Virus record (IMG/VR): IMGVR_UViG_3300035661_000001
Span: 186,001-250,000 of that record
Direction: 5' to 3' (one strand)
DNA: 64,000 nucleotides
The translations under genes and the position numbers were made by a program. Each line of letters begins with the position of its first letter. Position 1 is the first letter of the stretch. Below are positions 1 to 64,000 of this stretch, in pieces. The notes under the pieces were generated by a model. It was not told the DNA's origin. It saw only the letters and a program-made list of their open reading frames with translations, and searched no databases.

Positions 1-2
1 CC

Positions 3-194
3 CGTGGCAAATGGTATTTGGCAACTTTAACTATTTCCGTCGAAACAGCATTGGCAGATAGACGAGCTATTATTCAACAAGCTGTATTAGAAGATAATAT
101 AAAGGTTGAAGTTAAGATTCAATCTTTTACATCTGGATTTTATATTCCAGAAATGTTATCTGAAGTTAAAGAGTCAACATTACAATATAATTGA
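3..194 (+). CDS. Partial hypothetical protein (5' end outside window)
   Basis: Frame 3 is open from the window start to TGA 192-194 (RGKWYLATLTISVETA...ESTLQYN); not in the ORF track. Confidence 0.55.
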   Translation, partial: RGKWYLATLTISVETALADRRAIIQQAVLEDNIKVEVKIQSFTSGFYIPEMLSEVKESTLQYN

Positions 195-223
195 CACATT
201 GAATTTATGTTATATGACTGTAT

Positions 224-1330
224 ATGACAAATGCGTTGAATCTTCAAGAAATTGATCAAGAGCAAGCTCTTAATTTAAATAAGTTTTTTATTAAATCACA
301 TCAAAATATTTTTTTATTTGGACGTCGAGGAGTTGGTAAAACTCATATTGCATTACAGGCAATAAAAGAATGTGGATTTAAAATAAATTATATCAATCTA
401 AGCGTACTAGAAAGACCAGATTTAGCTGGATATCCAGATATTCATTCCCCTGGGGATGTGGTAAATTTTAAATCCCCTGCTTATTTGCCTTCTTTAAAAG
501 ACGCATCTCCTGATAGCGTTATTTTATTTGATGAAGTAGATAAAGCTCCACCAGAAATTACCGCTCCATTATTAGAGATTTTACAATTCAAGCAAATAAA
601 TGGTAATAAAATTAATGCTCTTTGCTGCATATTAACTGGTAATTTATCTAATGAAGGAACTTATTCCAACGCTATTAATTCTGCCTTATTAGATAGAGGC
701 GCTAAATACATATTATCCTTCAATTTTGAAAAATGGGTTGATTGGGCAAAATCAAATCAAGTCCATGATTTGATTTTAGGTTTTCTTCGAAGTAATCCAG
801 AATTTGCTTGCGGCAAGATAGATGACGCCTGTTATGCATCTCCATCACCTAGAGGTTGGACTATGGCATCAGAAGCGCTGATCAAAGCTAAAGAATTAAA
901 AATTATTGATATTGACACTGTAACTCATATTATTTCCGGTTTTGTGGGAAATGAAGCGGGATTAAGATTTAAATTATGGTATGAACATTATCGTAAATTT
1001 GAACCATTTGTACATACATTAATATATTCTGGCAATTTAACAATAGACTATAACGAATTAACACCTACCGAAAAAATTATATTTGTAATAACAGCTTGTT
1101 ATTATGCTAAACAAAAATTAATGGAGCCTACCAAAAAGAATAGGTTTTTACCATTAGATAATTTGTGTAAATTTTTGACTACTAATAAAGTAGACTATGA
1201 AGTCCAAGTAATGGGCTTGTATAATAGTTTTGATTTCGATTATGTTATTAAAAACAAATTATATGAATGTAAACCATTTTTCGAATTATTCACTAAGATC
1301 AGTGAAAGCGTAACTATTAAAGGAAAATAA
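224..1330 (+). CDS. MoxR-like AAA+ ATPase
   Basis: Walker A GRRGVGKT, Walker B ILFDEVDK, SALLDR sensor/arginine finger, SPRGW motif. Confidence 0.8.
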   Translation: MTNALNLQEIDQEQALNLNKFFIKSHQNIFLFGRRGVGKTHIALQAIKECGFKINYINLSVLERPDLAGYPDIHSPGDVVNFKSPAYLPSLKDASPDSVILFDEVDKAPPEITAPLLEILQFKQINGNKINALCCILTGNLSNEGTYSNAINSALLDRGAKYILSFNFEKWVDWAKSNQVHDLILGFLRSNPEFACGKIDDACYASPSPRGWTMASEALIKAKELKIIDIDTVTHIISGFVGNEAGLRFKLWYEHYRKFEPFVHTLIYSGNLTIDYNELTPTEKIIFVITACYYAKQKLMEPTKKNRFLPLDNLCKFLTTNKVDYEVQVMGLYNSFDFDYVIKNKLYECKPFFELFTKISESVTIKGK

Positions 1331-1331
1331 T

Positions 1332-1646
1332 ATGAGTTTAAAAATTGTAGATGATTCTTCTTTTGATAAAGAAGTTTTGAAATCTGAGACTCCTGTTCTA
1401 GTTGATTTCTCAGCCGCGTGGTGCGGTCCTTGTAAAAGACAGCTCCCTGTATTAGAGGAAGCTCAAAACGAATATAATGAATCAGTTAAGTTCGTTAAAA
1501 TTGATGTAGATGATAGTCCTGAGACTGCTGCAAAATTCAAAGTAAGAAGTATCCCAACAATTATTTTATTCAAACAAGGGGTACCTTCTAAAAATCATAC
1601 AGGTTTAATGTCAAAATCTGTGTTACAAAAATTTATTAGTGAATGA
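1332..1646 (+). CDS. trxA: Thioredoxin
   Basis: WCGPC active site, IPT cis-Pro motif, 104 aa. Confidence 0.95.
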   Translation: MSLKIVDDSSFDKEVLKSETPVLVDFSAAWCGPCKRQLPVLEEAQNEYNESVKFVKIDVDDSPETAAKFKVRSIPTIILFKQGVPSKNHTGLMSKSVLQKFISE

Positions 1647-2098
1647 TTAAAGGTAAAAAAATGGATAAATATTTTTCTGGAGGAGACGTAATGGAAGATG
1701 GATTGCAATATGCTGCAAAAGCATTTAAGAAAAAATCTTACAAAGGTCTTGAGGATTTTGGTCTCACCGAAGCGTCAGATTATGTTGATTTAAACAAAGA
1801 ATATGGTTTGCTATCATATTACGATGTTTATTCAAATAAAAATAAAATACCAAATCTTTTCAATTTCCTAGCAAATTCGATTGAAGCTGGTCAATGGTCA
1901 CTTCTTGACTTGAATCAGGTACAGATAGATGTTACTCGACATTTTAAGTATCTAGCTTTGAAGAAAGCTTATACAGAATTAGCTGTTGAAGCAAAAGGTA
2001 TTTTGTATTATGATAGTTCAGGTTTTCATATAGAAGAACATACATTTGAAAACTTAGATGAAGTTAAAAGAGCTCTAGCTAATAAAATGTTTCTATGA
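1643..2098 (+). CDS. Hypothetical protein
   Basis: ORF track; operon overlaps; ends VKRALANKMFL. Confidence 0.6.
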   Translation: MIKGKKMDKYFSGGDVMEDGLQYAAKAFKKKSYKGLEDFGLTEASDYVDLNKEYGLLSYYDVYSNKNKIPNLFNFLANSIEAGQWSLLDLNQVQIDVTRHFKYLALKKAYTELAVEAKGILYYDSSGFHIEEHTFENLDEVKRALANKMFL

Positions 2099-2334
2099 AA
2101 AAATCGAAATCTATAAAAGTAGAAATTCCTTCTAAATCTTGGGAAATTATAGCAACTAAAGATATTAAATATGAATCTATTCCCTATTTAGAGTTAATGC
2201 AATGGATAATGAATAGTGTTCCACAGGGTACAGATTTAAAAGATATCAAACTAGAATTTGATATCGACTATAAAAAAGATTATTACGACGAATTTACTAT
2301 TGATGCAGAAATGCATTTGAAAATTTATAAATAG
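2095..2334 (+). CDS. Hypothetical protein
   Basis: ORF track; ATGA overlap with upstream gene. Confidence 0.55.
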   Translation: MKKSKSIKVEIPSKSWEIIATKDIKYESIPYLELMQWIMNSVPQGTDLKDIKLEFDIDYKKDYYDEFTIDAEMHLKIYK

Positions 2335-2342
2335 GATTTAAA

Positions 2343-3287
2343 ATGTTAAAAGTTATACTTACGGTCGGCTGCCCAGCAAGTGGTAAATCCACGTGGGCAA
2401 AAGCAGAAATTGCTAAAGACCCTATTAATTGGGTCAGGATCAATAATGATGATCTTAGAAGCATGACCAACGGAACCGTATTTTCTGCTGAATACGAAAA
2501 ATTAATTACGGATACTCGTAATTTTCTTATCAAAGAAGCATTGAAAAGAAATAAGAATGTTATTATTGATAACGTTAATGCTAACAAAAGACATTGGCAA
2601 GATGTTTGTAAATTAGCAGAAGAAGCAAATAGAGATATTCAAGTTTTTGAAAAACCATTCTATGCACCACTTGACGAATTAATTGCTAGAGATTCTCAAA
2701 GAGAAGGTAAAGCGAAAGTCGGCGAAGTAGTCATCAAGAAATTTTTCAAAGATCTTGGAAAAGATCAATTCAAATTCCAAAATACTAGAACGGAAATCTT
2801 TAAGAAAAAAGATAGAATTGCTGATAATAATTTCGTTGCAGCTAAACAAAATGAAAAACTTGAGCGAGCTTATTTAGTAGATCTTGACGGCACAGTAGCC
2901 GATCTATCTCACAGAAGCTCTCCATATGCCGCTAATGAATGTTTATATGATAGCCCAATAAAACCAGTTATAGAGACAATTATCTCTTTATATAAAACCG
3001 GAAGTAAAATTATTTTTATGTCTGGTAGAAGCAATCAGTTTAAAGATTTATCCGAACAATGGATTAATGAATATATTCAAATTGACGGCACTCCAATAAA
3101 ATATGAATTATTCATGCGTTCTGCTGGAGATCAGCGCGGCGACCAAATTATCAAAAAAGAATTATTTGAGAAGCATGTTAAAAATAATTATTATACTATT
3201 GCTGTTTTTGATGACCGCCCAAAAGTAATAAGAATGTGGCGAAGTATTGGTTTAACTGTTTTTCAATTAAATGATGTAGAATTTTAA
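2343..3287 (+). CDS. pseT: Polynucleotide 5'-kinase/3'-phosphatase (T4 PseT-like)
   Basis: Kinase P-loop GCPASGKST with RINND motif; HAD phosphatase DLDGT, MSGR and FDDR motifs. Confidence 0.92.
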   Translation: MLKVILTVGCPASGKSTWAKAEIAKDPINWVRINNDDLRSMTNGTVFSAEYEKLITDTRNFLIKEALKRNKNVIIDNVNANKRHWQDVCKLAEEANRDIQVFEKPFYAPLDELIARDSQREGKAKVGEVVIKKFFKDLGKDQFKFQNTRTEIFKKKDRIADNNFVAAKQNEKLERAYLVDLDGTVADLSHRSSPYAANECLYDSPIKPVIETIISLYKTGSKIIFMSGRSNQFKDLSEQWINEYIQIDGTPIKYELFMRSAGDQRGDQIIKKELFEKHVKNNYYTIAVFDDRPKVIRMWRSIGLTVFQLNDVEF

Positions 3288-3317
3288 AAATTATAGTTAT
3301 AATCACATATAATAGTT

Positions 3318-4241
3318 ATGAGAAATTACTTTATAATATGTTGTATGTGTGGTGTTGAAAAACATTTTAAATATAAATCTAAATTCATTTTATATGAAGG
3401 AAAACAATATTTTTGTTCTTCATGTAAAAAGAAAAATTCTTTAAATACAAGAACCAGATCTTGTCCTAAATGTACAAGATCTATTACTCATCAAAGTCCA
3501 AATGCCGCGCATCGAGCTAAAGAATTAAATTCTATTTGTAAAAACTGTAAATCAAATCAAATACCAGAAATTCTATCTGAAGAACAACAACAAATTTTAA
3601 ATGGTTTGATGTTAGGTGATGGTAGTATTGTATTCCCGCATAAAAAAAGATCTGGGCACCCAAGATTATCTATTACTCGACAAATACAAGATAAAGATTA
3701 TCTATTTTGGCAATATGAAATTTTTAAAAATTTCTATGGTACGCCACCTAAATATAATAAATTTTATCATAATAAAGTTGATAAGTACTACGAAAATTTT
3801 GCATGTAGAACTAAAACTGGTCAAGTTTTTACCGATTACTATAATAAATGGTATCTTAATAAAAAGAAAATTGTTCCACAAGATCTAGAGTTAACACCAT
3901 TAACAATTTTAATATGGTTTCTAGATGATGGTTGTGTGGTAAAATCATCCGAAAATGGATTAACAATTAAGTTTTCAACTGATGGATTTACTAAATCAGA
4001 TACTAATCATCTAGCAGTATTACTTGAATCATTTATTCATGAAAAAATAAATGTATATAAAAATGGCAGCGGTTTTATATTAAAAGCCGCAACTTTAGCC
4101 GCCATTAAAATAATCAAAATTATTGATCCAATTTTCCCTAATTGTATGGAAAGAAAAAGAACATGGAAAAATTTCAATTGGGATTATTTTAATAAAAATC
4201 AGAACCAATTTGGTGGTCAAAAACTACAATCTGTAGCTTAA
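3318..4241 (+). CDS. Free-standing LAGLIDADG homing endonuclease with N-terminal Cys-rich zinc-binding region
   Basis: Two motifs LNGLMLGDGS and LIWFLDDG; several CxxC pairs in the N-terminus. Confidence 0.85.
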   Translation: MRNYFIICCMCGVEKHFKYKSKFILYEGKQYFCSSCKKKNSLNTRTRSCPKCTRSITHQSPNAAHRAKELNSICKNCKSNQIPEILSEEQQQILNGLMLGDGSIVFPHKKRSGHPRLSITRQIQDKDYLFWQYEIFKNFYGTPPKYNKFYHNKVDKYYENFACRTKTGQVFTDYYNKWYLNKKKIVPQDLELTPLTILIWFLDDGCVVKSSENGLTIKFSTDGFTKSDTNHLAVLLESFIHEKINVYKNGSGFILKAATLAAIKIIKIIDPIFPNCMERKRTWKNFNWDYFNKNQNQFGGQKLQSVA

Positions 4242-4272
4242 CCCATCAGCACAAGCTAGTTGAGGAGAGCAT

Positions 4273-4503
4273 ATGGAAGCTGGTATATTAGCAATAATCA
4301 TTATTTATGGTTTGTACGTACTCTTAGTAAAAGGAGTTCTATGGAAATTAATTGTTGCCATTTTCGGATGGTTTGGCATGTTCATATTTTTAGAAACTTA
4401 CATACCAGCTTCTAAAACTCCTTGTCTGAGTTTATTTTCATGGTCAGAAGTAATTCCTGCCGTGATTGTTTTGTTGGCAATGTCGTATTCAAAATCTGAA
4501 TGA
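4273..4503 (+). CDS. Small membrane protein
   Basis: GAGGAG SD; three hydrophobic segments. Confidence 0.65.
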   Translation: MEAGILAIIIIYGLYVLLVKGVLWKLIVAIFGWFGMFIFLETYIPASKTPCLSLFSWSEVIPAVIVLLAMSYSKSE

Positions 4504-4524
4504 TTCTATCATTATAACAACATG

Positions 4525-4551
4525 AATATATGTTTAACACAAACATATATT
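4525..4551 (+). promoter_or_regulatory. 11-bp perfect hairpin abutting the SD (GGAG 4552-4555) of an HNH gene
   Basis: AATATATGTTT-aacac-AAACATATATT. Confidence 0.5.
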
Positions 4552-4561
4552 GGAGTAGTTA

Positions 4562-5134
4562 ATGAGAAATAGAAAAGATTTGAGTGGTTTAAAATTTAAA
4601 ATGCTAACGGTGTTAGCATTTGATCATAGCTCAACCACAGGGCAATCATATTATAAATGTTTATGTGAGTGTGGTAAAGAAAAAATTATTCGTTCGTCAA
4701 ATTTTACACATGGCAATACAATTAGTTGTGGTTGTTATTCAAAATTTGAAAAGAACAAATGGTTACGAACTACTTCCCCTCATCTCCTTACGCCTAAAAG
4801 AGTTTGGAGAGCAAATTACATGGATGGTTGTAGTTTTGAAAAATTTCTCAAATTATCACAACAAAATTGTTATTATTGCGAATCACCACCATCAAACAGA
4901 TCAAATGTTTATTCTGACAGAATGAAAAAAGGTACTATTTCAAAAGAATGGTTTGAGAAATGTTGGTGGACATATAATGGTTTAGATCGTATCGATAGCT
5001 CACAAAATCACAACGAAAATAATATAGTGCCATGTTGTATTTTATGCAATCAAGCTAAAAATAACATGTCCGTCGATGATTTCAAATCATGGATAAATTT
5101 GATTTATAAAAACTTTATATTGAAAGAAAATTAA
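4562..5134 (+). CDS. HNH homing endonuclease
   Basis: N-terminal KDLSG..F..LTV...C.CECG; CYYC; GLDRIDS..H...NIVPCC..CN.AK. Confidence 0.85.
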   Translation: MRNRKDLSGLKFKMLTVLAFDHSSTTGQSYYKCLCECGKEKIIRSSNFTHGNTISCGCYSKFEKNKWLRTTSPHLLTPKRVWRANYMDGCSFEKFLKLSQQNCYYCESPPSNRSNVYSDRMKKGTISKEWFEKCWWTYNGLDRIDSSQNHNENNIVPCCILCNQAKNNMSVDDFKSWINLIYKNFILKEN

Positions 5135-5347
5135 ATGAAAGAAAAGAAATTATTTAATGAAGATGGAAATCCTAGTGTTCATGGATTAAAATCTTTACAA
5201 TTTATTAAAGATGAAGTTGAGTTAACATTTGATTCTCTATCCTTGACATCTTTGTCAGATGCGCAAGTTAGATTATTGGGCAGCTGGCTGCATAAATTAA
5301 TTGGTAATAAAGTTACTGACATTTTAGCTAGTCGGACAAACAAATGA
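5135..5347 (+). CDS. Hypothetical protein
   Basis: ORF track; adjacent to upstream stop. Confidence 0.55.
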   Translation: MKEKKLFNEDGNPSVHGLKSLQFIKDEVELTFDSLSLTSLSDAQVRLLGSWLHKLIGNKVTDILASRTNK

Positions 5348-5802
5348 GTTGGGCTGGATGCAATTTTCATTGCATTAAATGTGGATCTTCTTTAGAAGAA
5401 GAAACTCCTCCTGAACCAGTAATGGATATTTGGGATTTTGATTCTGAAGAAGAATTTACAGAATATTGCAAAACTTTAGCATACAAATATAGTAATTTGT
5501 ATTATAATACTTTTGGCAACTCAAATACTTATCATTGTAAAAATGAAAACTGTTCGTGTAAGGAAATTCATTCTGTGACACTTTTTCATCCATTAGGTGA
5601 TATTGGTGGTTCTGCTGGTGAATCTTTAGCTTTTGGAATACAGTGTAATACTGGAAATGACATTTTTTGTTTTATGTGTGGCAGCATTGTTGATAAAAAC
5701 AAAATGTGTTGCACGGGTAAAAAATGTTGTTTTAATTTTGATCATTGTTTAGATATTATAGACACTCCGAAAACAGTTTTCGGATTAGGTTTTATTAAGT
5801 AG
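5344..5802 (+). CDS. Cys-rich hypothetical protein (putative zinc-binding)
   Basis: Multiple CxxC and CC motifs; ends in TAG. Confidence 0.55.
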   Translation: MSWAGCNFHCIKCGSSLEEETPPEPVMDIWDFDSEEEFTEYCKTLAYKYSNLYYNTFGNSNTYHCKNENCSCKEIHSVTLFHPLGDIGGSAGESLAFGIQCNTGNDIFCFMCGSIVDKNKMCCTGKKCCFNFDHCLDIIDTPKTVFGLGFIK

Positions 5803-5815
5803 TCTGGTAATATGA

Positions 5816-5855
5816 TCATATGTTTATGTTTAATGTTCATACTATAAACATATGA
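5816..5855 (+). promoter_or_regulatory. 12-bp perfect hairpin overlapping the SD (GAGG 5854-5857) of the second HNH gene
   Basis: TCATATGTTTAT-16 nt-ATAAACATATGA. Confidence 0.5.
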
Positions 5856-5861
5856 GGCTTT

Positions 5862-6426
5862 ATGACAATAAGAAAAGATCTATCTGGTAAAAAAATTCAA
5901 TAAGTGGTTTGTATTATCTTTTGACAGTACAAGAACGAAACGCGTTTATTATAATTGCCAATGTGAATGCGGTACAATTAAATCTGTAATGGCTCAAAAT
6001 CTCGTAAAGAATATCTCTAAAAGTTGTGGCTGTTTAAAAATAGCTAATATCACTAGCAGAAAAAGAACTGATCCTAAAAGAGTTACTGCCCATAAAGTTT
6101 GGAAGGCTAGATATTTTGACGGCTGTTCATTTGAAACATTTATGAGAATGTCTCAGCAGAATTGTTATTATTGCGATTCTGTCCCATCTAATTATTGCAA
6201 TGCCTACACTGGTAACAACCCAATAATCAAACGCTCCCCTGATTGGGTAAAATTACATAATTTTACTTATAATGGTTTGGATCGTATAGATTCTTCTAAA
6301 AATCATGCAGAAGATAATATCGTCCCCTGTTGCGCTATTTGTAACAAGGCGAAAAACGATCTTTCATTAGAAAAATTCAAATCTTGGATACAAAGGTTGT
6401 ATAACCATTTTATAGATAGAAAATAA
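5862..6426 (+). pseudogene. HNH endonuclease paralog of 4562-5134, frameshifted in an A7 run (5889-5895)
   Basis: ATG 5862 gives MTIRKDLSGKK; removing one A continues FNKWFVLSFD...CQCECG into ORF 5989-6426, colinear with the paralog. Confidence 0.8.
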
Positions 6427-6427
6427 T

Positions 6428-7642
6428 ATGCCACTACTAGTTCAAGAATATTTAAAAACTCATAGCTTCAAACAGTTAGCTGAAGAACATGGAGTGTATG
6501 CTTCTTTCTCTACACTTGGTCATAAATGGTCTCTTAATTACGACCAACTTGAGGCTAAAGAAAACGATCCCTTGGCTCAAGAATGCCGTGGATTAATCTT
6601 GTCAACTGTCGCTGGAACAAACTTAACTCTTCACGCTACGGTTGAAAATAACAAAATATGCTATGATAGTATCATTCCTGGCGAAACTGTAATCTTAGCT
6701 TGCCCGTTTTTTAGATTTTTTAATTTGGGAATGGCAGCGGCATATGAGATTGATTTCTCTGATCCTGAAATTGTTATTCAGACAAAATATGATGGTTCTT
6801 TAATTATTGTATATTTCGATCCGTTTATGGATGTTTGGTGCGCTTCGACTCGAAGCTCACCCGATGCTGATATTGTAATGGACAATGCCATTCATACTTT
6901 TAGAAGTTTGTTTGGAACGGCTTGTGAATGTGCTTTAGGCACATCGTTTGCAGATTTAACTGACGAACTTGATAAGAATGTAACATATTGTTTTGAGTTA
7001 ATGACGCCATACAATAGGATCGTTGTTTTTTATGAAAAATATTCTATTGTATTATTGGGTGCCAGAAACAATACATCATTGAAAGAATTTATTGTTTCTA
7101 ATTTTCCTGTACCAGTGGCTCAAGAATTCAAATTCAATGAAGTTAAAGACATTATTGAATATATTAATACAAAAGACCCTTCAGAGATGGAAGGAGTTAT
7201 TGTCAGAGATAAACATTTTAATAGAGTCAAAATCAAAAGTTCAGCTTATGTTCTAGCTCATAAAATGAAAGATCGCATTTCTTCTTCGCCCAGAAACTGT
7301 TTAGAAGTTATTTTATCAGAAAAAGACGATGATATTATCCCTCTTTTGCCTAAAGAAATAGTTTCTAATTTGTTAAAAATGAAAGAAGATGTTAAAAACA
7401 TTATTAAAATGTATGACGATTATTATCATATTATTTTAAATTGTGCAAATACAATTAAAAAAGATGATAAAAAGACATTTGCTTTAATGGTAACTTCTAA
7501 TAAACAAATTTGGTCTGCACCATTATTCCAAATTTATAATGGCAAAGCAACTTCGACAAAAGATTTCATTAAGAAAAATCAAAATGATGGTACTTGGTCG
7601 AATAGTTTTTTGGATAAAATTTTAGAATTATCAAATAATTGA
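6428..7642 (+). CDS. rnlA: RNA ligase 1 (T4 RnlA-like)
   Basis: Motif I KYDGS, FELMTP, EGVIVRD, RVKIKS. Confidence 0.85.
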   Translation: MPLLVQEYLKTHSFKQLAEEHGVYASFSTLGHKWSLNYDQLEAKENDPLAQECRGLILSTVAGTNLTLHATVENNKICYDSIIPGETVILACPFFRFFNLGMAAAYEIDFSDPEIVIQTKYDGSLIIVYFDPFMDVWCASTRSSPDADIVMDNAIHTFRSLFGTACECALGTSFADLTDELDKNVTYCFELMTPYNRIVVFYEKYSIVLLGARNNTSLKEFIVSNFPVPVAQEFKFNEVKDIIEYINTKDPSEMEGVIVRDKHFNRVKIKSSAYVLAHKMKDRISSSPRNCLEVILSEKDDDIIPLLPKEIVSNLLKMKEDVKNIIKMYDDYYHIILNCANTIKKDDKKTFALMVTSNKQIWSAPLFQIYNGKATSTKDFIKKNQNDGTWSNSFLDKILELSNN

Positions 7643-7649
7643 TTGAATC

Positions 7650-7684
7650 AATCCTGAGGTGGTAGTCATCTCAGGATTTTTTTT
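7650..7684 (+). terminator. Rho-independent terminator
   Basis: AATCCTGAGGT/ATCTCAGGATT stem followed by a T run. Confidence 0.8.
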
Positions 7685-7697
7685 GGGGTAAAATAAT

Positions 7698-8246
7698 ATG
7701 AAAACTTTTGTATTTTTATCTGGATTTGCCGTCCCTCCATTTATTTCAAAATCTTCATGGTTTTTTGAGAAGCCATTTTGGGATGATTTTAATTGTGTAT
7801 TTTACAAGAGTAAAACCCCTACTTCTGATAAAATGGTAAATCAAGAGATACATAATCTTAATGAATTGATTAATTCATATCAAGATGTTTCGGTTATTGG
7901 ACATTCTTTAGGTTGTTGGTGGGCTTCTAATTTAGCCTGTCACCCCGGATCTAAAATTAACAAATTAGCACTTTGGACTCCACTAGGAGTAGCTAATGAT
8001 TTTTTCATTTTCCCTGTATCTAATAAAAGTGAACCATTATTCAAACCTACCAAATTATCTCTTATGGGACCAGATAAATCATTTGTTTTTTATGGAAGTG
8101 AAGATTTAATCGTCCCGCCACAGAGACATGCCTTACCCTTAATTAACAAATTTCAAGCTGCTTCTATAGCATTAGATGGTGGTCATATTTGGCAATCTAA
8201 TCATAAACAAGGGCTGACAATATTAAAAGATTGGTTAAAATTGTAA
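7698..8246 (+). CDS. Alpha/beta hydrolase
   Basis: GHSLG nucleophile elbow, GSEDLIVP Asp, GGH His. Confidence 0.8.
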   Translation: MKTFVFLSGFAVPPFISKSSWFFEKPFWDDFNCVFYKSKTPTSDKMVNQEIHNLNELINSYQDVSVIGHSLGCWWASNLACHPGSKINKLALWTPLGVANDFFIFPVSNKSEPLFKPTKLSLMGPDKSFVFYGSEDLIVPPQRHALPLINKFQAASIALDGGHIWQSNHKQGLTILKDWLKL

Positions 8247-8272
8247 TTTCAATCTTGGATATATAAATAGAT

Positions 8273-9016
8273 ATGAGTTCGTATCTATTTGAAAGCGACT
8301 ATAGCGCTGATTCATTACGTTGGATTAGAAAAAAAGAAGAAAGGAAGATTAATTTCAATAGTGTAAAACATTTAAATGCTAACATTAATTTTAATCTTCC
8401 TCTTTTAGAGGACATTCAAAATGAAATCGTAAAAGAAAATGACTCTGCCTTGTCGTATTTTTTTGCAGTAGAGTTTCCATATAAAATGTATCGGATGCAA
8501 AAAATTATTCTGGATAATAAAGATGCTAAATATGCTTTTTTGTTTGCGCAAAACATTAAAGGATGCGATGTAAAAGCTTTACAGCAAGTAGTAATAGAGT
8601 CGAACAAAATTAAATATATTTGCAAATTCGCATGTTTCGTTAAACAAGCAGATTTAAAACCATTAGAATCATTAGTATTAAAATCAAAAAATGTAAAATA
8701 CGCTCACATGTGGTTGAAACACGTAGATAGCGTTAATGTTAATAAGTTCAAAAAAATTATCATAGCTTCCAAAAAACCAAGATATTTATTTGAACTAGTT
8801 AAACATTTAAAAAATCCTAAAGACATATCATTGATTGAAAATTTAATTATTGAAAGCAAATCATTTACTTATATTAAGTTATTTGCTGAAAAAATCAAAT
8901 CAGCTAATGTGGAAAAACTGGAACAAGCAATTTTGGATTCTGGTAATTCTAAAGAGATTAAAAAATTCGCAAAATATGTTAAGAAATCTAAAATGAGAAA
9001 GTTTCTGATAGTATGA
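8273..9016 (+). CDS. Helical-repeat hypothetical protein
   Basis: About 26-aa internal repeats (L..II.SK..KY...FA..VK.A); ends KMRKFLIV. Confidence 0.6.
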   Translation: MSSYLFESDYSADSLRWIRKKEERKINFNSVKHLNANINFNLPLLEDIQNEIVKENDSALSYFFAVEFPYKMYRMQKIILDNKDAKYAFLFAQNIKGCDVKALQQVVIESNKIKYICKFACFVKQADLKPLESLVLKSKNVKYAHMWLKHVDSVNVNKFKKIIIASKKPRYLFELVKHLKNPKDISLIENLIIESKSFTYIKLFAEKIKSANVEKLEQAILDSGNSKEIKKFAKYVKKSKMRKFLIV

Positions 9017-9546
9017 GAAGTTCAGATCATGATTATTATTCTCTCGATGAAATATTAGATTCATATAATTTAGAAATGAAAATTATTTCCACCGTTAGAG
9101 ATAAGTTCCCTGATGCTGGGAAAATGTCATTTATAGGCGACCTTTTTGATGGCTTATCAAAAGGTTTTTTCTATTCCCCCTCTATTGTTACCGATAAGGA
9201 TTTAAAATTAGATTTCAAAGGAAAAAATTGGTATAGTCTTACTGTGACTCCTTATGTCGAAATTTCTTGTTATGATAAGAAAATAAAAGTTTATAATAAT
9301 ATTTTAAAATTCGATTTTTGGAGAGACATATTTGGCATAGAAGTTAAAGAAAATCCCGAAGTACGCTGGAACCATAATGATGAAGTAATGTTGGAATTAG
9401 GTTATAAGCAAGAAGTCATAAAATCAATTTATGACAAAATTCTAGAAAAAATGTCAGAGCACCCTGTTACTAGTAAAGGATATACTGTAAAGTTAATACA
9501 GGATGGTCTTCCAGAATACATTAAGAAATATTTGATACTTTTATGA
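9013..9546 (+). CDS. Hypothetical protein, paralog family with 11624 and 12164
   Basis: Shared K..FPD/N, F.S..V and KK.LI C-terminal patterns. Confidence 0.6.
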   Translation: MRSSDHDYYSLDEILDSYNLEMKIISTVRDKFPDAGKMSFIGDLFDGLSKGFFYSPSIVTDKDLKLDFKGKNWYSLTVTPYVEISCYDKKIKVYNNILKFDFWRDIFGIEVKENPEVRWNHNDEVMLELGYKQEVIKSIYDKILEKMSEHPVTSKGYTVKLIQDGLPEYIKKYLILL

Positions 9547-9638
9547 AAAAAATATATTAAAATTAGAAAGTTGTTATTAAAATTAATGATAAAATAATTA
9601 ATATTCGTCATCAGTCTATTACTAATTATTTAGTAGTA

Positions 9639-9863
9639 ATGCAGGATAAAATAATTGAGTTCGGGGCAGCATCACTAATGAGTTATTCAAATTCAAAATC
9701 ATTGGTTTTAGGATTTCGATGTAACAATGAAATACATTTGGTTGGAATAAATAATATTCGATCTCATTACAAAATTGATCGATTTAATTTTAATCAAAAA
9801 ATTGGTATTGAAATGTTCATGAATGATTGTAAAAATATTTTAAATAAAACTTATACAGATTAA
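9639..9863 (+). CDS. Hypothetical protein
   Basis: ORF track only; follows a very AT-rich gap. Confidence 0.35.
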   Translation: MQDKIIEFGAASLMSYSNSKSLVLGFRCNNEIHLVGINNIRSHYKIDRFNFNQKIGIEMFMNDCKNILNKTYTD

Positions 9864-10174
9864 TCATAAATGAATTTATTCTTTTTTCTTTCTAAATATC
9901 TAAAAGAATTATCATAAAAGTATTTTTCCAATTTTTGTATGTTGCTTTTCTTAGACGAAGCCACCATTCTTTGATTTCTATATATTTTTAATTGTATATT
10001 AAGTGAATCTTCTAATATTGTTTTTATACTTTTGATAAAATCAGTTGATTCTGAATAAATACACCAATATTTTCCACCATCTTTTCTAGTTGAACAACAT
10101 CCGTCTCCATCAAATATGCCTCTAATAAAATGTCTATGAAACTGTTTGTCTATGGTTGGAAATTTTACTATTAA
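9860..10174 (-). pseudogene. C-terminal half of a LAGLIDADG endonuclease (5'-truncated, inverted)
   Basis: LIVKFP...RHFIRGIFDGDG; the upstream in-frame sequence is just the antisense of the RNA ligase fragment. Confidence 0.7.
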
Positions 10175-10562
10175 ATATGATGCTCTACCTGGGTATTTTT
10201 TATTATTTAATGTACGCGACCTTTCTAACATGCAATGGGCAAGTTGGGAGGAAGTTGAATTATGGGCAGAAGGATTGAATTTGCCTGTAGTGCCTGCTCT
10301 TTTCAAAGGACAAGTATCGTCAGAAAAAGAATTAAAAGAACTTACAGAATCATTAATGAATACACCATCTCAGTATGGAGATATAAAAGAAGGTGTAGTT
10401 GTAAGAGTACAAGAATCTTTTGATGATGAAAATTTTTCTTTTTGTGTGGCTAAAATGGTACGGAAAAATTATGTACAAACAAGTACACATTGGAAAGAGC
10501 AAGAAATTGTCAGGAACAAATTGTCTAATAAAATAAGTCTTGACGCCTCAAAATTATATTAA
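10167..10562 (+). pseudogene. C-terminal half of an ATP-dependent RNA ligase (Rnl2-like family), motif I missing
   Basis: IKYDALPGYFLLF, VPALFKG, EGVVVR, VAKMVR, HW; no KxDG motif upstream. Confidence 0.7.
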
Positions 10563-10568
10563 TATGAT
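10540..10568 (+). promoter_or_regulatory. Sigma70-type promoter
   Basis: TTGACG-17 nt-TATGAT upstream of ORF 10608. Confidence 0.6.
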
Positions 10569-10607
10569 ACTATATTAAATAACTAGGGAATAACAAGGGT
10601 ATCATAT

Positions 10608-10847
10608 ATGGGCATGCGCCGTTTTCATTTCGAAAGATCAGAAGATGCGTCAGGTGTCAGTGGTTGTGGAAAAGTAGCAGAAGGTTGTATATTTTTGGAC
10701 ACAGGAGAAATTGTAGTTCATTGGCTAGGAAAGCACAGTTGCATTAATATTTATCATTCTTTGGAAGACGTGGAATATATTCATGGTCACCAAGGAAGAA
10801 CTAGAATAGTTTTTGATGATCCTGAAGATCAGAAGGGTGGAAATTGA
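10608..10847 (+). CDS. Conserved phage hypothetical protein
   Basis: R.EDxSGVSG.G.VAEG...IHGH.G.T pattern. Confidence 0.65.
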   Translation: MGMRRFHFERSEDASGVSGCGKVAEGCIFLDTGEIVVHWLGKHSCINIYHSLEDVEYIHGHQGRTRIVFDDPEDQKGGN

Positions 10848-11194
10848 ATTATAACACTGCTCAATTAATAGCTCTTGCGCAAACATGTCCGCAAGAGTTA
10901 ATGAAGATTTTAATCGACCCCAATGTTGACACCAAAATGTTAACATCTGGGGTTGAAGTTTTTTGTGAAGAAGTTCAAGATGAAAATTTAATCCTTTCAG
11001 CTTTAAGACTACTTCTCAAGAGTAAGAATGCCTTAGTGCGTGAAAGCGCAATTATTGGCGTAACAGGATTTTATATTGACAATATCCCTCCACAAGATAT
11101 ATTAGATAAGTTAAAAATTATGTCTAATGTTGATCCCTCTCCATTTCTAAAAGAATATGCGGGAGATGCATTCGATAAATATAGCGCGGAGTAA
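10844..11194 (+). CDS. HEAT-repeat protein
   Basis: LKSKNALVRESAIIG and DPSPFLKEYA HEAT-like repeats. Confidence 0.6.
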   Translation: MNYNTAQLIALAQTCPQELMKILIDPNVDTKMLTSGVEVFCEEVQDENLILSALRLLLKSKNALVRESAIIGVTGFYIDNIPPQDILDKLKIMSNVDPSPFLKEYAGDAFDKYSAE

Positions 11195-11197
11195 AAT

Positions 11198-11467
11198 ATG
11201 AAAATTTCGGGAACCAACAAGGAAATTGTTGAAATAGTTAATCTATTAGATCCATCATTTAAATGTAAATGTGATCCAAAAATTGGTAGATTTCGTTGTA
11301 CGTCATCTCATGATCGTGATTGTTTATTCGAAGAGCCCTGGGGACCAGAATATGGTATCTATGTTAGGACTTATGACATCGAATATAATGGTAATAAAAT
11401 AAACAACGCCACTTGTATAGATATACAAAATCCCAATTCTAATATTTTAAGTGGTACTGTAAAATGA
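11198..11467 (+). CDS. Hypothetical protein
   Basis: ORF track. Confidence 0.5.
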   Translation: MKISGTNKEIVEIVNLLDPSFKCKCDPKIGRFRCTSSHDRDCLFEEPWGPEYGIYVRTYDIEYNGNKINNATCIDIQNPNSNILSGTVK

Positions 11468-11631
11468 AATTATTAAAATGTAAATTATGTTCCGGTGAAG
11501 TGGATATTATCGGAAACGAACGATCGATTAATAAAAAAATAAAATGTAGAAAATGTGGATTTAGTAATGAAATAGAATCTAAATTCCCAGAAGTATTCGT
11601 TATCAGAAAGAGGCGCCCTGTCGATGTCTAA
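11464..11631 (+). CDS. Small zinc-ribbon protein (55 aa, not in ORF track)
   Basis: MKLLKCKLCSGE...KCRKCGF; overlaps both neighbours in operon fashion. Confidence 0.65.
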   Translation: MKLLKCKLCSGEVDIIGNERSINKKIKCRKCGFSNEIESKFPEVFVIRKRRPVDV

Positions 11632-12157
11632 AACCGCGTATCATTCAGCTGATGAATCTATTATCGATATCAATAACAGAATAGAGAATATGAATTATGT
11701 AATCAGTAAATTACAATTCATAAAATCTGTATTTCCTGATGTTAAAATACAGACATATAAATCTTCTGATGGAAAAGATTGGTTTCAATTCTCATCTAAA
11801 ATGGTAAGTACAAACTATACTAATTATGATATAGAAAATGCTTATCGAGCTATAAATGTTAATTTGTATTCTGAATTAGAATTTGTTTATAATGGAAAAT
11901 CAGAAATTGTTAAGATTTTTTCAGATCCTAAAAAAATAAAATTAGCCAAAGCTTCAACATATCGTAGAAATGGTGAATATGGACGTTACATTATATTTTA
12001 TAAATTCTCATTTAGCAAACATGTTAGTCCTTTAAAAGATGAAGCATTAAGTAAATGTAGAAACGCAATCATGATGTTCATAAAACAACATACAGATTAT
12101 AAGCTTGATACAAAAAATTTAGATGCTCGTTTGAAGAAACTTTTAATTTTTACCTGA
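11624..12157 (+). CDS. Hypothetical protein (paralog family)
   Basis: Ends RLKKLLIFT. Confidence 0.6.
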   Translation: MSKTAYHSADESIIDINNRIENMNYVISKLQFIKSVFPDVKIQTYKSSDGKDWFQFSSKMVSTNYTNYDIENAYRAINVNLYSELEFVYNGKSEIVKIFSDPKKIKLAKASTYRRNGEYGRYIIFYKFSFSKHVSPLKDEALSKCRNAIMMFIKQHTDYKLDTKNLDARLKKLLIFT

Positions 12158-12163
12158 GAGTAT

Positions 12164-12658
12164 ATGGCTAAAATTTTAGATAGAGATAATCACATCTTAA
12201 CATTAGAAGAAGACTTAGCTACATTAAAAATAGTTCGAGAAATTTTTCCTAATGTTCAATTAAAATTAGATACTTCAAATAACTCTTATGTTTTTGCAGA
12301 TAAATCTGTTAACAGATTGTTTAACTCTTTTGAATTATTTAATTATAGTTCAGAAGTAAGATTAAGTGTAGAATATTTGATTAAATTTGAACACGCCGGT
12401 AAAGAAAAAGTTGTATCTGTAGGTTGCGTTCCTAAAAGCTGCTTATTATTGCGTGTAACAGGTCAAACTTATGATAATAATGTACAAGACATTTATTATC
12501 ATAAATCAATTTTTAAATCTCGTGATAAAAATATACAACACAAGTTATCTTCTGCATGCAACTTGCATGTGATAGAAACTATTAAAAAACACCCGCAAGC
12601 TAAACTACATCGAGATACATTTCCAGAAAAGCTAAAAAAATTATTAATTTTTGCTTAA
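12164..12658 (+). CDS. Hypothetical protein (paralog family)
   Basis: Ends KLKKLLIFA. Confidence 0.6.
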   Translation: MAKILDRDNHILTLEEDLATLKIVREIFPNVQLKLDTSNNSYVFADKSVNRLFNSFELFNYSSEVRLSVEYLIKFEHAGKEKVVSVGCVPKSCLLLRVTGQTYDNNVQDIYYHKSIFKSRDKNIQHKLSSACNLHVIETIKKHPQAKLHRDTFPEKLKKLLIFA

Positions 12659-12694
12659 TGATTTAAGATGAGTATTGCAAATTTGTGAGGAACT

Positions 12695-14089
12695 ATGACA
12701 TTCGATGGCAAATATCAAGATTGGAATCAAAAAAGAATAAAAGGTATCCTAGAATTTTATGGTCACAAATTTCTCTATTATAAAAAGATTCTAGATTTAG
12801 GTTGTGGTCATGCGGATATTAGTGGAGTTTTTTATAGATTAGGAGCTGATGTAACTGCTGTTGATGCTCGTCAAGAGCATTTAAAAATAGTAAATAAAAA
12901 ATATAATGGCATTAAAACTATTAAGGCAGATTTAGATTCCGAATGGCCATTTGCTAGAAATTATTTTGATATTGTTTTAGATTTAGATTTACTTTGCCAT
13001 TTGAATAATTATGAAGATCATCTTCGTAAAGTTTGTAGCATTACTAATCATTTAATATTAGAAACCGCAGTCTGTGACTCAGACGATCCCAACAAAGTAA
13101 TATTACTTCCTGAAAATAAATCCATTTATGACGCATCTATAAATGGAGTAGGTAGTAGACCAACTGCTGCTGCTATTGAACGGATATTAACTGAATGTGG
13201 AATGAATTTTCGCAGGCAAGATAAAAATAGATATAATTCTAATTCATATGTATATGATTGGGAAAATAAAAATGATGATGAATGCGATATTAATAAAAGA
13301 CGCCTTTGGTTCGCAGTAAAAAATACCAGTAATATTCAATTTGCTTTATCTACAAATCCCACTATTAAAATAAATGAATCGCAATTCGGCGCCCCATTAC
13401 AAAATTCAAATCTACCATTACAAAATTCAAATCTACCATTACAGAGAACCCCAAGAATTAGTAGTAGTAGTAGTAGTAGTATTCAATCACCTATAAATAA
13501 TTTTATCACTAATCCTAGCAACCATAGTCCTAAAATTAGATTGTTTTATAATTATTATGTTGATGAAAATCCGCAAAGAAGAAAAGAAATAGATTTTTGT
13601 TTAAAGCAAAATATTAATAATCCATTAATTGATATAATTGTTCTTGAATCAGAAATAAATCCTACATTTGATTTTTTTATAGAAAAAATCAATCTTCTAT
13701 CAGGTGAAAATGATATTAATATAATTTGTAATTCTGATATATTTTTAGATAATACAATACAATTAGTTAAAAATATTAATAAAAAAGAATTTTACGCATT
13801 AAGTCGATATGATTGGAATAATAATTCATCATCATTTTTTGATATGGCTAACAGTCAGGACACTTGGATTTTTAGAGGAAAAGTTGATAATGTCAACGCT
13901 AATTTTCAATTGGGTAAATTAGGATGTGATAATAGAATAGCTCATGAATTTAAAATGGCTGGATATACGGTCACAAATCCAAGTAAATCAATTAAAACGT
14001 ATCATGTACATAACTCTAATATACGCAGATATACCGAAAATGAAAGAATTAATGGAACATATTTGTTTATAAAACCTACGAGCTTATAA
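12695..14089 (+). CDS. Class I SAM methyltransferase fused to a putative glycosyltransferase-like domain
   Basis: ILDLGCGHA motif I; Ser/Pro/Asn-rich linker; C-terminal NSDIF, SQDTWIF, GCDNRIA. Confidence 0.7.
   Translation: MTFDGKYQDWNQKRIKGILEFYGHKFLYYKKILDLGCGHADISGVFYRLGADVTAVDARQEHLKIVNKKYNGIKTIKADLDSEWPFARNYFDIVLDLDLLCHLNNYEDHLRKVCSITNHLILETAVCDSDDPNKVILLPENKSIYDASINGVGSRPTAAAIERILTECGMNFRRQDKNRYNSNSYVYDWENKNDDECDINKRRLWFAVKNTSNIQFALSTNPTIKINESQFGAPLQNSNLPLQNSNLPLQRTPRISSSSSSSIQSPINNFITNPSNHSPKIRLFYNYYVDENPQRRKEIDFCLKQNINNPLIDIIVLESEINPTFDFFIEKINLLSGENDINIICNSDIFLDNTIQLVKNINKKEFYALSRYDWNNNSSSFFDMANSQDTWIFRGKVDNVNANFQLGKLGCDNRIAHEFKMAGYTVTNPSKSIKTYHVHNSNIRRYTENERINGTYLFIKPTSL
13394..13480 (+). 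repeat. In-frame tandem repeats in the linker: 21-bp unit x2.4 and (AGT)7
   Basis: CCATTACAAAATTCAAATCTA repeats encode PLQNSNL; AGT x7 encodes poly-Ser. Confidence 0.9.
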
Positions 14090-14994
14090 TGAAAATAACA
14101 TTTTTTAATCATTATCATAATGGAGATATTCACCTTTCTCGTGGTATTATTAGAAAAATAATAAACAAAGTGCATGAATATGATTCATCAGTAAAATTTT
14201 CATATAGCCATCCAAATAAATCAAATTTATTATTTGATATCTCAGAATTAGATTATGATTTTTTAAGTTTATCTAAGCTAGACTCACAAAATAGTATTAT
14301 TAAACTTGATGATACTATTTATATTAATACTTGGTATGATCAGCAAAATCAAAAATATTCTAAAAAATACGGAATATTAACAATTGATGCATTATACGGG
14401 GCGCTTAGCGATTCTTGCGAACAAATTTGGGATTTCAAATTAGATGACACATCATCAGATTTGAAAGATTTTTTTCCAATTATTGATTATTCAAAATTTG
14501 ATATTGAAATAGTGCAGTTTTGGCTGCATAATCATAAAAATAAAAAAATATTAATTGAAAACGGACATTCTTTTTCCGGGCAATCTCATAATTTCGATAT
14601 GACTTCAGTCGCAATAAAATTAGCAAATCAACATCCAGATATTATTTTTATTCTATCTAAAAAAGAAGATTTAATCCTACCAAATAATATATTTTACTCT
14701 TCAGATATTATTAAAAAAACAGAGGGATCTGATTTAAATGAAATATCATTTTTAAGTACTCATTGCGATATGATCATTGGCAGATCTTCCGGGGTTTTTT
14801 CATTTACCATGGTAAATGAAAACCTTTTTAAAAGAAAAATAAAATTGATAAGTTTTGCGCATTTGATTGCTGGACAAACTAAATTTTGGTTGGGACCAAA
14901 ATTTAGTGATCAAATCTACTATTCATCTAATATAATTGTATCAAATGCAATTAATACTAATCGGGTATTAGATATAATTAATGAAAATTTATAA
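14089..14994 (+). CDS. Putative glycosyltransferase-like protein (GT-B-like)
   Basis: HNGDIHLSR, LSTHCDMIIGRSSG patterns; glyco-cluster context. Confidence 0.4.
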   Translation: MKITFFNHYHNGDIHLSRGIIRKIINKVHEYDSSVKFSYSHPNKSNLLFDISELDYDFLSLSKLDSQNSIIKLDDTIYINTWYDQQNQKYSKKYGILTIDALYGALSDSCEQIWDFKLDDTSSDLKDFFPIIDYSKFDIEIVQFWLHNHKNKKILIENGHSFSGQSHNFDMTSVAIKLANQHPDIIFILSKKEDLILPNNIFYSSDIIKKTEGSDLNEISFLSTHCDMIIGRSSGVFSFTMVNENLFKRKIKLISFAHLIAGQTKFWLGPKFSDQIYYSSNIIVSNAINTNRVLDIINENL

Positions 14995-15610
14995 TATGAA
15001 ACAATTATGTATTTTTGGAACTGGCGGATTTGCTAAAGAAGTTTATTGGCTAGCGCTTCAATGTAATAGGTACATAAATTGTTTTATAGATATAGGTGAT
15101 AAAAACAGTTTATGCGGAATTCCTGTTAAAGACGAAGATTATTTCAATCCAGATTTACATATAGCTATAGTTGCAACTGGAAATCCACATTTGCGTAAAA
15201 AAATAGTAAATAAGATATTATCTAAATATGATGAATCAGTATTTGATACATTAATTTCACCAAATGCTAATTTAATGTCTAGAGACACTATCTCAATTGG
15301 CGCCGGATCAGTAATTTGTTCTAATTGCATTTTGACTGGAGATATTAAATTAGGAGCACATGCCCAGTTGAATTTATCTAGCACTATCGGTCATGATACG
15401 GCAGTTGGAGATTTTTTTACTACCGCTCCAGGAGCTCATATAAGCGGAAATGTAACAACAGGTGACTGCGTATATTTTGGAACGAATTCTTCGTCTATTG
15501 AAAATATCAATATATGTAATAATGTTACAGTTGGGGCGGGTGCTTGTGTAACGAAAAATATATTTGAACCCGGAATTTACGTAGGTATTCCTGCAAAAAT
15601 AAAACTATGA
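14981..15610 (+). CDS. Sugar N/O-acetyltransferase, PglD/NeuD family
   Basis: IFGTGGFAKE, hexapeptide repeats, IGHD catalytic His, YVGIPAK. Confidence 0.88.
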   Translation: MKIYNMKQLCIFGTGGFAKEVYWLALQCNRYINCFIDIGDKNSLCGIPVKDEDYFNPDLHIAIVATGNPHLRKKIVNKILSKYDESVFDTLISPNANLMSRDTISIGAGSVICSNCILTGDIKLGAHAQLNLSSTIGHDTAVGDFFTTAPGAHISGNVTTGDCVYFGTNSSSIENINICNNVTVGAGACVTKNIFEPGIYVGIPAKIKL

Positions 15611-15640
15611 TTTGATCATATCACAAATATTGAGAAAAAT

Positions 15641-15943
15641 ATGGATACTCTTGGCAGCTTAATAGATAAATTAGCAACAATCAACAATAAAATGTTTGTG
15701 GTGCAAGAAGAATTATATGTTATACGGAAAATGACATTTGAAGAATTTAAAAAAACATATGGTAACGATGATGAAAGTTTGTTAAAACTTTTTCTTGTTT
15801 TTAAAAAATCATGTGATTTAAATGTTCAGAGACAACAAACCATATTAGAGGTAGATAAAAAGGTAGTCGATATGATAGAAAGTTCCAAAAATCAAAATTT
15901 GGAGGGAGGCTTTTATATCCAAGATCAACATAAAACATATTAA
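15641..15943 (+). CDS. Small helical protein (DUF4254-like)
   Basis: DTLGSLIDKL...N.QR pattern; glyco-cluster context. Confidence 0.45.
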   Translation: MDTLGSLIDKLATINNKMFVVQEELYVIRKMTFEEFKKTYGNDDESLLKLFLVFKKSCDLNVQRQQTILEVDKKVVDMIESSKNQNLEGGFYIQDQHKTY

Positions 15944-15952
15944 AAATATTAT

Positions 15953-16807
15953 ATGAGAATATTAAATTTTGGTGGATTACCAACCTCTCTTGGAGAAATC
16001 ATAAATATGAAATTTTATTTTGATCAAGTAAAACATAATTATGATCAAATTAAAATAAGCTTTCATACACAGTTATGGAATGAGGGTCTACATACAAATG
16101 CTCCTGATTGGGAATATAAAAAACAATTATGGAATAAGTATCTATTTGATATTGGAAAATTATTTTTTTCAGAGCCACCTTATGTTATCGAATCAAAATC
16201 AGCTAGATTTGGAGGAGATACTACCAGTTTAGTTAATTTATTAAATCTAAAACCACAGAAGATAGAGATGGCTCATCTTTTATGTAAAGGCTCACCTTTA
16301 AATCTTGGTGAAGAGTATATTGTTATTACTACTAAATTAAGACAGGTAGAAAAAAATATTTTCTACCCTCACTCAATTGAACTGTGGAAAACAATTCGTA
16401 AATTATCTTCAAAATATAAAATAGTTATTTTGGGAGAGAGAACAGTTGAAATGAGAAAAGAATATTCATCTATTCAATCTTCCGTATTTGGAATATATGA
16501 ACAACTCATTGCTAATTTACCCAAAGAGCGTATAGTTGACTTAACTGTCCCTGCTTTAGGAGAAACAGTTTCTGATTTAAAACAAATACAGCAAGACTGC
16601 CTAATCATGAATGAAGCTAAATTCGTTATTACTTTAGGTATTGGTGGTAACTCTTGTATGGCTCATGCTGTTGCAAATATGTCAATAGGATTTAGAGCTG
16701 ATAATTCAACGTTTGCTGATGCGGTTTTTCATAATAAAGAATATCCTAACGCTATAGTCACCAAAGATTGGTCGAAATTTATACGTATTTTGGAGAAGTA
16801 TTTATGA
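15953..16807 (+). CDS. Hypothetical protein, possible glycosyltransferase-like
   Basis: Glyco-cluster context; GIGG motif. Confidence 0.4.
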   Translation: MRILNFGGLPTSLGEIINMKFYFDQVKHNYDQIKISFHTQLWNEGLHTNAPDWEYKKQLWNKYLFDIGKLFFSEPPYVIESKSARFGGDTTSLVNLLNLKPQKIEMAHLLCKGSPLNLGEEYIVITTKLRQVEKNIFYPHSIELWKTIRKLSSKYKIVILGERTVEMRKEYSSIQSSVFGIYEQLIANLPKERIVDLTVPALGETVSDLKQIQQDCLIMNEAKFVITLGIGGNSCMAHAVANMSIGFRADNSTFADAVFHNKEYPNAIVTKDWSKFIRILEKYL

Positions 16808-17907
16808 TCCCTATATATCAACCTTATTTTACTAAAAAATCTTTATCTTATGCACATGAGACATTAGATTTAACATGGGTATCTTCTCACGGAAAATATA
16901 TTCAAATAATTGAAGAAAAGTTAAAAGAACTTTTAAATGTTAAATATGTATTACCAGTAAATAATGGTACTAGCGCATGTCATTTACTATCTAAATCATT
17001 AACAAATAAATTCGACAAAAATGAAATTATTGTTCCTGATAATGTTTATGTTGCTGCTTGGAATGCTTTTCTTTTTGATAAAAATTATAAATTGTTAAGT
17101 ATCGGATCTGATATCGACACCTGGAATATTGATTTAGCAGAATTAGATGAAAAGATTAATTTGCACCCAAATGCCGCAGTCTTGATTGTACATAACATAG
17201 GAAACATTATTAATGTACCAGAGTTACAAAAAAAATATCCTAATACAGTTTTTGTAGAAGATAATTGTGAGGGATTTTTAGGAAAATATAATAATACACA
17301 ATCTGGTACTGCAAGTTATGCCTCGGCTATTTCTTTTTTTGGAAATAAAAATATAACTAGCGGTGAAGGCGGCGCATTAATAACTAATGATGAAGAAACA
17401 TTTCTTTATGCGAAAAATATTCATTCGCAAGGACAATCAGATAAAAGGTTTATACATAATAATTTGGGTTATAATTATCGCATGACAAATGTCCAAGCAG
17501 CTATCTTATTTGGACAAATCGAAATATTACCAGAAATTTTAGAAAAAAAACAAAAAATATTTGAAAAATATCGTAATTTCATTTCAAATAGAGATGATAT
17601 TTCAATGCAAACTATTCGTCCAGATACAGAGCATTCTAACTGGATGTTTGGTGTAAGAGTAAAAAATTCTAATTACTCAGCAACTGAATCTTTTTTCAAA
17701 AATCGTAATATTGAAACAAGACCAATGTTTTATCCTATATACTGCCACGACCATTTAATAAAAAATAAAAATGTGTCATGGAATAAAAATGAAAATTCAG
17801 AATTACTTAATAACGAATGTTTCATTTTACCTAGTTACCCAGATTTAACTCATGATGATCAAAAACATATTTTATCTTCTTTAGAGAATTATCTTGGTCA
17901 ATATTAA
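16804..17907 (+). CDS. DegT/DnrJ/EryC1/StrS PLP aminotransferase (perosamine-synthase-like)
   Basis: MIPIYQP start, NGTSA, EDNCE, SFFGNKNITSGEGG, GYNYRMTN.QAA. Confidence 0.92.
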   Translation: MIPIYQPYFTKKSLSYAHETLDLTWVSSHGKYIQIIEEKLKELLNVKYVLPVNNGTSACHLLSKSLTNKFDKNEIIVPDNVYVAAWNAFLFDKNYKLLSIGSDIDTWNIDLAELDEKINLHPNAAVLIVHNIGNIINVPELQKKYPNTVFVEDNCEGFLGKYNNTQSGTASYASAISFFGNKNITSGEGGALITNDEETFLYAKNIHSQGQSDKRFIHNNLGYNYRMTNVQAAILFGQIEILPEILEKKQKIFEKYRNFISNRDDISMQTIRPDTEHSNWMFGVRVKNSNYSATESFFKNRNIETRPMFYPIYCHDHLIKNKNVSWNKNENSELLNNECFILPSYPDLTHDDQKHILSSLENYLGQY

Positions 17908-17935
17908 AAATATGGTATTTTTTTCGTAAATTACT

Positions 17936-18451
17936 GTGAATAGAACTCTAAGAATGAAATTTTTTAAAAAGATAGCTCAAACAGCTGTCTCTACTGAAAA
18001 TGAAACCGCAACAGTTAGCGGTTCTCCTAAAGCATTTATGGCTACAGATTACTACCCTATAATTTTAGCGTTCTCAAGTAGAAATATCCCATTAATTGAT
18101 GGCTTATCAAATGTATTAAATAATGCTTTGTACTATTCAAGTAATGGTAAAAATGATTTGCAATGGCTTAAATCAATTAATTTTAATTTTGACGTATCAA
18201 ATGTCCTATCAACAGATTTGCGAAATATTATAGGTTTTGCAAAACAAGTATATTTACAAATTTATACTAACAACGGACAAATCGATAAAAAAGCATTATC
18301 TTCACAAGAAATAGCTGATAGAATTAATCCATTGAAATATAGCCAATATTTAAGCAATATGTCTGCAACAGGTACAAATAGCCAACTGAATACTAAGATT
18401 GGTGGAAATCTTCGAACGTTGATTAATAATTATCTATTGCAGATAAAATGA
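17936..18451 (+). CDS. Hypothetical protein (possible virion protein)
   Basis: ORF track; N-terminal KKIAQ motif. Confidence 0.5.
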   Translation: MNRTLRMKFFKKIAQTAVSTENETATVSGSPKAFMATDYYPIILAFSSRNIPLIDGLSNVLNNALYYSSNGKNDLQWLKSINFNFDVSNVLSTDLRNIIGFAKQVYLQIYTNNGQIDKKALSSQEIADRINPLKYSQYLSNMSATGTNSQLNTKIGGNLRTLINNYLLQIK

Positions 18452-18472
18452 TCATGGTATATTTAATATGAT

Positions 18473-19252
18473 ATGTCATATTCTAAACTCAGCGATAGAA
18501 TCGGAAGTTACTCTACTTCAACCGATTATAAAATATTAAATAGATTACCACTCATTATTACAGTTAATGGCAGGGGGTTCTCTAAATCTACATCTTTATT
18601 AGACAAACCTTTTTGTTCTAAATTTTCAGAATGCATGACATCGACTATGTTAAAAATGTGCTCTGAGATAGAAGGTACTTTATTTTCTTATTCATTTAAT
18701 GATGAAATTGTTATTGTTGCTCGTAATGATCAGCATCAAGATACAGCGGCTTGGTATGATAATAAATTACAAAAGATTTGTTCGGTCAGCGCAAGCATAG
18801 CTACTGAAAATTTTAATCGTATGGGTTCAGAATTGAATTTGTTAGGACATGGTATATTTTACTCTCATATATTTCCAGTGCCAACTTTAGCTGAAGCTAT
18901 AAATACATTAGTATTTAAACAACAACAAAATTTCTATTTATCAATTCAATCAGCCTGTCTTTACGAATTGTTAAAACATTACAATAAAAATACTATTAAA
19001 GAAATGTTAAATGATCTTAGTGTTGATGAAAAAATAGATTTATTACGACAGGAGTGTGATGTTAATTTCAATGACTATCCCATCGCTTTCCGACGTGGGG
19101 TAGCTACATACAAAGTACCTAAAGTCGTAAATGATGTTATGAAGAATAAATGGATTATAAATAGTGATCTTCCAATTTTCACTAAAGATCAATCATTTCT
19201 TGGAAACATTTTTAGAAACGGCGCGGATATTTTTAGAACCGATAGTTTTTAA
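18473..19252 (+). CDS. tRNA-His guanylyltransferase-like (Thg1/TLP) protein
   Basis: ITVNGRGFSK, FNDEI, WYDNKLQKICSVSAS, FRRG; first catalytic Asp appears as Asn. Confidence 0.8.
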   Translation: MSYSKLSDRIGSYSTSTDYKILNRLPLIITVNGRGFSKSTSLLDKPFCSKFSECMTSTMLKMCSEIEGTLFSYSFNDEIVIVARNDQHQDTAAWYDNKLQKICSVSASIATENFNRMGSELNLLGHGIFYSHIFPVPTLAEAINTLVFKQQQNFYLSIQSACLYELLKHYNKNTIKEMLNDLSVDEKIDLLRQECDVNFNDYPIAFRRGVATYKVPKVVNDVMKNKWIINSDLPIFTKDQSFLGNIFRNGADIFRTDSF

Positions 19253-19254
19253 TC

Positions 19255-19410
19255 ATGAAAAATGTTATCTGCCAATCTTCAAAGAAAAAAAGATATTCAA
19301 CGGAAAAAGAAGCTCACAAGATTATTTTACTACTGGGAATAAATATGCATATTTATCAATGTGAAGATTGTAATGGATACCATCTTACAAAAATAAAAAA
19401 TAAATTTTGA
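19255..19410 (+). CDS. Small Cys/His zinc-binding phage protein (51 aa, not in ORF track)
   Basis: MKNVIC...KKRYSTEKEA...YQCEDCNGYHLT. Confidence 0.65.
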   Translation: MKNVICQSSKKKRYSTEKEAHKIILLLGINMHIYQCEDCNGYHLTKIKNKF

Positions 19411-19454
19411 CCCATCCACTAGGCATACTGTGATATAGTGGATGTGCGAGATAC

Positions 19455-19528
19455 GCTAGTTTAGTATAATGGTATTATTCCTGTTTTGTACTCAGGTGAC
19501 AAGAGTTCGATTCTCTTAACTAGCTCCA
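19455..19528 (+). tRNA. tRNA-Thr(UGU)
   Basis: GCTAGTT/AACTAGC acceptor stem, anticodon loop TT-TGT-AC, T arm AAGAG-TTCGATT-CTCTT, encoded CCA. Confidence 0.85.
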
Positions 19529-19629
19529 AAATATTCTTTCAGTACATATAAGTACTTGTAGCGGAACCTAAGAATATTTTATGCTGCTTTAAGGGGACTG
19601 ATATGATTCAGTCCCAAATTTATTATAAT

Positions 19630-19983
19630 GGGCTTGAAATAGATTCGACTCTGTATGATACGTTAGTGTGCAAGTGCCAAATGATTATCACTGGCTTAAA
19701 AATATAGTCAACGTATAGCTGCAAACGACAATGCAACTGCTCCTTACGCTCTAGCAGCTTGAGGATGTTCTTTAGATAAGGTATCTTTAGTAATCAAAAG
19801 AGCATTAACCCACCAAAGATAGCACCACATTGCTCAACGGATAATGGTTGCGAAATAAACAGAGATAGCTTATTGGGCGAATCCAATAAAATGTCGTTAA
19901 CTACATTAAAATTAACTAAACTTGTAAACGAATAGTAACCTTGATTATGGAACACCCCGGGGCGGTACCGGGCAGGTCCACAA
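19630..19983 (+). ncRNA. ssrA: tmRNA, one-piece; tag (A)ANDNATAPYALAA* at 19721-19762
   Basis: 5' GGGCTTG..GATTCGAC pairs with 3' CAGGTCC; T arm CCCGG-GGCGGTA-CCGGG; resume codon GCA; tag ends ALAA; full CCA not encoded. Confidence 0.92.
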
Positions 19984-19985
19984 AT

Positions 19986-20023
19986 AAAAAATCCCCGATG
20001 AAATTCGTCGGGGATTTTTTTTT
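19986..20023. terminator. Bidirectional intrinsic terminator between tmRNA and lysin
   Basis: A6-TCCCCGATGA-AAT-TCGTCGGGGA-T9. Confidence 0.9.
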
Positions 20024-20035
20024 ATATATTGTGTA

Positions 20036-20764
20036 TTATTTTTTACCAAACAACCCGGCAAAAAATTGAATAACGCTTGCCCAGGGAGATAGCGCTACAG
20101 GCATAACAACCACTGTAGAAGGCGGCTGGCTCGCTGCTGACGGGGCTTCCACAATAGGTACAACGACAGGTTCCTCAACAGGCGTGGACGCCTCTACCGG
20201 CTCAGTAGTTGTCAAGCCTATGACAATCTTTTCAAAAGAATCATCTTTCATAAACTTATTGAAATATATTCCTACAGCTTTAGCATAATCAGCTTCAGGT
20301 GCAGTATAATATCCAGCCAATTTCAATAAATGCGCGAAGCCCGTTGGACTCCCATCTTCAACAGCTTGCCAAGCCTTCTTGTATCTTTTGTTTTTTAAAA
20401 AGTCTACTTGAAAAGCAAATCCATCAGCGAGTGTAGGAAATGATCTAAACCAAGTAGCTTGATGTGGTGGTTGAAAAATTACTTTTTTTCCTCCAAGGAT
20501 TTCCCAAACATTATTTAACATCATGTATTGAACACCTTCATCAGCAGTCGTATCTTTGCTAGGAATATATTTAACATTTCCAATGTTATTATTCCACATA
20601 GATCCTGTGGAACCAGTTTCAATAGCTGTTTGAGCATAAAGAACAGCAATGGATGCTTTTTGAGGGAACACCCCAAATTGTTTTTTCCAGCCTTCCACAA
20701 AACCTTTGATTAAATCATAATTGCTATAAGTTGTTCTTACTGTTGGTACTAATTGAGCCGACAT
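20036..20764 (-). CDS. Putative peptidoglycan hydrolase (GH73/FlgJ-like glucosaminidase), candidate endolysin
   Basis: AQTAIETG, NNIGNVK, FRSFPT, AGYYTA; GGAGG SD; Pro/Val/Glu linker and amphipathic C-terminus. Confidence 0.65.
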   Translation of the reverse strand: MSAQLVPTVRTTYSNYDLIKGFVEGWKKQFGVFPQKASIAVLYAQTAIETGSTGSMWNNNIGNVKYIPSKDTTADEGVQYMMLNNVWEILGGKKVIFQPPHQATWFRSFPTLADGFAFQVDFLKNKRYKKAWQAVEDGSPTGFAHLLKLAGYYTAPEADYAKAVGIYFNKFMKDDSFEKIVIGLTTTEPVEASTPVEEPVVVPIVEAPSAASQPPSTVVVMPVALSPWASVIQFFAGLFGKK

Positions 20765-20831
20765 AATTGCCTCCTGAGCCTATGCATTTAAAATGATAAG
20801 GTTATATATAATTGTTCATAAAGGAGATAAT

Positions 20832-21170
20832 ATGACGTAGGTTAAATCTGGTGATAAATTGTATGTTGTAACTCGTAATGATTTAAATCATGGGCAACAA
20901 GCTTCACAAATATGTCACGCTATGAGACAGTTCATTTCAGAAAATTCTGAAGTTGAGAATAACTGGTTTTGTAATTCTAATTATATTTGTTTATTATCTG
21001 TGCCTTCGGAAGAAGAATTAAAAACTTTAATATTCAAAGCTATTAACAAAAATATAAAATATTCATTATTTAAAGAACCTGATTTAAATGATTCTATCAC
21101 TGCCGTTTGTTTTGAACCCAGTAAAATAACTAAAAGACTATTGTCAAAATTACAATTAGCATTTCAGTAA
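20832..21170 (+). CDS. PTH2-family peptidyl-tRNA hydrolase-like protein with an in-frame TAG at codon 3
   Basis: AAGGAG SD, then ATG ACG TAG GTT AAA TCT GGT GAT AAA TTG in frame with YVVTRNDL..GQQASQICHA...FKEPDL...TA. Confidence 0.75.
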
Positions 21171-21195
21171 TATACTAATACATCTGTATGTTATT

Positions 21196-21924
21196 ATGCC
21201 TTATAAAAGAACTTATACAATTGATCAATTTTACCAAGCAATAAAAGAATCTTTTTTCATGACTGATGCTTTAAGAAAACTAGAGTTAACCGGTGGAAGT
21301 GCACAATCATTCAAACGATTGTTAAATGAATTAAACCCAGATACTTCTCACTGGATTAACCCTCATACGTTAAAAATAAATAATTTAAAAAACATAAAAG
21401 AAATTCCTCTAGAAGATATTTTAGTAAAAGACAGTTCATATGTTTATTCTTCTTTAAAAGAAAAATTAATAAAAAACAAATTGCTTGAATATAAATGCAA
21501 TATTTGTTCTATAAAATCATGGAATAATAAAAATATAGTTTTACAGCTTGATCACATAAACGGTATTCATAATGATAATAGGATAGAAAACCTTAGATTA
21601 TTGTGTCCAAATTGCCATTCACAAACAGATAGTTTTTGTGGTAAATTAAAAAAAGAAAATTTGCCCAAATGTAAATATTGTGTAAATTCTGTTAGAGATA
21701 AACGTGCAAAAACTTGTCAAGCATGTTATTTATCTGGTGATTTTACAAAAATCAGTTGGCCATCAGATAATGAATTAAATGAATTAATATTAAATAATAA
21801 AATTAAAGATGTTGCAAAAATGTTAAATGTTAATGAATCTTCATTAAGATGGCGCCTGAAAAAGAGAAATATAATGATAAGCAAAACGAAAGAAATGATT
21901 AAATCATTTTTGTCCATGTTCTGA
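21196..21924 (+). CDS. HNH endonuclease
   Basis: CNIC, LQLDHINGIHNDNRIENLRLLCPNCHSQT; C-terminal helix-turn-helix. Confidence 0.9.
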   Translation: MPYKRTYTIDQFYQAIKESFFMTDALRKLELTGGSAQSFKRLLNELNPDTSHWINPHTLKINNLKNIKEIPLEDILVKDSSYVYSSLKEKLIKNKLLEYKCNICSIKSWNNKNIVLQLDHINGIHNDNRIENLRLLCPNCHSQTDSFCGKLKKENLPKCKYCVNSVRDKRAKTCQACYLSGDFTKISWPSDNELNELILNNKIKDVAKMLNVNESSLRWRLKKRNIMISKTKEMIKSFLSMF

Positions 21925-22048
21925 ATTAGGATGCTGCGAAAATCCAGATACCTATACACCAGAACATGATCCATGTATAGATATTTGTGAAGAGTGTTTT
22001 GTAACTGAGTGTAAAAATTGTAAACAATCTTGTTGTTGTGATTTATGA
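21899..22048 (+). other. Start-less Cys-rich open frame (12 Cys in 49 codons)
   Basis: LNHFCPCSELGCC...CIDICEEC...CKNCKQSCCCDL*, +1 frame relative to the HNH tail. Confidence 0.4.
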
Positions 22049-22332
22049 ATTTCAGTTCATCTCCGTTAAAAATTAGATTGGCGACTTGGAAAGATTGGGA
22101 TAGCGCTGCTTATGAGTTAGGCGTATGTTTAGGTTTGTGGGGTGATGCCGGTGCGCCTCTTTGGGAAGATCCATGGCATGGATTAAAACATATTTTTTGG
22201 ACAGCTAATCCTTTAGGAGAAGCATTGCACAATATGTTACTAGAGCTAGTAACAGCTGGTGTTTTAGAAGCTCAAGAAGACAAACTATCATTTAGGTGGA
22301 ATCCTAATTATGATGCAAATGATGTAGAATAA
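22045..22332 (+). CDS. Hypothetical protein
   Basis: ORF track. Confidence 0.6.
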   Translation: MNFSSSPLKIRLATWKDWDSAAYELGVCLGLWGDAGAPLWEDPWHGLKHIFWTANPLGEALHNMLLELVTAGVLEAQEDKLSFRWNPNYDANDVE

Positions 22333-22361
22333 AAAATTAGTATTGGGGCTGAGTAAATAGT

Positions 22362-22580
22362 ATGTATATTTTCATAATTTATATAATTGTATTAGTAATA
22401 ATATTAGCTATTATATCTTATAATTTAGGTGTAAATGATAGGCTTAAAAGAGTACAACCAGAATATGATTTTTATTTTTTGATATCATTAGGCTGGCCAC
22501 TTGTACTAATTTTATTGATATTGGGCGTCCCATTTTATTTGATTTTTAAAATCGGGCAAAATTCATCTAAAAAGGATTAA
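22362..22580 (+). CDS. Small membrane protein
   Basis: Two hydrophobic helices. Confidence 0.55.
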   Translation: MYIFIIYIIVLVIILAIISYNLGVNDRLKRVQPEYDFYFLISLGWPLVLILLILGVPFYLIFKIGQNSSKKD

Positions 22581-22586
22581 TGTTTA

Positions 22587-22781
22587 ATGATTTTTAATAT
22601 TATTTTTGCTATCTATTTTTTGTTTTGTGTAACGGTAATACTAGGTGGGTATTTTATTTTAAGTATATATAAAGGATACTTACATAGTAAAAATAGGAAA
22701 TTAGACATATTGACTCAATCCGAAATTGAACAATTATTATTTATGGCTTTCCTTTTGTCATTATCTGTTTTTTTATTTTGA
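22587..22781 (+). CDS. Small membrane protein
   Basis: Two hydrophobic helices. Confidence 0.5.
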   Translation: MIFNIIFAIYFLFCVTVILGGYFILSIYKGYLHSKNRKLDILTQSEIEQLLFMAFLLSLSVFLF

Positions 22782-22850
22782 TGCTTGCGAAAATTCCTTT
22801 TTGGGTTGGTCAAATTGTCGGTAAAATCATAAAATGATATATGATATCTT

Positions 22851-23021
22851 ATGACAAGAGCAGAAATTCAAAACAAAATTAGAGTTATTAGAGATGAATT
22901 GGAAAATCGCCATAAATATGGCACGGTTAAAATAGCCGATTCAAAAGGTACCCCGATACCTGCAGAAAAATTACAAGCAGAGCTTTATTCACTTATTTAT
23001 AAAATGAGTAGGTATGAGTAA
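22851..23021 (+). CDS. Small hypothetical protein (56 aa, not in ORF track)
   Basis: MTRAEIQNKIRVIRDELENRH...KMSRYE; fills the gap and overlaps the next start. Confidence 0.6.
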   Translation: MTRAEIQNKIRVIRDELENRHKYGTVKIADSKGTPIPAEKLQAELYSLIYKMSRYE

Positions 23022-23478
23022 ATTAATCTTATCTATAGAACTTGTACCAAAATCTAGTTGGCTTAATAATGTAAGAGCCATTGTATCTCAGCAACAATGG
23101 GACATCATTCGAAGTAGAGTTTATTCAAAATTTTATAATATGTGCGAAATATGTGGTGGTGTTGGTCCTAAACATCCCGTAGAATGCCATGAAGTTTGGT
23201 CATATGATGATGAAACTAATATTCAAAAATTAGAAAGTATGACAGCGTTATGCCCTAATTGTCATATGGTTAAACATATAGGATTAGCACAAATTAACGG
23301 TAATTATCAAAAGGCTTTAAGCCATTTTATGTCAATAAATGGCTTGGGTAAAGACAAAGCGGTTAAATTAATCAATGATTCTTTCGTTTTATGGCAGAAG
23401 AGATCTAAGAAAAAATGGACGATAGACGTATCTTCTCTAAAAGAATTTGGTATTGATATAGAAAGTTTTAAAAAATGA
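23014..23478 (+). CDS. HNH-like nuclease domain protein
   Basis: CEICG, ECHE.W.Y, LCPNCHMVKH. Confidence 0.75.
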   Translation: MSKLILSIELVPKSSWLNNVRAIVSQQQWDIIRSRVYSKFYNMCEICGGVGPKHPVECHEVWSYDDETNIQKLESMTALCPNCHMVKHIGLAQINGNYQKALSHFMSINGLGKDKAVKLINDSFVLWQKRSKKKWTIDVSSLKEFGIDIESFKK

Positions 23479-23900
23479 AATGTCCGACTTGCTTATCTAT
23501 TATGAAATGTATTTCTGCTATAAATCCTGTTCCAGGTCAACCTGGAAAAGATCGCATGGACCTACATTGTTATAACAGAGAGGATCCAAAATCACCTAAT
23601 ATGTGTAGAGCAAGAGCACATATGGGTGTAATAACGGAAGATCCTAAAGAATGGGTATGTCATGAATATAATCTTTCATTTAAACATAATGAAAATTTAT
23701 TTTATTTAATTGGTTATGATAAATTAGTGGATCCTTATTTTCAGAGAAGACCTGTCGAGGAAAGCTATACTATTTTATCTGATGTTTTTGGAAGAGAAAT
23801 GGTAAAAGTAAATTTTGTTCCAATTTCGACTGGTGATGATATGCATGAACGGGCATATGATTTGTTTCATAGCCTACCGGATCAGGCACCAATTTCCTAA
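23475..23900 (+). CDS. Hypothetical protein; last 10 codons derive from a tRNA remnant
   Basis: CPTC N-terminus; stop TAA lies in the anticodon loop of the tRNA-Arg relic. Confidence 0.6.
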   Translation: MKCPTCLSIMKCISAINPVPGQPGKDRMDLHCYNREDPKSPNMCRARAHMGVITEDPKEWVCHEYNLSFKHNENLFYLIGYDKLVDPYFQRRPVEESYTILSDVFGREMVKVNFVPISTGDDMHERAYDLFHSLPDQAPIS

Positions 23901-23935
23901 ATTGTTTTAAATAGGTTCGATTCCTATTAGGGATA
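23870..23935 (+). pseudogene. tRNA-Arg(CCU) remnant lacking the 5' acceptor strand
   Basis: D arm GCCT/AGGC, anticodon arm CAAT-TTCCTAA-ATTG, T arm ATAGG-TTCGATT-CCTAT, 3' strand TAGGGAT with no matching 5' strand. Confidence 0.75.
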
Positions 23936-23957
23936 CTATAATGTTATATATGAACAT

Positions 23958-24677
23958 ATGAAGACGGCTCTATGTTTATCAGGTCATATAAGAAGCTATA
24001 AATCAGCTTATAAAATAATGTTTGACAAGATTATTCAACCATTAAATTGCGATATTTTTATTCATACTTGGGACACAGAGGGATTCGATGTCGTTCGTGG
24101 AGATCAACATTTAATGGATACCAATGTTGACGAGAATGAATTAAAAGATTTTTATCAAGCAAAAGATGTTGCGGTAGAAAAGATGAAAATATTTGATACT
24201 GATAAATATCAAGGTCGATTAGGTCCCGGCACGAGAAATAAAAATACTGTTATTTCAATGTTTGATGGAATCAAACAATCAAATGATTTAAAATCTTCGT
24301 ATGAAATTTCGAATAACATAAAATATGACATAACTATTAGGGCTAGACCAGATTTATTAATTAATCATTTTGATTGTCAATTTTTAAATGATAATAAAAA
24401 TGGAATTTACTTTCCAAAAGCTGGTAACTATCATGGATTAAATGATCAGTTCGCTTTCGGTAAATCAGAGTATATTGATTTTTATTCTGATTTTTATTCA
24501 AATTTAGATCATTTTTTTAATTTAGGATGTCCTTGGCATCCTGAGTCAATTGTAAAATTTGGAATGGTCCAAAATAAAATACCTATTTTAAGAAGCAATA
24601 TAAAATATGGTATTTTAAGAGCAAATGGCGATATATTTTATAATGCTCAAGAGAGACGTTTTGGCGATGAATTTTGA
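23958..24677 (+). CDS. Putative glycosyltransferase-like protein
   Basis: ALCLSGHIRS, DIFIHTW, YDITIRARPD, NDQFAFG, HPE. Confidence 0.6.
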   Translation: MKTALCLSGHIRSYKSAYKIMFDKIIQPLNCDIFIHTWDTEGFDVVRGDQHLMDTNVDENELKDFYQAKDVAVEKMKIFDTDKYQGRLGPGTRNKNTVISMFDGIKQSNDLKSSYEISNNIKYDITIRARPDLLINHFDCQFLNDNKNGIYFPKAGNYHGLNDQFAFGKSEYIDFYSDFYSNLDHFFNLGCPWHPESIVKFGMVQNKIPILRSNIKYGILRANGDIFYNAQERRFGDEF

Positions 24678-25848
24678 TAAATCAGTAGACTTAACTATCA
24701 TTAGCAACATACTAATGGCTGATGGTATTGGCAGACAAGGATTAGGATTAATCGAAGCTGTAAATGATAAATTATCATTGAATGTTTTACAGTTACCTCC
24801 TAAATCTTATAAAGACATTTCGCCGGAAGTATTGAAAGTTCTTATAAAACCTTTCAATAATTTTGGCAAAATTGCTTTTTGGACTTCGATTCTAGGAACA
24901 AATGCTGCTTCAATAAAACAGCACTCAGCAATTACATCTCCATTAAAAATTGCATACTCTATGTTTGAATCAGATGCAATACCAAAAATATGGGTAGATA
25001 CATTAAATTCAATTTATGACATGGTCATTGTGCCTGATAATTACTTGGTATCAATTTATGTTAATTCTGGAGTAAAAATACCAATTTTTGTCATACCTCT
25101 AGGTATTTATGTACAAGACTTATTAAATTTACCTTTTAAATCTGCCGCAGGAAATCCATTTACATTTGGTATGTCCGCTGGATTTTGGAAACGTAAAAAT
25201 CATATTAAATTATTAGAGGCATTTTCAAAAAGATTTGGAAATGATGAAAAATTCAAATTAAAATTACATGGCAGATTTGGTCCTTTTAAATCAGAAGTAG
25301 AAAAAGCAGTAAAAGAATTAGGGTTAAAAAATGTAGAATTATTCTCTACTCCTTTTTCTGTAAAAGATTACAATCAATTTATGAATGAAATTGATTGTTA
25401 CGTTTTCCCTTCCATGGGTGAAGGGTTCTCTGTAACTCCTAGAGAGTCTTTAGCTTTAGGTAAACCTTGTATAGTAACAAATAACACGGCGCATAAAACT
25501 ATTTGTGATAGTGGATATGTTGTTCCTTTACTTGCAAATAAAAAAATACCAGCGGTATATGAAGTATTTGGAAACCAAATTATTGGTAATTTTTATGACT
25601 GCGACGTAAATGATTTATCAAAATCAATGATGAATGTTTATGATAATTTTGATGAATTTTCAAAAAAAGCCCAACTCGGAAGAGAATGGGTTAAACAATA
25701 TTTATGGTCTGAGTTAGCACCGACATATTTGAATATTTTCAAACCAAAATTAATTGAATTAAAAAAATCAAATGTAGTTAATAAGAATGGATTTCAAACT
25801 AACAACGAGAATCTCTTTCGTAAAATGCAGGAGTTATTAAATGATTAA
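24667..25848 (+). CDS. Glycosyltransferase family 4 (GT-B)
   Basis: YSMFES, RKNH, FPSMGEGFS..PRE (EX7E). Confidence 0.85.
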   Translation: MNFDKSVDLTIISNILMADGIGRQGLGLIEAVNDKLSLNVLQLPPKSYKDISPEVLKVLIKPFNNFGKIAFWTSILGTNAASIKQHSAITSPLKIAYSMFESDAIPKIWVDTLNSIYDMVIVPDNYLVSIYVNSGVKIPIFVIPLGIYVQDLLNLPFKSAAGNPFTFGMSAGFWKRKNHIKLLEAFSKRFGNDEKFKLKLHGRFGPFKSEVEKAVKELGLKNVELFSTPFSVKDYNQFMNEIDCYVFPSMGEGFSVTPRESLALGKPCIVTNNTAHKTICDSGYVVPLLANKKIPAVYEVFGNQIIGNFYDCDVNDLSKSMMNVYDNFDEFSKKAQLGREWVKQYLWSELAPTYLNIFKPKLIELKKSNVVNKNGFQTNNENLFRKMQELLND

Positions 25849-26626
25849 TAACAATATAGTTACCTGGTCAGTTATAAATGATGAAATATCATTTATTGAT
25901 GATTTAATTAAATTTCATTTAACTTGGGTTGATGCTATGTATTTTTTGGATACAGGCAGCCAAGATGGCACATTAGAAATATTGAAAAAGTATAGTGCCC
26001 AAGACTCTAGAATTATCGTTGAAGAATATACTACGAAGTATGTCTCTCAGTACGAGGTCGGCTGGTTCGATATGCAGGATCCTTTCCCTGAAATTACAGT
26101 AAGGAATTTTGCGATTAATCGTACGGAGAGCTTGTTGAAACCCAATTGGATGATTCAATTAGATGGTGATGAAGTTTACACATCTAACGTTAAAAACATA
26201 CTAATGGATAATGAAAAATATTCATGTATAGGGCATAGCACTATAGACCCTATAGTAAGTTTAGATAAATTGCCCAAAGAACGAAGAGGCAATTATATTT
26301 TACATGACCCTCATGTAAGAATTTGGAAAGCTAATCAAAATTTTCATTATATAGAAAATCCAGCATTTCCTGGACATCACTATCATTGTATTCCAACTTG
26401 GGATGGTAGAAAAGCTCATTTGTTTCATCATCCAAAAACATTGTTTGTAAATGAAATTTTCGATTTCCATTTACATTGGATGTATGGAAAAAAAATAGAA
26501 TCATTTTTTAATAAAATCAATATTTTTGATAAAAAAATTATGATTCAAGATCAAGAATTAAATGAATATAGTAATATGTTGCCCGACATTTTTTGGGAAA
26601 ACCGTAAAAAATGGTTAGAGGATTGA
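25841..26626 (+). CDS. Glycosyltransferase family 2-like (GT-A)
   Basis: DTGSQDGT, RN.A, LDGDE. Confidence 0.75.
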   Translation: MINNNIVTWSVINDEISFIDDLIKFHLTWVDAMYFLDTGSQDGTLEILKKYSAQDSRIIVEEYTTKYVSQYEVGWFDMQDPFPEITVRNFAINRTESLLKPNWMIQLDGDEVYTSNVKNILMDNEKYSCIGHSTIDPIVSLDKLPKERRGNYILHDPHVRIWKANQNFHYIENPAFPGHHYHCIPTWDGRKAHLFHHPKTLFVNEIFDFHLHWMYGKKIESFFNKINIFDKKIMIQDQELNEYSNMLPDIFWENRKKWLED

Positions 26627-26638
26627 GAAAATAAAATT

Positions 26639-26833
26639 ATGTCTAATAAAAATGTTACAATTGATTTGAAAGCCCGCAAAGACGTTGATGGTCAAACTTT
26701 TTATGTTGGAAAAATCAAAGCCCCTGTCTTGATTGATTGTGCTGCAGGAGCAGTATTCCTAGTTTTCGTTTCTGATAAGGGCGAAGAACAACTTCAAATA
26801 GCATTAATGGATAATAAAGACTTGGATGATTAA
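26639..26833 (+). CDS. Hypothetical protein
   Basis: ORF track. Confidence 0.6.
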   Translation: MSNKNVTIDLKARKDVDGQTFYVGKIKAPVLIDCAAGAVFLVFVSDKGEEQLQIALMDNKDLDD

Positions 26834-26835
26834 CA

Positions 26836-27132
26836 ATGCATTTTGAAGAACTATGGGAGTTATGTGAAAAATTCTATCAGGATAATGATACACATAACTC
26901 TTCACAAGAAATTATTAACGAGATGTCTATGAAAATAGATTTATATCGTATGCTCGATAAAAAAGAAATTGATCCTGAAGAGATTAAAAAAATAAAATCT
27001 CGCTTGTTCGGCGAGATTCTATTGACACTCACTAATTTGTCATTAACAGACAATATTAATGTATTTGAAGCGCTTTCAGTTGCGCTTCAAATGCGCAGTA
27101 TGGATATGTATACGAAAAAATATCAAGAATGA
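26836..27132 (+). CDS. Hypothetical protein, possible degenerate MazG-like fold
   Basis: GEILLTL.NL...NINVFEAL resembles the MazG C-terminal helices. Confidence 0.4.
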   Translation: MHFEELWELCEKFYQDNDTHNSSQEIINEMSMKIDLYRMLDKKEIDPEEIKKIKSRLFGEILLTLTNLSLTDNINVFEALSVALQMRSMDMYTKKYQE

Positions 27133-27133
27133 T

Positions 27134-27487
27134 TTACAGTTTAAAACTTACAGCCGTAACGCCGTATTTGTTTTTTAGAGCGCCTTCAATCATTCCTTGA
27201 GAAGCTTGCCATTTAGAAGAAAATTCTTCTGGGATAGTCAAGCCAACCACCAATACTTTTCCAGCAGCAGCAGGAGCTATTTTAGCATAGTGTACTTGGG
27301 GCTTGGCTCCGAATTGAGGTTTAGCTCCTTTTCCAAAAAGAATATCATAGATATCTGCCTCAACTGAAGCTCTCATATCCATTTGAGGAACTGCTCCAAC
27401 ATTTTGTTGAGCAAGTTTAGTAATTATTTGTTGTTGTTGAGCGACGACTCTGAATAATTTATTCATTATCTCTTTATCATTTGACAT
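27134..27487 (-). CDS. Hypothetical protein (possible virion protein)
   Basis: ORF track; KLAQ motif after an N-terminal helix. Confidence 0.55.
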   Translation of the reverse strand: MSNDKEIMNKLFRVVAQQQQIITKLAQQNVGAVPQMDMRASVEADIYDILFGKGAKPQFGAKPQVHYAKIAPAAAGKVLVVGLTIPEEFSSKWQASQGMIEGALKNKYGVTAVSFKL

Positions 27488-27520
27488 TTGTGATTCCTTT
27501 AAATTGTGGTGAGTGCCTGA

Positions 27521-27964
27521 TCATCCCTGTAATGTTTGTTGTAATAAATAAGCTGATTCTTCGGTACTGCTAGCAATTGACATAATCATATCATCTAGCC
27601 CAAGAGTCATCTTTCCTTCTTCCTGAAAGCAATCATATGCTTCTTTCGAGAATTTTAAAAAATCTTTAACAGCAGCTAATGACATTTCTATCGGAGATCC
27701 TTCCAAATTTTTATATCTCAATAAAACTTTATTCAAAAGCTCTGTCTGTAAGTCATAATTCATACATTCGTCACTAAATAAACCAATGAATTTTTCTGCC
27801 GAAGTATCCAAATTTTCCTGAGTATCATTATAAAGACGCTCAAATAATAAATGTTCACCATAAAACATCTCACCATTGGTAGTCCAATGATTATGTTGAT
27901 GTATCAAAGCCAGAGCTTTTAATGTGGCTACATAAAGAGCAGCTACTTTTAAACACTTATCCAT
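27521..27964 (-). CDS. Dps/ferritin-like protein
   Basis: HW...G..FYGEHLLFERLY...D..AE. Confidence 0.8.
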   Translation of the reverse strand: MDKCLKVAALYVATLKALALIHQHNHWTTNGEMFYGEHLLFERLYNDTQENLDTSAEKFIGLFSDECMNYDLQTELLNKVLLRYKNLEGSPIEMSLAAVKDFLKFSKEAYDCFQEEGKMTLGLDDMIMSIASSTEESAYLLQQTLQG

Positions 27965-28021
27965 AATATAGTCTCGATATTAAACAAACGTATCCAAATA
28001 CATTTTTATTGGCATGTTTTT

Positions 28022-28618
28022 CTATAACAAAAAAGTCTTTTTTAATCCCCAGGGAGTGACTTCCTGGGCATATATTTCATAATTTATTTCGTACTTGTTA
28101 CCCATCTGCACAGAAAATGGATAGAACTTTGGTTTTTCCATAGTTAAAGGGTTATTAGAAATAATATACCCATACCCGCCATAATACTTATTATGCCATG
28201 GCTGACCATCAATTTTTGATACAAAAGATACTTCTATATTATCAATTAGATAATCTTTTTTCATTTGTGGAGTTACCCCTCCATTTACAATAATAGTAGA
28301 TGTTTGATTTTTAAATTGTAATAAAATTACATTAGGTTGTAATTTTAACCACTGAAAAGCTTCGCCAGAAGTATTTTTACATGATTTTAAATCATCACTT
28401 CCCAAATTATAAATAACATTCTTTGAAATAGAAGATTTAAAATTTAAAATATTATTTGGAATATCACTAATCCCTGGGTGACATAATCCAGAATTAATAA
28501 TTACAACTTTATATTGTTTGGCAAGATCATTTATCTTCAAGATTTTATCTGAATTATTATAAATAGGTCCAACAACTAAAATATTATAATCGATATTGTT
28601 GATAATGATTCCTGCCAC
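28022..28618 (-). CDS. Degenerate calcineurin-like metallophosphoesterase (pseudo-enzyme)
   Basis: Motif spacing is kept (VVGPIY, YNLGSDD, IIVNGG) but the metal ligands are substituted. Confidence 0.5.
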   Translation of the reverse strand: MAGIIINNIDYNILVVGPIYNNSDKILKINDLAKQYKVVIINSGLCHPGISDIPNNILNFKSSISKNVIYNLGSDDLKSCKNTSGEAFQWLKLQPNVILLQFKNQTSTIIVNGGVTPQMKKDYLIDNIEVSFVSKIDGQPWHNKYYGGYGYIISNNPLTMEKPKFYPFSVQMGNKYEINYEIYAQEVTPWGLKKTFLL

Positions 28619-28663
28619 GAAATCAAATATACCACCGCTAAATTAAATATAATATACCGATTA

Positions 28664-29098
28664 ATGAAAATAAAAAGCAAACTTCTCTCGACAAAAACTT
28701 GGGGACCTATTATAGGGGAAGTAGATCTTACAGCATGTGATATAAAATTGGATATGAGAAAACCTAAAACAGTCAAGTACTATAGTTTTAAAGATATGAG
28801 TAAACAGGATATGGTAGATATGATCAACCATGATTTACCTATAAGCCTTCGTAAAAATGAAGATTTAATCTCTAGAATTCACGACAGATATCCATTAATA
28901 GACAAATCACAAGTTAGTTTGATTGTAAAAACTGTTTTTCAAAGTATGCGTGAGCTTATGCTTCTCGGAAAAGTTTTAAGTTTTCATTCCGTATTTTTCG
29001 ATACTAAATTACATTTTTATTTAAGAAATGTAATGGGTGTTATAAAACCATCCTTGAAAGTTAAAATAGCCACACCACCCCCTTTAAAGAAAATATGA
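28664..29098 (+). CDS. HU/IHF-like DNA-binding protein
   Basis: LISRIH...SQVSLIVKTVF..MRE.M..GK. Confidence 0.5.
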   Translation: MKIKSKLLSTKTWGPIIGEVDLTACDIKLDMRKPKTVKYYSFKDMSKQDMVDMINHDLPISLRKNEDLISRIHDRYPLIDKSQVSLIVKTVFQSMRELMLLGKVLSFHSVFFDTKLHFYLRNVMGVIKPSLKVKIATPPPLKKI

Positions 29099-29436
29099 AA
29101 AAAATAAATTTTGATTTAGATTTAGATTTGGATTCAGATTCAGATCAAGAAATTAAATCTGTATCTCTAGATTTAGAAACAGTTAAAACCAATGTGCCTA
29201 AATTCTCAAGTCAAAAACTATGTGAAATGATTATTTGTGATAGGTATTTTGGTTTAGGTAAAAATATTTCTTCTATTTGCATGGAAGAGCTTTCTAAACG
29301 CAGAATTGCTGGAGATAAATTTGATTTCGAATCTCATATTGATTCTGCAGGTAAAGAATTACCACCATTAGTTTTTGATATGCCTGATTTGAGAACTGTT
29401 CTCAATCAAGCCGTTTCTTTAAAGAATAAAAAATGA
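29095..29436 (+). CDS. Hypothetical protein
   Basis: ORF track; DLDLDLDSDSD hexamer microrepeat. Confidence 0.6.
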   Translation: MKKINFDLDLDLDSDSDQEIKSVSLDLETVKTNVPKFSSQKLCEMIICDRYFGLGKNISSICMEELSKRRIAGDKFDFESHIDSAGKELPPLVFDMPDLRTVLNQAVSLKNKK

Positions 29437-29948
29437 ATCATAAATTAACACAACAAATTGTCAAACATGTATTTTCAAATTTGAAAATAATAGATTCTGA
29501 TTTTATAAAACAGGATTCTTTATCTATTATTGATCGAGAATTTAGTTTACCTGAAACTATTGGATTCGAAGATGATGACAATATCATACAAAATCATTTA
29601 TGGGCTTGCCAGTTCTCTGTAGAAAATAAAAATCTCAAAATACTAGTCTGTGATGCGTCACTTGAAAAGGATGTTAAAGAATTTTGTGTTATTATTCATT
29701 TAGATGACACCCCAATGTATGGTTTGTATTTGAATGTCAATGATGATCAAGGTACAGAAGCGCTAATAGCTTGTTCTGTTAATGCAAAAGAGTGGGTAAA
29801 ATGTTCAACCTATTTAGAAGCCACTTTCTTAGCAGCAATGGAACAATTAAAAAATCATATTATTTTCCCAGCACAATGTCATGAATATAAAAAAGAATAT
29901 AATGCAATTATAAATTTTCTAGAATATTATGTTCAGTTAGGATCTTGA
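29433..29948 (+). CDS. Hypothetical protein
   Basis: ORF track. Confidence 0.6.
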   Translation: MNHKLTQQIVKHVFSNLKIIDSDFIKQDSLSIIDREFSLPETIGFEDDDNIIQNHLWACQFSVENKNLKILVCDASLEKDVKEFCVIIHLDDTPMYGLYLNVNDDQGTEALIACSVNAKEWVKCSTYLEATFLAAMEQLKNHIIFPAQCHEYKKEYNAIINFLEYYVQLGS

Positions 29949-29949
29949 T

Positions 29950-30420
29950 ATGAAAGGTAAAAGAATAGATCGTGATTTTTTAAATTCATTCATGAATGAG
30001 TGTTTAAATAATGGAATATCTTCATCTCAAGACATGGCTAGAATAGCTAAAGAAAAAATAGATCTCATAGATGTAAGAATAAAAGAAATAGAAAATTTAA
30101 AAAATATTCGGTGTAAATTATTAGATGTTGTTTCTTCTTTTGATAATAAAGAAAAGCATGTGTCTGGTAAAGATCAAAAAACTCTTCTTTTTTACAAAAT
30201 AACCAACATTGGTATTAGTAAAAATATATGTAAAATGCTCATAGATAACAATGATGAATTGCCTTTGAAAATATTGGAAAATAATATAAAAAAACCAAAA
30301 CATGATGTGTATTTTTGTGTTAAACAAATGATTGATATTGGTATTTTAAATAGACATGATGATTTTTTAAAAAAAGGTAATTTGTTTAATGAATATTTTG
30401 CATTTGTAGGAAAACGTTAA
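29950..30420 (+). CDS. Hypothetical protein (possible C-terminal winged helix)
   Basis: ORF track. Confidence 0.55.
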   Translation: MKGKRIDRDFLNSFMNECLNNGISSSQDMARIAKEKIDLIDVRIKEIENLKNIRCKLLDVVSSFDNKEKHVSGKDQKTLLFYKITNIGISKNICKMLIDNNDELPLKILENNIKKPKHDVYFCVKQMIDIGILNRHDDFLKKGNLFNEYFAFVGKR

Positions 30421-30421
30421 T

Positions 30422-30775
30422 ATGAAAAGCATACCTACTAGCATTAGTAAAAAAATATTGTGGAGGTATGTTAATAAGAAATTAAATTATAGCATACATC
30501 ATTATCACGTATTTAGTGTAATATCAATTTTGTTTGAAGAATTGGTAAAAGATTGGAGTGCGGGGAAAGAGATCATGATAAATAATTTTGGTACATTTGT
30601 TTTGCAACAAATGCCAAATAGACATTATCATGATTTTAGAGACGGCACTATTAAACTTGGCACAGGTCACAAACTTCTTCACATGTTTTTGTCTGATAAA
30701 TTAAAAAAGAAATTGACAAAACATTTGGATATTGAAGATACCTGGAAAGGTCAAAATGAGAGTAAAGAAGCCTAA
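30422..30775 (+). CDS. HU/IHF-like DNA-binding protein
   Basis: GKEIMINNFGTF...R..HDFRDG...F..S..LK. Confidence 0.7.
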   Translation: MKSIPTSISKKILWRYVNKKLNYSIHHYHVFSVISILFEELVKDWSAGKEIMINNFGTFVLQQMPNRHYHDFRDGTIKLGTGHKLLHMFLSDKLKKKLTKHLDIEDTWKGQNESKEA

Positions 30776-31136
30776 AGTTTTTATTTGTGTAGGTTTAGTT
30801 GATAGTAAAATTGTTGCAGATGCCATATTAATTTCATCGGCGGATGAGGCTAAAGAACAATTTGCAAGAAAATATGGTAACATTCCTAATAAAATTTTGG
30901 GACCATATTTGAATCCTAAAAAGATAGAGCATGAAAAAGTTTTGAGATTTATATCCCATAAATCTCAAAAAGCAATTTATAATGATTGGTTAGTAAATGC
31001 GTTTTTGTTGCATGATCCGGAAGATCATGCATATTTGATTTTTGTTAAAAAGACTGATGATGTTTCCGCCATACCGCCAAAAGGCACTATAATTGTTCCC
31101 ATTCAAGATTTGAGGTTTATTGAAAATGAAAAATGA
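30756..31136 (+). CDS. Hypothetical protein
   Basis: ORF track; ATG 30756 preferred. Confidence 0.55.
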   Translation: MRVKKPKVFICVGLVDSKIVADAILISSADEAKEQFARKYGNIPNKILGPYLNPKKIEHEKVLRFISHKSQKAIYNDWLVNAFLLHDPEDHAYLIFVKKTDDVSAIPPKGTIIVPIQDLRFIENEK

Positions 31137-31476
31137 GCTGCTTGCCCAAATAAAAGAAAAACTGCTTACGATGAAATCAGAGCTTTTAATAAAAGCAAAT
31201 AAATTACCAGATATAGACACTGACGGAGACGAAACCGACGAGGTGCAAGGTAATTTATTAATAGAAATTGCCAATCAATTAAGCTCTCGCGATATATCGA
31301 AAATATCATTAGTTAACAATGCTTTACGTAAAATAGAAGATTCATCTTATGGTTTATGTGAAGATTGTGAAGAAGAGATTCTAGAAAAAAGATTATTAGC
31401 AAATCCGTGTTTTAAGACTTGCGTTCTATGTGCCGAAGCTAGAGAAGCTGAAGAAAAACAAAGAAAGAGGTTCTGA
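31120..31476 (+). CDS. dksA: DksA/TraR C4 zinc-finger protein
   Basis: Coiled-coil tip DETDEV; YGLCEDC..I...RL.A.P...CVLC. Confidence 0.88.
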   Translation: MKMKNELLAQIKEKLLTMKSELLIKANKLPDIDTDGDETDEVQGNLLIEIANQLSSRDISKISLVNNALRKIEDSSYGLCEDCEEEILEKRLLANPCFKTCVLCAEAREAEEKQRKRF

Positions 31477-31478
31477 TT

Positions 31479-32063
31479 TTGAATACAATTGTAACAGAGA
31501 CAACCGATCATGGAGAGTTTCCAGTAGATATCTACCAAAAATTATCAAATGATAGAATTCTATTCATCTGTGATGTTATTGATGATAAATTAGCTACTGA
31601 TATCGTGGCTACCTTATTACTTAAAGATTCTGAAAATCCTGAAGAAAAAATTACTTTATTTATAAATTCAGAAGGTGGAGACATTCGTAATGTCTTAATG
31701 ATTTATGACATGATGTGTTTGGTACAAGCACCAATTGAAACAGTATGTATTGGATCTGCTATGGATGAAGCTGCAATTATTCTAGCTGCCGGCACACCTG
31801 GTATGAGATTTGCTACTAAAAATTCAGTAATATCAATTAATCAATTAACCCATGATTGGGTAAATGTTTCAGACTTAACGGATGCTAAAAAAGTTCTGGA
31901 TCAATTCTTAAGTGATAATAAGAAAATGATGGAGATTTTGGCAAAATCTTGTAGTAAAACATATAAACAGGTAATAGAAGATTTTAATCGTAGAGTTTTC
32001 ATGAATTGTAATCAAGCTGTTAAATATGGCTTAATTGATAAGGCGGTATCGGTTAAAAAATGA
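31479..32063 (+). CDS. ClpP-family protein, catalytically inactive (ClpR-like)
   Basis: ClpP fold motifs (LSNDRILF, INSEGG); catalytic Ser position reads GSAMDEA and His position reads ISINQL. Confidence 0.85.
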   Translation: MNTIVTETTDHGEFPVDIYQKLSNDRILFICDVIDDKLATDIVATLLLKDSENPEEKITLFINSEGGDIRNVLMIYDMMCLVQAPIETVCIGSAMDEAAIILAAGTPGMRFATKNSVISINQLTHDWVNVSDLTDAKKVLDQFLSDNKKMMEILAKSCSKTYKQVIEDFNRRVFMNCNQAVKYGLIDKAVSVKK

Positions 32064-32653
32064 ATCATCTAATAGGAAAACTTCATCAGCATGACACGCC
32101 ACAATCTAGTATGTTTCCGGGATATATGGAAACTTATATTAGGTTATCAAAAAATAGAATAATTTTTCTAAACGAAAATATAACTAAACAGTCAGCATCT
32201 GAATTGTCAGCTTTATTATTGTATTACGATAATTTATCTCAAGAAGATATCTCTATTTATTTACACTGTGACGGCGGAGATGCTGACGGATTAGCTAATA
32301 TTTATGATATAATGCAAATGGTAAGATCTCCAATAAAAACTATTTGTATTGGTAAATGTTACTCTGCCGCAGCAGTCATATTGGCAGCAGGAACTCCAGG
32401 AGAAAGATACGCATTTAAGCATTCAAAAGTTATGATACATGGTATTCAGGCTGGATTCCCCATCCCCGGACATGATATGACGAATAGCAAAAGTTATTAT
32501 GAGTTTCTCAAAGAGAACAATGATAGTGTTATGAGAATATTAGCACATCATACGGGTCATCCTTTAGATGAAATAAAACAAGCGTGTACCCGTGATGTTT
32601 GGTTGTCAGCACAGGAAGCAAAAAATTACAATATTGTAGACCACGTTTTATGA
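32060..32653 (+). CDS. clpP: ATP-dependent Clp protease proteolytic subunit (triad intact)
   Basis: GKCYSAA (Ser), VMIHG (His), TRDVWLSAQEA (Asp). Confidence 0.9.
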   Translation: MNHLIGKLHQHDTPQSSMFPGYMETYIRLSKNRIIFLNENITKQSASELSALLLYYDNLSQEDISIYLHCDGGDADGLANIYDIMQMVRSPIKTICIGKCYSAAAVILAAGTPGERYAFKHSKVMIHGIQAGFPIPGHDMTNSKSYYEFLKENNDSVMRILAHHTGHPLDEIKQACTRDVWLSAQEAKNYNIVDHVL

Positions 32654-33386
32654 AAAATTTATCCTTGGTATCTTTTATTGGAATTGATCATCATACTGAT
32701 TTTAATGATTTATTAGAATTCAAAAACCCAAAAAATAATATGGATTATGAATTTGGTGTATTGTATAGTGATTCTAAAAATGATCGCGATATTAGATACC
32801 CAGGCTATGATTTTTGTTTAAAATTTTTATCATGGGCTAAAATTAATGATATTTCTAGGTCTATTCATATTTGTGGATCTTCCATAGATAGTTATTTAAA
32901 AGAAGATCCACAAATATTGAAATTATGTAATGAATTGGGTGATTACAATCATCGAATTCAATTAAATATAGATAAATATCATAATAATGAAGAGTTAGCC
33001 GATAACATTATTAATGTTACTACAAAATACGGTCATAATTTAATTTTACAGAAAAATGAATTGAAAGAAAAATTCAATAAAGTATTTGTAGAACGCACTG
33101 AGATTTTGCATCCCATTTTAGAGAAGTTTTATTTTCATGGCTTTATGATGCGTCATGTGGTCTTGGAAAAGAAATGATAAAAGCTCCCATGCCAGATATG
33201 TTTTTTCCGGGTTATGCCGGTGGTATTAATCCAGAAAATGTAATGAAAATTATCAATTTAATTGAAAAAGAAAATATATGGGGGTATCCATATTATATAG
33301 ATATGGAATCCGGTATAAGAACAGACAATATCTTTTCGGTTAAAAAATGTAGAGATATTAAGAAATTAATAGATAATGCATCTTAA
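32650..33386 (+). pseudogene. PRAI-like TIM-barrel protein split by a 1-nt frameshift near 33102-33142
   Basis: Alternative frame gives WLYDASCGLG in frame with GYAGGINPEN and IDMESGIR. Confidence 0.65.
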
Positions 33387-33418
33387 TTAACATAATAGCA
33401 ATATTCACCTATTATTGT

Positions 33419-34951
33419 ATGATTAAAGTTGTCGCGAAATCACCACCTGAGCCAGCTCAGGTAAAATTGAGAGAGTCAAAAAAGGTTTGGAATAAACAAG
33501 TTTCCGAATTTGCCGATAATCTTTTTCGTTTAAAAGACATGATGAATGGAAAGCCTTCCAAATTTCATGCTGAAAAATCTTCCATTAAAGATCCTATTCC
33601 AGGTGATCCGGTGACAATCATTGGTGTTTTAGCTAATGATTTTCAAGAAATTTCTCAAAAAGGCAATTCAATTGTACAGCAACAATTAGAATATTCTAAA
33701 AATAGAAGAAAAAAACAACCGAAACAAACTCTAGCTCCTTTGCCACCACAGGCTCAGTCACCTACTGATTTGACAAATCAACTAGCAAATCATTTTGATG
33801 ATAAGTTAATAGTTTTAGGTTCAAATCCACTTACTAGATGGTTTACAAGATTTTTAACTCCTACCATGGGAAGTAGTCCAAAAGCAAGAGTTAGGAAATA
33901 TAGAATGTCATTGTTAAAAGCGGCAGTTGATATCTATGATGATATTGTAGAATTACAGTCTACAATTGTAAAATCTAGTCCTGAAAGTATTTTTCTTTCC
34001 ACACGCTTATTAAATAAAATAATTCATAATTGGGATTTTTTTAAAACTGGTATTACTACTTTTGATTCAAATGCTGATGTTCCGGAAAAAGAAACAAAAA
34101 ATAGTAAAGACCCTATTTCCTCAGAAGAAGTAGGAAGAACTGGTCCTTCCGAAAATAAAGATAAAAAATCTCCTGAAGTGGTTAAACCAACAATAAAAAA
34201 AACTATTGCTCCTAGTGAAATAGCAAAAGAATATTTGAGTCATACTAACGATGATAACTCTCCTATTGTAATAATAAATGATTACATGAAATATTCTGCT
34301 AATTTTACTGATGTCAATTTAAAAACATTAACCGGATTAATTACAGAATATCGTTTGGCTCCACAGAACGAAAACACAGTTCTTAATTTACATCCAGAAC
34401 TAGCTGTGAAAATTAATAGAGAATATAAAAGAATATTAGCTGAGCTTAACGGTAAATATGGCACTTCTGGATCATCATTTAAAGAGATACTTGAAGCGAA
34501 ACTTAAAAAAGATGGTAGTGCTAATTATGAATTAGAAGTTCACAGTCAAAAATTAGTGCAAAAATGGTTGGGAAGATTAAAACATGAATTCTTACCTGTT
34601 GATAAAACTTCTGCACATAGATTAGACATATATAAAATTGCTGATTCTTTGCGAAAAACTGTAGATAAAATGATGGATTCATTGGAGAAAACAATGGATA
34701 CAGCCGTACTTACATCACTTCACGACGCAGGTACTGAAGAACTTAAAACTATAAAAGTTTTAGTAGATGGTTTAGAAAAAACGCTTGTAGGCAAAGGATT
34801 TAATCGTCCATTCATGGATATGTTAGATTCGGGATCAATAACCAATTTTGGTCCTCAACTTGATGATCAACAAAAAAAACGTCTACAAACTATGATTGAT
34901 AGAAGACGTGTTAAAGAATTGGCTGACCTTTATCAAGGTAAACAGTTATGA
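33419..34951 (+). CDS. Large hypothetical protein (possible virion/internal protein)
   Basis: 510 aa; charged helical segments with low-complexity linkers. Confidence 0.6.
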   Translation: MIKVVAKSPPEPAQVKLRESKKVWNKQVSEFADNLFRLKDMMNGKPSKFHAEKSSIKDPIPGDPVTIIGVLANDFQEISQKGNSIVQQQLEYSKNRRKKQPKQTLAPLPPQAQSPTDLTNQLANHFDDKLIVLGSNPLTRWFTRFLTPTMGSSPKARVRKYRMSLLKAAVDIYDDIVELQSTIVKSSPESIFLSTRLLNKIIHNWDFFKTGITTFDSNADVPEKETKNSKDPISSEEVGRTGPSENKDKKSPEVVKPTIKKTIAPSEIAKEYLSHTNDDNSPIVIINDYMKYSANFTDVNLKTLTGLITEYRLAPQNENTVLNLHPELAVKINREYKRILAELNGKYGTSGSSFKEILEAKLKKDGSANYELEVHSQKLVQKWLGRLKHEFLPVDKTSAHRLDIYKIADSLRKTVDKMMDSLEKTMDTAVLTSLHDAGTEELKTIKVLVDGLEKTLVGKGFNRPFMDMLDSGSITNFGPQLDDQQKKRLQTMIDRRRVKELADLYQGKQL

Positions 34952-35328
34952 AAGAAGGCTATATTTATATAGGATCTAATGTGTTTCCTACTTATTTTGC
35001 TGTTTCTAGCCAAGAGCAGCAACAAGGTCTTATGGATGTAAAATGGCCACCACCGGTAATGTCTTTTATATATGATACACCACAGCCAAATAAATTTTGG
35101 ATGAAAAATACTCCCAGTCCTTTAGATATTGTTTTTTGTAGAAAAGGCGAGATAATTTCAATTCATAAAGGCGAACCATTTTCTACTTCTGTTATTGGTC
35201 CTAATGAATTTTCAGACTTAGTAATTGAATTCCCGCATGGAACAATAGCCTCGCTTGGCGTTAAACTTAATAATAAGGTTGGGATCATATCTCCTTCTTT
35301 ACAAGATTTATACAAATTTAAAAAATAA
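34948..35328 (+). CDS. DUF192-family protein
   Basis: QQGLM, FWMKNTPSPLDIVF, VIEFP.G. Confidence 0.85.
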   Translation: MKEGYIYIGSNVFPTYFAVSSQEQQQGLMDVKWPPPVMSFIYDTPQPNKFWMKNTPSPLDIVFCRKGEIISIHKGEPFSTSVIGPNEFSDLVIEFPHGTIASLGVKLNNKVGIISPSLQDLYKFKK

Positions 35329-35366
35329 CGGCGCTCCCATCGCTTTGCACAAGTAAGAATATTTAT

Positions 35367-36371
35367 ATGAGCGACCTAGATATCAATAATTTTAACAAAA
35401 TATTGCGCACTTTTGATATAAGCGCAAACTGTGTAAACTATAAAGCTATAGATAATTATTTTTTCTATGATTTGGAATTGCGACCACAAGCCAAAGTTAA
35501 AGATATACAAAGATTTGCCGATGAGATTTCTCTTTCACTGAAATCTTGTAGTAAACCAAATATAAGAATTCTCCATCAAGAAGGAATAGTTAGATTAGAA
35601 TTTGCAACGAGCCGCCAGAAGCGGCTCGATTTGTTTGATTACTTTATCAATGATAATATTCCTAAAGGTGAATTACCTTGTTTGTTGGGTCAGGCATTAA
35701 ATGGCGAACGAGTTTGGATGGATTTATCTCAAAATCCTCATATGATTATCTCTGGTACAACTGGTTCTGGTAAAAGCACGTTGCTACACACTATAATAGC
35801 TAATCTGTTCAATTATAATAAAGTAAAGTTATTTCTGATAGATCCTAAAAATGTGGAATTTTTAGAATATGATAAAAAGATTAATAATGATGTACAGGTA
35901 TCATATTCATATCATGATTCTTTAGTTTTGCTGGATCAGCTAATAGATACTATGGAAACTAGATATTCTTTATTGAGAGAGTCAAATATAAAGAGCCTTC
36001 CTTATATAGTTTTGATAATTGATGAATTTGGAGACTTGATTTTACAGGATTCTAATAAAGAATTTTATACTAAACTATGTAAATTAGCTCAAAAATGTCG
36101 AGCTGCAAAAATGAATATAATCATTTCTACACAAAGACCTTCAGTGAACATTATCAATGGCGCTATTAAAGCAAATTTTCCAGCTAGAATTTCTTGTAAA
36201 GTAGCGAGTCATATTGATTCTAAAATCATCTTGGATGCTACTGGTGCGGAAAACCTTATGGGTCATGGCGATGCTTTGTTAAAAGATAACTCTAGGTCCA
36301 TGGAGAGGTTCCAGATAGCATATACGAATCCAGAACAAGTTTGTTCATATTTTGGTGATGTTAATGAGTAA
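35367..36371 (+). CDS. FtsK/SpoIIIE-like ATPase (motor domains only)
   Basis: PHMIISGTTGSGKS, LIDPK, IIDEF.DL, STQRPS, ILD..GAE.L.G.GD. Confidence 0.9.
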   Translation: MSDLDINNFNKILRTFDISANCVNYKAIDNYFFYDLELRPQAKVKDIQRFADEISLSLKSCSKPNIRILHQEGIVRLEFATSRQKRLDLFDYFINDNIPKGELPCLLGQALNGERVWMDLSQNPHMIISGTTGSGKSTLLHTIIANLFNYNKVKLFLIDPKNVEFLEYDKKINNDVQVSYSYHDSLVLLDQLIDTMETRYSLLRESNIKSLPYIVLIIDEFGDLILQDSNKEFYTKLCKLAQKCRAAKMNIIISTQRPSVNIINGAIKANFPARISCKVASHIDSKIILDATGAENLMGHGDALLKDNSRSMERFQIAYTNPEQVCSYFGDVNE

Positions 36372-37365
36372 GATACAGTATCTGTGTCCTGGTTGTTTGT
36401 TTTTTGGAAAAGAATCATTTTTGGAAAATGATTCTTTTCTGCATTGCACACAATGCTCTTCATCTTGTGAAGATGAAAAAATAAATACTTTACGAAAAGT
36501 ATTTGCGAAACATAGTAAACAAGGTTATCGTTGCTCTGATTGTGATAGATTTATACCTGATAATAACTCAGATAAATTATTTTGTCCTTATTTAGATTGT
36601 TGTTTTGTAGGTAGCAAATCTCTATGTCATAGGATGAGGCACCCTGCCACAAGAAATAATCTAATTATAGATAATGTTGAATTACAAAAAAATGTTTGTG
36701 ATAAGAACATATTTTTTGATAAAAGGGTATCTTTGTTAAAAGATGTTATAAATTCACAATTAAACAATGTGTTTTATAATAGTTCAGATTTTACTATCAA
36801 GCAAAAAACTGCTTGTTATCAAGCATTTATTAATGTAATAGATAGGTTTCCAAATGAAATGATAGATTATATGCTGGAGTCTTCCCGATCGGGAGGGTTT
36901 CAGCATATAATATTTCAAGAATATATTAGAGTATTTGAAAAAAATCTTCCTTATTCATTTAAGAAAAATGGTAAAACTTATAAAGTAGAATCATTACTAG
37001 ATGATCAGCTTTCTTTATTTGACGGAGTTTCTGTTTTTGAAGAAAAAATAGATTCGAATTTGGAAATTAAAAACTCTACTAATGAATTTTATATCGGAGG
37101 TAGAAAGGCTTCTTATGTAAAACCATTTTATATAGGTAAACTTTTAGAGATTTTTGATAAAAATTCAAAAATTAATTTAATGGACAAAGTAGATGAATAT
37201 TCTTTCTCTAAAATTAAAATGAAAAATATAGATCCTGGCAGATGTGTTATCGTTACACATTTACGAATTCCACCTCATTATCAAATGGGAGGAATGGTAT
37301 ATGTTAACAGATTGCGTAAAATGATAGTTGATCAAACTCGCGATCTCCTGGAGAATAATAAATGA
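36352..37365 (+). CDS. Hypothetical protein with N-terminal zinc fingers
   Basis: CPGC, CTQC, CSDC, CPYLDC. Confidence 0.6.
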   Translation: MVMLMSKIQYLCPGCLFFGKESFLENDSFLHCTQCSSSCEDEKINTLRKVFAKHSKQGYRCSDCDRFIPDNNSDKLFCPYLDCCFVGSKSLCHRMRHPATRNNLIIDNVELQKNVCDKNIFFDKRVSLLKDVINSQLNNVFYNSSDFTIKQKTACYQAFINVIDRFPNEMIDYMLESSRSGGFQHIIFQEYIRVFEKNLPYSFKKNGKTYKVESLLDDQLSLFDGVSVFEEKIDSNLEIKNSTNEFYIGGRKASYVKPFYIGKLLEIFDKNSKINLMDKVDEYSFSKIKMKNIDPGRCVIVTHLRIPPHYQMGGMVYVNRLRKMIVDQTRDLLENNK

Positions 37366-37811
37366 AGAGTGGCAAACAAAAATTTCTGAAGATGAATATT
37401 TCAGAATCATTTTTACATAGAACTATTTGCAAAAAATGTAAAGGTAATCCAAATTATTACTTCTATTCCAGAAATCCAATTTTGTGGTATGATCCGCGTA
37501 GAGTGATTAATAATCTTGAATACATTAAGAAAAATAATAAAAGATTTTCTCCCGAAGAATATTCTTCAGCTTTAGACGATTTTAGATTTTCTACAAAATT
37601 AAATTTCTATAATCATCCTGTCAACTATAAGTCATATCGCCCTAAACTACATAGAGTGCGTGGACAACATCCTATTTTGGATATCACAGAATATTTAACT
37701 TGTGAGTGTGGACAGACTGCTTGGGCATTCTCTGATGTAAATGTAGATCTTAGAAATGATATTAAGCATAAAAAGTCTAGAATTTACATTTCTAAAAAAT
37801 TCATGTATTAA
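37362..37811 (+). CDS. Hypothetical protein
   Basis: ORF track; CKKC and CECG motifs. Confidence 0.55.
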   Translation: MKSGKQKFLKMNISESFLHRTICKKCKGNPNYYFYSRNPILWYDPRRVINNLEYIKKNNKRFSPEEYSSALDDFRFSTKLNFYNHPVNYKSYRPKLHRVRGQHPILDITEYLTCECGQTAWAFSDVNVDLRNDIKHKKSRIYISKKFMY

Positions 37812-38208
37812 TTAGTTGTAATTTTTTTTCAACTTGATGTTCTAATTTAATAAAATCATCAGCTAATTCTTCAAACAATTTCCATTTTTTATTTATTAAT
37901 TTATAGCAAGAGTAATATGATAATCTTCCAATTGTATCGTAATATTCTTTGCTTGCAAATTTTAAATGTTTTGGTGCCCAAGTATTAGCAAAAAATATCC
38001 AATCTCCAATATTTTGGTAGATGGAAAAATCTTGTTTTTGACGGGCTTGCGAAAACAGCAAAGTGATGCTATCTTTAGATAGATCAAAATTGGTATGTTG
38101 GTATTTTCCGTAAATACCAACAATATATGCACGAGTGTCAGAGTGACATTCTAAATCATTGAAAATTTCTTGAAAAAAATCTGTGATATTGTGATATGTC
38201 GTATCCAT
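37801..38208 (-). CDS. Hypothetical protein
   Basis: Likely start MDTTYH at 38208 (avoids topA overlap); QNIGDWIFF, YY..IGR.SY. Confidence 0.6.
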   Translation of the reverse strand: MDTTYHNITDFFQEIFNDLECHSDTRAYIVGIYGKYQHTNFDLSKDSITLLFSQARQKQDFSIYQNIGDWIFFANTWAPKHLKFASKEYYDTIGRLSYYSCYKLINKKWKLFEELADDFIKLEHQVEKKLQLINT

Positions 38209-38252
38209 TTTAGATATACCAAAATATTGAAAGACTGTATGGTGATACATTA

Positions 38253-40031
38253 ATGAAAACATTAATAATAGTTGAATCGGGAACAAAAGCAAAAAGTATC
38301 CAAGATATTCTTGGATCAGACTATATAGTAAAAGCTAGCGTGGGTCACATAACAGAATTAGCCAGTGGTGGTTTTCATGGTATGGGAGTAGATGTTGATA
38401 AAGATTTTAAGCCTCATTATGTTTTATCTGATGATAAAGTATCAGTACTAGAAAATTTAATGAATTCTTCTAAAGAATGTGACTCTATTATTATAGCAAG
38501 CGATCCGGATAGAGAAGGCGAAGCTATTGCTTGGCATCTTTCTAAAAGATTAGAAGATATGGGTAAACCGATCAAGAGGATGACCTATGGTAAAATAACT
38601 AAGCCTGCACTTTTAAAATCTTTGAATGAACTTAGAGATGTTGATTTGAATATTTTTCATGCTCAAGAAGCCCGTCGTATTCTGGATCGTTTAGTTGGAT
38701 TTAGTGCTTCCCCATTTTTGATGAATTTTTTCGGACCTAAATTGTCGGCTGGTCGTGTTCAATCAGTTGTAACACGAATGATTATTGATCGTGAGTTAGA
38801 AATAGAAGCGTTTATACCAGAAGAGTTTTATACTATTCAAGTTAATCTCGATAAAAACGGACAAGATCCTTTTACTACAAAATATTCTGGAAGATTAACT
38901 AATGTTAAAACTGCGAAATCTATATATGACAGATTATCAGCAAACGATAAGTATATAGTTACAGATGTGCGGGCTGAGGAAGAAAAAAAAGCAGCGCCTG
39001 CACCATTAATTACTGCTACATTATTACAGGCAATGAGTTCTCTTTATAATCTTGATCCTGAAGAAACCATGAAAGCAGCTCAGTCATTATTTGAAAGTAA
39101 ATACATTTCGTATCATAGAACAGATTCGGTAAGAATCGAAAATGAAACGGCAAAAATGGCTCATGATTGGCTGGATGAAAATAAGATTGATAGACCTAGC
39201 AAACCTAATATTTTTAAAAATGAAAATGAATCACAAGATGCACATGAATGCATTCATCCTTGTGATGTCAATTTTATAGTCGATGATAATAATTACGAAA
39301 TTATAAATAAAAATGAGAGACTAGTTTATAAGACTATATGGCAGTATTTTGTTGCTAGCCAGATGTTGCCAGTAGTATATAATACATTAAAAGTGACCGC
39401 TCATGTGTTGGGTGACAAATCAGCAGAAGTGAAAGCTTCAGGAAAAGCCTTAAAAACTAAAGGTTTTCTTGATATTTTAGGAATCGAAGATAAGAACAAA
39501 ATTGAAATACCTAATTTAGAAGTTGGAGATTTACTTTCTTTATCTGGAAAAATACCAGTTTGTATGGAAAAAAAGCAAACTCAGCCTCCGCCACGCTATT
39601 CAATTAATAAAGTGATGAGTGAGCTTAAGAAAAGAGGTATTGGTAGACCGGCAACATATGCAGATTTATTAAGTAAAATTTCTGCAAGAAATTATGTGGA
39701 AAAGAAAGGTAATGTTTTTCATGCCACAGATTTGGGTAAAAAAATAACTCGTGTTTTATCAGATTATTTTTCATTCATGAATTATGATTATACTGCCAAA
39801 ATGGAGAAATCTTTGGATGAAATTGAGAATGGAAAAGTAAATCATATTGATATGTTAAAAAAGTTTTATCCAGAATTCAAATCTGAATTAGATCGGGCAT
39901 ATCTAAATCATGGAGGCACACTTTGTGATAAGTGTAGTAGTCCAATGACACTAAGAACAACTAAAAATTCAGGAGAAAAATTTTTAGCTTGTAGCGCGTA
40001 TCCGAAATGTAAAAATATTAAATCCATATGA
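38253..40031 (+). CDS. topA: DNA topoisomerase I (type IA)
   Basis: IVES, SVGH, DPDREGE, SAGRVQS, catalytic SYHRTDS, GIGRPATY, C-terminal zinc ribbon. Confidence 0.95.
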   Translation: MKTLIIVESGTKAKSIQDILGSDYIVKASVGHITELASGGFHGMGVDVDKDFKPHYVLSDDKVSVLENLMNSSKECDSIIIASDPDREGEAIAWHLSKRLEDMGKPIKRMTYGKITKPALLKSLNELRDVDLNIFHAQEARRILDRLVGFSASPFLMNFFGPKLSAGRVQSVVTRMIIDRELEIEAFIPEEFYTIQVNLDKNGQDPFTTKYSGRLTNVKTAKSIYDRLSANDKYIVTDVRAEEEKKAAPAPLITATLLQAMSSLYNLDPEETMKAAQSLFESKYISYHRTDSVRIENETAKMAHDWLDENKIDRPSKPNIFKNENESQDAHECIHPCDVNFIVDDNNYEIINKNERLVYKTIWQYFVASQMLPVVYNTLKVTAHVLGDKSAEVKASGKALKTKGFLDILGIEDKNKIEIPNLEVGDLLSLSGKIPVCMEKKQTQPPPRYSINKVMSELKKRGIGRPATYADLLSKISARNYVEKKGNVFHATDLGKKITRVLSDYFSFMNYDYTAKMEKSLDEIENGKVNHIDMLKKFYPEFKSELDRAYLNHGGTLCDKCSSPMTLRTTKNSGEKFLACSAYPKCKNIKSI

Positions 40032-40051
40032 AAGATTCGGTTTTGTAATTA

Positions 40052-41368
40052 ATGAAAATTAAAGAATATAAAGAATTTTTAACGCCAACGTTATTAGAAG
40101 CGCAAGAAACCCTTTCAAAAGAAATTTTGGATTCGTTAACAGAAATATCTGTTCAAGCATTAGGTATTGAGGACCCTAGACCAACTGCCAATTTTATTGA
40201 TTTAATGAAATGGACCGAAGCAAATTTCAAAAAATTCTTAAAAGATCAAGATCATATAAATAGATATGTTCACAATAGAATTATTATTGATGGACAGTTT
40301 TTGAAATTTTGTAATGAAAATTCTGTTACTGTAAAATGTTTGTATAAAGATTCTATTATCTCTTGGAAAACAGACCATGATTTTGAGAAATTTTTTGTAC
40401 AAGGAGTATTTCTTGTCAAAACTAAAAACGTAGAATTTCTTCAGGCAGCCCTTTTTCATAAGGGAAATCAAAATGAAGATGAAGTTAGTTTTTTTACAGT
40501 TGTATCTAATAGTAATTATGAAGAATATCTTAAATTAAGAAATTCATTTGATGAATGGATACAAAAAAGAGATAGAAGTAATTTACATATTAGAGTTGTA
40601 GACGGAGAAGATATTCCGTATACTAAAGATCATACATGGGGCGATCTGTTTTTACCTACAGAAATTAAAACGGAATTACAGGCACTAGTTGAGAATTTCT
40701 TAGCTTCAAAAGAATTCTATAATTCTAATAGAATACCTTGGAAAAGAGGAGTATTATTATACGGTCATCCTGGTAACGGCAAGACATCTATTATTAAAAC
40801 TGTTATGTCGATGTATAATTTTAAACCAGTGACTGTCGTACCCGGAGCACCGGATGAAGCCATTAGAGAAGCTTTTACATACGCTGAAGAACAAAGTCCT
40901 TCCTTACTGTATTTTGAAGATTTAGATTCCATTCTAGAAAAGAATGATGCTTCTTCATTCTTGAATTTAATGGACGGCATTTCTGCGAAGAATGGACTGT
41001 TAGTCATTGCTACGGCTAATGATGTGCGCAAACTAAAATCTAACATTACAGACAGACCATCAAGATTTGATAGAAAATTTGAAATTCCCCAACCAAATCC
41101 AGATATGGCTCATATATACATTAAGAGGTGGTTTGGAAACATGATTACCGCGAGAAAATGTAGAGAGCTTGCAAAAATATCCGTTAAGTCGGGATTTTCG
41201 TATGTTCATTTGAAGGACTTATATATTTCTGCAATGTTTGCTGCTTTATCACAAAACCGTAAAGTTCCAACAGAGAGAGATATAGATAGTGCATTGAATC
41301 GTTTAATCAAGGAAAAAACCCCGTTAACTGGTTCGAAGATTGTAGACACTGACAGATATTTCAAGTAA
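40052..41368 (+). CDS. Classic-clade AAA ATPase
   Basis: RGVLLYGHPGNGKT, FEDLD, second region of homology RPSRFDR. Confidence 0.88.
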   Translation: MKIKEYKEFLTPTLLEAQETLSKEILDSLTEISVQALGIEDPRPTANFIDLMKWTEANFKKFLKDQDHINRYVHNRIIIDGQFLKFCNENSVTVKCLYKDSIISWKTDHDFEKFFVQGVFLVKTKNVEFLQAALFHKGNQNEDEVSFFTVVSNSNYEEYLKLRNSFDEWIQKRDRSNLHIRVVDGEDIPYTKDHTWGDLFLPTEIKTELQALVENFLASKEFYNSNRIPWKRGVLLYGHPGNGKTSIIKTVMSMYNFKPVTVVPGAPDEAIREAFTYAEEQSPSLLYFEDLDSILEKNDASSFLNLMDGISAKNGLLVIATANDVRKLKSNITDRPSRFDRKFEIPQPNPDMAHIYIKRWFGNMITARKCRELAKISVKSGFSYVHLKDLYISAMFAALSQNRKVPTERDIDSALNRLIKEKTPLTGSKIVDTDRYFK

Positions 41369-41387
41369 AAGGTTAAACATAGGTTAG

Positions 41388-41729
41388 TTGATAGTTATGT
41401 CGAAAGATATTTCAAAGAAATTCAAGAAAAATTCATTTAAAAAGGCGTCGAAAGGGGGTGAATCCGTAAGCCAGGACTCTCATTCCAATGAAGCTGTATT
41501 AGCACAACCATTGGAGGTCAAAGTCTATAACAATAACTTTGATAAAGCTCTTAGAGCTTTTAGAGCTTTAGTACAAAAAGAAAGAATCTTATCTGTATAT
41601 AAAGAAAAACAGGCATACGAAAAACCTTCACAAAGAAGACGTCGTAAGAAGAATGAAGCGAAACGAAAAATTTTAGAACTACAGTCCGATAGGTCTAAAG
41701 TTAAGAGGTCAGAATCCTCTGAAAAATAA
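41388..41729 (+). CDS. rpsU: Ribosomal protein bS21 with N-terminal extension
   Basis: EVKVYNNNFDKALRAF...YEKPSQRRRRK. Confidence 0.88.
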   Translation: MIVMSKDISKKFKKNSFKKASKGGESVSQDSHSNEAVLAQPLEVKVYNNNFDKALRAFRALVQKERILSVYKEKQAYEKPSQRRRRKKNEAKRKILELQSDRSKVKRSESSEK

Positions 41730-41740
41730 ATAAGGTTCAC

Positions 41741-42451
41741 ATGTCTAATAGAAATGTTAAGTTGTATAAAAATCCGGATAGAGAAAAACCAGAAACTATG
41801 AAACGATACGTTCCACAGTACCAGTTAATGGGTGTGGAGCCTGAAGAATATCATAGTTCTGCAGTACCTTCTGGTACTCAAATATCAAAGAATGCTTCTC
41901 AACTACCACCGACAAATCCGCGGGCGCCACGCTTGCCAGTTAGACAACCTTATGCGGTCACGGTCTCTTCCCCTGTCGGTAGGGGAAGAGGTCCAGTTCC
42001 TAATATAGGGAACAGTTTAGAACATACTTGGTCGTCTGTTGATGGAGAAATTATTGATGATGTTTCTAATCAATTTGATGAACAAGATATGATCGATAAT
42101 AATGATTTTGTAACTGAATCGGCATTAGGTCTTGATATGGAAGACAATGTTGACTTGTCTCTGGGACAAGGGCAGTCTTTTATGACTGAAAAAGAATTAA
42201 AAAATGCTCTTAATCAAGAGCACGTTTCCAATGTAGAAACAGCATTGTCAGGATATAAATTCTCAGATGATGAAGTTATTTTGATGATTAAAAATGTTGT
42301 TTTTGCAATTGGTGACATGACTATTATAGAAAAAACTGTTAGAGAATTAATTTTTGGCGAGCACCCAATGTGTGCTGGTACTCCAATATTAGTGGAAGAT
42401 CTATTAGTTTTTAAAAACGTACCAATCAAAATTGGCGTCTTTTTAGGATAA
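41741..42451 (+). CDS. Hypothetical protein
   Basis: ORF track. Confidence 0.6.
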   Translation: MSNRNVKLYKNPDREKPETMKRYVPQYQLMGVEPEEYHSSAVPSGTQISKNASQLPPTNPRAPRLPVRQPYAVTVSSPVGRGRGPVPNIGNSLEHTWSSVDGEIIDDVSNQFDEQDMIDNNDFVTESALGLDMEDNVDLSLGQGQSFMTEKELKNALNQEHVSNVETALSGYKFSDDEVILMIKNVVFAIGDMTIIEKTVRELIFGEHPMCAGTPILVEDLLVFKNVPIKIGVFLG

Positions 42452-42461
42452 GGAATTCTGC

Positions 42462-43223
42462 ATGGAAAATGGACCAAGAAAAGCAACAGATGTAATTTTG
42501 GATATGGAGTCTAAAATTGATATTCTAATAAATCTTGTTAGAACACAAGATTTGAATATTAAAATATTAACTAATAAGTTAAACGTTTTAAATGAGAAGT
42601 TAGATAAACCAATTTCCGCTCCTCAATCTATTAGAATAGAAGCTGTTGATACGACGCCCATCGCTGTAGAAAATAAACAAGTCCAGGTTTCTCCGGAAAA
42701 TGCTATTTCTATGGAGAAGGAGCCTAAAGGATTTAGACGTACCTCTCGTCCTGAAACATATGCAGGAGATAATTCGTATTTAAAACCTCCCGCAAAAAAT
42801 CAAGAGAATACAAATTCTGCCAAATACCCGATGCAGATGCCAAAACATTTTGAACCAGAAGTAATTGTTCCGCAACAAGCATTAAAGCCAATAGAAATTA
42901 ACACTAACAATTCTGTGAAAGAAACACAGAAAATGTCGGGAGCTAATAATATTTCGGTAATACAAAGAATTGTTGATAAAAATGGAAAATCCGTATTCCT
43001 TGCAGATGTAGAAATCTTAACTTTAGAAGACAAACAAACAGTAACTAAAACTAGAACTAATGGTGCTGGTAAATGGATGGCTTCTTTGCCAATGGGCGAG
43101 TATAAAGTTTTCATTAGAAAAAAAGAAGCAGTTAATAAAGATAAAATGGAAGTCATTCAAGAAATTAAAGTTGATGGAACTAAATCTCAAGTAGAATTAC
43201 CGACCGCTATTATTAAAACTTAA
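42462..43223 (+). CDS. Hypothetical protein with C-terminal prealbumin/carboxypeptidase-regulatory-like beta domain
   Basis: KTRTNGAGKW...LPMGEY.V; N-terminal coiled coil. Confidence 0.5.
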   Translation: MENGPRKATDVILDMESKIDILINLVRTQDLNIKILTNKLNVLNEKLDKPISAPQSIRIEAVDTTPIAVENKQVQVSPENAISMEKEPKGFRRTSRPETYAGDNSYLKPPAKNQENTNSAKYPMQMPKHFEPEVIVPQQALKPIEINTNNSVKETQKMSGANNISVIQRIVDKNGKSVFLADVEILTLEDKQTVTKTRTNGAGKWMASLPMGEYKVFIRKKEAVNKDKMEVIQEIKVDGTKSQVELPTAIIKT

Positions 43224-43240
43224 TAAAATAAATATTCAAA

Positions 43241-43966
43241 ATGAAAAAATTTCAGGTTATTGTTGCAGACCCGCCTTGGGTTTTTTTTGATAAAATAGAT
43301 ATGATTACTACTCCAAGAGGAGCGGCGGCTAATTATAAGACTATGTCTATTTCAGATATTAAAAATTTATCCATATCTGAAATAACAGATCCAAATGGAA
43401 CTGTGTTAGCTCTTTGGGTCCCATCCTCCCTATTACAAGAAGGTTTAGACACCATGTCATCGTGGGGTTTTAAACATAAACAAACTTATGTTTGGGTAAA
43501 AACAAAAAAAGATCCTTTTGTTAAACTTGTAAGCTCTTTTGGTAAAAACGTATTACAATATTGTAAAGACAATGGTTGGAATGCTTTTTTGAAACATAAA
43601 ACTCCAGGAAATATAAGAAAAATTCTGTCGGACACTGCAAAATCATTTACTCTGAATGATTCATTGGCATTTGGTATGGGAAGATTATTTCGGCAAACAC
43701 ATGAGATTTGTTTGATTGGAACAAGTAATAATAAAATTTATAAAAAAATAAATAATAAATCTCAAAGATCTGTTTCATTTGCCGAAAACTTAAAACACTC
43801 AGCTAAACCTGAATTTTTACAAAATTCTTTAGATTTGATGTTTCCTAATGAAAATAGATTAGAAATTTTTGCTCGTAGACAACGTCCAGGTTGGATTTGT
43901 TTAGGCAACGAAGTATGTGATGGAGAAGATATTCGTGACTCCATTAAAAGAATTCAATTATTATAA
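43241..43966 (+). CDS. MT-A70-family adenine methyltransferase
   Basis: VIVADPPW, LALWV, HSAKP, LEIFAR. Confidence 0.9.
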   Translation: MKKFQVIVADPPWVFFDKIDMITTPRGAAANYKTMSISDIKNLSISEITDPNGTVLALWVPSSLLQEGLDTMSSWGFKHKQTYVWVKTKKDPFVKLVSSFGKNVLQYCKDNGWNAFLKHKTPGNIRKILSDTAKSFTLNDSLAFGMGRLFRQTHEICLIGTSNNKIYKKINNKSQRSVSFAENLKHSAKPEFLQNSLDLMFPNENRLEIFARRQRPGWICLGNEVCDGEDIRDSIKRIQLL

Positions 43967-43995
43967 AGGCTGAAAACATGTCGTAGATAAAATCT

Positions 43996-44028
43996 TCACA
44001 TTTTTTCTTACATTTGGAGGATATGTGA
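43996..44028 (+). promoter_or_regulatory. Hairpin sequestering the GGAGG SD of an HNH gene
   Basis: 43996-44008 pairs with 44016-44028 (12 of 13 positions including G-U). Confidence 0.5.
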
Positions 44029-44031
44029 CTT

Positions 44032-44550
44032 ATGTCAAAGAAAACATTATTATTGAGTGCCAGATATGAAGTAATTTCATTTATTCCAGAAAGAAAAGTT
44101 TACAAATTACTTTTTAGTCCAAAAGACAAAGTAGAGGTAATTTCTTCCTGGGATGATGATATCATTTGGACAAATGGCATGATAAAGCATCCCTCTATTT
44201 TAAGATTAAAGAATCATGTTAAGAGAAATTTTTTCAATTCTAATTTTAGTAGAAAAGCTTTAGTTAAAAGAGATAAAAGTACTTGTCAATATTGTAGTAG
44301 AAAATTGTCCGCATCTCAAATTACTATTGATCATGTTGTTCCAAAAGCACAAAGAGGTGGAACTACTTTTACAAATTGTGTAATTTCATGTCAAATTTGT
44401 AACGGAAAAAAAGCGGATAGGACTCCTGATCAGGCGGGAATGATTTTGTTGAAAAAACCAACACATCCATCTTTTGCGGCACAACATTACTTAGCAGACC
44501 CTCAAGAATACTGGCATAATGATTGGGACGATTATCTAAGAAATTATTGA
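44032..44550 (+). CDS. HNH endonuclease (McrA-like)
   Basis: RDKSTCQYC, TIDHVVPK..GG.T..TNCV.SC..CN..K. Confidence 0.9.
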   Translation: MSKKTLLLSARYEVISFIPERKVYKLLFSPKDKVEVISSWDDDIIWTNGMIKHPSILRLKNHVKRNFFNSNFSRKALVKRDKSTCQYCSRKLSASQITIDHVVPKAQRGGTTFTNCVISCQICNGKKADRTPDQAGMILLKKPTHPSFAAQHYLADPQEYWHNDWDDYLRNY

Positions 44551-44648
44551 AATTGAGAAGATGACAAAATCATATGATTTTGTCATCTTTTTATCATGGT
44601 ATATTTAGGAATAGACTATATAATGTCTTTAGACATATAGGTGGTACC

Positions 44649-44903
44649 ATGATCCAACAAGCAAGTTACAATTGTATAGTTTGTGCTAACGAATTTGATG
44701 AAAGCTCGGATGAATTGCATTCTGTTGCAAATGCCAAGCTTAATGTAAGCAAATTTAGAATTTGCCAGGCTTGTTTGGATAATTCTGACCCAGCCGACGA
44801 TTATCGTGAAGCACGTAGTATTATAAATTCTTATTTAAAAATTTCAGAAGCTAAAATAGCTTTTTCAGAAGTTAAAAACATTTTGTCAGGAATAAAAAAG
44901 TAA
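44649..44903 (+). CDS. Hypothetical protein
   Basis: AGGTGG SD before ATG 44649; CIVC and CQAC. Confidence 0.55.
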   Translation: MIQQASYNCIVCANEFDESSDELHSVANAKLNVSKFRICQACLDNSDPADDYREARSIINSYLKISEAKIAFSEVKNILSGIKK

Positions 44904-44905
44904 GA

Positions 44906-45058
44906 TTATAAAATATCAAGTATTGCTACTCGTTCTTCCTCTTCCTCATCTTTTTTCTTGTAAGTTTTATTTGGCATATCTTCAATATACAAACTGATTT
45001 GTTCAAAAACTTCTGATTTGGGTTGTTGATAAATGAACGGAAAAAATAAATCATCCAT
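44906..45058 (-). CDS. Small acidic protein (50 aa, not in ORF track)
   Basis: MDDLFFPFIYQQPK...EEEEERVAILDIL fills the gap on the minus strand. Confidence 0.55.
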   Translation of the reverse strand: MDDLFFPFIYQQPKSEVFEQISLYIEDMPNKTYKKKDEEEEERVAILDIL

Positions 45059-45088
45059 ATAGATGTGTGATATTATTGGCATATAAAT

Positions 45089-45283
45089 ATGATTTGTAAT
45101 AATTGTTCTAATTTAGTCTTTTTAAATACGAGTAAAGCGTGCGTTAAATGTCGAGGCGAGGTACTTAATAATTTATCAGTGATATGTGATGGCTGTTCAA
45201 ATAGCGCAAAACAATGCGCAGTATGTCTAAAGAAAATTTTACCACTCAAACAATCCAAAGGCTGCAATTGCGGCAATAAATAA
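45089..45283 (+). CDS. Small Cys-rich zinc-binding protein with CRIPT-like Cys spacing
   Basis: MxCxxC...CxxC-x11-CxxC-x6-CxxC-x-KK[IV]L. Confidence 0.6.
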   Translation: MICNNCSNLVFLNTSKACVKCRGEVLNNLSVICDGCSNSAKQCAVCLKKILPLKQSKGCNCGNK

Positions 45284-45285
45284 TC

Positions 45286-45807
45286 ATGATCATAAAAAAT
45301 AATGAAGAGCTTTTAAGGGTCAAATGTGAAGACGTTCTTCCCGAAGAAGTTGGAGAATTAGTATTGGTTTTAGAAAAAGAACTAGAACAATCTGGAAAAT
45401 TAGGCGTCCCTGGAATAGGTCTGGCAGCACCACAAATAGGAATAGCTAAAAATATTGCCATAGTGAGATTAGGTAATATTAATTTTGATTTAGTAAATGC
45501 GAAGATATATAAAGGATATGACCAAACAATTTTTAGACAAGAAGGCTGTTTATCATTTCCCGGAAGAATTGAAGATACATTAAGATATCAAGAAGTACAT
45601 ATAACTAATAATTTAGTTTATCCTCACAGTATGATTGCAGCTGGATTAGTAGCTGTATGTTGCCAACATGAAATTGATCATTTGAATAGTTCATTATTTA
45701 TGGATCATGCTGTACCCAAACCTCCAATCAAGAAAAACAAAATTGGACCGAATGATCCATGTGTATGTGGATCAAATAAAAAATACAAAAAATGTTGCCA
45801 AAAATGA
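45286..45807 (+). CDS. def: Peptide deformylase with C-terminal SEC-C motif
   Basis: GIGLAAPQIG, EGCLS, HEIDH; GPNDPCVCGSNKKYKKCC. Confidence 0.93.
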   Translation: MIIKNNEELLRVKCEDVLPEEVGELVLVLEKELEQSGKLGVPGIGLAAPQIGIAKNIAIVRLGNINFDLVNAKIYKGYDQTIFRQEGCLSFPGRIEDTLRYQEVHITNNLVYPHSMIAAGLVAVCCQHEIDHLNSSLFMDHAVPKPPIKKNKIGPNDPCVCGSNKKYKKCCQK

Positions 45808-46013
45808 ATTGTAATCACGATAATAGATTTATTAGTAATACTGAGAATTATTATCCAGTAGGATTTATTAAAGATATCTGCTGTACACAATGTTTTAAAA
45901 TAGTTGGAACTCAGTACTATGATAATGAAATGAAATTAATTCATGAGGAAGGGTTAGATTGCAATTACATTGTTAAACCTGTTAATAAAATAATATTTCC
46001 AAAATTTCTTTAA
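45804..46013 (+). CDS. Small hypothetical protein
   Basis: ORF track; ATG overlapping the def stop. Confidence 0.45.
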   Translation: MNCNHDNRFISNTENYYPVGFIKDICCTQCFKIVGTQYYDNEMKLIHEEGLDCNYIVKPVNKIIFPKFL

Positions 46014-46028
46014 GATATATAGGGTTCT

Positions 46029-46223
46029 ATGAATAAAGAACAAGCCGAAAAAATAACTAATGATGTATTGATCGCTGACGCTTTAATTAGAATTAAAGCA
46101 TTAGAAACCCTTTTGATTTCTAAAGGTATATTAACAGCTGCTGAATTTGAAGCTCAATGTAAAGATATCACTGAAATATTATCTTTATCTATTTTAGAAA
46201 AAGCCGGAATAACAGGCAGTTAA
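46029..46223 (+). CDS. Hypothetical protein
   Basis: ORF track. Confidence 0.55.
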   Translation: MNKEQAEKITNDVLIADALIRIKALETLLISKGILTAAEFEAQCKDITEILSLSILEKAGITGS

Positions 46224-46224
46224 A

Positions 46225-46545
46225 ATGATTTTTTTGAGTCGAGAAAACGAATTAATTTTATCAGGATCCCAGTCTTTATATTTTTATGCTTCTTGGATGC
46301 CTTATCATAAGAGAATGATCTCTATGATAGGTAAAATGGAGCAAAAATATAAAGATCTGGGATTTTTTGCTATTGATACTGATTATTTTAAGACTTTTTG
46401 TAAAAGATTCGATATTACTTCTATCCCAACAATTATAATTTTTAAGGATGGAAAAGAATTAAAAAGAATTGAAGGGTTGATTTTAACCAGTGCCCTGAAG
46501 GTCGCATTTGCTGATATATGTGATTCTATAGGAGAACCCAAATGA
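46225..46545 (+). CDS. Thioredoxin-fold protein lacking CxxC
   Basis: FYASWMPYH replaces F.A.WCGPC; FDITSIPT...FKDGKE. Confidence 0.75.
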   Translation: MIFLSRENELILSGSQSLYFYASWMPYHKRMISMIGKMEQKYKDLGFFAIDTDYFKTFCKRFDITSIPTIIIFKDGKELKRIEGLILTSALKVAFADICDSIGEPK

Positions 46546-46868
46546 GTAAAAATAAACCTATCGTTCCAGTATCTGCCCGTGAAGAACTTGCCTCTGTGAC
46601 ATCAGAGATTCAAGATGCAAAAGAAAAAACATTGACCCAAAAAATATGGGATGACATACGTAATGTAAAATTAAATATGTTCTCATTAAACAATCAATTT
46701 GTACACGGCTATTACAAGCCTTTATTCGTAGAACCTAATAGATTATACTTAGTTGGTGCAACTACTGCTACAGCTGCCCTGCCAGCTTTGGAAGAAGCGA
46801 TATCTCCAAGGTATCAGGTAGAACAAGCTGAAAGATTTGTAATTGTTTCACTAGCTCCAGTTAAATAA
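46542..46868 (+). CDS. Hypothetical protein
   Basis: ORF track. Confidence 0.6.
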   Translation: MSKNKPIVPVSAREELASVTSEIQDAKEKTLTQKIWDDIRNVKLNMFSLNNQFVHGYYKPLFVEPNRLYLVGATTATAALPALEEAISPRYQVEQAERFVIVSLAPVK

Positions 46869-46877
46869 GGAGATCAT

Positions 46878-47369
46878 ATGCCATTTGAAGATGAATATGA
46901 TGATTTACCAGAAAAGCCAAAAGCTAGTCTTAAAACTATAAGTTCTCAAAAATCTATTTTTGAGAACACACCTAAGAAACCTTCTCAAGAAGAGATTGAT
47001 AAGAAGGCTCATGCGATTCATGATAGAGGTAGTTCGTATAAAATGCGAGCAGCGGAATTAGCTTTACAATTTAATAAGGCGATAGCTGATAAAACTTTGA
47101 AAGCTAATAAAACAATTTTTTCTGCAGAAATTGAGCAAGAGCTTTTAACTAAAATGATTGGATTGGCTATTGAGATAAATGCAGATCCTCTTGAACAAGA
47201 GGATATGGGATCATTAAGCTGGATAACCCTTTTATTGAGAACTTGTTTTTCACAAAGAGATAAAATAAATTATTTAGAATATGCTATTTCGCAAATAGAT
47301 AAAAAAATAGAATCTGCTGTATCTTTGGAAATTAATAGGTCTCTTGACAAATTAAAGCCTCGTGAGTAA
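46878..47369 (+). CDS. Hypothetical protein
   Basis: AAGGAG SD; ORF track. Confidence 0.65.
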   Translation: MPFEDEYDDLPEKPKASLKTISSQKSIFENTPKKPSQEEIDKKAHAIHDRGSSYKMRAAELALQFNKAIADKTLKANKTIFSAEIEQELLTKMIGLAIEINADPLEQEDMGSLSWITLLLRTCFSQRDKINYLEYAISQIDKKIESAVSLEINRSLDKLKPRE

Positions 47370-47372
47370 AGT
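47344..47372 (+). promoter_or_regulatory. Possible sigma70-type promoter
   Basis: TTGACA-17 nt-TAAAGT. Confidence 0.4.
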
Positions 47373-47552
47373 ATGATTACTCGGGAAACATTACTTTCTC
47401 TAATCTCCGAAGAAAAAGAGAAATTTAGCCAGTACTCACAACTATGTACAAATTATCAGATAGCCTTGGATCCGTTGGCGATAGCGAAGTATCAAGGTAT
47501 TATGGAGACTCTACAGAAGTTACTACAGGAAAAAAATATTACCAAGATTTAA
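47373..47552 (+). CDS. Small helical ORF (59 aa) overlapping the primase zinc-finger ORF in another frame
   Basis: MITRETLLSLISEEKEKF...LLQEKNITKI; not in ORF track. Confidence 0.45.
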   Translation: MITRETLLSLISEEKEKFSQYSQLCTNYQIALDPLAIAKYQGIMETLQKLLQEKNITKI

Positions 47553-48064
47553 TCAGGAAAGCTGATTCTATTCCTATTGTTAAATTGTTTCGTCATTATC
47601 GTTTAAGATTAGACGATAATAATAGAAAAATAATTTGTCCATTCTCTAGCCATCAAGGAGGGAGGGAGAGCTCTCCCTCCTTTTACTATTATCCTAACAC
47701 AAATAGTTTTTGGTGTTTTGGATGTAAAACAGGGGTGCGTTGTTGTGATTTTGTTTCAAATGTAGATAAAATTTCAAGAGTGAAAGCTGCTTTTAAGATT
47801 CTTGAACTATTCAAGAGTGATGTTGATGAAGATGCAATATTAATTGATCGTGAAAATTTCTCTGAAAAACTAGAAATAATGTTGATGTTTTCTAGTAAAG
47901 TTAGAGAATTTCGTAGAAATTCTGCAGATGAAAAATCACTTCAATTTATTGAAGAATTGTGCGCAGTATATGATGCTATAAATGTAAAACATTCATTAAA
48001 TAATGAGGCGTTACGCTCAGTTGTTGATCAGTTAATTGAAAAAATAAATTCGTATAAACTATGA
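47444..48064 (+). CDS. CHC2 (DnaG-type) zinc-finger protein without TOPRIM domain
   Basis: CPFSSH...SPSF.YYP.TNSFWCFGC. Confidence 0.8.
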   Translation: MYKLSDSLGSVGDSEVSRYYGDSTEVTTGKKYYQDLIRKADSIPIVKLFRHYRLRLDDNNRKIICPFSSHQGGRESSPSFYYYPNTNSFWCFGCKTGVRCCDFVSNVDKISRVKAAFKILELFKSDVDEDAILIDRENFSEKLEIMLMFSSKVREFRRNSADEKSLQFIEELCAVYDAINVKHSLNNEALRSVVDQLIEKINSYKL

Positions 48065-48307
48065 AAAAAATATATTGTCCAATATGTAATATGAAATTAA
48101 AAGTTGATCCTGCTGACGGCGTGACAATTTGCTCTTCTAATATAAATCATTATTTTTTCAGAAAATATATACGAGGTTGTTAACCTGGAAAATTATTCTG
48201 TGAGAATGGCTAATAACATTGTTTATCTATATAAAGATGAAATATGTGTTATGGAGTTTCCAGGAAAATTAGATTTAACTTCAAAAAATTTGATAGATAA
48301 AATTAAA
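48061..48307 (+). pseudogene. Small hypothetical gene broken by a T6 frameshift (48153-48158) and fused at its 3' end to a NUMOD3 remnant
   Basis: MKKIYCPICN...NHYF joins SENIYEVVNLENYSVRMANN...IDKIK after removal of one T. Confidence 0.5.
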
Positions 48308-48769
48308 ATATCCAAATCACATATTGGAAACAAATTATCAAAAGAGACCAAATTAAAATTATCAGCAGCCCATGTTGGAAAAAACATAGTTTGGAAACTA
48401 AAAATAAAATGTTAAAAATTAATAAGAAGATAAAGAAAAAATATACAGTTATTTATCCTAGTTTGACTGGTAAAAAAAATAAGTGAAGAAACAAGACGTA
48501 ACTTACGTGAAGTTAATCTGGGTAAGAAAGCCAGTCAAGAAACTAAAGAAAAAATGTCCCAATCTATGATTGGTGAAAATAATGGGATGTTTGGTACTTC
48601 AAGCGAAAAAGCTTCATGTGCCAAATTAACTCAAATACAGGCTGATGAGATCCGAAAAAGGTATTCGGAAGAAAAAATATCTTCAATTCAATTAGCTAAA
48701 GAGTATAATGTTAGCAAGAAAACTATACTAAATAACAAAACTTATAAGGATGTTCTATGGGTAAAGTAA
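48308..48769 (+). pseudogene. Decayed NUMOD3-repeat homing endonuclease DNA-binding tail (no catalytic domain)
   Basis: Repeats SKETKLKLS, HSLETKNKM, SEETRRNL, SQETKEKMS joined across A6 (48379-84) and A8 (48472-79) frameshifts; terminal helix-turn-helix. Confidence 0.75.
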
Positions 48770-49950
48770 TTTTGCTTGGGGACCCACATTTGGGGAAGGG
48801 CACCGGAATTGGCAAAACGGGCATCGGTTCAAATCTCAATAGCAGAATTGCCGATCAATTAAATCTTCTAGATTGGACTTTAGAACAGGCTGTTGAACAA
48901 TCAGCTGACAATATTATTATTACTGGAGATGTATTTGAGGATCCTAGACCTCACTCATCATTGATAACGATGTTTATTTCATGGTTAAAAAAATGCCAAG
49001 CCTATTCAGTGCATGTTCATGTGATTCTCGGAAATCATGATATGCTACGAAATGGTTTTGTTTATTCATCACCATTAGATATTATCAGTGAAGTAGAAAT
49101 GGACGGAGTAGATATTTATAAAAATATAGATTCTATCTTTATAGATACTACTGCTTTTACTTTTATTCCATTTCGTGATAGAAAATCTTTGGGAGCCTCA
49201 ACACAGCAAGAGGGTTTAAATATTATGCAAGAGACTCTTGCATATGAGTTAGCAAGTTTACCATTAACTTATAAGAAAGTTATAGTTGGACATTTGGTAA
49301 TAGAAGGATCAATACCAGTCGGTGATGAAATTGATGATATTACAAATGAACTTTTTTGTCCAATAAAAATGTTCGAAGGTTATGATTATGTTTGGATGGG
49401 GCATGTTCATAAGCCGCAGATAATGAATAAAAAGAATCCTTATGTAGCGCATATAGGTAGCATGGATATTTCTAATTTTGGAGAAACAGATCAGAAAAAA
49501 TACATTGTAATTCTAGACACTGATGCAAATAAAGGGTTTGAAATAAAATATCTTCCTACACGTGCTTTAAAGAAAATATCAATTACTGTTCCTAAAGAAA
49601 TTACTGATACGACCAAATACGTTTTATCGCAATTGAAAGATTTAAATTTAGACAAATCTATAGTTAAGGTAGAGATATCTTTGGATGCCCCTGAATTAAA
49701 ATCAGTTAACAAAAATACTATAGAAAAGTTTTTGACAGATAACGGAGTGTTTAATATCTCTGGCATTTCTGAATCAAAAAAAGTAGTTTTAGTAAAAAAA
49801 GATAATACTAATGTATTAAATACTAAAATGGATATGGTCTCAGCAATTAATAAATATAGTGAACTGTATATAGACAAGGCACACCAAATAGAATTTTCCA
49901 AATTAGCAATGGAAATATATAATTCTTTTAAATCTGAGGCTAAAGAATGA
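48757..49950 (+). CDS. sbcD: Mre11/SbcD-like nuclease
   Basis: GDPH, TGDVF, GNHD, GHL, GHVH. Confidence 0.88.
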   Translation: MGKVILLGDPHLGKGTGIGKTGIGSNLNSRIADQLNLLDWTLEQAVEQSADNIIITGDVFEDPRPHSSLITMFISWLKKCQAYSVHVHVILGNHDMLRNGFVYSSPLDIISEVEMDGVDIYKNIDSIFIDTTAFTFIPFRDRKSLGASTQQEGLNIMQETLAYELASLPLTYKKVIVGHLVIEGSIPVGDEIDDITNELFCPIKMFEGYDYVWMGHVHKPQIMNKKNPYVAHIGSMDISNFGETDQKKYIVILDTDANKGFEIKYLPTRALKKISITVPKEITDTTKYVLSQLKDLNLDKSIVKVEISLDAPELKSVNKNTIEKFLTDNGVFNISGISESKKVVLVKKDNTNVLNTKMDMVSAINKYSELYIDKAHQIEFSKLAMEIYNSFKSEAKE

Positions 49951-52154
49951 ATCCTTTAAAATTATATATTGAGAATTTTCAGTGTCACGCTCAAAGCTAC
50001 ATAGATTTTACAGAATTTAATTCGGCATTAGTCATTGGTAAAATAGAAAATAACGACTCCTATTCTAATGGGGTTGGTAAAACTACTATATTTAAAGCTA
50101 TTGAGTATGTTTTATTTAATCAAGCAGATATAAATCTTGAAAAGATCATTCGTGATGATACGAATCATTGTGCGATTGTCATAGATTTCTTAGTTGGAGA
50201 TCAGGAATATCGTGTTTCTAGAAAAAGAACAAAAAAAGGGGCAACTGATTTAACTCTTTTACAGAGAAACTCTGTAGAAGGAAGTGATACAGAAGTGTAC
50301 CATGATATTTCTTTTACCCCAATATTTGATGATAAATTTTGGAAAGATATTTCCGGGCGACGCGCCGCAGATACTGAAAAAGAATTAGAAAAATTGATTA
50401 AGATCAATTTTAAAACATTTAGAAGTATTGTTCATTTTGTGCAAAATGATTTTAGTGGTTTAACAACCTCTACTCCTGAAAAAAGAAAAGCTTTATTTAA
50501 AGATGCTTTAAACCTTATAGTTTATTCTAAATTAGAAAAAATTGCCAAAGACAGAGCAAATGTTTTAACAAAAGAAATTGATAGACATAAGATTTTAATT
50601 GAGTCCCTTTTGTCCGCACAAGATAATCTATGTGAATTAAATTCTCAATTGATAGATTGTGATGAAAAGATATTTTATTTAGATAAAAAGATTTGCCCTC
50701 TTAATGAAGATGTAATGAAACATCATTCAATTTTGAATGATTTGATGGCGTCTTACAAAGATCAAGAAAATAAAAACGTATCTTTACTTGAAAAAGAAAA
50801 GGTACTTCTTTTACAGAAAGCCAAGATTGAATCTTCAATAAAAGAGTATTCAGCTAAAAAATCCGTAATGATTAAATTCGCTAAAGAATTAGTTGAAGAA
50901 ATAAAAACATACAAAGAAGAATTGGAAACTTTATCCAAACACGATTTATCTCAAATAGACGATATTAATAATCAAATAAATGATTTGAAGCAAAAAATAA
51001 CGTATTCAAATATTGTAATAACAAATAATGTTACAGATTACGAAGAGTTGAAAATTCCAGTTCCTGATGATGATTTTTGCAAACACTGTCGTCAAAAAAT
51101 GACTGCAGAACATAAGCAAGAGTGTAAAAATAAAATAGCTAGAGATATGGAAAAATGTCAAGCCGTAATAGCTTCTTCAAAAAAAGAAATATCTCAATTA
51201 AATTCTGAAAATAATATTTTGCAGTTAAAATTAAATGTTTTAACTCGTGCAAAATCTCAATTGGATATTATTAATAGTAAAATAATATCAAAAAATAGTG
51301 AGCTACAAGATAAGAAAAACATTCATGTAGAGTATTCTTCTATCATAGATAATTTCAATCATGATTTGTCATTAAAAAATGATGAATTACTATTAGTCAA
51401 ACAGGCTATGGATGCAGCTACGCCAGTTGAAGTTTCTTTAATAAAAGATAAAGTAGAATTAAAAAAGAAAGAGATTTCAGATGTTAATTCGTCTATCATT
51501 TCTTTGAATAAAGAAATTGCTCATTTTACTAGTACTAAAGCTGTTATCAAACATAATATCGATCAAAAAATCAAAGAGGTATCTAGATCGGAATCTCTTA
51601 AAGATAAATTGAATGAATTAGAAAGTCATTATTTACCATACCCACAAGTTATCCAAGCATTTTCATCAACTGGTATACCTAATTTAATCATTCAAAATGT
51701 TTTAGACGATTTACAAATTAAATCTAACGAATTGCTTAGTCAATTAAAACCTGGATTGCAATTATCTTTTTTGGTTGAAAAAACTAAAGGTGATGGAACA
51801 GAGTCAGATACTCTTGATATTCATTATCACGTAAATGGTAAAGAAAGATATTATGAACAACTGTCTGGAGCGATGAAATTGGCAGTAACTTTTAGTTTAA
51901 AAATAGGTTTAAACTCATTACTTCAAAACATGGTTGGGACAAACATTAAGTTTTTATTGTTAGATGAAATTGATCAATCTTTAGATAAAGCAAGCGTAGA
52001 TGCATTTGCAAATATCGTTAAACATTTTCAAAACGATTTTACAATACTAGTGATAACTCATAATGATAGATTAAAAGATAAATTTAACCATGCAATCTTG
52101 GTAGAACAAGATTTAAACATGGTTTCCAAGGCGAAAGTAGTAAGTGAGTGGTGA
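49947..52154 (+). CDS. sbcC: Rad50/SbcC-like SMC ATPase
   Basis: NGVGKTT, zinc hook CKHC, LSGA signature, LLDEID, ITH. Confidence 0.9.
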   Translation: MNPLKLYIENFQCHAQSYIDFTEFNSALVIGKIENNDSYSNGVGKTTIFKAIEYVLFNQADINLEKIIRDDTNHCAIVIDFLVGDQEYRVSRKRTKKGATDLTLLQRNSVEGSDTEVYHDISFTPIFDDKFWKDISGRRAADTEKELEKLIKINFKTFRSIVHFVQNDFSGLTTSTPEKRKALFKDALNLIVYSKLEKIAKDRANVLTKEIDRHKILIESLLSAQDNLCELNSQLIDCDEKIFYLDKKICPLNEDVMKHHSILNDLMASYKDQENKNVSLLEKEKVLLLQKAKIESSIKEYSAKKSVMIKFAKELVEEIKTYKEELETLSKHDLSQIDDINNQINDLKQKITYSNIVITNNVTDYEELKIPVPDDDFCKHCRQKMTAEHKQECKNKIARDMEKCQAVIASSKKEISQLNSENNILQLKLNVLTRAKSQLDIINSKIISKNSELQDKKNIHVEYSSIIDNFNHDLSLKNDELLLVKQAMDAATPVEVSLIKDKVELKKKEISDVNSSIISLNKEIAHFTSTKAVIKHNIDQKIKEVSRSESLKDKLNELESHYLPYPQVIQAFSSTGIPNLIIQNVLDDLQIKSNELLSQLKPGLQLSFLVEKTKGDGTESDTLDIHYHVNGKERYYEQLSGAMKLAVTFSLKIGLNSLLQNMVGTNIKFLLLDEIDQSLDKASVDAFANIVKHFQNDFTILVITHNDRLKDKFNHAILVEQDLNMVSKAKVVSEW

Positions 52155-52755
52155 TATGTATAAAATAGCTATTTCAGGTAAAGCTAATTCTGGTAAAGAT
52201 ACTGCTAGTCGTTATTTTGAAGATTGTTTTAATCCTGGATGGAAAGGAAGATGTTTTACGCCACGTAAAACAATCAGTATAGCTTTTGCCGATCCCATTA
52301 AAGAAATGATACTTCAAATGTATCCAGGTTTGAAAAGAGAATATTTATTTGGAGATTCAAAATATAGAAAAGAAATAATTCCAGGATCTTATCATAATGG
52401 GGAGCCTTTAACTATTCGTGTTTTATTACAAGAATTTGGAGAGGGTTGTAAGAAATATAATCCCAAAATTTGGATTAATGCTTTTGATGCTAAATCAAAA
52501 ATGGCAGAAGAACGTGGTGATAATTTGGTTATTGCTTCTGATTTAAGATTCATTGATGAATTCAATTATCTAAAAGAAAATGGCTTCTATTTGATTCGTA
52601 TTATACGTGGAGAAGATGAAGGCATGAATCACATATCGGAAACTCAACAAAAACAAATTAAAAATAGTGATTTCGATAAGATCATTGATAATAATGGCAG
52701 TTTAATGGATTTGAAAACTCAATTTGATGAAATCACAAAATCTTTAAAAGAGTAA
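52144..52755 (+). CDS. Deoxynucleoside monophosphate kinase
   Basis: ISGKANSGKDT, FADPIK, SDLRF.DE, HISE. Confidence 0.85.
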   Translation: MSGDMYKIAISGKANSGKDTASRYFEDCFNPGWKGRCFTPRKTISIAFADPIKEMILQMYPGLKREYLFGDSKYRKEIIPGSYHNGEPLTIRVLLQEFGEGCKKYNPKIWINAFDAKSKMAEERGDNLVIASDLRFIDEFNYLKENGFYLIRIIRGEDEGMNHISETQQKQIKNSDFDKIIDNNGSLMDLKTQFDEITKSLKE

Positions 52756-52776
52756 CGGCTAATAGGACATTTATGA

Positions 52777-53091
52777 ATGAACGTCGAGCTATTCAAAAAG
52801 GAATTCCTCCCCAGATTTAAAAATAGTGGAGAAGATAAGTTTTATAAATCGTTATTATTGATAAGTCTGAATAAATTAGTAATGGTAGAAAAGGGAGATT
52901 ATAAAGGAATATTGCCTCATATTGAATTATTAGATTATTACGAACAACTCATAATTTTATATAGAAGAGAGGGCGAGGAAATTTATTTAAAGGTTGCTAA
53001 GACTTTTAGAAAAGCGGCTCATAAAGTTTACCGCATCATGTTAAAAAAGAAAATGAGCCCAGTAAACTCAAAATTTCTAAATGTAGTATAA
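52777..53091 (+). CDS. Hypothetical protein
   Basis: ORF track. Confidence 0.55.
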   Translation: MNVELFKKEFLPRFKNSGEDKFYKSLLLISLNKLVMVEKGDYKGILPHIELLDYYEQLIILYRREGEEIYLKVAKTFRKAAHKVYRIMLKKKMSPVNSKFLNVV

Positions 53092-53092
53092 T

Positions 53093-54082
53093 ATGGCTGT
53101 TATTAATTTAACCATCGTTGAATCTGAAGAACAAATTGTAGCAGGTATTCCTTTAACGATTACCATGTCTACAAACATACCTTCTTCCATTTTTTATACT
53201 TTAGATGGAAGTATTCCTACTTTATTTTCTAACATTTATATTTCTCCAATACTTTTACCTTATGATGTTTTAACTGTTACGTTAAATATATTTGCTACCA
53301 ATGGAGTTGATTCTTCTCCCGTTGTTACTGAAGTGTACGGTACAAATATATTAAATAACGCTAGATTGTCACATTCTGCCACTACTGCACAGCCAAATTC
53401 TTCTAGACCTGATTTATATCCTTTTGGTACTAATGCTCCTCAGCCCGATAGCACCTTTTTGAATCCTGGAGATGCGGGTATAAATGTTGATGATCCATCT
53501 TTACCTATAATTTCATCGGGATATGATGCGGATGGATATCAATCATTATTAAGCAATCAAGAATACACGCAGGATAACTATCAGATAATTTATGGGGCGA
53601 GAGACGCTCAAGGGCTTCCTCAAATTGGAATATTACCTCCTGTAAATTCAATCATTGAGCCCGAGGTCCCTGCCCCTGAGTATACTAGTCAATTCACGCA
53701 AGTTTTCGATCCTCGCGCTTTTGTAATTTTCCAAGATTTTACAAATGCTGATCCTGAAGATTTATCAGCAGTGAATAGACAATTTTTTAGTTTAGAAGAT
53801 CCTGATCGCGCAAGAGATGGAAATGCGTATTATACTAGTGGATTAGATGCGCCATCTGTTAGTGGATCATTTTTAAGATCTCATTATAATCCAAGGGATA
53901 ACACTGTTACATATTATTATTTGGACACTTGGACTAATCGCTGGATTATTTCTAAAACCAAACATGATCCAAAAGGACCATATGATGGTAATCTTTCTGG
54001 AAAAATTGTAGCTGGAAAAGGCGGAGCAGGTGCTCGTAATGTTTACGAGTGGATCCCGTACGCAAGAAGAACACTTTTTTGA
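53093..54082 (+). CDS. Protein with N-terminal FN3-like (chitobiase C-terminal type) domain, possibly structural
   Basis: IFYTLDGSIP...Y..PI.L. Confidence 0.6.
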   Translation: MAVINLTIVESEEQIVAGIPLTITMSTNIPSSIFYTLDGSIPTLFSNIYISPILLPYDVLTVTLNIFATNGVDSSPVVTEVYGTNILNNARLSHSATTAQPNSSRPDLYPFGTNAPQPDSTFLNPGDAGINVDDPSLPIISSGYDADGYQSLLSNQEYTQDNYQIIYGARDAQGLPQIGILPPVNSIIEPEVPAPEYTSQFTQVFDPRAFVIFQDFTNADPEDLSAVNRQFFSLEDPDRARDGNAYYTSGLDAPSVSGSFLRSHYNPRDNTVTYYYLDTWTNRWIISKTKHDPKGPYDGNLSGKIVAGKGGAGARNVYEWIPYARRTLF

Positions 54083-54244
54083 TTGGTCATATAAACTTAT
54101 CAAAAAATATAAGAGATATTATTGAAAATAGCTATAATAATGGTTTTTATCCTCCACTAAATAATTTTATTATTACATAATTTTGGTATTTTGCGAATGA
54201 GTTATATTCATTCATACACAATATCACTAAAAGATCGAATTAAA

Positions 54245-55030
54245 ATGTCACAACAATTAAGATTGAGCGTTTCTAAAACAAAAACGTTCTTGGATTGCCG
54301 CGCCAAATTCAAATTTTCATATATTGAAAAGCTTCCTAAGAAGGATTGGGAACATCACACATTGGGTAAATTTTGTCACAAGGTATTAGAAGATTTTCAT
54401 ATTGCTTATCTTGAAGGTTCTCAGGAACCTTACAATGTAGAAATGCAAAAAGCATTTAAAGCTGCCACGGCAGAGTACAAAGCTGCTATGACTCCCGAAA
54501 TGAAAAAAGAATGCTGGGTCATGATTGACAAATATTTAAAAATTGTCACTGACGATAAAAAAAATAATACGGGAGCCAACGTTATTGCTTGTGAAAAGAA
54601 ATTCGAGCTTTTGGTCGAAGATAAAGTTCTTTTAAACGGCATGATTGACAGGATCCAAATTGATGGTGATGGTGTACTGCACGTGGCAGACTACAAGACC
54701 ACCAAAGAAAAAAAATATTTGAAGGATGATTGGTTTCAACTTTTAACATATTGTTTTATCATGATAAATGAGAATCCAGAATTAACAAAAGTTAGAGCTT
54801 CATATATTTTATTGAGACATAATTTTGAGTATATTACAAAAGAATTTTCTGTACCAGAAATTATGGTTGTGCAAGATCAGTACATAAAGTATGCTGATCA
54901 AATTCTAACAGAAAAAGAATATTTACCTAATCCAAATAATTTGTGTCGCTTCTGTGATTATTTAAACATATGTGTAGAGGGTAAAAAACGGGTTCATCCG
55001 GCAGCCGTCTATGGAGAAGTAAGCTATTAA
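54245..55030 (+). CDS. PD-(D/E)XK exonuclease (RecB/AddB-like)
   Basis: LSVSK, GMIDRI, DYKT, QLLTY, CRFCDY..IC. Confidence 0.88.
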   Translation: MSQQLRLSVSKTKTFLDCRAKFKFSYIEKLPKKDWEHHTLGKFCHKVLEDFHIAYLEGSQEPYNVEMQKAFKAATAEYKAAMTPEMKKECWVMIDKYLKIVTDDKKNNTGANVIACEKKFELLVEDKVLLNGMIDRIQIDGDGVLHVADYKTTKEKKYLKDDWFQLLTYCFIMINENPELTKVRASYILLRHNFEYITKEFSVPEIMVVQDQYIKYADQILTEKEYLPNPNNLCRFCDYLNICVEGKKRVHPAAVYGEVSY

Positions 55031-55033
55031 CAT

Positions 55034-55732
55034 ATGTTAGAATTTAAAATTTGTAATAAGTGTGGTGATGAGAAATCATTAAATGAATTTGTAGCAAAAA
55101 GAAATAATTGTAAATTATGCAGAAATAAGTCTCTCAAAGCTAAAAAAAGTTTGAAACCTAAGAAAGAAAAAGTCACCAAAGAGCATAAATTACAAAAAAT
55201 CAAGGAGTGGCAAAAGAATAATCCTGACAAAAGAGCATCATCTGTAAAAAAATATAATTATAATCATAAATCTGAGGCAAGAAATTATTATTATGATAAT
55301 AGAGAAACGATAATATATCGTGTAAAACAATATAAAATATATAATCGTGAAAAAGTCAATCAAGCATTAAGAAATAAAAGAAAAAATATTACAATTAAAT
55401 TAAGGCATTATACTTCTGTTTTAATTAGAAGAAGTTTACGTGGAGAAAAATATTCTATTATGAAATTTTTACCATATTCAATTGAAGAATTAAAACAAAA
55501 TATAGAATTATTATTTGAGCCATGGATGAATTGGCAAAATTGGGGCATGTATAATCCTAATGTTTGGAATGATAATGATCAATCCACCTGGACATGGAAT
55601 ATTGATCATATCATACCGCAAAGCAAATTGCCATATGCTTCTATGGAAGATGATAATTTTAAGAAGTGTTGGTCTTTAAATAATTTAAGACCTTTAAGTT
55701 CAAAAGAAAATATATTAAAAGGTAATAAATGA
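55034..55732 (+). CDS. HNH-type homing endonuclease
   Basis: CNKC, CKLC; W.IDHIIPQS...CWSLNNLRPL...N..K. Confidence 0.75.
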   Translation: MLEFKICNKCGDEKSLNEFVAKRNNCKLCRNKSLKAKKSLKPKKEKVTKEHKLQKIKEWQKNNPDKRASSVKKYNYNHKSEARNYYYDNRETIIYRVKQYKIYNREKVNQALRNKRKNITIKLRHYTSVLIRRSLRGEKYSIMKFLPYSIEELKQNIELLFEPWMNWQNWGMYNPNVWNDNDQSTWTWNIDHIIPQSKLPYASMEDDNFKKCWSLNNLRPLSSKENILKGNK

Positions 55733-55750
55733 AAGTTACAATAAAAAAAA

Positions 55751-56167
55751 TTGAATGTTGATGCAGATATCGATCCTCTTGACAATATGATTACTACAGA
55801 TTTTTCCATAGTTTGGATCGCACCAAATCCAGGAGTGATTGAAAATCAAAAATTAGATGGAAGATTTATTGACAGCAATAAAATTACTTATGATTTTCAA
55901 TCATCTAAACAATGGCAAGATTCATTCGCAAAACATTTAACTATAAAATTAGATTTTTATAATGTTGTGCTTGGAGCAAATGCCAATAAATTGTACAACG
56001 ATCTTGATTTTCAAATGTCAAAAAATTTAAATGAAGCGTTCCCAATGAATCAACAAAATGCTGATAGATTTTCAATTTCATTGATTGAATTGTGGCAAGC
56101 GTTTCAAGAATTAAAAGCAGACGGTAAAGCTGATATAAATACCAATTATACTGTAAAATGTTTATAA
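55751..56167 (+). CDS. Hypothetical protein
   Basis: ORF track (TTG start; an upstream ATG near 55729 is possible). Confidence 0.5.
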   Translation: MNVDADIDPLDNMITTDFSIVWIAPNPGVIENQKLDGRFIDSNKITYDFQSSKQWQDSFAKHLTIKLDFYNVVLGANANKLYNDLDFQMSKNLNEAFPMNQQNADRFSISLIELWQAFQELKADGKADINTNYTVKCL

Positions 56168-56176
56168 AGAGGAAAA

Positions 56177-57427
56177 ATGGAAATAGAGATTAAAGAATTA
56201 GAGTCCTGTAAACTTAACATTGTTTATGTAGCTGATGCGGGTGAGATTTTAGAAAAGCGTGGCGTTGTTATTCAAGCTTTTAAGAAAGCTCCAGTTCCAG
56301 GTTTCAGACCAGGAAAAGGATCAATTGATGCTATTAAATTTCATTATAAAAATCAAATTGAAGAGTCATTAAAACGTGGTTTGGCAGAAGACGCTTATCA
56401 TAACACTCTTTTTGAAAAGAAATTAAAGCCACACGGAGCACCGACTTTCAAAAGCCTTCTTATGGGAGATGGTAAATTCACTTGTGAATTTGATTTATTC
56501 GTAAAACCAGATTTTGAACTAGCTGATTTTAAGAGTTTAAATATCCCAAAACCACATGAAGATATAAGTATCTTAGAATTTTCAGAAAAGCTTTTACAAG
56601 ATTTAAGACACAAATTCGGAGAGACTGCTCCTTATACGGAAAATGATTTTGTACAACAGGGAGATAATGTAATTATAGATTATGTTGGAACTGTTGATGG
56701 AACAAGAGTTGATTCTTTGTGTACCGAAGGTGAAATGTTAACTGTTGGTCAAAGTCAACTGCCTAATTTTGATTCAAGCTTATTGGGCATGACGTTGTCA
56801 GAAACTAGAGAATTCGATTTAGTTGTTCCTGAAAATGGAATGCCATCTTTAGCTGGTAAAACAGTTCATTTTAATGTGACATTGAATATGGGTTCAAAAA
56901 CTGAATTATGTCCATTAGATGATTCATTAGCTGAAAAAATGGGAAAGAAAACTATTCTAGAATTAAGAGAATTAGTTAATGCTGCGGCAAGCGGTAGAGT
57001 GTCTAATATGCTTAAATTGAAAATAAATGAATCAGTTGCTGCTCATTTAGTTAACGATAATTCTTTCGAAGTTCCTAATTGGTTAAGTTTATCAGAAGCT
57101 CAATATTTAGCACACAGTGCTAAATTAGATTGGGTAACTATGAGTGAGTCGGATAAAGAAAAATATCTAGAAATGGCAATTAGAAATGTTAAATTGTCAT
57201 TGGTATTAGATAAAATTAGAGAAACAGAACCAGAAGCCCAATTATCAGATCAAGAAGTATTCAACATAATTAAAGGTAATTTAGTTAAAACACAAAATAG
57301 TAAAGAATCAGTAGATGATATTATTAAAGAGATGAATAGGACCGGCTATTTACAAATAATGTTTTCTAGAATCAAAGACGAATATACGCTAGATTTTGTA
57401 TCGAAAAAAATCAATATCATTGAGTAA
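56177..57427 (+). CDS. tig: Trigger factor
   Basis: Ribosome-binding PGFRPGK, FKBP domain (GD.VIIDYVG...G), C-terminal domain; GAGG SD. Confidence 0.92.
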   Translation: MEIEIKELESCKLNIVYVADAGEILEKRGVVIQAFKKAPVPGFRPGKGSIDAIKFHYKNQIEESLKRGLAEDAYHNTLFEKKLKPHGAPTFKSLLMGDGKFTCEFDLFVKPDFELADFKSLNIPKPHEDISILEFSEKLLQDLRHKFGETAPYTENDFVQQGDNVIIDYVGTVDGTRVDSLCTEGEMLTVGQSQLPNFDSSLLGMTLSETREFDLVVPENGMPSLAGKTVHFNVTLNMGSKTELCPLDDSLAEKMGKKTILELRELVNAAASGRVSNMLKLKINESVAAHLVNDNSFEVPNWLSLSEAQYLAHSAKLDWVTMSESDKEKYLEMAIRNVKLSLVLDKIRETEPEAQLSDQEVFNIIKGNLVKTQNSKESVDDIIKEMNRTGYLQIMFSRIKDEYTLDFVSKKINIIE

Positions 57428-57464
57428 TTATTTTTAGGTAAGGCAATATTACACCATTACAAGT

Positions 57465-58151
57465 ATGGACTTAAATAACATTTTGTTTCGGTGTAATATT
57501 TGCGGAGAACATAAAAAATATGATTTATTCAAAAAAGTAAGATATCCTAAAAAATGTCTAGAATGCATTATAAAAATAAGAAAAGAATATGATAAAAATA
57601 GATATAATCCTGAAAAAGATAAACTATATAGAGAAAAAAATAAAGAGATAATAAAAAAACGTAAAAATAGATATTATCTCGAAAATAAAGAAGAAATTGA
57701 TACGAAAAATAAGAATTATAATAATTTGCACAAGGCGAAATTAAAAGAATATCAAAATATTTGGATTAAAGATAAAAGAGATAATGATCCTGCTTTTAAA
57801 TTAAGAAATAATTTTTCAAAAATGATTGGATATTATTTAATAAAAAATAATTCTAATAAAAACAGAAATAGTATATTAAAATACTTGCCGTATACACCGG
57901 ATGATTTGAAATTATATATTGAAAATCAATTTGAGTCATGGATGACTTGGGACAATTACGGAAAGTATAATTACAAAACTTGGAATGACGATGATTCCTC
58001 AACATGGGTATGGAATATTGACCATATCATACCACAATCAAGCCTTCCATATACCTCTATGGAAGATGAAAATTTTAAAAAATGCTGGGCATTAGAAAAT
58101 TTAAGACCCTATTCAGCCAAACAAAATTTATTAGATGGAGATAGAAAATGA
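57465..58151 (+). CDS. HNH-type homing endonuclease, paralog of 55034
   Basis: WNIDHIIPQS.LPY.SMED.NFKKCW.L.NLRP. Confidence 0.75.
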   Translation: MDLNNILFRCNICGEHKKYDLFKKVRYPKKCLECIIKIRKEYDKNRYNPEKDKLYREKNKEIIKKRKNRYYLENKEEIDTKNKNYNNLHKAKLKEYQNIWIKDKRDNDPAFKLRNNFSKMIGYYLIKNNSNKNRNSILKYLPYTPDDLKLYIENQFESWMTWDNYGKYNYKTWNDDDSSTWVWNIDHIIPQSSLPYTSMEDENFKKCWALENLRPYSAKQNLLDGDRK

Positions 58152-58462
58152 AAGAATCAAATAAAGAAGATACATTGTTTCCCGAAAAATATGCCAAAGT
58201 ATTAAAGGATCTTCCTGAATTTAAAGAAGCGGCAGATGGATCTAGCAAAGAAGATTTGAATAAAATAATAATTTCATGTGAAGGAAATTTATATATTATT
58301 GAAAAAGAAAAAGCATCGGATGTTAAATTGAATGCCGCAAAAGAAATAATGAAAGATATTTCAGCGCCATACAGGGATGCCGCAAAGGTTCAAACAGCGA
58401 AGATTAAATATGCTTTGTTTTTACTTGAGGGCAAGGGTGTTGAAGTAGGAGATAAAGAATAA
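58148..58462 (+). CDS. Hypothetical protein
   Basis: ORF track. Confidence 0.6.
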   Translation: MKESNKEDTLFPEKYAKVLKDLPEFKEAADGSSKEDLNKIIISCEGNLYIIEKEKASDVKLNAAKEIMKDISAPYRDAAKVQTAKIKYALFLLEGKGVEVGDKE

Positions 58463-58464
58463 TT

Positions 58465-58752
58465 ATGAGTATACCAAAAGCAAAAGAAATGAAAGATTTG
58501 GCGGATAAGATATTATCTGAACGTAGCCCAGAAGGACAATTTGAAGAGCTAATAGCGGAAAGAATTTTAAAGGAAGCTTCAGATGGTAAAAAATTATTAG
58601 AAATCGATTGGCCAAAAGACATAACTAATGTTCCTTATTCTGATACTGCACCAATAGTAGAGATCCCCCAAAAACTAAGAAATTTAGGATATGAGGTTTT
58701 TCCTAACCCGTCATATGAAATTAATAAATTAACAATAAAATGGCGGCAGTGA
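58465..58752 (+). CDS. Hypothetical protein
   Basis: ORF track. Confidence 0.55.
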   Translation: MSIPKAKEMKDLADKILSERSPEGQFEELIAERILKEASDGKKLLEIDWPKDITNVPYSDTAPIVEIPQKLRNLGYEVFPNPSYEINKLTIKWRQ

Positions 58753-58785
58753 AAATATAAAGATTTATTGTTCAGGCATATGCAT

Positions 58786-58812
58786 AAATTTTCATTATGT
58801 TTATGAAAATTT
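58786..58812 (+). promoter_or_regulatory. 10-bp hairpin containing the ATG (58803) of an endonuclease gene
   Basis: AAATTTTCAT-tatgttt-ATGAAAATTT. Confidence 0.45.
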
Positions 58813-59717
58813 CTAATGAAAAATTTATGCAAAAAGCAAATATTATTCATGATAATAAATATCATTATAGTTTTAACGAATTAGGAAAATTACAAATAGT
58901 ATGCAAAATACATGGTGCATTTAAGCAACGAAAAGACTATCATTTAAAAGGTGGTGGTTGTAAAAAATGCGCCTGTATTTTGAATGCTAAGAATAAGATA
59001 AAAATAGCAAAAGAATCATTATCTATTGTAGGTAACAAATTACATAATAATAAATATGATTATTCAAAATCAATTTATATAAATAATAAAACAAAAATTA
59101 TTATTAGTTGTCCAATACATGGTCATTTTGAACAAACTCCATTGAGGCATTTGATATTAAAACAAGGTTGCCCTCAATGTGGTATTCATAAAATGAAATG
59201 TTCAAAAACAAAAAGTAATGAGGAATTTATTTGTTTAGCAAAAATGATTCATAGTAATAAATATGATTATAGCAAGGTTTCTTATAAAAAAAATAATATT
59301 AAAGTAATCATTATATGTTCAATTCATGGGGAATTTTTACAAAACCCAGAACATCATTTGAAAGGTAGTAATTGTCCAAGATGCGCAAGGAAATCATCTT
59401 CAAAATTAGAAGATGAATGGATATCTTCATTTAATATAAATAATGAATATAGACAATATAAAATAAATATAGATGATAAAAAATATAAAGTAGATGGTTA
59501 TGATCCAATTACCAATACTGTGTATGAATTTTATGGCGATTACTGGCATGGTAATCCTAAAAAATATCATCATGATGATATCAATGTCATTGCTCATAAA
59601 ACATATGGAGAGTTACATAGTCAAACAATTGAAAAAGAATTACATTTAAAATCACATGGTTATAAGTTGATAACTATTTGGGAATCTGATTTTTTATCAC
59701 AAAGAAATAAATTATGA
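58803..59717 (+). CDS. Putative homing endonuclease: DUF723-like Cys/His repeats plus a Vsr/PD-(D/E)XK-like domain
   Basis: Three YDYSK...I.C.IHG.F.Q...HL.G.CP.C repeats; KVDGYD..VYEFYGDYWHG; TIWE. Confidence 0.75.
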   Translation: MKISNEKFMQKANIIHDNKYHYSFNELGKLQIVCKIHGAFKQRKDYHLKGGGCKKCACILNAKNKIKIAKESLSIVGNKLHNNKYDYSKSIYINNKTKIIISCPIHGHFEQTPLRHLILKQGCPQCGIHKMKCSKTKSNEEFICLAKMIHSNKYDYSKVSYKKNNIKVIIICSIHGEFLQNPEHHLKGSNCPRCARKSSSKLEDEWISSFNINNEYRQYKINIDDKKYKVDGYDPITNTVYEFYGDYWHGNPKKYHHDDINVIAHKTYGELHSQTIEKELHLKSHGYKLITIWESDFLSQRNKL

Positions 59718-59992
59718 ATATTACTAAGTTTACAGTACAGGCTTGTTGTGGTAGACAATCAATTATTTTTAAAACTGATCAATCTATTTCACAAAAGGTT
59801 TTGGAAGACTTATTAAAGTCCGGATTCAATGAACATACTCACTTTACGAAGGCGGGTATTCTATATGTGGATAATTCGGACTTTATAATAACGGGTCCAA
59901 TAGGATCTGACCGCCTCCAGGTTAAGTGCAAAGCTGCTGAATGCAGTCAAAAACTTAATGATTTAGAGGAACTACTCAAAAAAATAGGATAA
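59714..59992 (+). CDS. Hypothetical protein
   Basis: ORF track. Confidence 0.6.
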   Translation: MNITKFTVQACCGRQSIIFKTDQSISQKVLEDLLKSGFNEHTHFTKAGILYVDNSDFIITGPIGSDRLQVKCKAAECSQKLNDLEELLKKIG

Positions 59993-60000
59993 ATATGCAT

Positions 60001-60060
60001 GGAACTCCTGTAAAAATCTATATAATATCAATTATTGAATCAGATGGCTACAGGAGTTCC
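60001..60060 (+). promoter_or_regulatory. 12-bp perfect inverted repeat sequestering an AGGAG SD, with TATAAT in the loop
   Basis: GGAACTCCTGTA-36 nt-TACAGGAGTTCC; TATAAT 60021-60026; ATG 60062. Confidence 0.6.
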
Positions 60061-60061
60061 G

Positions 60062-60700
60062 ATGGATCAATATAAATTTTTTAAAAACCACGATTTAGTT
60101 ATGTGCTGTTTTCATGAAGCTGGACATACAGTTTACGCTTTATTACATTTCATGAAAGTCAAAATGACACGTGTATTTGAAGATAAGAAAAATAAATATA
60201 TATGTGGCATAACTCATTTTGACCATCCAGCAGTTCCAGAAGAAGTAACTGATTTGGAATTATCTAAGGAATTAATGAAATCAGAGATTTGCGTAAGTTA
60301 CGCAGGTCTCGCAGCCGAAAAGTATCATTTTAAATCAATTTCTGGATCGGATAAATTTCCTGGTTCTTGGAAAAATGGTTCTAGTAGTGATACTTTGGCT
60401 GCCGCGGCATTGATTAAAAATTACAATTTAGCAGTGCCAGGCAGAAAAAGATATGTATACAAAAATAAACTAATAAAGAACACTCAAAAAGAATTGCAAA
60501 TACATTGGGATGCTGTTATTCAAATATCCCACGCTTTGTTTCAAAAGAAAAGATTGTATTACACAGACTTTAAAGACATATTAACCAAAAAAACTGAAGA
60601 TAAAGAATTTTGGAAAGAAAAGTTTAAAAATATTGACGATATTTTTGACGCGGATTATGATCTTGATGAGCAGACTTTAAAGTCTATTTTATGTGCATGA
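60062..60700 (+). CDS. Stand-alone M41-like (FtsH-type) zinc metallopeptidase domain
   Basis: FHEAGH, YAGLAAE, G.SSD, HW.AV..I..AL. Confidence 0.75.
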   Translation: MDQYKFFKNHDLVMCCFHEAGHTVYALLHFMKVKMTRVFEDKKNKYICGITHFDHPAVPEEVTDLELSKELMKSEICVSYAGLAAEKYHFKSISGSDKFPGSWKNGSSSDTLAAAALIKNYNLAVPGRKRYVYKNKLIKNTQKELQIHWDAVIQISHALFQKKRLYYTDFKDILTKKTEDKEFWKEKFKNIDDIFDADYDLDEQTLKSILCA

Positions 60701-60820
60701 TATAGTGGTTTAGAACTTGTATTCCCTGACAGACATACGACTTCTACTTTATTAGAAGGAAGTGCTTTTTTATAAGCCTGATATGTTGTGTTAAAATACT
60801 TTAACAATATAAGGTTACCT

Positions 60821-63800
60821 ATGACTGATTTTGTGTCTTTACATAATCAAACGTATTTCTCTATTTTGGATTCATTAGTTTCACCTAAAGAATTATTTCT
60901 TCGAGCCAAAGAATTAGGACAAACGGCAATTGCAATTACAGACCATGGAACATTAGCCTCTGCATGGGATGCTTTAAAAGCTTCCAGAGAAACAGGGGTT
61001 AAGTTAATTATGGGCTGCGAATGTTATTTCAAAAATTCAGCAGCATCAGTTGATGAAGAAAAATTTCGACATTTAATACTTTTAGCTAAAAATGCCGTTG
61101 GGTATCGTAATCTTTTAACTATTAATAAAAAAGGATTTGATCAAGGATTAAATACTGGTAAAAGAGTTTACCCAACTGTTGATTGGGCTTTATTAGAGAA
61201 ACATTCTGAAGGTTTAATTTGTCTTACTGCATGCGGTAATGGTATTATATCTCAATTACTTACTCATGGTAAGTTTGACGAAGCTGAAAAAACCCTTTTA
61301 AAACTAAAAAGTATTTTTCAAGATAATTTAGGCATTGAAATTCAACCTAATAATATGGATCGTGGATCGACTTTCTTTAGTGATAAGATTGATCAAAGAT
61401 TTTTGAATAGAAGATTAATTGAGTTGGGTAGCAAACATGATGTTAAAGTTATCGCTGCATGCAATACTCATTATTTGAAAAAAGAACATCATGATATTCA
61501 TGATGTTTTCTTAGCGATTGGATCGCATCAACCAAAATATTCTAATTTTAGATTGAAATATAATGTTCCTGATTTTTACCTTAAATCAGGAGAAGAAGTA
61601 AAAAATTTCTTTGCAAGGAATTTTGGAGAAGAGTTTTCTGAACAAATATGCGCGAATACTTTATATTTCTCTTCACTATGTGAAATTCCAGATTGGATTG
61701 ATCCGAAATTTTCAAATCCATCAGGAAAAGAATTGCCAATATTTCCAGTTAAATCCGAAGGAGATTATCAGACTTTTTTAAAATGGACAGAGACATTATC
61801 TGATGATTTGAAAAAATTGGAAGAAGATAAATTGTATCTTCGATACAAGTGTGTTATGAAATTTGATTCTAGAGTTAAAAACTTAACTGACGAACAATTA
61901 GTAACTTATCAGTTACGTATTGAAGAAGAGTTGGACGTATTAGAATATCACGGTTTTTCCAGTTACATGTTAATTGTTGCTGATTATATTGATTGGGCAA
62001 GAAGTAATGATATTGCTGTTGGTGAAGGTAGAGGTTCAGTAGGCGGTTCTTTGATAGCTTTCTTATTAGGCATTCATCAGGCAGATCCTATTAAATATAG
62101 TTTGATTTTCGCTAGATTTCATAATAAAGAAAAGTCAAGTTTCCCAGATATTGATACTGATTTCGCACCATCGGGTCGGGCATTAGTTCAAAATTATTTA
62201 AGAAATAAATATGGAGAAGATAATGTTGCTCACGTATCTAACGTAAATACAATTACACCAAAAGTTTATGTAAGAGATATTGCTCGTTCTTGTGAACTAG
62301 GTGGATCCAAAGAAGAAGCGATTAAGATAGGAAATGATGTAGCCGATTGTATTCCAGCAGATGTCCATTCTATTGATGATGCTTTTAATAGGGTTCCTCT
62401 TTTTGCGGAGTATTGCAAAAAATATCCAGAGTTCATTAAATACAAAGATATTTGCGGTAAGTTTCGTGCATGGAGCACTCATGCAGGAGGTATTATCATT
62501 TCAGCCAGACCATTAACTGGTTTAGTTCCATTACGTCGAGATAAAGATGGTGCCTTAGCTATTGAATACGATAAAGATAAAGCTGAAGAAAATGGTCTAG
62601 TTAAAATGGATACATTAGGCTTATCTACTTTGGATATCATTGGTCAAATAATGCAGTTAATTAAAGAGTCAGGCAAGGAAATGCCTCCTGATATTTTTGA
62701 TTATGAATCATACGATCAAGAAACTTACAAAGTAATTACATCTGGTGATACTTTTGGTGTATTTCAGTTGGGCACAAGCGGTGGTACTATTGATTTATGT
62801 CGTCGGATTAAACCAAAATCAATCAATGATATTAGTTACATAAATTCATTAGCTAGACCATCAGCCAGAGATATGCGTGATGATTTTATTTCCACCAAAG
62901 ATGGTAAAAAACCATTTGCTTTATTACATCCTACATTAGGAAGAGCTTTTAATAATACATATGGTTTCGGGTTGTATGAAGAATCATTAATGTATCTTGC
63001 TCAAGATGTAGCGGGTTGGAGTTTGCATTCTGCAGATCGTCTTAGAAAATTAACGAAAGAAAAAGGTAAAAATCCTAAAAAGGCTCAACAGTGGAGAAGT
63101 GAATTTATTGCTGATGGAATTAAAAATGATGTTCCTGAAGAAACTGTTAAGAGAATTTGGGATGAAGTTATCGATTTATTTCAGGGCTATGGTTTTAATC
63201 AGTCTCATAGTATTTTATACTCTATGACTAGTTATAAAACTGCTTATCTCAAAGCTCATTATCCTGTCGAATTTCTCATGGCTAATTTGATGGCAGAAGT
63301 AAAATCAAATACTCCTGATGCCAAACCAAACATTGAGAAAATCAAGAAAGAATTAAGAGATCGTAAGGTCAAGTTATTACCACCTGATATTAACAAGTCA
63401 CAATTATCTTATACTTTATTAGATGACAATCAATTATTAACAGGATTAGATTCTCTTAGAGATGTAGGTGATGATGCGATCAAAGATATTATTTCCAAAC
63501 GACCATTCAATAACTTTTTTGATTTCATGGTTAGAGTAGATTCCAGAAAAACTAGAGCTAATGCTATCGCGGCATTAGCTGCGGCGGGAAGTATGGATCA
63601 TTTTGGGATACCCAGAAAATTGATTTTTCTATATTGCTCAGATTATAGAAAAAAATTACAGGTTTGGTTGAAGAAACACGATCCAAAAGTAGAAGAATTT
63701 CAATATCCTTGGCCAAAAGAATCGGAATGGAAAATTCACGAGTTATATGCTCTAGAACAACATTATCTTGGAGAATCATTTGTATGTAAGTCAGCCGATG

Positions 63801-64000
63801 CTTATGGCAAATTCTTCAAAGAAGAACACGTGAATATTGCTACACTCAAAAAAGTAAAAGATAGATCTAGATTATTTCCAATTAGATGTATTGTTAGAAG
63901 CGTATTTGAATTAAGAGTAAAGAAAGAGACTAGCAAATTTTATGGTCAAACTATGGCAAAAGTTACATTAGAAGATGCTAACGGTGAACAATGTTCTTGT
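60821..64000 (+). CDS. dnaE: DNA polymerase III alpha subunit (partial, runs off the window end; not in ORF track)
   Basis: PHP domain (TDHG), GRGS, PDIDTD, HAGG, KMDTLGL, GYGFN.SHS, OB fold at the end; frame consistent wherever I spot-checked. Confidence 0.95.
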   Translation, partial: MTDFVSLHNQTYFSILDSLVSPKELFLRAKELGQTAIAITDHGTLASAWDALKASRETGVKLIMGCECYFKNSAASVDEEKFRHLILLAKNAVGYRNLLTINKKGFDQGLNTGKRVYPTVDWALLEKHSEGLICLTACGNGIISQLLTHGKFDEAEKTLLKLKSIFQDNLGIEIQPNNMDRGSTFFSDKIDQRFLNRRLIELGSKHDVKVIAACNTHYLKKEHHDIHDVFLAIGSHQPKYSNFRLKYNVPDFYLKSGEEVKNFFARNFGEEFSEQICANTLYFSSLCEIPDWIDPKFSNPSGKELPIFPVKSEGDYQTFLKWTETLSDDLKKLEEDKLYLRYKCVMKFDSRVKNLTDEQLVTYQLRIEEELDVLEYHGFSSYMLIVADYIDWARSNDIAVGEGRGSVGGSLIAFLLGIHQADPIKYSLIFARFHNKEKSSFPDIDTDFAPSGRALVQNYLRNKYGEDNVAHVSNVNTITPKVYVRDIARSCELGGSKEEAIKIGNDVADCIPADVHSIDDAFNRVPLFAEYCKKYPEFIKYKDICGKFRAWSTHAGGIIISARPLTGLVPLRRDKDGALAIEYDKDKAEENGLVKMDTLGLSTLDIIGQIMQLIKESGKEMPPDIFDYESYDQETYKVITSGDTFGVFQLGTSGGTIDLCRRIKPKSINDISYINSLARPSARDMRDDFISTKDGKKPFALLHPTLGRAFNNTYGFGLYEESLMYLAQDVAGWSLHSADRLRKLTKEKGKNPKKAQQWRSEFIADGIKNDVPEETVKRIWDEVIDLFQGYGFNQSHSILYSMTSYKTAYLKAHYPVEFLMANLMAEVKSNTPDAKPNIEKIKKELRDRKVKLLPPDINKSQLSYTLLDDNQLLTGLDSLRDVGDDAIKDIISKRPFNNFFDFMVRVDSRKTRANAIAALAAAGSMDHFGIPRKLIFLYCSDYRKKLQVWLKKHDPKVEEFQYPWPKESEWKIHELYALEQHYLGESFVCKSADAYGKFFKEEHVNIATLKKVKDRSRLFPIRCIVRSVFELRVKKETSKFYGQTMAKVTLEDANGEQCSC

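What the first reader, a model, noticed from the sequence alone, without database searches (positions are those of the whole stretch)
31120..32653. Tandem dead ClpR-like and active ClpP pair directly behind DksA
Seen: the first ClpP paralog has Asp at the catalytic Ser position (GSAMDEA vs canonical GxAASxA) and Asn at the His position (ISINQL vs MIHQP). The second keeps Ser, His and Asp. The two overlap by 4 nt and follow dksA. Established: ClpP/ClpR heteromeric cores occur in cyanobacteria, plastids and apicoplasts. Inference: this may be a phage hetero-tetradecamer, or a dead subunit that poisons or re-specifies host Clp complexes to control degradation of tmRNA-tagged or regulatory proteins.
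Basis: partly seen in the sequence, partly recalled or inferred. Interest (0 to 1): 0.65.

Follow-up and report, generated by a model that had tools for sequence, protein, structure and literature searches.

The report
Dead-plus-active ClpP pair in huge phages
A 452-kb phage carries two adjacent Clp protease genes, one with all three catalytic residues lost and one intact, and this pair always follows a DksA-like gene across a large clade of huge phages; it looks like a phage-made counterpart of the ClpP/ClpR mixed proteases of cyanobacteria and plastids, arisen independently.

Summary
Window 31120-32653 holds a DksA-like gene, a 194-aa ClpP homolog with no catalytic triad (Ser->D96, His->N121, Asp->R172), and a 197-aa ClpP homolog with S102/H127/D179 intact. 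The two ClpP genes overlap by ATGA.

The window lies in a 451,956-bp viral record. The order dksA -> dead clpP -> active clpP recurs in 36 of 36 related viral loci (dead paralog 99% down to 41% identity) and around the most divergent dead-family members.

No dead-family member has the triad. The substituting residues vary, but the protein is under strong purifying selection (pN 0.05-0.18, pS 0.6-0.8). The active paralog always keeps Ser and His plus Asp or Glu.

Retention is complementary. The dead paralog keeps the N-terminal axial-loop signature and the ring-ring Asp/Arg sensor, and the active paralog has lost both.

The dead family is one clade, absent from 185,579 prokaryote species genomes and from GenBank phages. 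It is separate from a cyanobacterial triad-less paralog (AU p=0.00015). The phage encodes no ClpX, ClpA, ClpC or ClpS.

Best reading: an obligate ClpP/ClpR-like heteromeric core that uses host unfoldases. Assembly is inferred, not shown; the complex prediction gave no verdict.

The parts
31120..31476 (+). DksA/TraR-like zinc-finger protein (118 aa; the true start is possibly the ATG at 31126). First gene of the conserved three-gene module.
   Evidence: PF01258 31.2 bits against 24.9; phrog_54 DksA-like; below the NCBIfam DksA equivalog cut-offs (49 against 105). The acidic tip motif DxDGDETDEIQ, CxxC...CxxC and a KQRKRF tail are conserved in 30 orthologs. It sits directly upstream of the dead ClpP in 36 of 36 loci.
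31465..31470 (+). Shine-Dalgarno AAGAGG, 8 nt upstream of the TTG start of the dead ClpP, inside the 3' end of dksA.
   Evidence: Read directly from the sequence. The invariant M-N-T N-terminus in homologs supports this start.
31479..32063 (+). Catalytically dead ClpP paralog (194 aa): D96, N121 and R172 at the Ser, His and Asp positions, E97 after the ex-nucleophile. The canonical N-terminal axial loop and the Asp/Arg ring-ring sensor are retained.
   Evidence: PF00574 156.8 bits; alignments; family conservation; pN much lower than pS; AlphaFold2 pLDDT 85.6 with an N-terminal hairpin; Foldseek TM 0.92-0.93 to Mtb ClpP2 in ClpP1P2.
32060..32653 (+). Active-type ClpP paralog (197 aa): S102, H127 and D179 intact. 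The N-terminus is non-canonical, variable and predicted disordered, and the sensor acid is lost.
   Evidence: PF00574 154.4 bits; alignment; triad invariant in 121 of 121 homologs, and S/H 30 of 30 with D22/E8 across loci; AlphaFold2 pLDDT 81, residues 1-16 below 50 and no hairpin.
32060..32063 (+). ATGA stop/start overlap between the dead and active ClpP genes; implies translational coupling (inference).
   Evidence: Read directly. In relatives the junction is an overlap or a gap of at most about 12 nt.
30422..30775 (+). HU-like DNA-binding protein; conserved upstream neighbour of the module (context).
   Evidence: PF00216 27.4 bits; same position in L008 and L009.
34948..36371 (+). DUF192 protein (34948-35328) and FtsK/SpoIIIE-like ATPase (35367-36371); conserved downstream neighbours (context).
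   Evidence: synteny in L004-L009 and L094/L095.

Best explanation
The two genes encode the subunits of one phage-made heteromeric Clp peptidase core. It is functionally analogous to ClpP/ClpR (cyanobacteria, plastids, apicoplasts) and to asymmetric ClpP1P2 cores.

ORF2 supplies the only active sites. ORF1 is a non-catalytic structural subunit that has kept the parts ORF2 has lost: the N-terminal axial gate/docking loop and the ring-ring Asp/Arg sensor.

The phage encodes no Clp-type unfoldase or ClpS, so the core most likely works with host AAA+ unfoldases (ClpX, ClpA or ClpC). This would give the phage its own degradation chamber during infection.

The genes are co-transcribed and probably translationally coupled with a DksA-like RNA-polymerase-channel factor, as part of a non-structural, host-takeover and proteostasis gene block.

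Shown: the sequences, the triad states, the conservation, the linkage, the single origin of the dead clade, and the absence of a phage ClpX/ClpA/ClpS. Inferred: co-assembly, which subunit docks the unfoldase, use of host unfoldases, and the role of DksA.
For: 1. Triad fully lost in ORF1 and intact in ORF2.
2. Loss is shared by every dead-family member examined: 120 close homologs, 30 viral loci and about 45 cluster representatives at 50% identity. The active family keeps the triad in 121 of 121.
3. Purifying selection on the dead gene is at least as strong as on the active one: pN 0.05-0.18 against pS 0.6-0.8. Dead-paralog identity of 82-85% exceeds 68-75% for the active paralog in close relatives. 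Mean pairwise identity is 56% against 54%.
4. Obligate linkage: dksA-dead-active occurs in 36 of 36 viral loci and around the deepest-branching members P0266, P0264 and P0282. There is an ATGA overlap and an SD in the window.
5. Complementary retention. Axial-loop residues E8/T10/G13/E14/D18 are kept in 27-30 of 30 dead sequences against 0-7 of 30 active. The sensor acid is kept in 24 of 30 against 2 of 30, and R170 in 27 of 30 against 14 of 30. The triad is 0 of 30 against 30 of 30.
6. The dead model is a full ClpP fold with an N-terminal hairpin, and its best matches are the unfoldase-docking Mtb ClpP2. The active model has a disordered N-terminus.
7. No ClpX (TIGR00382), ClpX zinc finger or ClpS in the genome. 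Its only AAA_2 hit is a generic AAA+, and a YjoB/Cdc48-class AAA also lies in the window.
8. The precedent for dead/active Clp cores is established (PMC7966870).
Against: - No direct evidence of co-assembly; the one complex prediction gave no verdict.
- Hydrophobic-pocket positions (listed from memory) are not clearly better kept in either paralog, so which face docks an unfoldase is open.
- The host and its Clp repertoire are unknown.
- No RNA data.
- The genome lacks a recognisable S77 or S78 prohead protease, so a virion-maturation role is not excluded.
Confidence: 0.6

Rival explanations
1. Decoy or poison: the dead subunit co-assembles with, or caps, host ClpP or host unfoldases to shut down host Clp proteolysis, for example to protect phage proteins or to stop degradation of labile antitoxins in abortive-infection systems. 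The active paralog has a separate job.
For: The dead subunit keeps the canonical axial loop and the ring-ring sensor that would let it stack on a canonical ClpP ring or dock an unfoldase. The phage has no unfoldase of its own. Host ClpP is used by anti-phage systems such as CmdTAC (abstract listed).
Against: A pure poison does not need an active partner, yet the active gene is adjacent in 36 of 36 loci and in the deepest branches, with overlapping or abutting reading frames. The active paralog has lost exactly the features the dead one keeps, which fits mutual dependence.
Confidence: 0.15
2. Capsid or virion protease: the pair is this phage clade's head-maturation (prohead) protease of the ClpP-like S14 type, with the dead copy as a scaffold-like partner.
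For: PHROG matches are labelled head maturation protease. No S77 or S78 prohead protease was found in the genome. [quoted passage not shown]
Against: - Scores to the ClpP-related head-maturation model are far below its cut-off (48 and 54 bits against 120) and well below those to the cellular ClpP subfamily models (166 and 151 bits).
- Both proteins cover the full ClpP profile, including the handle. They have no scaffold or capsid-targeting extension.
- The neighbours are DksA, HU, FtsK-like, topoisomerase, AAA and trigger factor, not portal, scaffold or capsid genes.
- The only terminase-like hit is weak and about 55 kb away.
- The S77 control search rang in no genome, so that absence is uninformative.
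Confidence: 0.1
3. The dead paralog has a new, non-Clp function (for example a chaperone-like or ligand-binding heptamer, or a partner of the DksA-like protein) that only uses the ClpP fold. Its adjacency to the active ClpP reflects ancestry, not assembly.
For: A Glu at the position after the ex-nucleophile is kept in 29 of 30 loci and 23 of 35 representatives. Tight linkage to dksA is as strict as linkage to the active ClpP.
Against: The ex-triad positions themselves are highly variable, so no new catalytic or binding centre is evident there. The features that are retained are those of ClpP assembly and gating.
Confidence: 0.1

Closest known systems
ClpP3/ClpR of cyanobacteria, the ClpPR core of plastids, and ClpP/ClpR of apicoplasts
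   Same: A ClpP homolog lacking the catalytic triad is encoded together with an active ClpP, and is maintained by selection as a structural subunit of a heteromeric core (definition and architectures from PMC7966870).
   Different: - Independent origin. The phage dead family is its own clade (SH-aLRT 99; 100/98), and forcing it together with a cyanobacterial triad-less paralog is rejected (p-AU 0.00015).
- It is encoded by huge phages, not by cells or organelles.
- It is always preceded by a DksA-like gene.
- No cognate ClpC, ClpX or ClpS is encoded alongside.
- Assembly is not shown.
Asymmetric ClpP1P2 hetero-tetradecamers (M. tuberculosis, Listeria, Chlamydia, P. aeruginosa, Streptomyces)
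   Same: Two tandem clpP paralogs with divided roles. The best structural matches of the dead subunit are Mtb ClpP2 chains in ClpP1P2, TM 0.92-0.93. In Mtb only the ClpP2 ring docks ClpX/ClpC1 (from my own knowledge).
   Different: In those systems both paralogs keep the triad. Here one has lost all three residues.
Single ClpP genes of jumbo phages, and the ClpP+ClpX pair of phage G
   Same: Phage-encoded cellular-type ClpP, proposed to act on host or phage proteins (Iyer et al. 2021, PMC7824862; phage G, PMC12484599).
   Different: Those reports describe a single ClpP; neither passage mentions a dead paralog. Phage G brings its own ClpX. Here there is a dead/active pair and no ClpX. GenBank phages contain nothing closer than about 40% identity to the dead paralog.
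ClpP-like (S14) phage head-maturation proteases
   Same: Same superfamily, and PHROG labels match.
   Different: Scores are far below the NCBIfam head-maturation model cut-off. Both proteins have the full-length cellular ClpP architecture and a non-structural gene neighbourhood.

Membership tests
ClpP family (Pfam PF00574, MEROPS S14 fold) | Sequence match above the family's gathering score over the whole domain | tested here: met
   ORF1 156.8 bits (profile positions 4-179 of 182) and ORF2 154.4 bits (8-179 of 182), against a cut-off of 20.2.
ClpP family (Pfam PF00574, MEROPS S14 fold) | Ser-His-Asp catalytic triad | tested here: not met
   ORF1 has D96, N121 and R172, so it is a pseudo-protease. 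ORF2 meets this feature with S102, H127 and D179.
ClpP family (Pfam PF00574, MEROPS S14 fold) | ClpP fold: N-terminal hairpin, head domain and handle helix | tested here: met
   ORF1 model has pLDDT 85.6, strands 4-9 and 12-17 and helix 130-157, with TM 0.92-0.93 to solved ClpPs over 194 columns. ORF2 model has pLDDT 81 and the same core, but a disordered N-terminus.
ClpP family (Pfam PF00574, MEROPS S14 fold) | NCBIfam ClpP equivalog (TIGR00493) score above its cut-off | tested here: not met
   136.8 bits (ORF1) and 122.4 bits (ORF2) against 308.6. The best subfamily model NF001368 gives 166.5 and 151.2 against 249. Both are divergent members.
ClpP family (Pfam PF00574, MEROPS S14 fold) | Stacked double-heptamer assembly that works with an AAA+ unfoldase | not testable with these tools
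   The size limit of the complex tool excludes 7+7 models. The pairwise job gave no verdict.
ClpR (non-catalytic ClpP paralog of cyanobacteria, plastids and apicoplasts) | ClpP homolog that lacks the catalytic triad | tested here: met
   Definition from PMC7966870.
ClpR (non-catalytic ClpP paralog of cyanobacteria, plastids and apicoplasts) | Co-assembles with an active ClpP in one core | tested here: inconclusive
   Genetic linkage holds in 36 of 36 loci and features are complementary, but the complex prediction gave no verdict.
ClpR (non-catalytic ClpP paralog of cyanobacteria, plastids and apicoplasts) | Descent from the cyanobacterial ClpR lineage | tested here: not met
   The phage dead clade is separate from cellular ClpPs (100/98). 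The AU test rejects a clade of the phage dead family plus the cyanobacterial triad-less paralog L135 (p 0.00015). Caveat: L135 is triad-less (A/Q/N) and cyanobacterial, but could not be confirmed as canonical ClpR because NCBIfam has no ClpR-specific model.
ClpP1P2-type hetero-tetradecamer | Two tandem clpP paralogs | tested here: met
ClpP1P2-type hetero-tetradecamer | Both paralogs carry the triad | tested here: not met
   ORF1 lacks all three residues.
ClpP-like phage head-maturation protease (NF045542) | Score above the model cut-off of 120 bits | tested here: not met
   48.0 bits (ORF1) and 54.4 bits (ORF2).
ClpP-like phage head-maturation protease (NF045542) | Position within the portal/scaffold/capsid module | tested here: not met
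   The neighbours are HU, DksA, DUF192, FtsK-like, topoisomerase IA, AAA and trigger factor. The only terminase-like hit is weak (15 bits) and about 55 kb away. No capsid was found with PF05065, so the structural module itself was not located.
DksA/TraR family | zf-dskA_traR domain above the gathering score, with a C4 zinc finger | tested here: met
   31.2 bits against 24.9. CxxC...CxxC is conserved in 30 orthologs.
DksA/TraR family | DksA equivalog score, and the canonical DxxDxA coiled-coil tip | tested here: inconclusive
   NF033459 49.2 bits against 105 and TIGR02420 45.6 against 115.5. The tip motif is DETDE[IV], which is DxxDx[IV] and not DxxDxA (the canonical motif is from my own knowledge).

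The most novel reading that the evidence does not exclude
Huge phages have independently evolved a ClpR-like pseudo-protease whose ring acts as the docking and gating adaptor. It captures host AAA+ unfoldases and couples them to a phage-specific catalytic ring. The strictly co-inherited DksA-like protein is a functional part of the same module, as an adaptor, a regulated substrate, or a link between transcription takeover and targeted proteolysis. On this reading the module is a portable, three-part host-proteostasis hijacking device.
Probability: 0.25. Interest if true: 0.75.

Novelty: new variant of a known kind. Interest (0 to 1): 0.58.

Why it matters
Non-catalytic ClpP paralogs (ClpR) have so far been described in the cyanobacterial, plastid and apicoplast lineage. 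Here a second, independent origin of the same solution appears in viruses. It is maintained over deep divergence: about 45 clusters at 50% identity, on contigs of up to 480 kb, from mats, sediments, freshwater and soil.

The two phage subunits have divided between them the features that one bacterial ClpP carries alone: the active site on one, the axial gate and ring-ring sensor on the other. That makes a compact natural experiment on why Clp cores tolerate, or need, dead subunits.

It also suggests that huge phages control host proteolysis with their own peptidase core while borrowing host unfoldases. This is directly testable by co-expression.

The invariant coupling to a DksA-like factor is unexplained. 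It could reveal a link between RNA-polymerase control and proteolysis during takeover.

Tried and rejected
- Complex prediction of ORF1 with ORF2, using genome-matched alignments A2 and A3 (two attempts failed as busy; job run). No verdict: score 0.28 against a mark of 0.32, and controls were not run. This is neither evidence for nor against binding.
- hmmalign with --trim shifted the E. coli numbering and gave meaningless triad calls. Redone with MAFFT --add.
- The promoter scan shows no excess over shuffles (61 against 55.2 ± 6.5) and so is uninformative. Terminator-like sites are enriched, but most lie inside genes.
- DNA-level search of GenBank phages: no match.
- Cluster look-up for names of NCBI-sourced homologs: no names or accessions returned.
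- The AAA_2 hit at window 224-1330 was tested as a possible phage unfoldase and is only a generic AAA+ (27 bits against a ClpA cut-off of 993). The AAA at 40052-41368 is YjoB/Cdc48-class, not Clp-type. Neither was pursued as a ClpP partner.
- Prohead-protease searches: S77 and S78 were negative, and the S77 control rang nowhere, so that absence is uninformative. The capsid model PF05065 was negative.
- Whether D at the Ser position co-varies with R at the Asp position (a possible salt bridge). They co-occur in 16 of 18 D-bearing loci, but these form one subclade, and the wider family shows D with K, I or T. Not distinguishable from shared ancestry, so not claimed.
- Whether dead and active paralogs are sisters. 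A tree with named cellular ClpPs puts them on one side of the cellular group. A wider tree with metagenomic representatives does not, and its deep nodes are weak. Left unresolved.
- Alternative genetic code for the sparse, high-GC genome ends. The ORF-coverage statistics are ambiguous. No code other than 11 was used for any translation.
Full report
**1. What is there**

Under the standard bacterial code, window 31120-32653 contains three co-directional, tightly packed genes:
- a DksA-like gene, 31120-31476 (118 aa)
- ClpP-like ORF1, 31479-32063 (194 aa, TTG start)
- ClpP-like ORF2, 32060-32653 (197 aa)

Both ClpP-like proteins match Pfam CLP_protease over essentially the whole profile, at 156.8 and 154.4 bits against a cut-off of 20.2. 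The first gene matches zf-dskA_traR at 31.2 bits against 24.9.

The junctions were read directly. dksA ends with TGA at 31474-31476. An AAGAGG Shine-Dalgarno at 31465-31470 lies 8 nt before the TTG of ORF1. ORF1 and ORF2 share an ATGA overlap at 32060-32063. The dksA start may be the ATG at 31126 and not the TTG at 31120.

**2. Triad states**

I used alignments to solved ClpPs and to E. coli ClpP taken from the annotated K-12 record.
- ORF1 has D96 at the nucleophile Ser (GSAMDEA) and N121 at the His (ISINQL). All three residues are gone.
- ORF2 has S102, H127 and D179.

**3. Genomic setting**

The window is bases 186001-250000 of a 451,956-bp viral record classed as having direct terminal repeats. 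The genome has 41 tRNA genes, no tmRNA, and one CUA-anticodon suppressor tRNA. Runs that hold the stretch are microbial-mat and sediment metagenomes, and no RNA run holds it.

The genes around the pair are non-structural:

| Window position | Gene |
|---|---|
| 30422-30775 | HU-like protein |
| 34948-35328 | DUF192 |
| 35367-36371 | FtsK-like ATPase |
| 38253-40031 | Topoisomerase IA |
| 40052-41368 | YjoB/Cdc48-class AAA ATPase |
| 56177-57427 | Trigger factor, above the NCBIfam equivalog cut-off |

The genome has no ClpX (TIGR00382), no ClpX zinc finger and no ClpS. Its only AAA_2 hit is a generic AAA+ at window 224-1330.

**4. Conservation of the dead state**

- Among the 120 closest homologs of ORF1 (69-100% identity; many on contigs of 440-467 kb), the Ser position is D117/N2/G1/A1, the His position S87/N26/G8 and the Asp position R104/K13/T3/V1 (counts include ORF1). 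None has a catalytic residue at any of the three positions.
- The 120 closest homologs of ORF2 all keep S, H and D.
- A profile scan of IMG/VR returned 36 loci in which the dead paralog ranges from 99% down to 41% identity, on contigs of 43-480 kb.
- In 30 non-redundant sequences (the window plus 29 of these loci), the dead paralog never has S, H or D at the three positions. The substituting residues vary: D/N/K/A/G/E/H, S/G/T/N/D and R/K/T/L/Q/V/I. The active paralog always has S and H, plus D (22) or E (8).
- An exhaustive profile search of 1.84 billion cluster representatives put about 45 triad-less representatives at the top (308 down to about 175 bits). Nearly all start with an MNT...E-like N-terminus. 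Canonical S/H/D ClpPs follow.

What is conserved is the loss, not a particular replacement. The S->D change is typical only of the window's subclade.

**5. Selection**

The dead gene is not decaying.
- It is intact in every locus.
- Pairwise pN is 0.05-0.18 while pS is 0.6-0.8 (saturated). Where dN/dS can be estimated it is roughly 0.04-0.11, similar to or lower than for the active gene.
- In close relatives the dead protein is the best conserved of all neighbours (82-85% against 68-75% for the active one and 36-76% for the others).
- Over 435 pairs, mean identity is 56% (dead), 54% (active) and 51% (DksA-like).

**6. Linkage**

The order dksA -> dead clpP -> active clpP, with overlapping or abutting frames, holds in 36 of 36 viral loci. 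It also holds in 441-kb and 467-kb contigs and around the deepest-branching dead-family members P0266, P0264 and P0282. P0264 has one small ORF inserted between dksA and the dead gene.

The DksA-like protein is itself conserved. It has an acidic DxDGDETDEIQ tip motif, CxxC...CxxC and a KQRKRF tail.

**7. Complementary features**

In E. coli mature numbering, counted over 30 sequences of each paralog:

| Feature | Dead paralog | Active paralog |
|---|---|---|
| Axial-loop residues E8 / T10 / G13 / E14 / D18 | 28 / 28 / 28 / 27 / 30 | 1 / 0 / 0 / 2 / 7 |
| Acid of the ring-ring Asp/Arg sensor | 24 | 2 |
| R170 of the sensor | 27 | 14 |
| Triad residues | 0 | 30 |
| K25 | 1 | 25 |

The residue after the ex-nucleophile is Glu in 29 of 30 dead sequences and Ala in 30 of 30 active ones.

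The AlphaFold2 model of the dead subunit (pLDDT 85.6) shows an N-terminal beta-hairpin and the handle helix. Its best Foldseek matches, at TM 0.92-0.93 over the full length, are M. tuberculosis ClpP2 chains in ClpP1P2. The model of the active subunit (pLDDT 81) has residues 1-16 below pLDDT 50 and no hairpin.

The functional meaning of these positions (gate and unfoldase coupling; the inter-ring sensor) comes from established ClpP structural work recalled from memory. It was not tested here. Positions of the IGF/LGF pocket, also listed from memory, do not clearly favour either paralog.

**8. Phylogeny and distribution**

The dead family is a single clade (SH-aLRT 99, 47 rows), and the active family is another (99).

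With named cellular ClpPs, the three groups (cellular, dead, active) each have 100/98-99 support. A cyanobacterial triad-less paralog (L135, A/Q/N) groups with a cyanobacterial S/H/D ClpP. Forcing it together with the phage dead clade is rejected (p-AU 0.00015). L135 could not be verified as canonical ClpR.

Whether the dead and active paralogs arose by duplication within the phage lineage is unresolved.

No dead-family member was found in one genome for each of 185,579 prokaryote species; the best match is 41% identity, to ordinary ClpPs. None was found in 50,697 GenBank phage records, where every match is below 40%.

**9. Interpretation**

The combined evidence best fits an obligate heteromeric peptidase core: a single ancient loss, strong purifying selection, invariable adjacency with probable translational coupling, and reciprocal loss of features between the two paralogs. 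In that core ORF2 supplies the catalysis, and ORF1 supplies assembly, gating and possibly unfoldase docking. The core would use host unfoldases.

This works like ClpP/ClpR and like asymmetric ClpP1P2, but it belongs to neither by descent or by definition (for the definitions).

The rivals are a host-Clp decoy, a prohead protease, and a new function on the ClpP fold. They are weighed in their own sections. None is excluded, and the first two make clear experimental predictions.

Physical assembly was not shown.

**10. Literature**

ClpP as a single gene is known in jumbo phages (PMC7824862). Phage G carries ClpP and ClpX, both detected in particles (PMC12484599). Jumbo-phage surveys list CLP_protease or clpP among common genes.

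Six searches of the held library found no description of a dead/active ClpP pair in phages or of its linkage to DksA. The library does not cover subscription-only papers, so prior description cannot be fully excluded.

**11. Verdict**

This is a real, non-chance feature: a new, virus-borne and independently evolved variant of the ClpP/ClpR theme, embedded in a conserved three-gene module with a DksA-like factor. Interest is moderate to high for Clp and phage-takeover biology. The mechanism is plausible but not demonstrated.

Noticed in passing
window 56177-57427 (+): Phage-encoded trigger factor. It passes the NCBIfam tig equivalog cut-off (187.6 bits against 180.2) and has Trigger_N, FKBP and Trigger_C domains. 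In E. coli, tig lies directly upstream of clpP-clpX. Together with the ClpP pair and thioredoxin, it suggests a phage proteostasis toolkit.
   Followed up: partly
window 40052-41368 (+); also at the end of L009: A 438-aa single-ring classic AAA ATPase. Its best solved relative is B. subtilis YjoB (E 1e-31), followed by VAT, Cdc48 and PAN. It follows topoisomerase IA here and in a 441-kb relative. It is not a Clp-type unfoldase, and whether it could feed the phage ClpP core was not tested.
   Followed up: partly
genome G000:C1 1-80000 and 400001-451956, against the 80001-400000 core: Strong compositional mosaic. The ends are 42-56% GC with sparse long ORFs, and the core is 30-34% GC. The 56% GC stretch 420001-440000 has only 5 ORFs of at least 250 aa, no Rfam hits and no tandem repeats. 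Possible causes are chimeric assembly, a foreign segment or recoded genes.
   Followed up: partly
genome G000:C1 80119-80195; ORF statistics for the whole genome: A CUA-anticodon suppressor tRNA, which ARAGORN labels tRNA-Pyl. Reading TAG as sense raises long-ORF coverage only in the high-GC ends (by 5 to 15 points against 0 to 3 in the core). Removing TGA or TAA raises it at least as much there, so stop-codon recoding is neither shown nor excluded.
   Followed up: partly
genome G000:C1 42-243 and 451744-451945: The terminal repeat seems to be only about 250 bp and consists of two tRNA-Arg(TCT) genes at each end. Exact first-k = last-k comparisons (k from 100 to 2000) all fail because the repeat is offset. 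This casts some doubt on the 'complete with DTR' call.
   Followed up: no
window 3318-4241 (+): LAGLIDADG homing endonuclease (94 bits), directly after a polynucleotide kinase-phosphatase (2343-3287) and a thioredoxin (1332-1646).
   Followed up: no
window 12695-25848 (+): Sugar and modification genes: a methyltransferase (12695-14089), a DegT/DnrJ aminotransferase (16768-17907, 232 bits) and a GT1 glycosyltransferase (24625-25848). These may act on DNA, the virion or the host surface.
   Followed up: no
L120-L148 (Streptomyces genomes), L145 (Leptospiraceae MAG), L135 (Gloeocapsopsis): Cellular ClpP paralogs with partial or full triad loss turned up in the genome scan. About 20 Streptomyces species have a ClpP with Gly aligned at the His position (S/G/D), almost always just downstream of an S/H/D ClpP gene. 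A Leptospiraceae ClpP reads N/H/V and a cyanobacterial one A/Q/N. These calls rest on one added-sequence alignment and were not checked further.
   Followed up: no
L009 1823-2350: A 441-kb relative encodes a translation initiation factor IF3 homolog (IF3_N and IF3_C) a few kb upstream of the same module.
   Followed up: no
window 32599-33177 (+): The ORF downstream of the active ClpP, as listed from its first TTG, overlaps the ClpP gene by 55 nt. In relatives the homologous gene starts just after the ClpP stop, so its true start here is probably further downstream. It has no family match.
   Followed up: no
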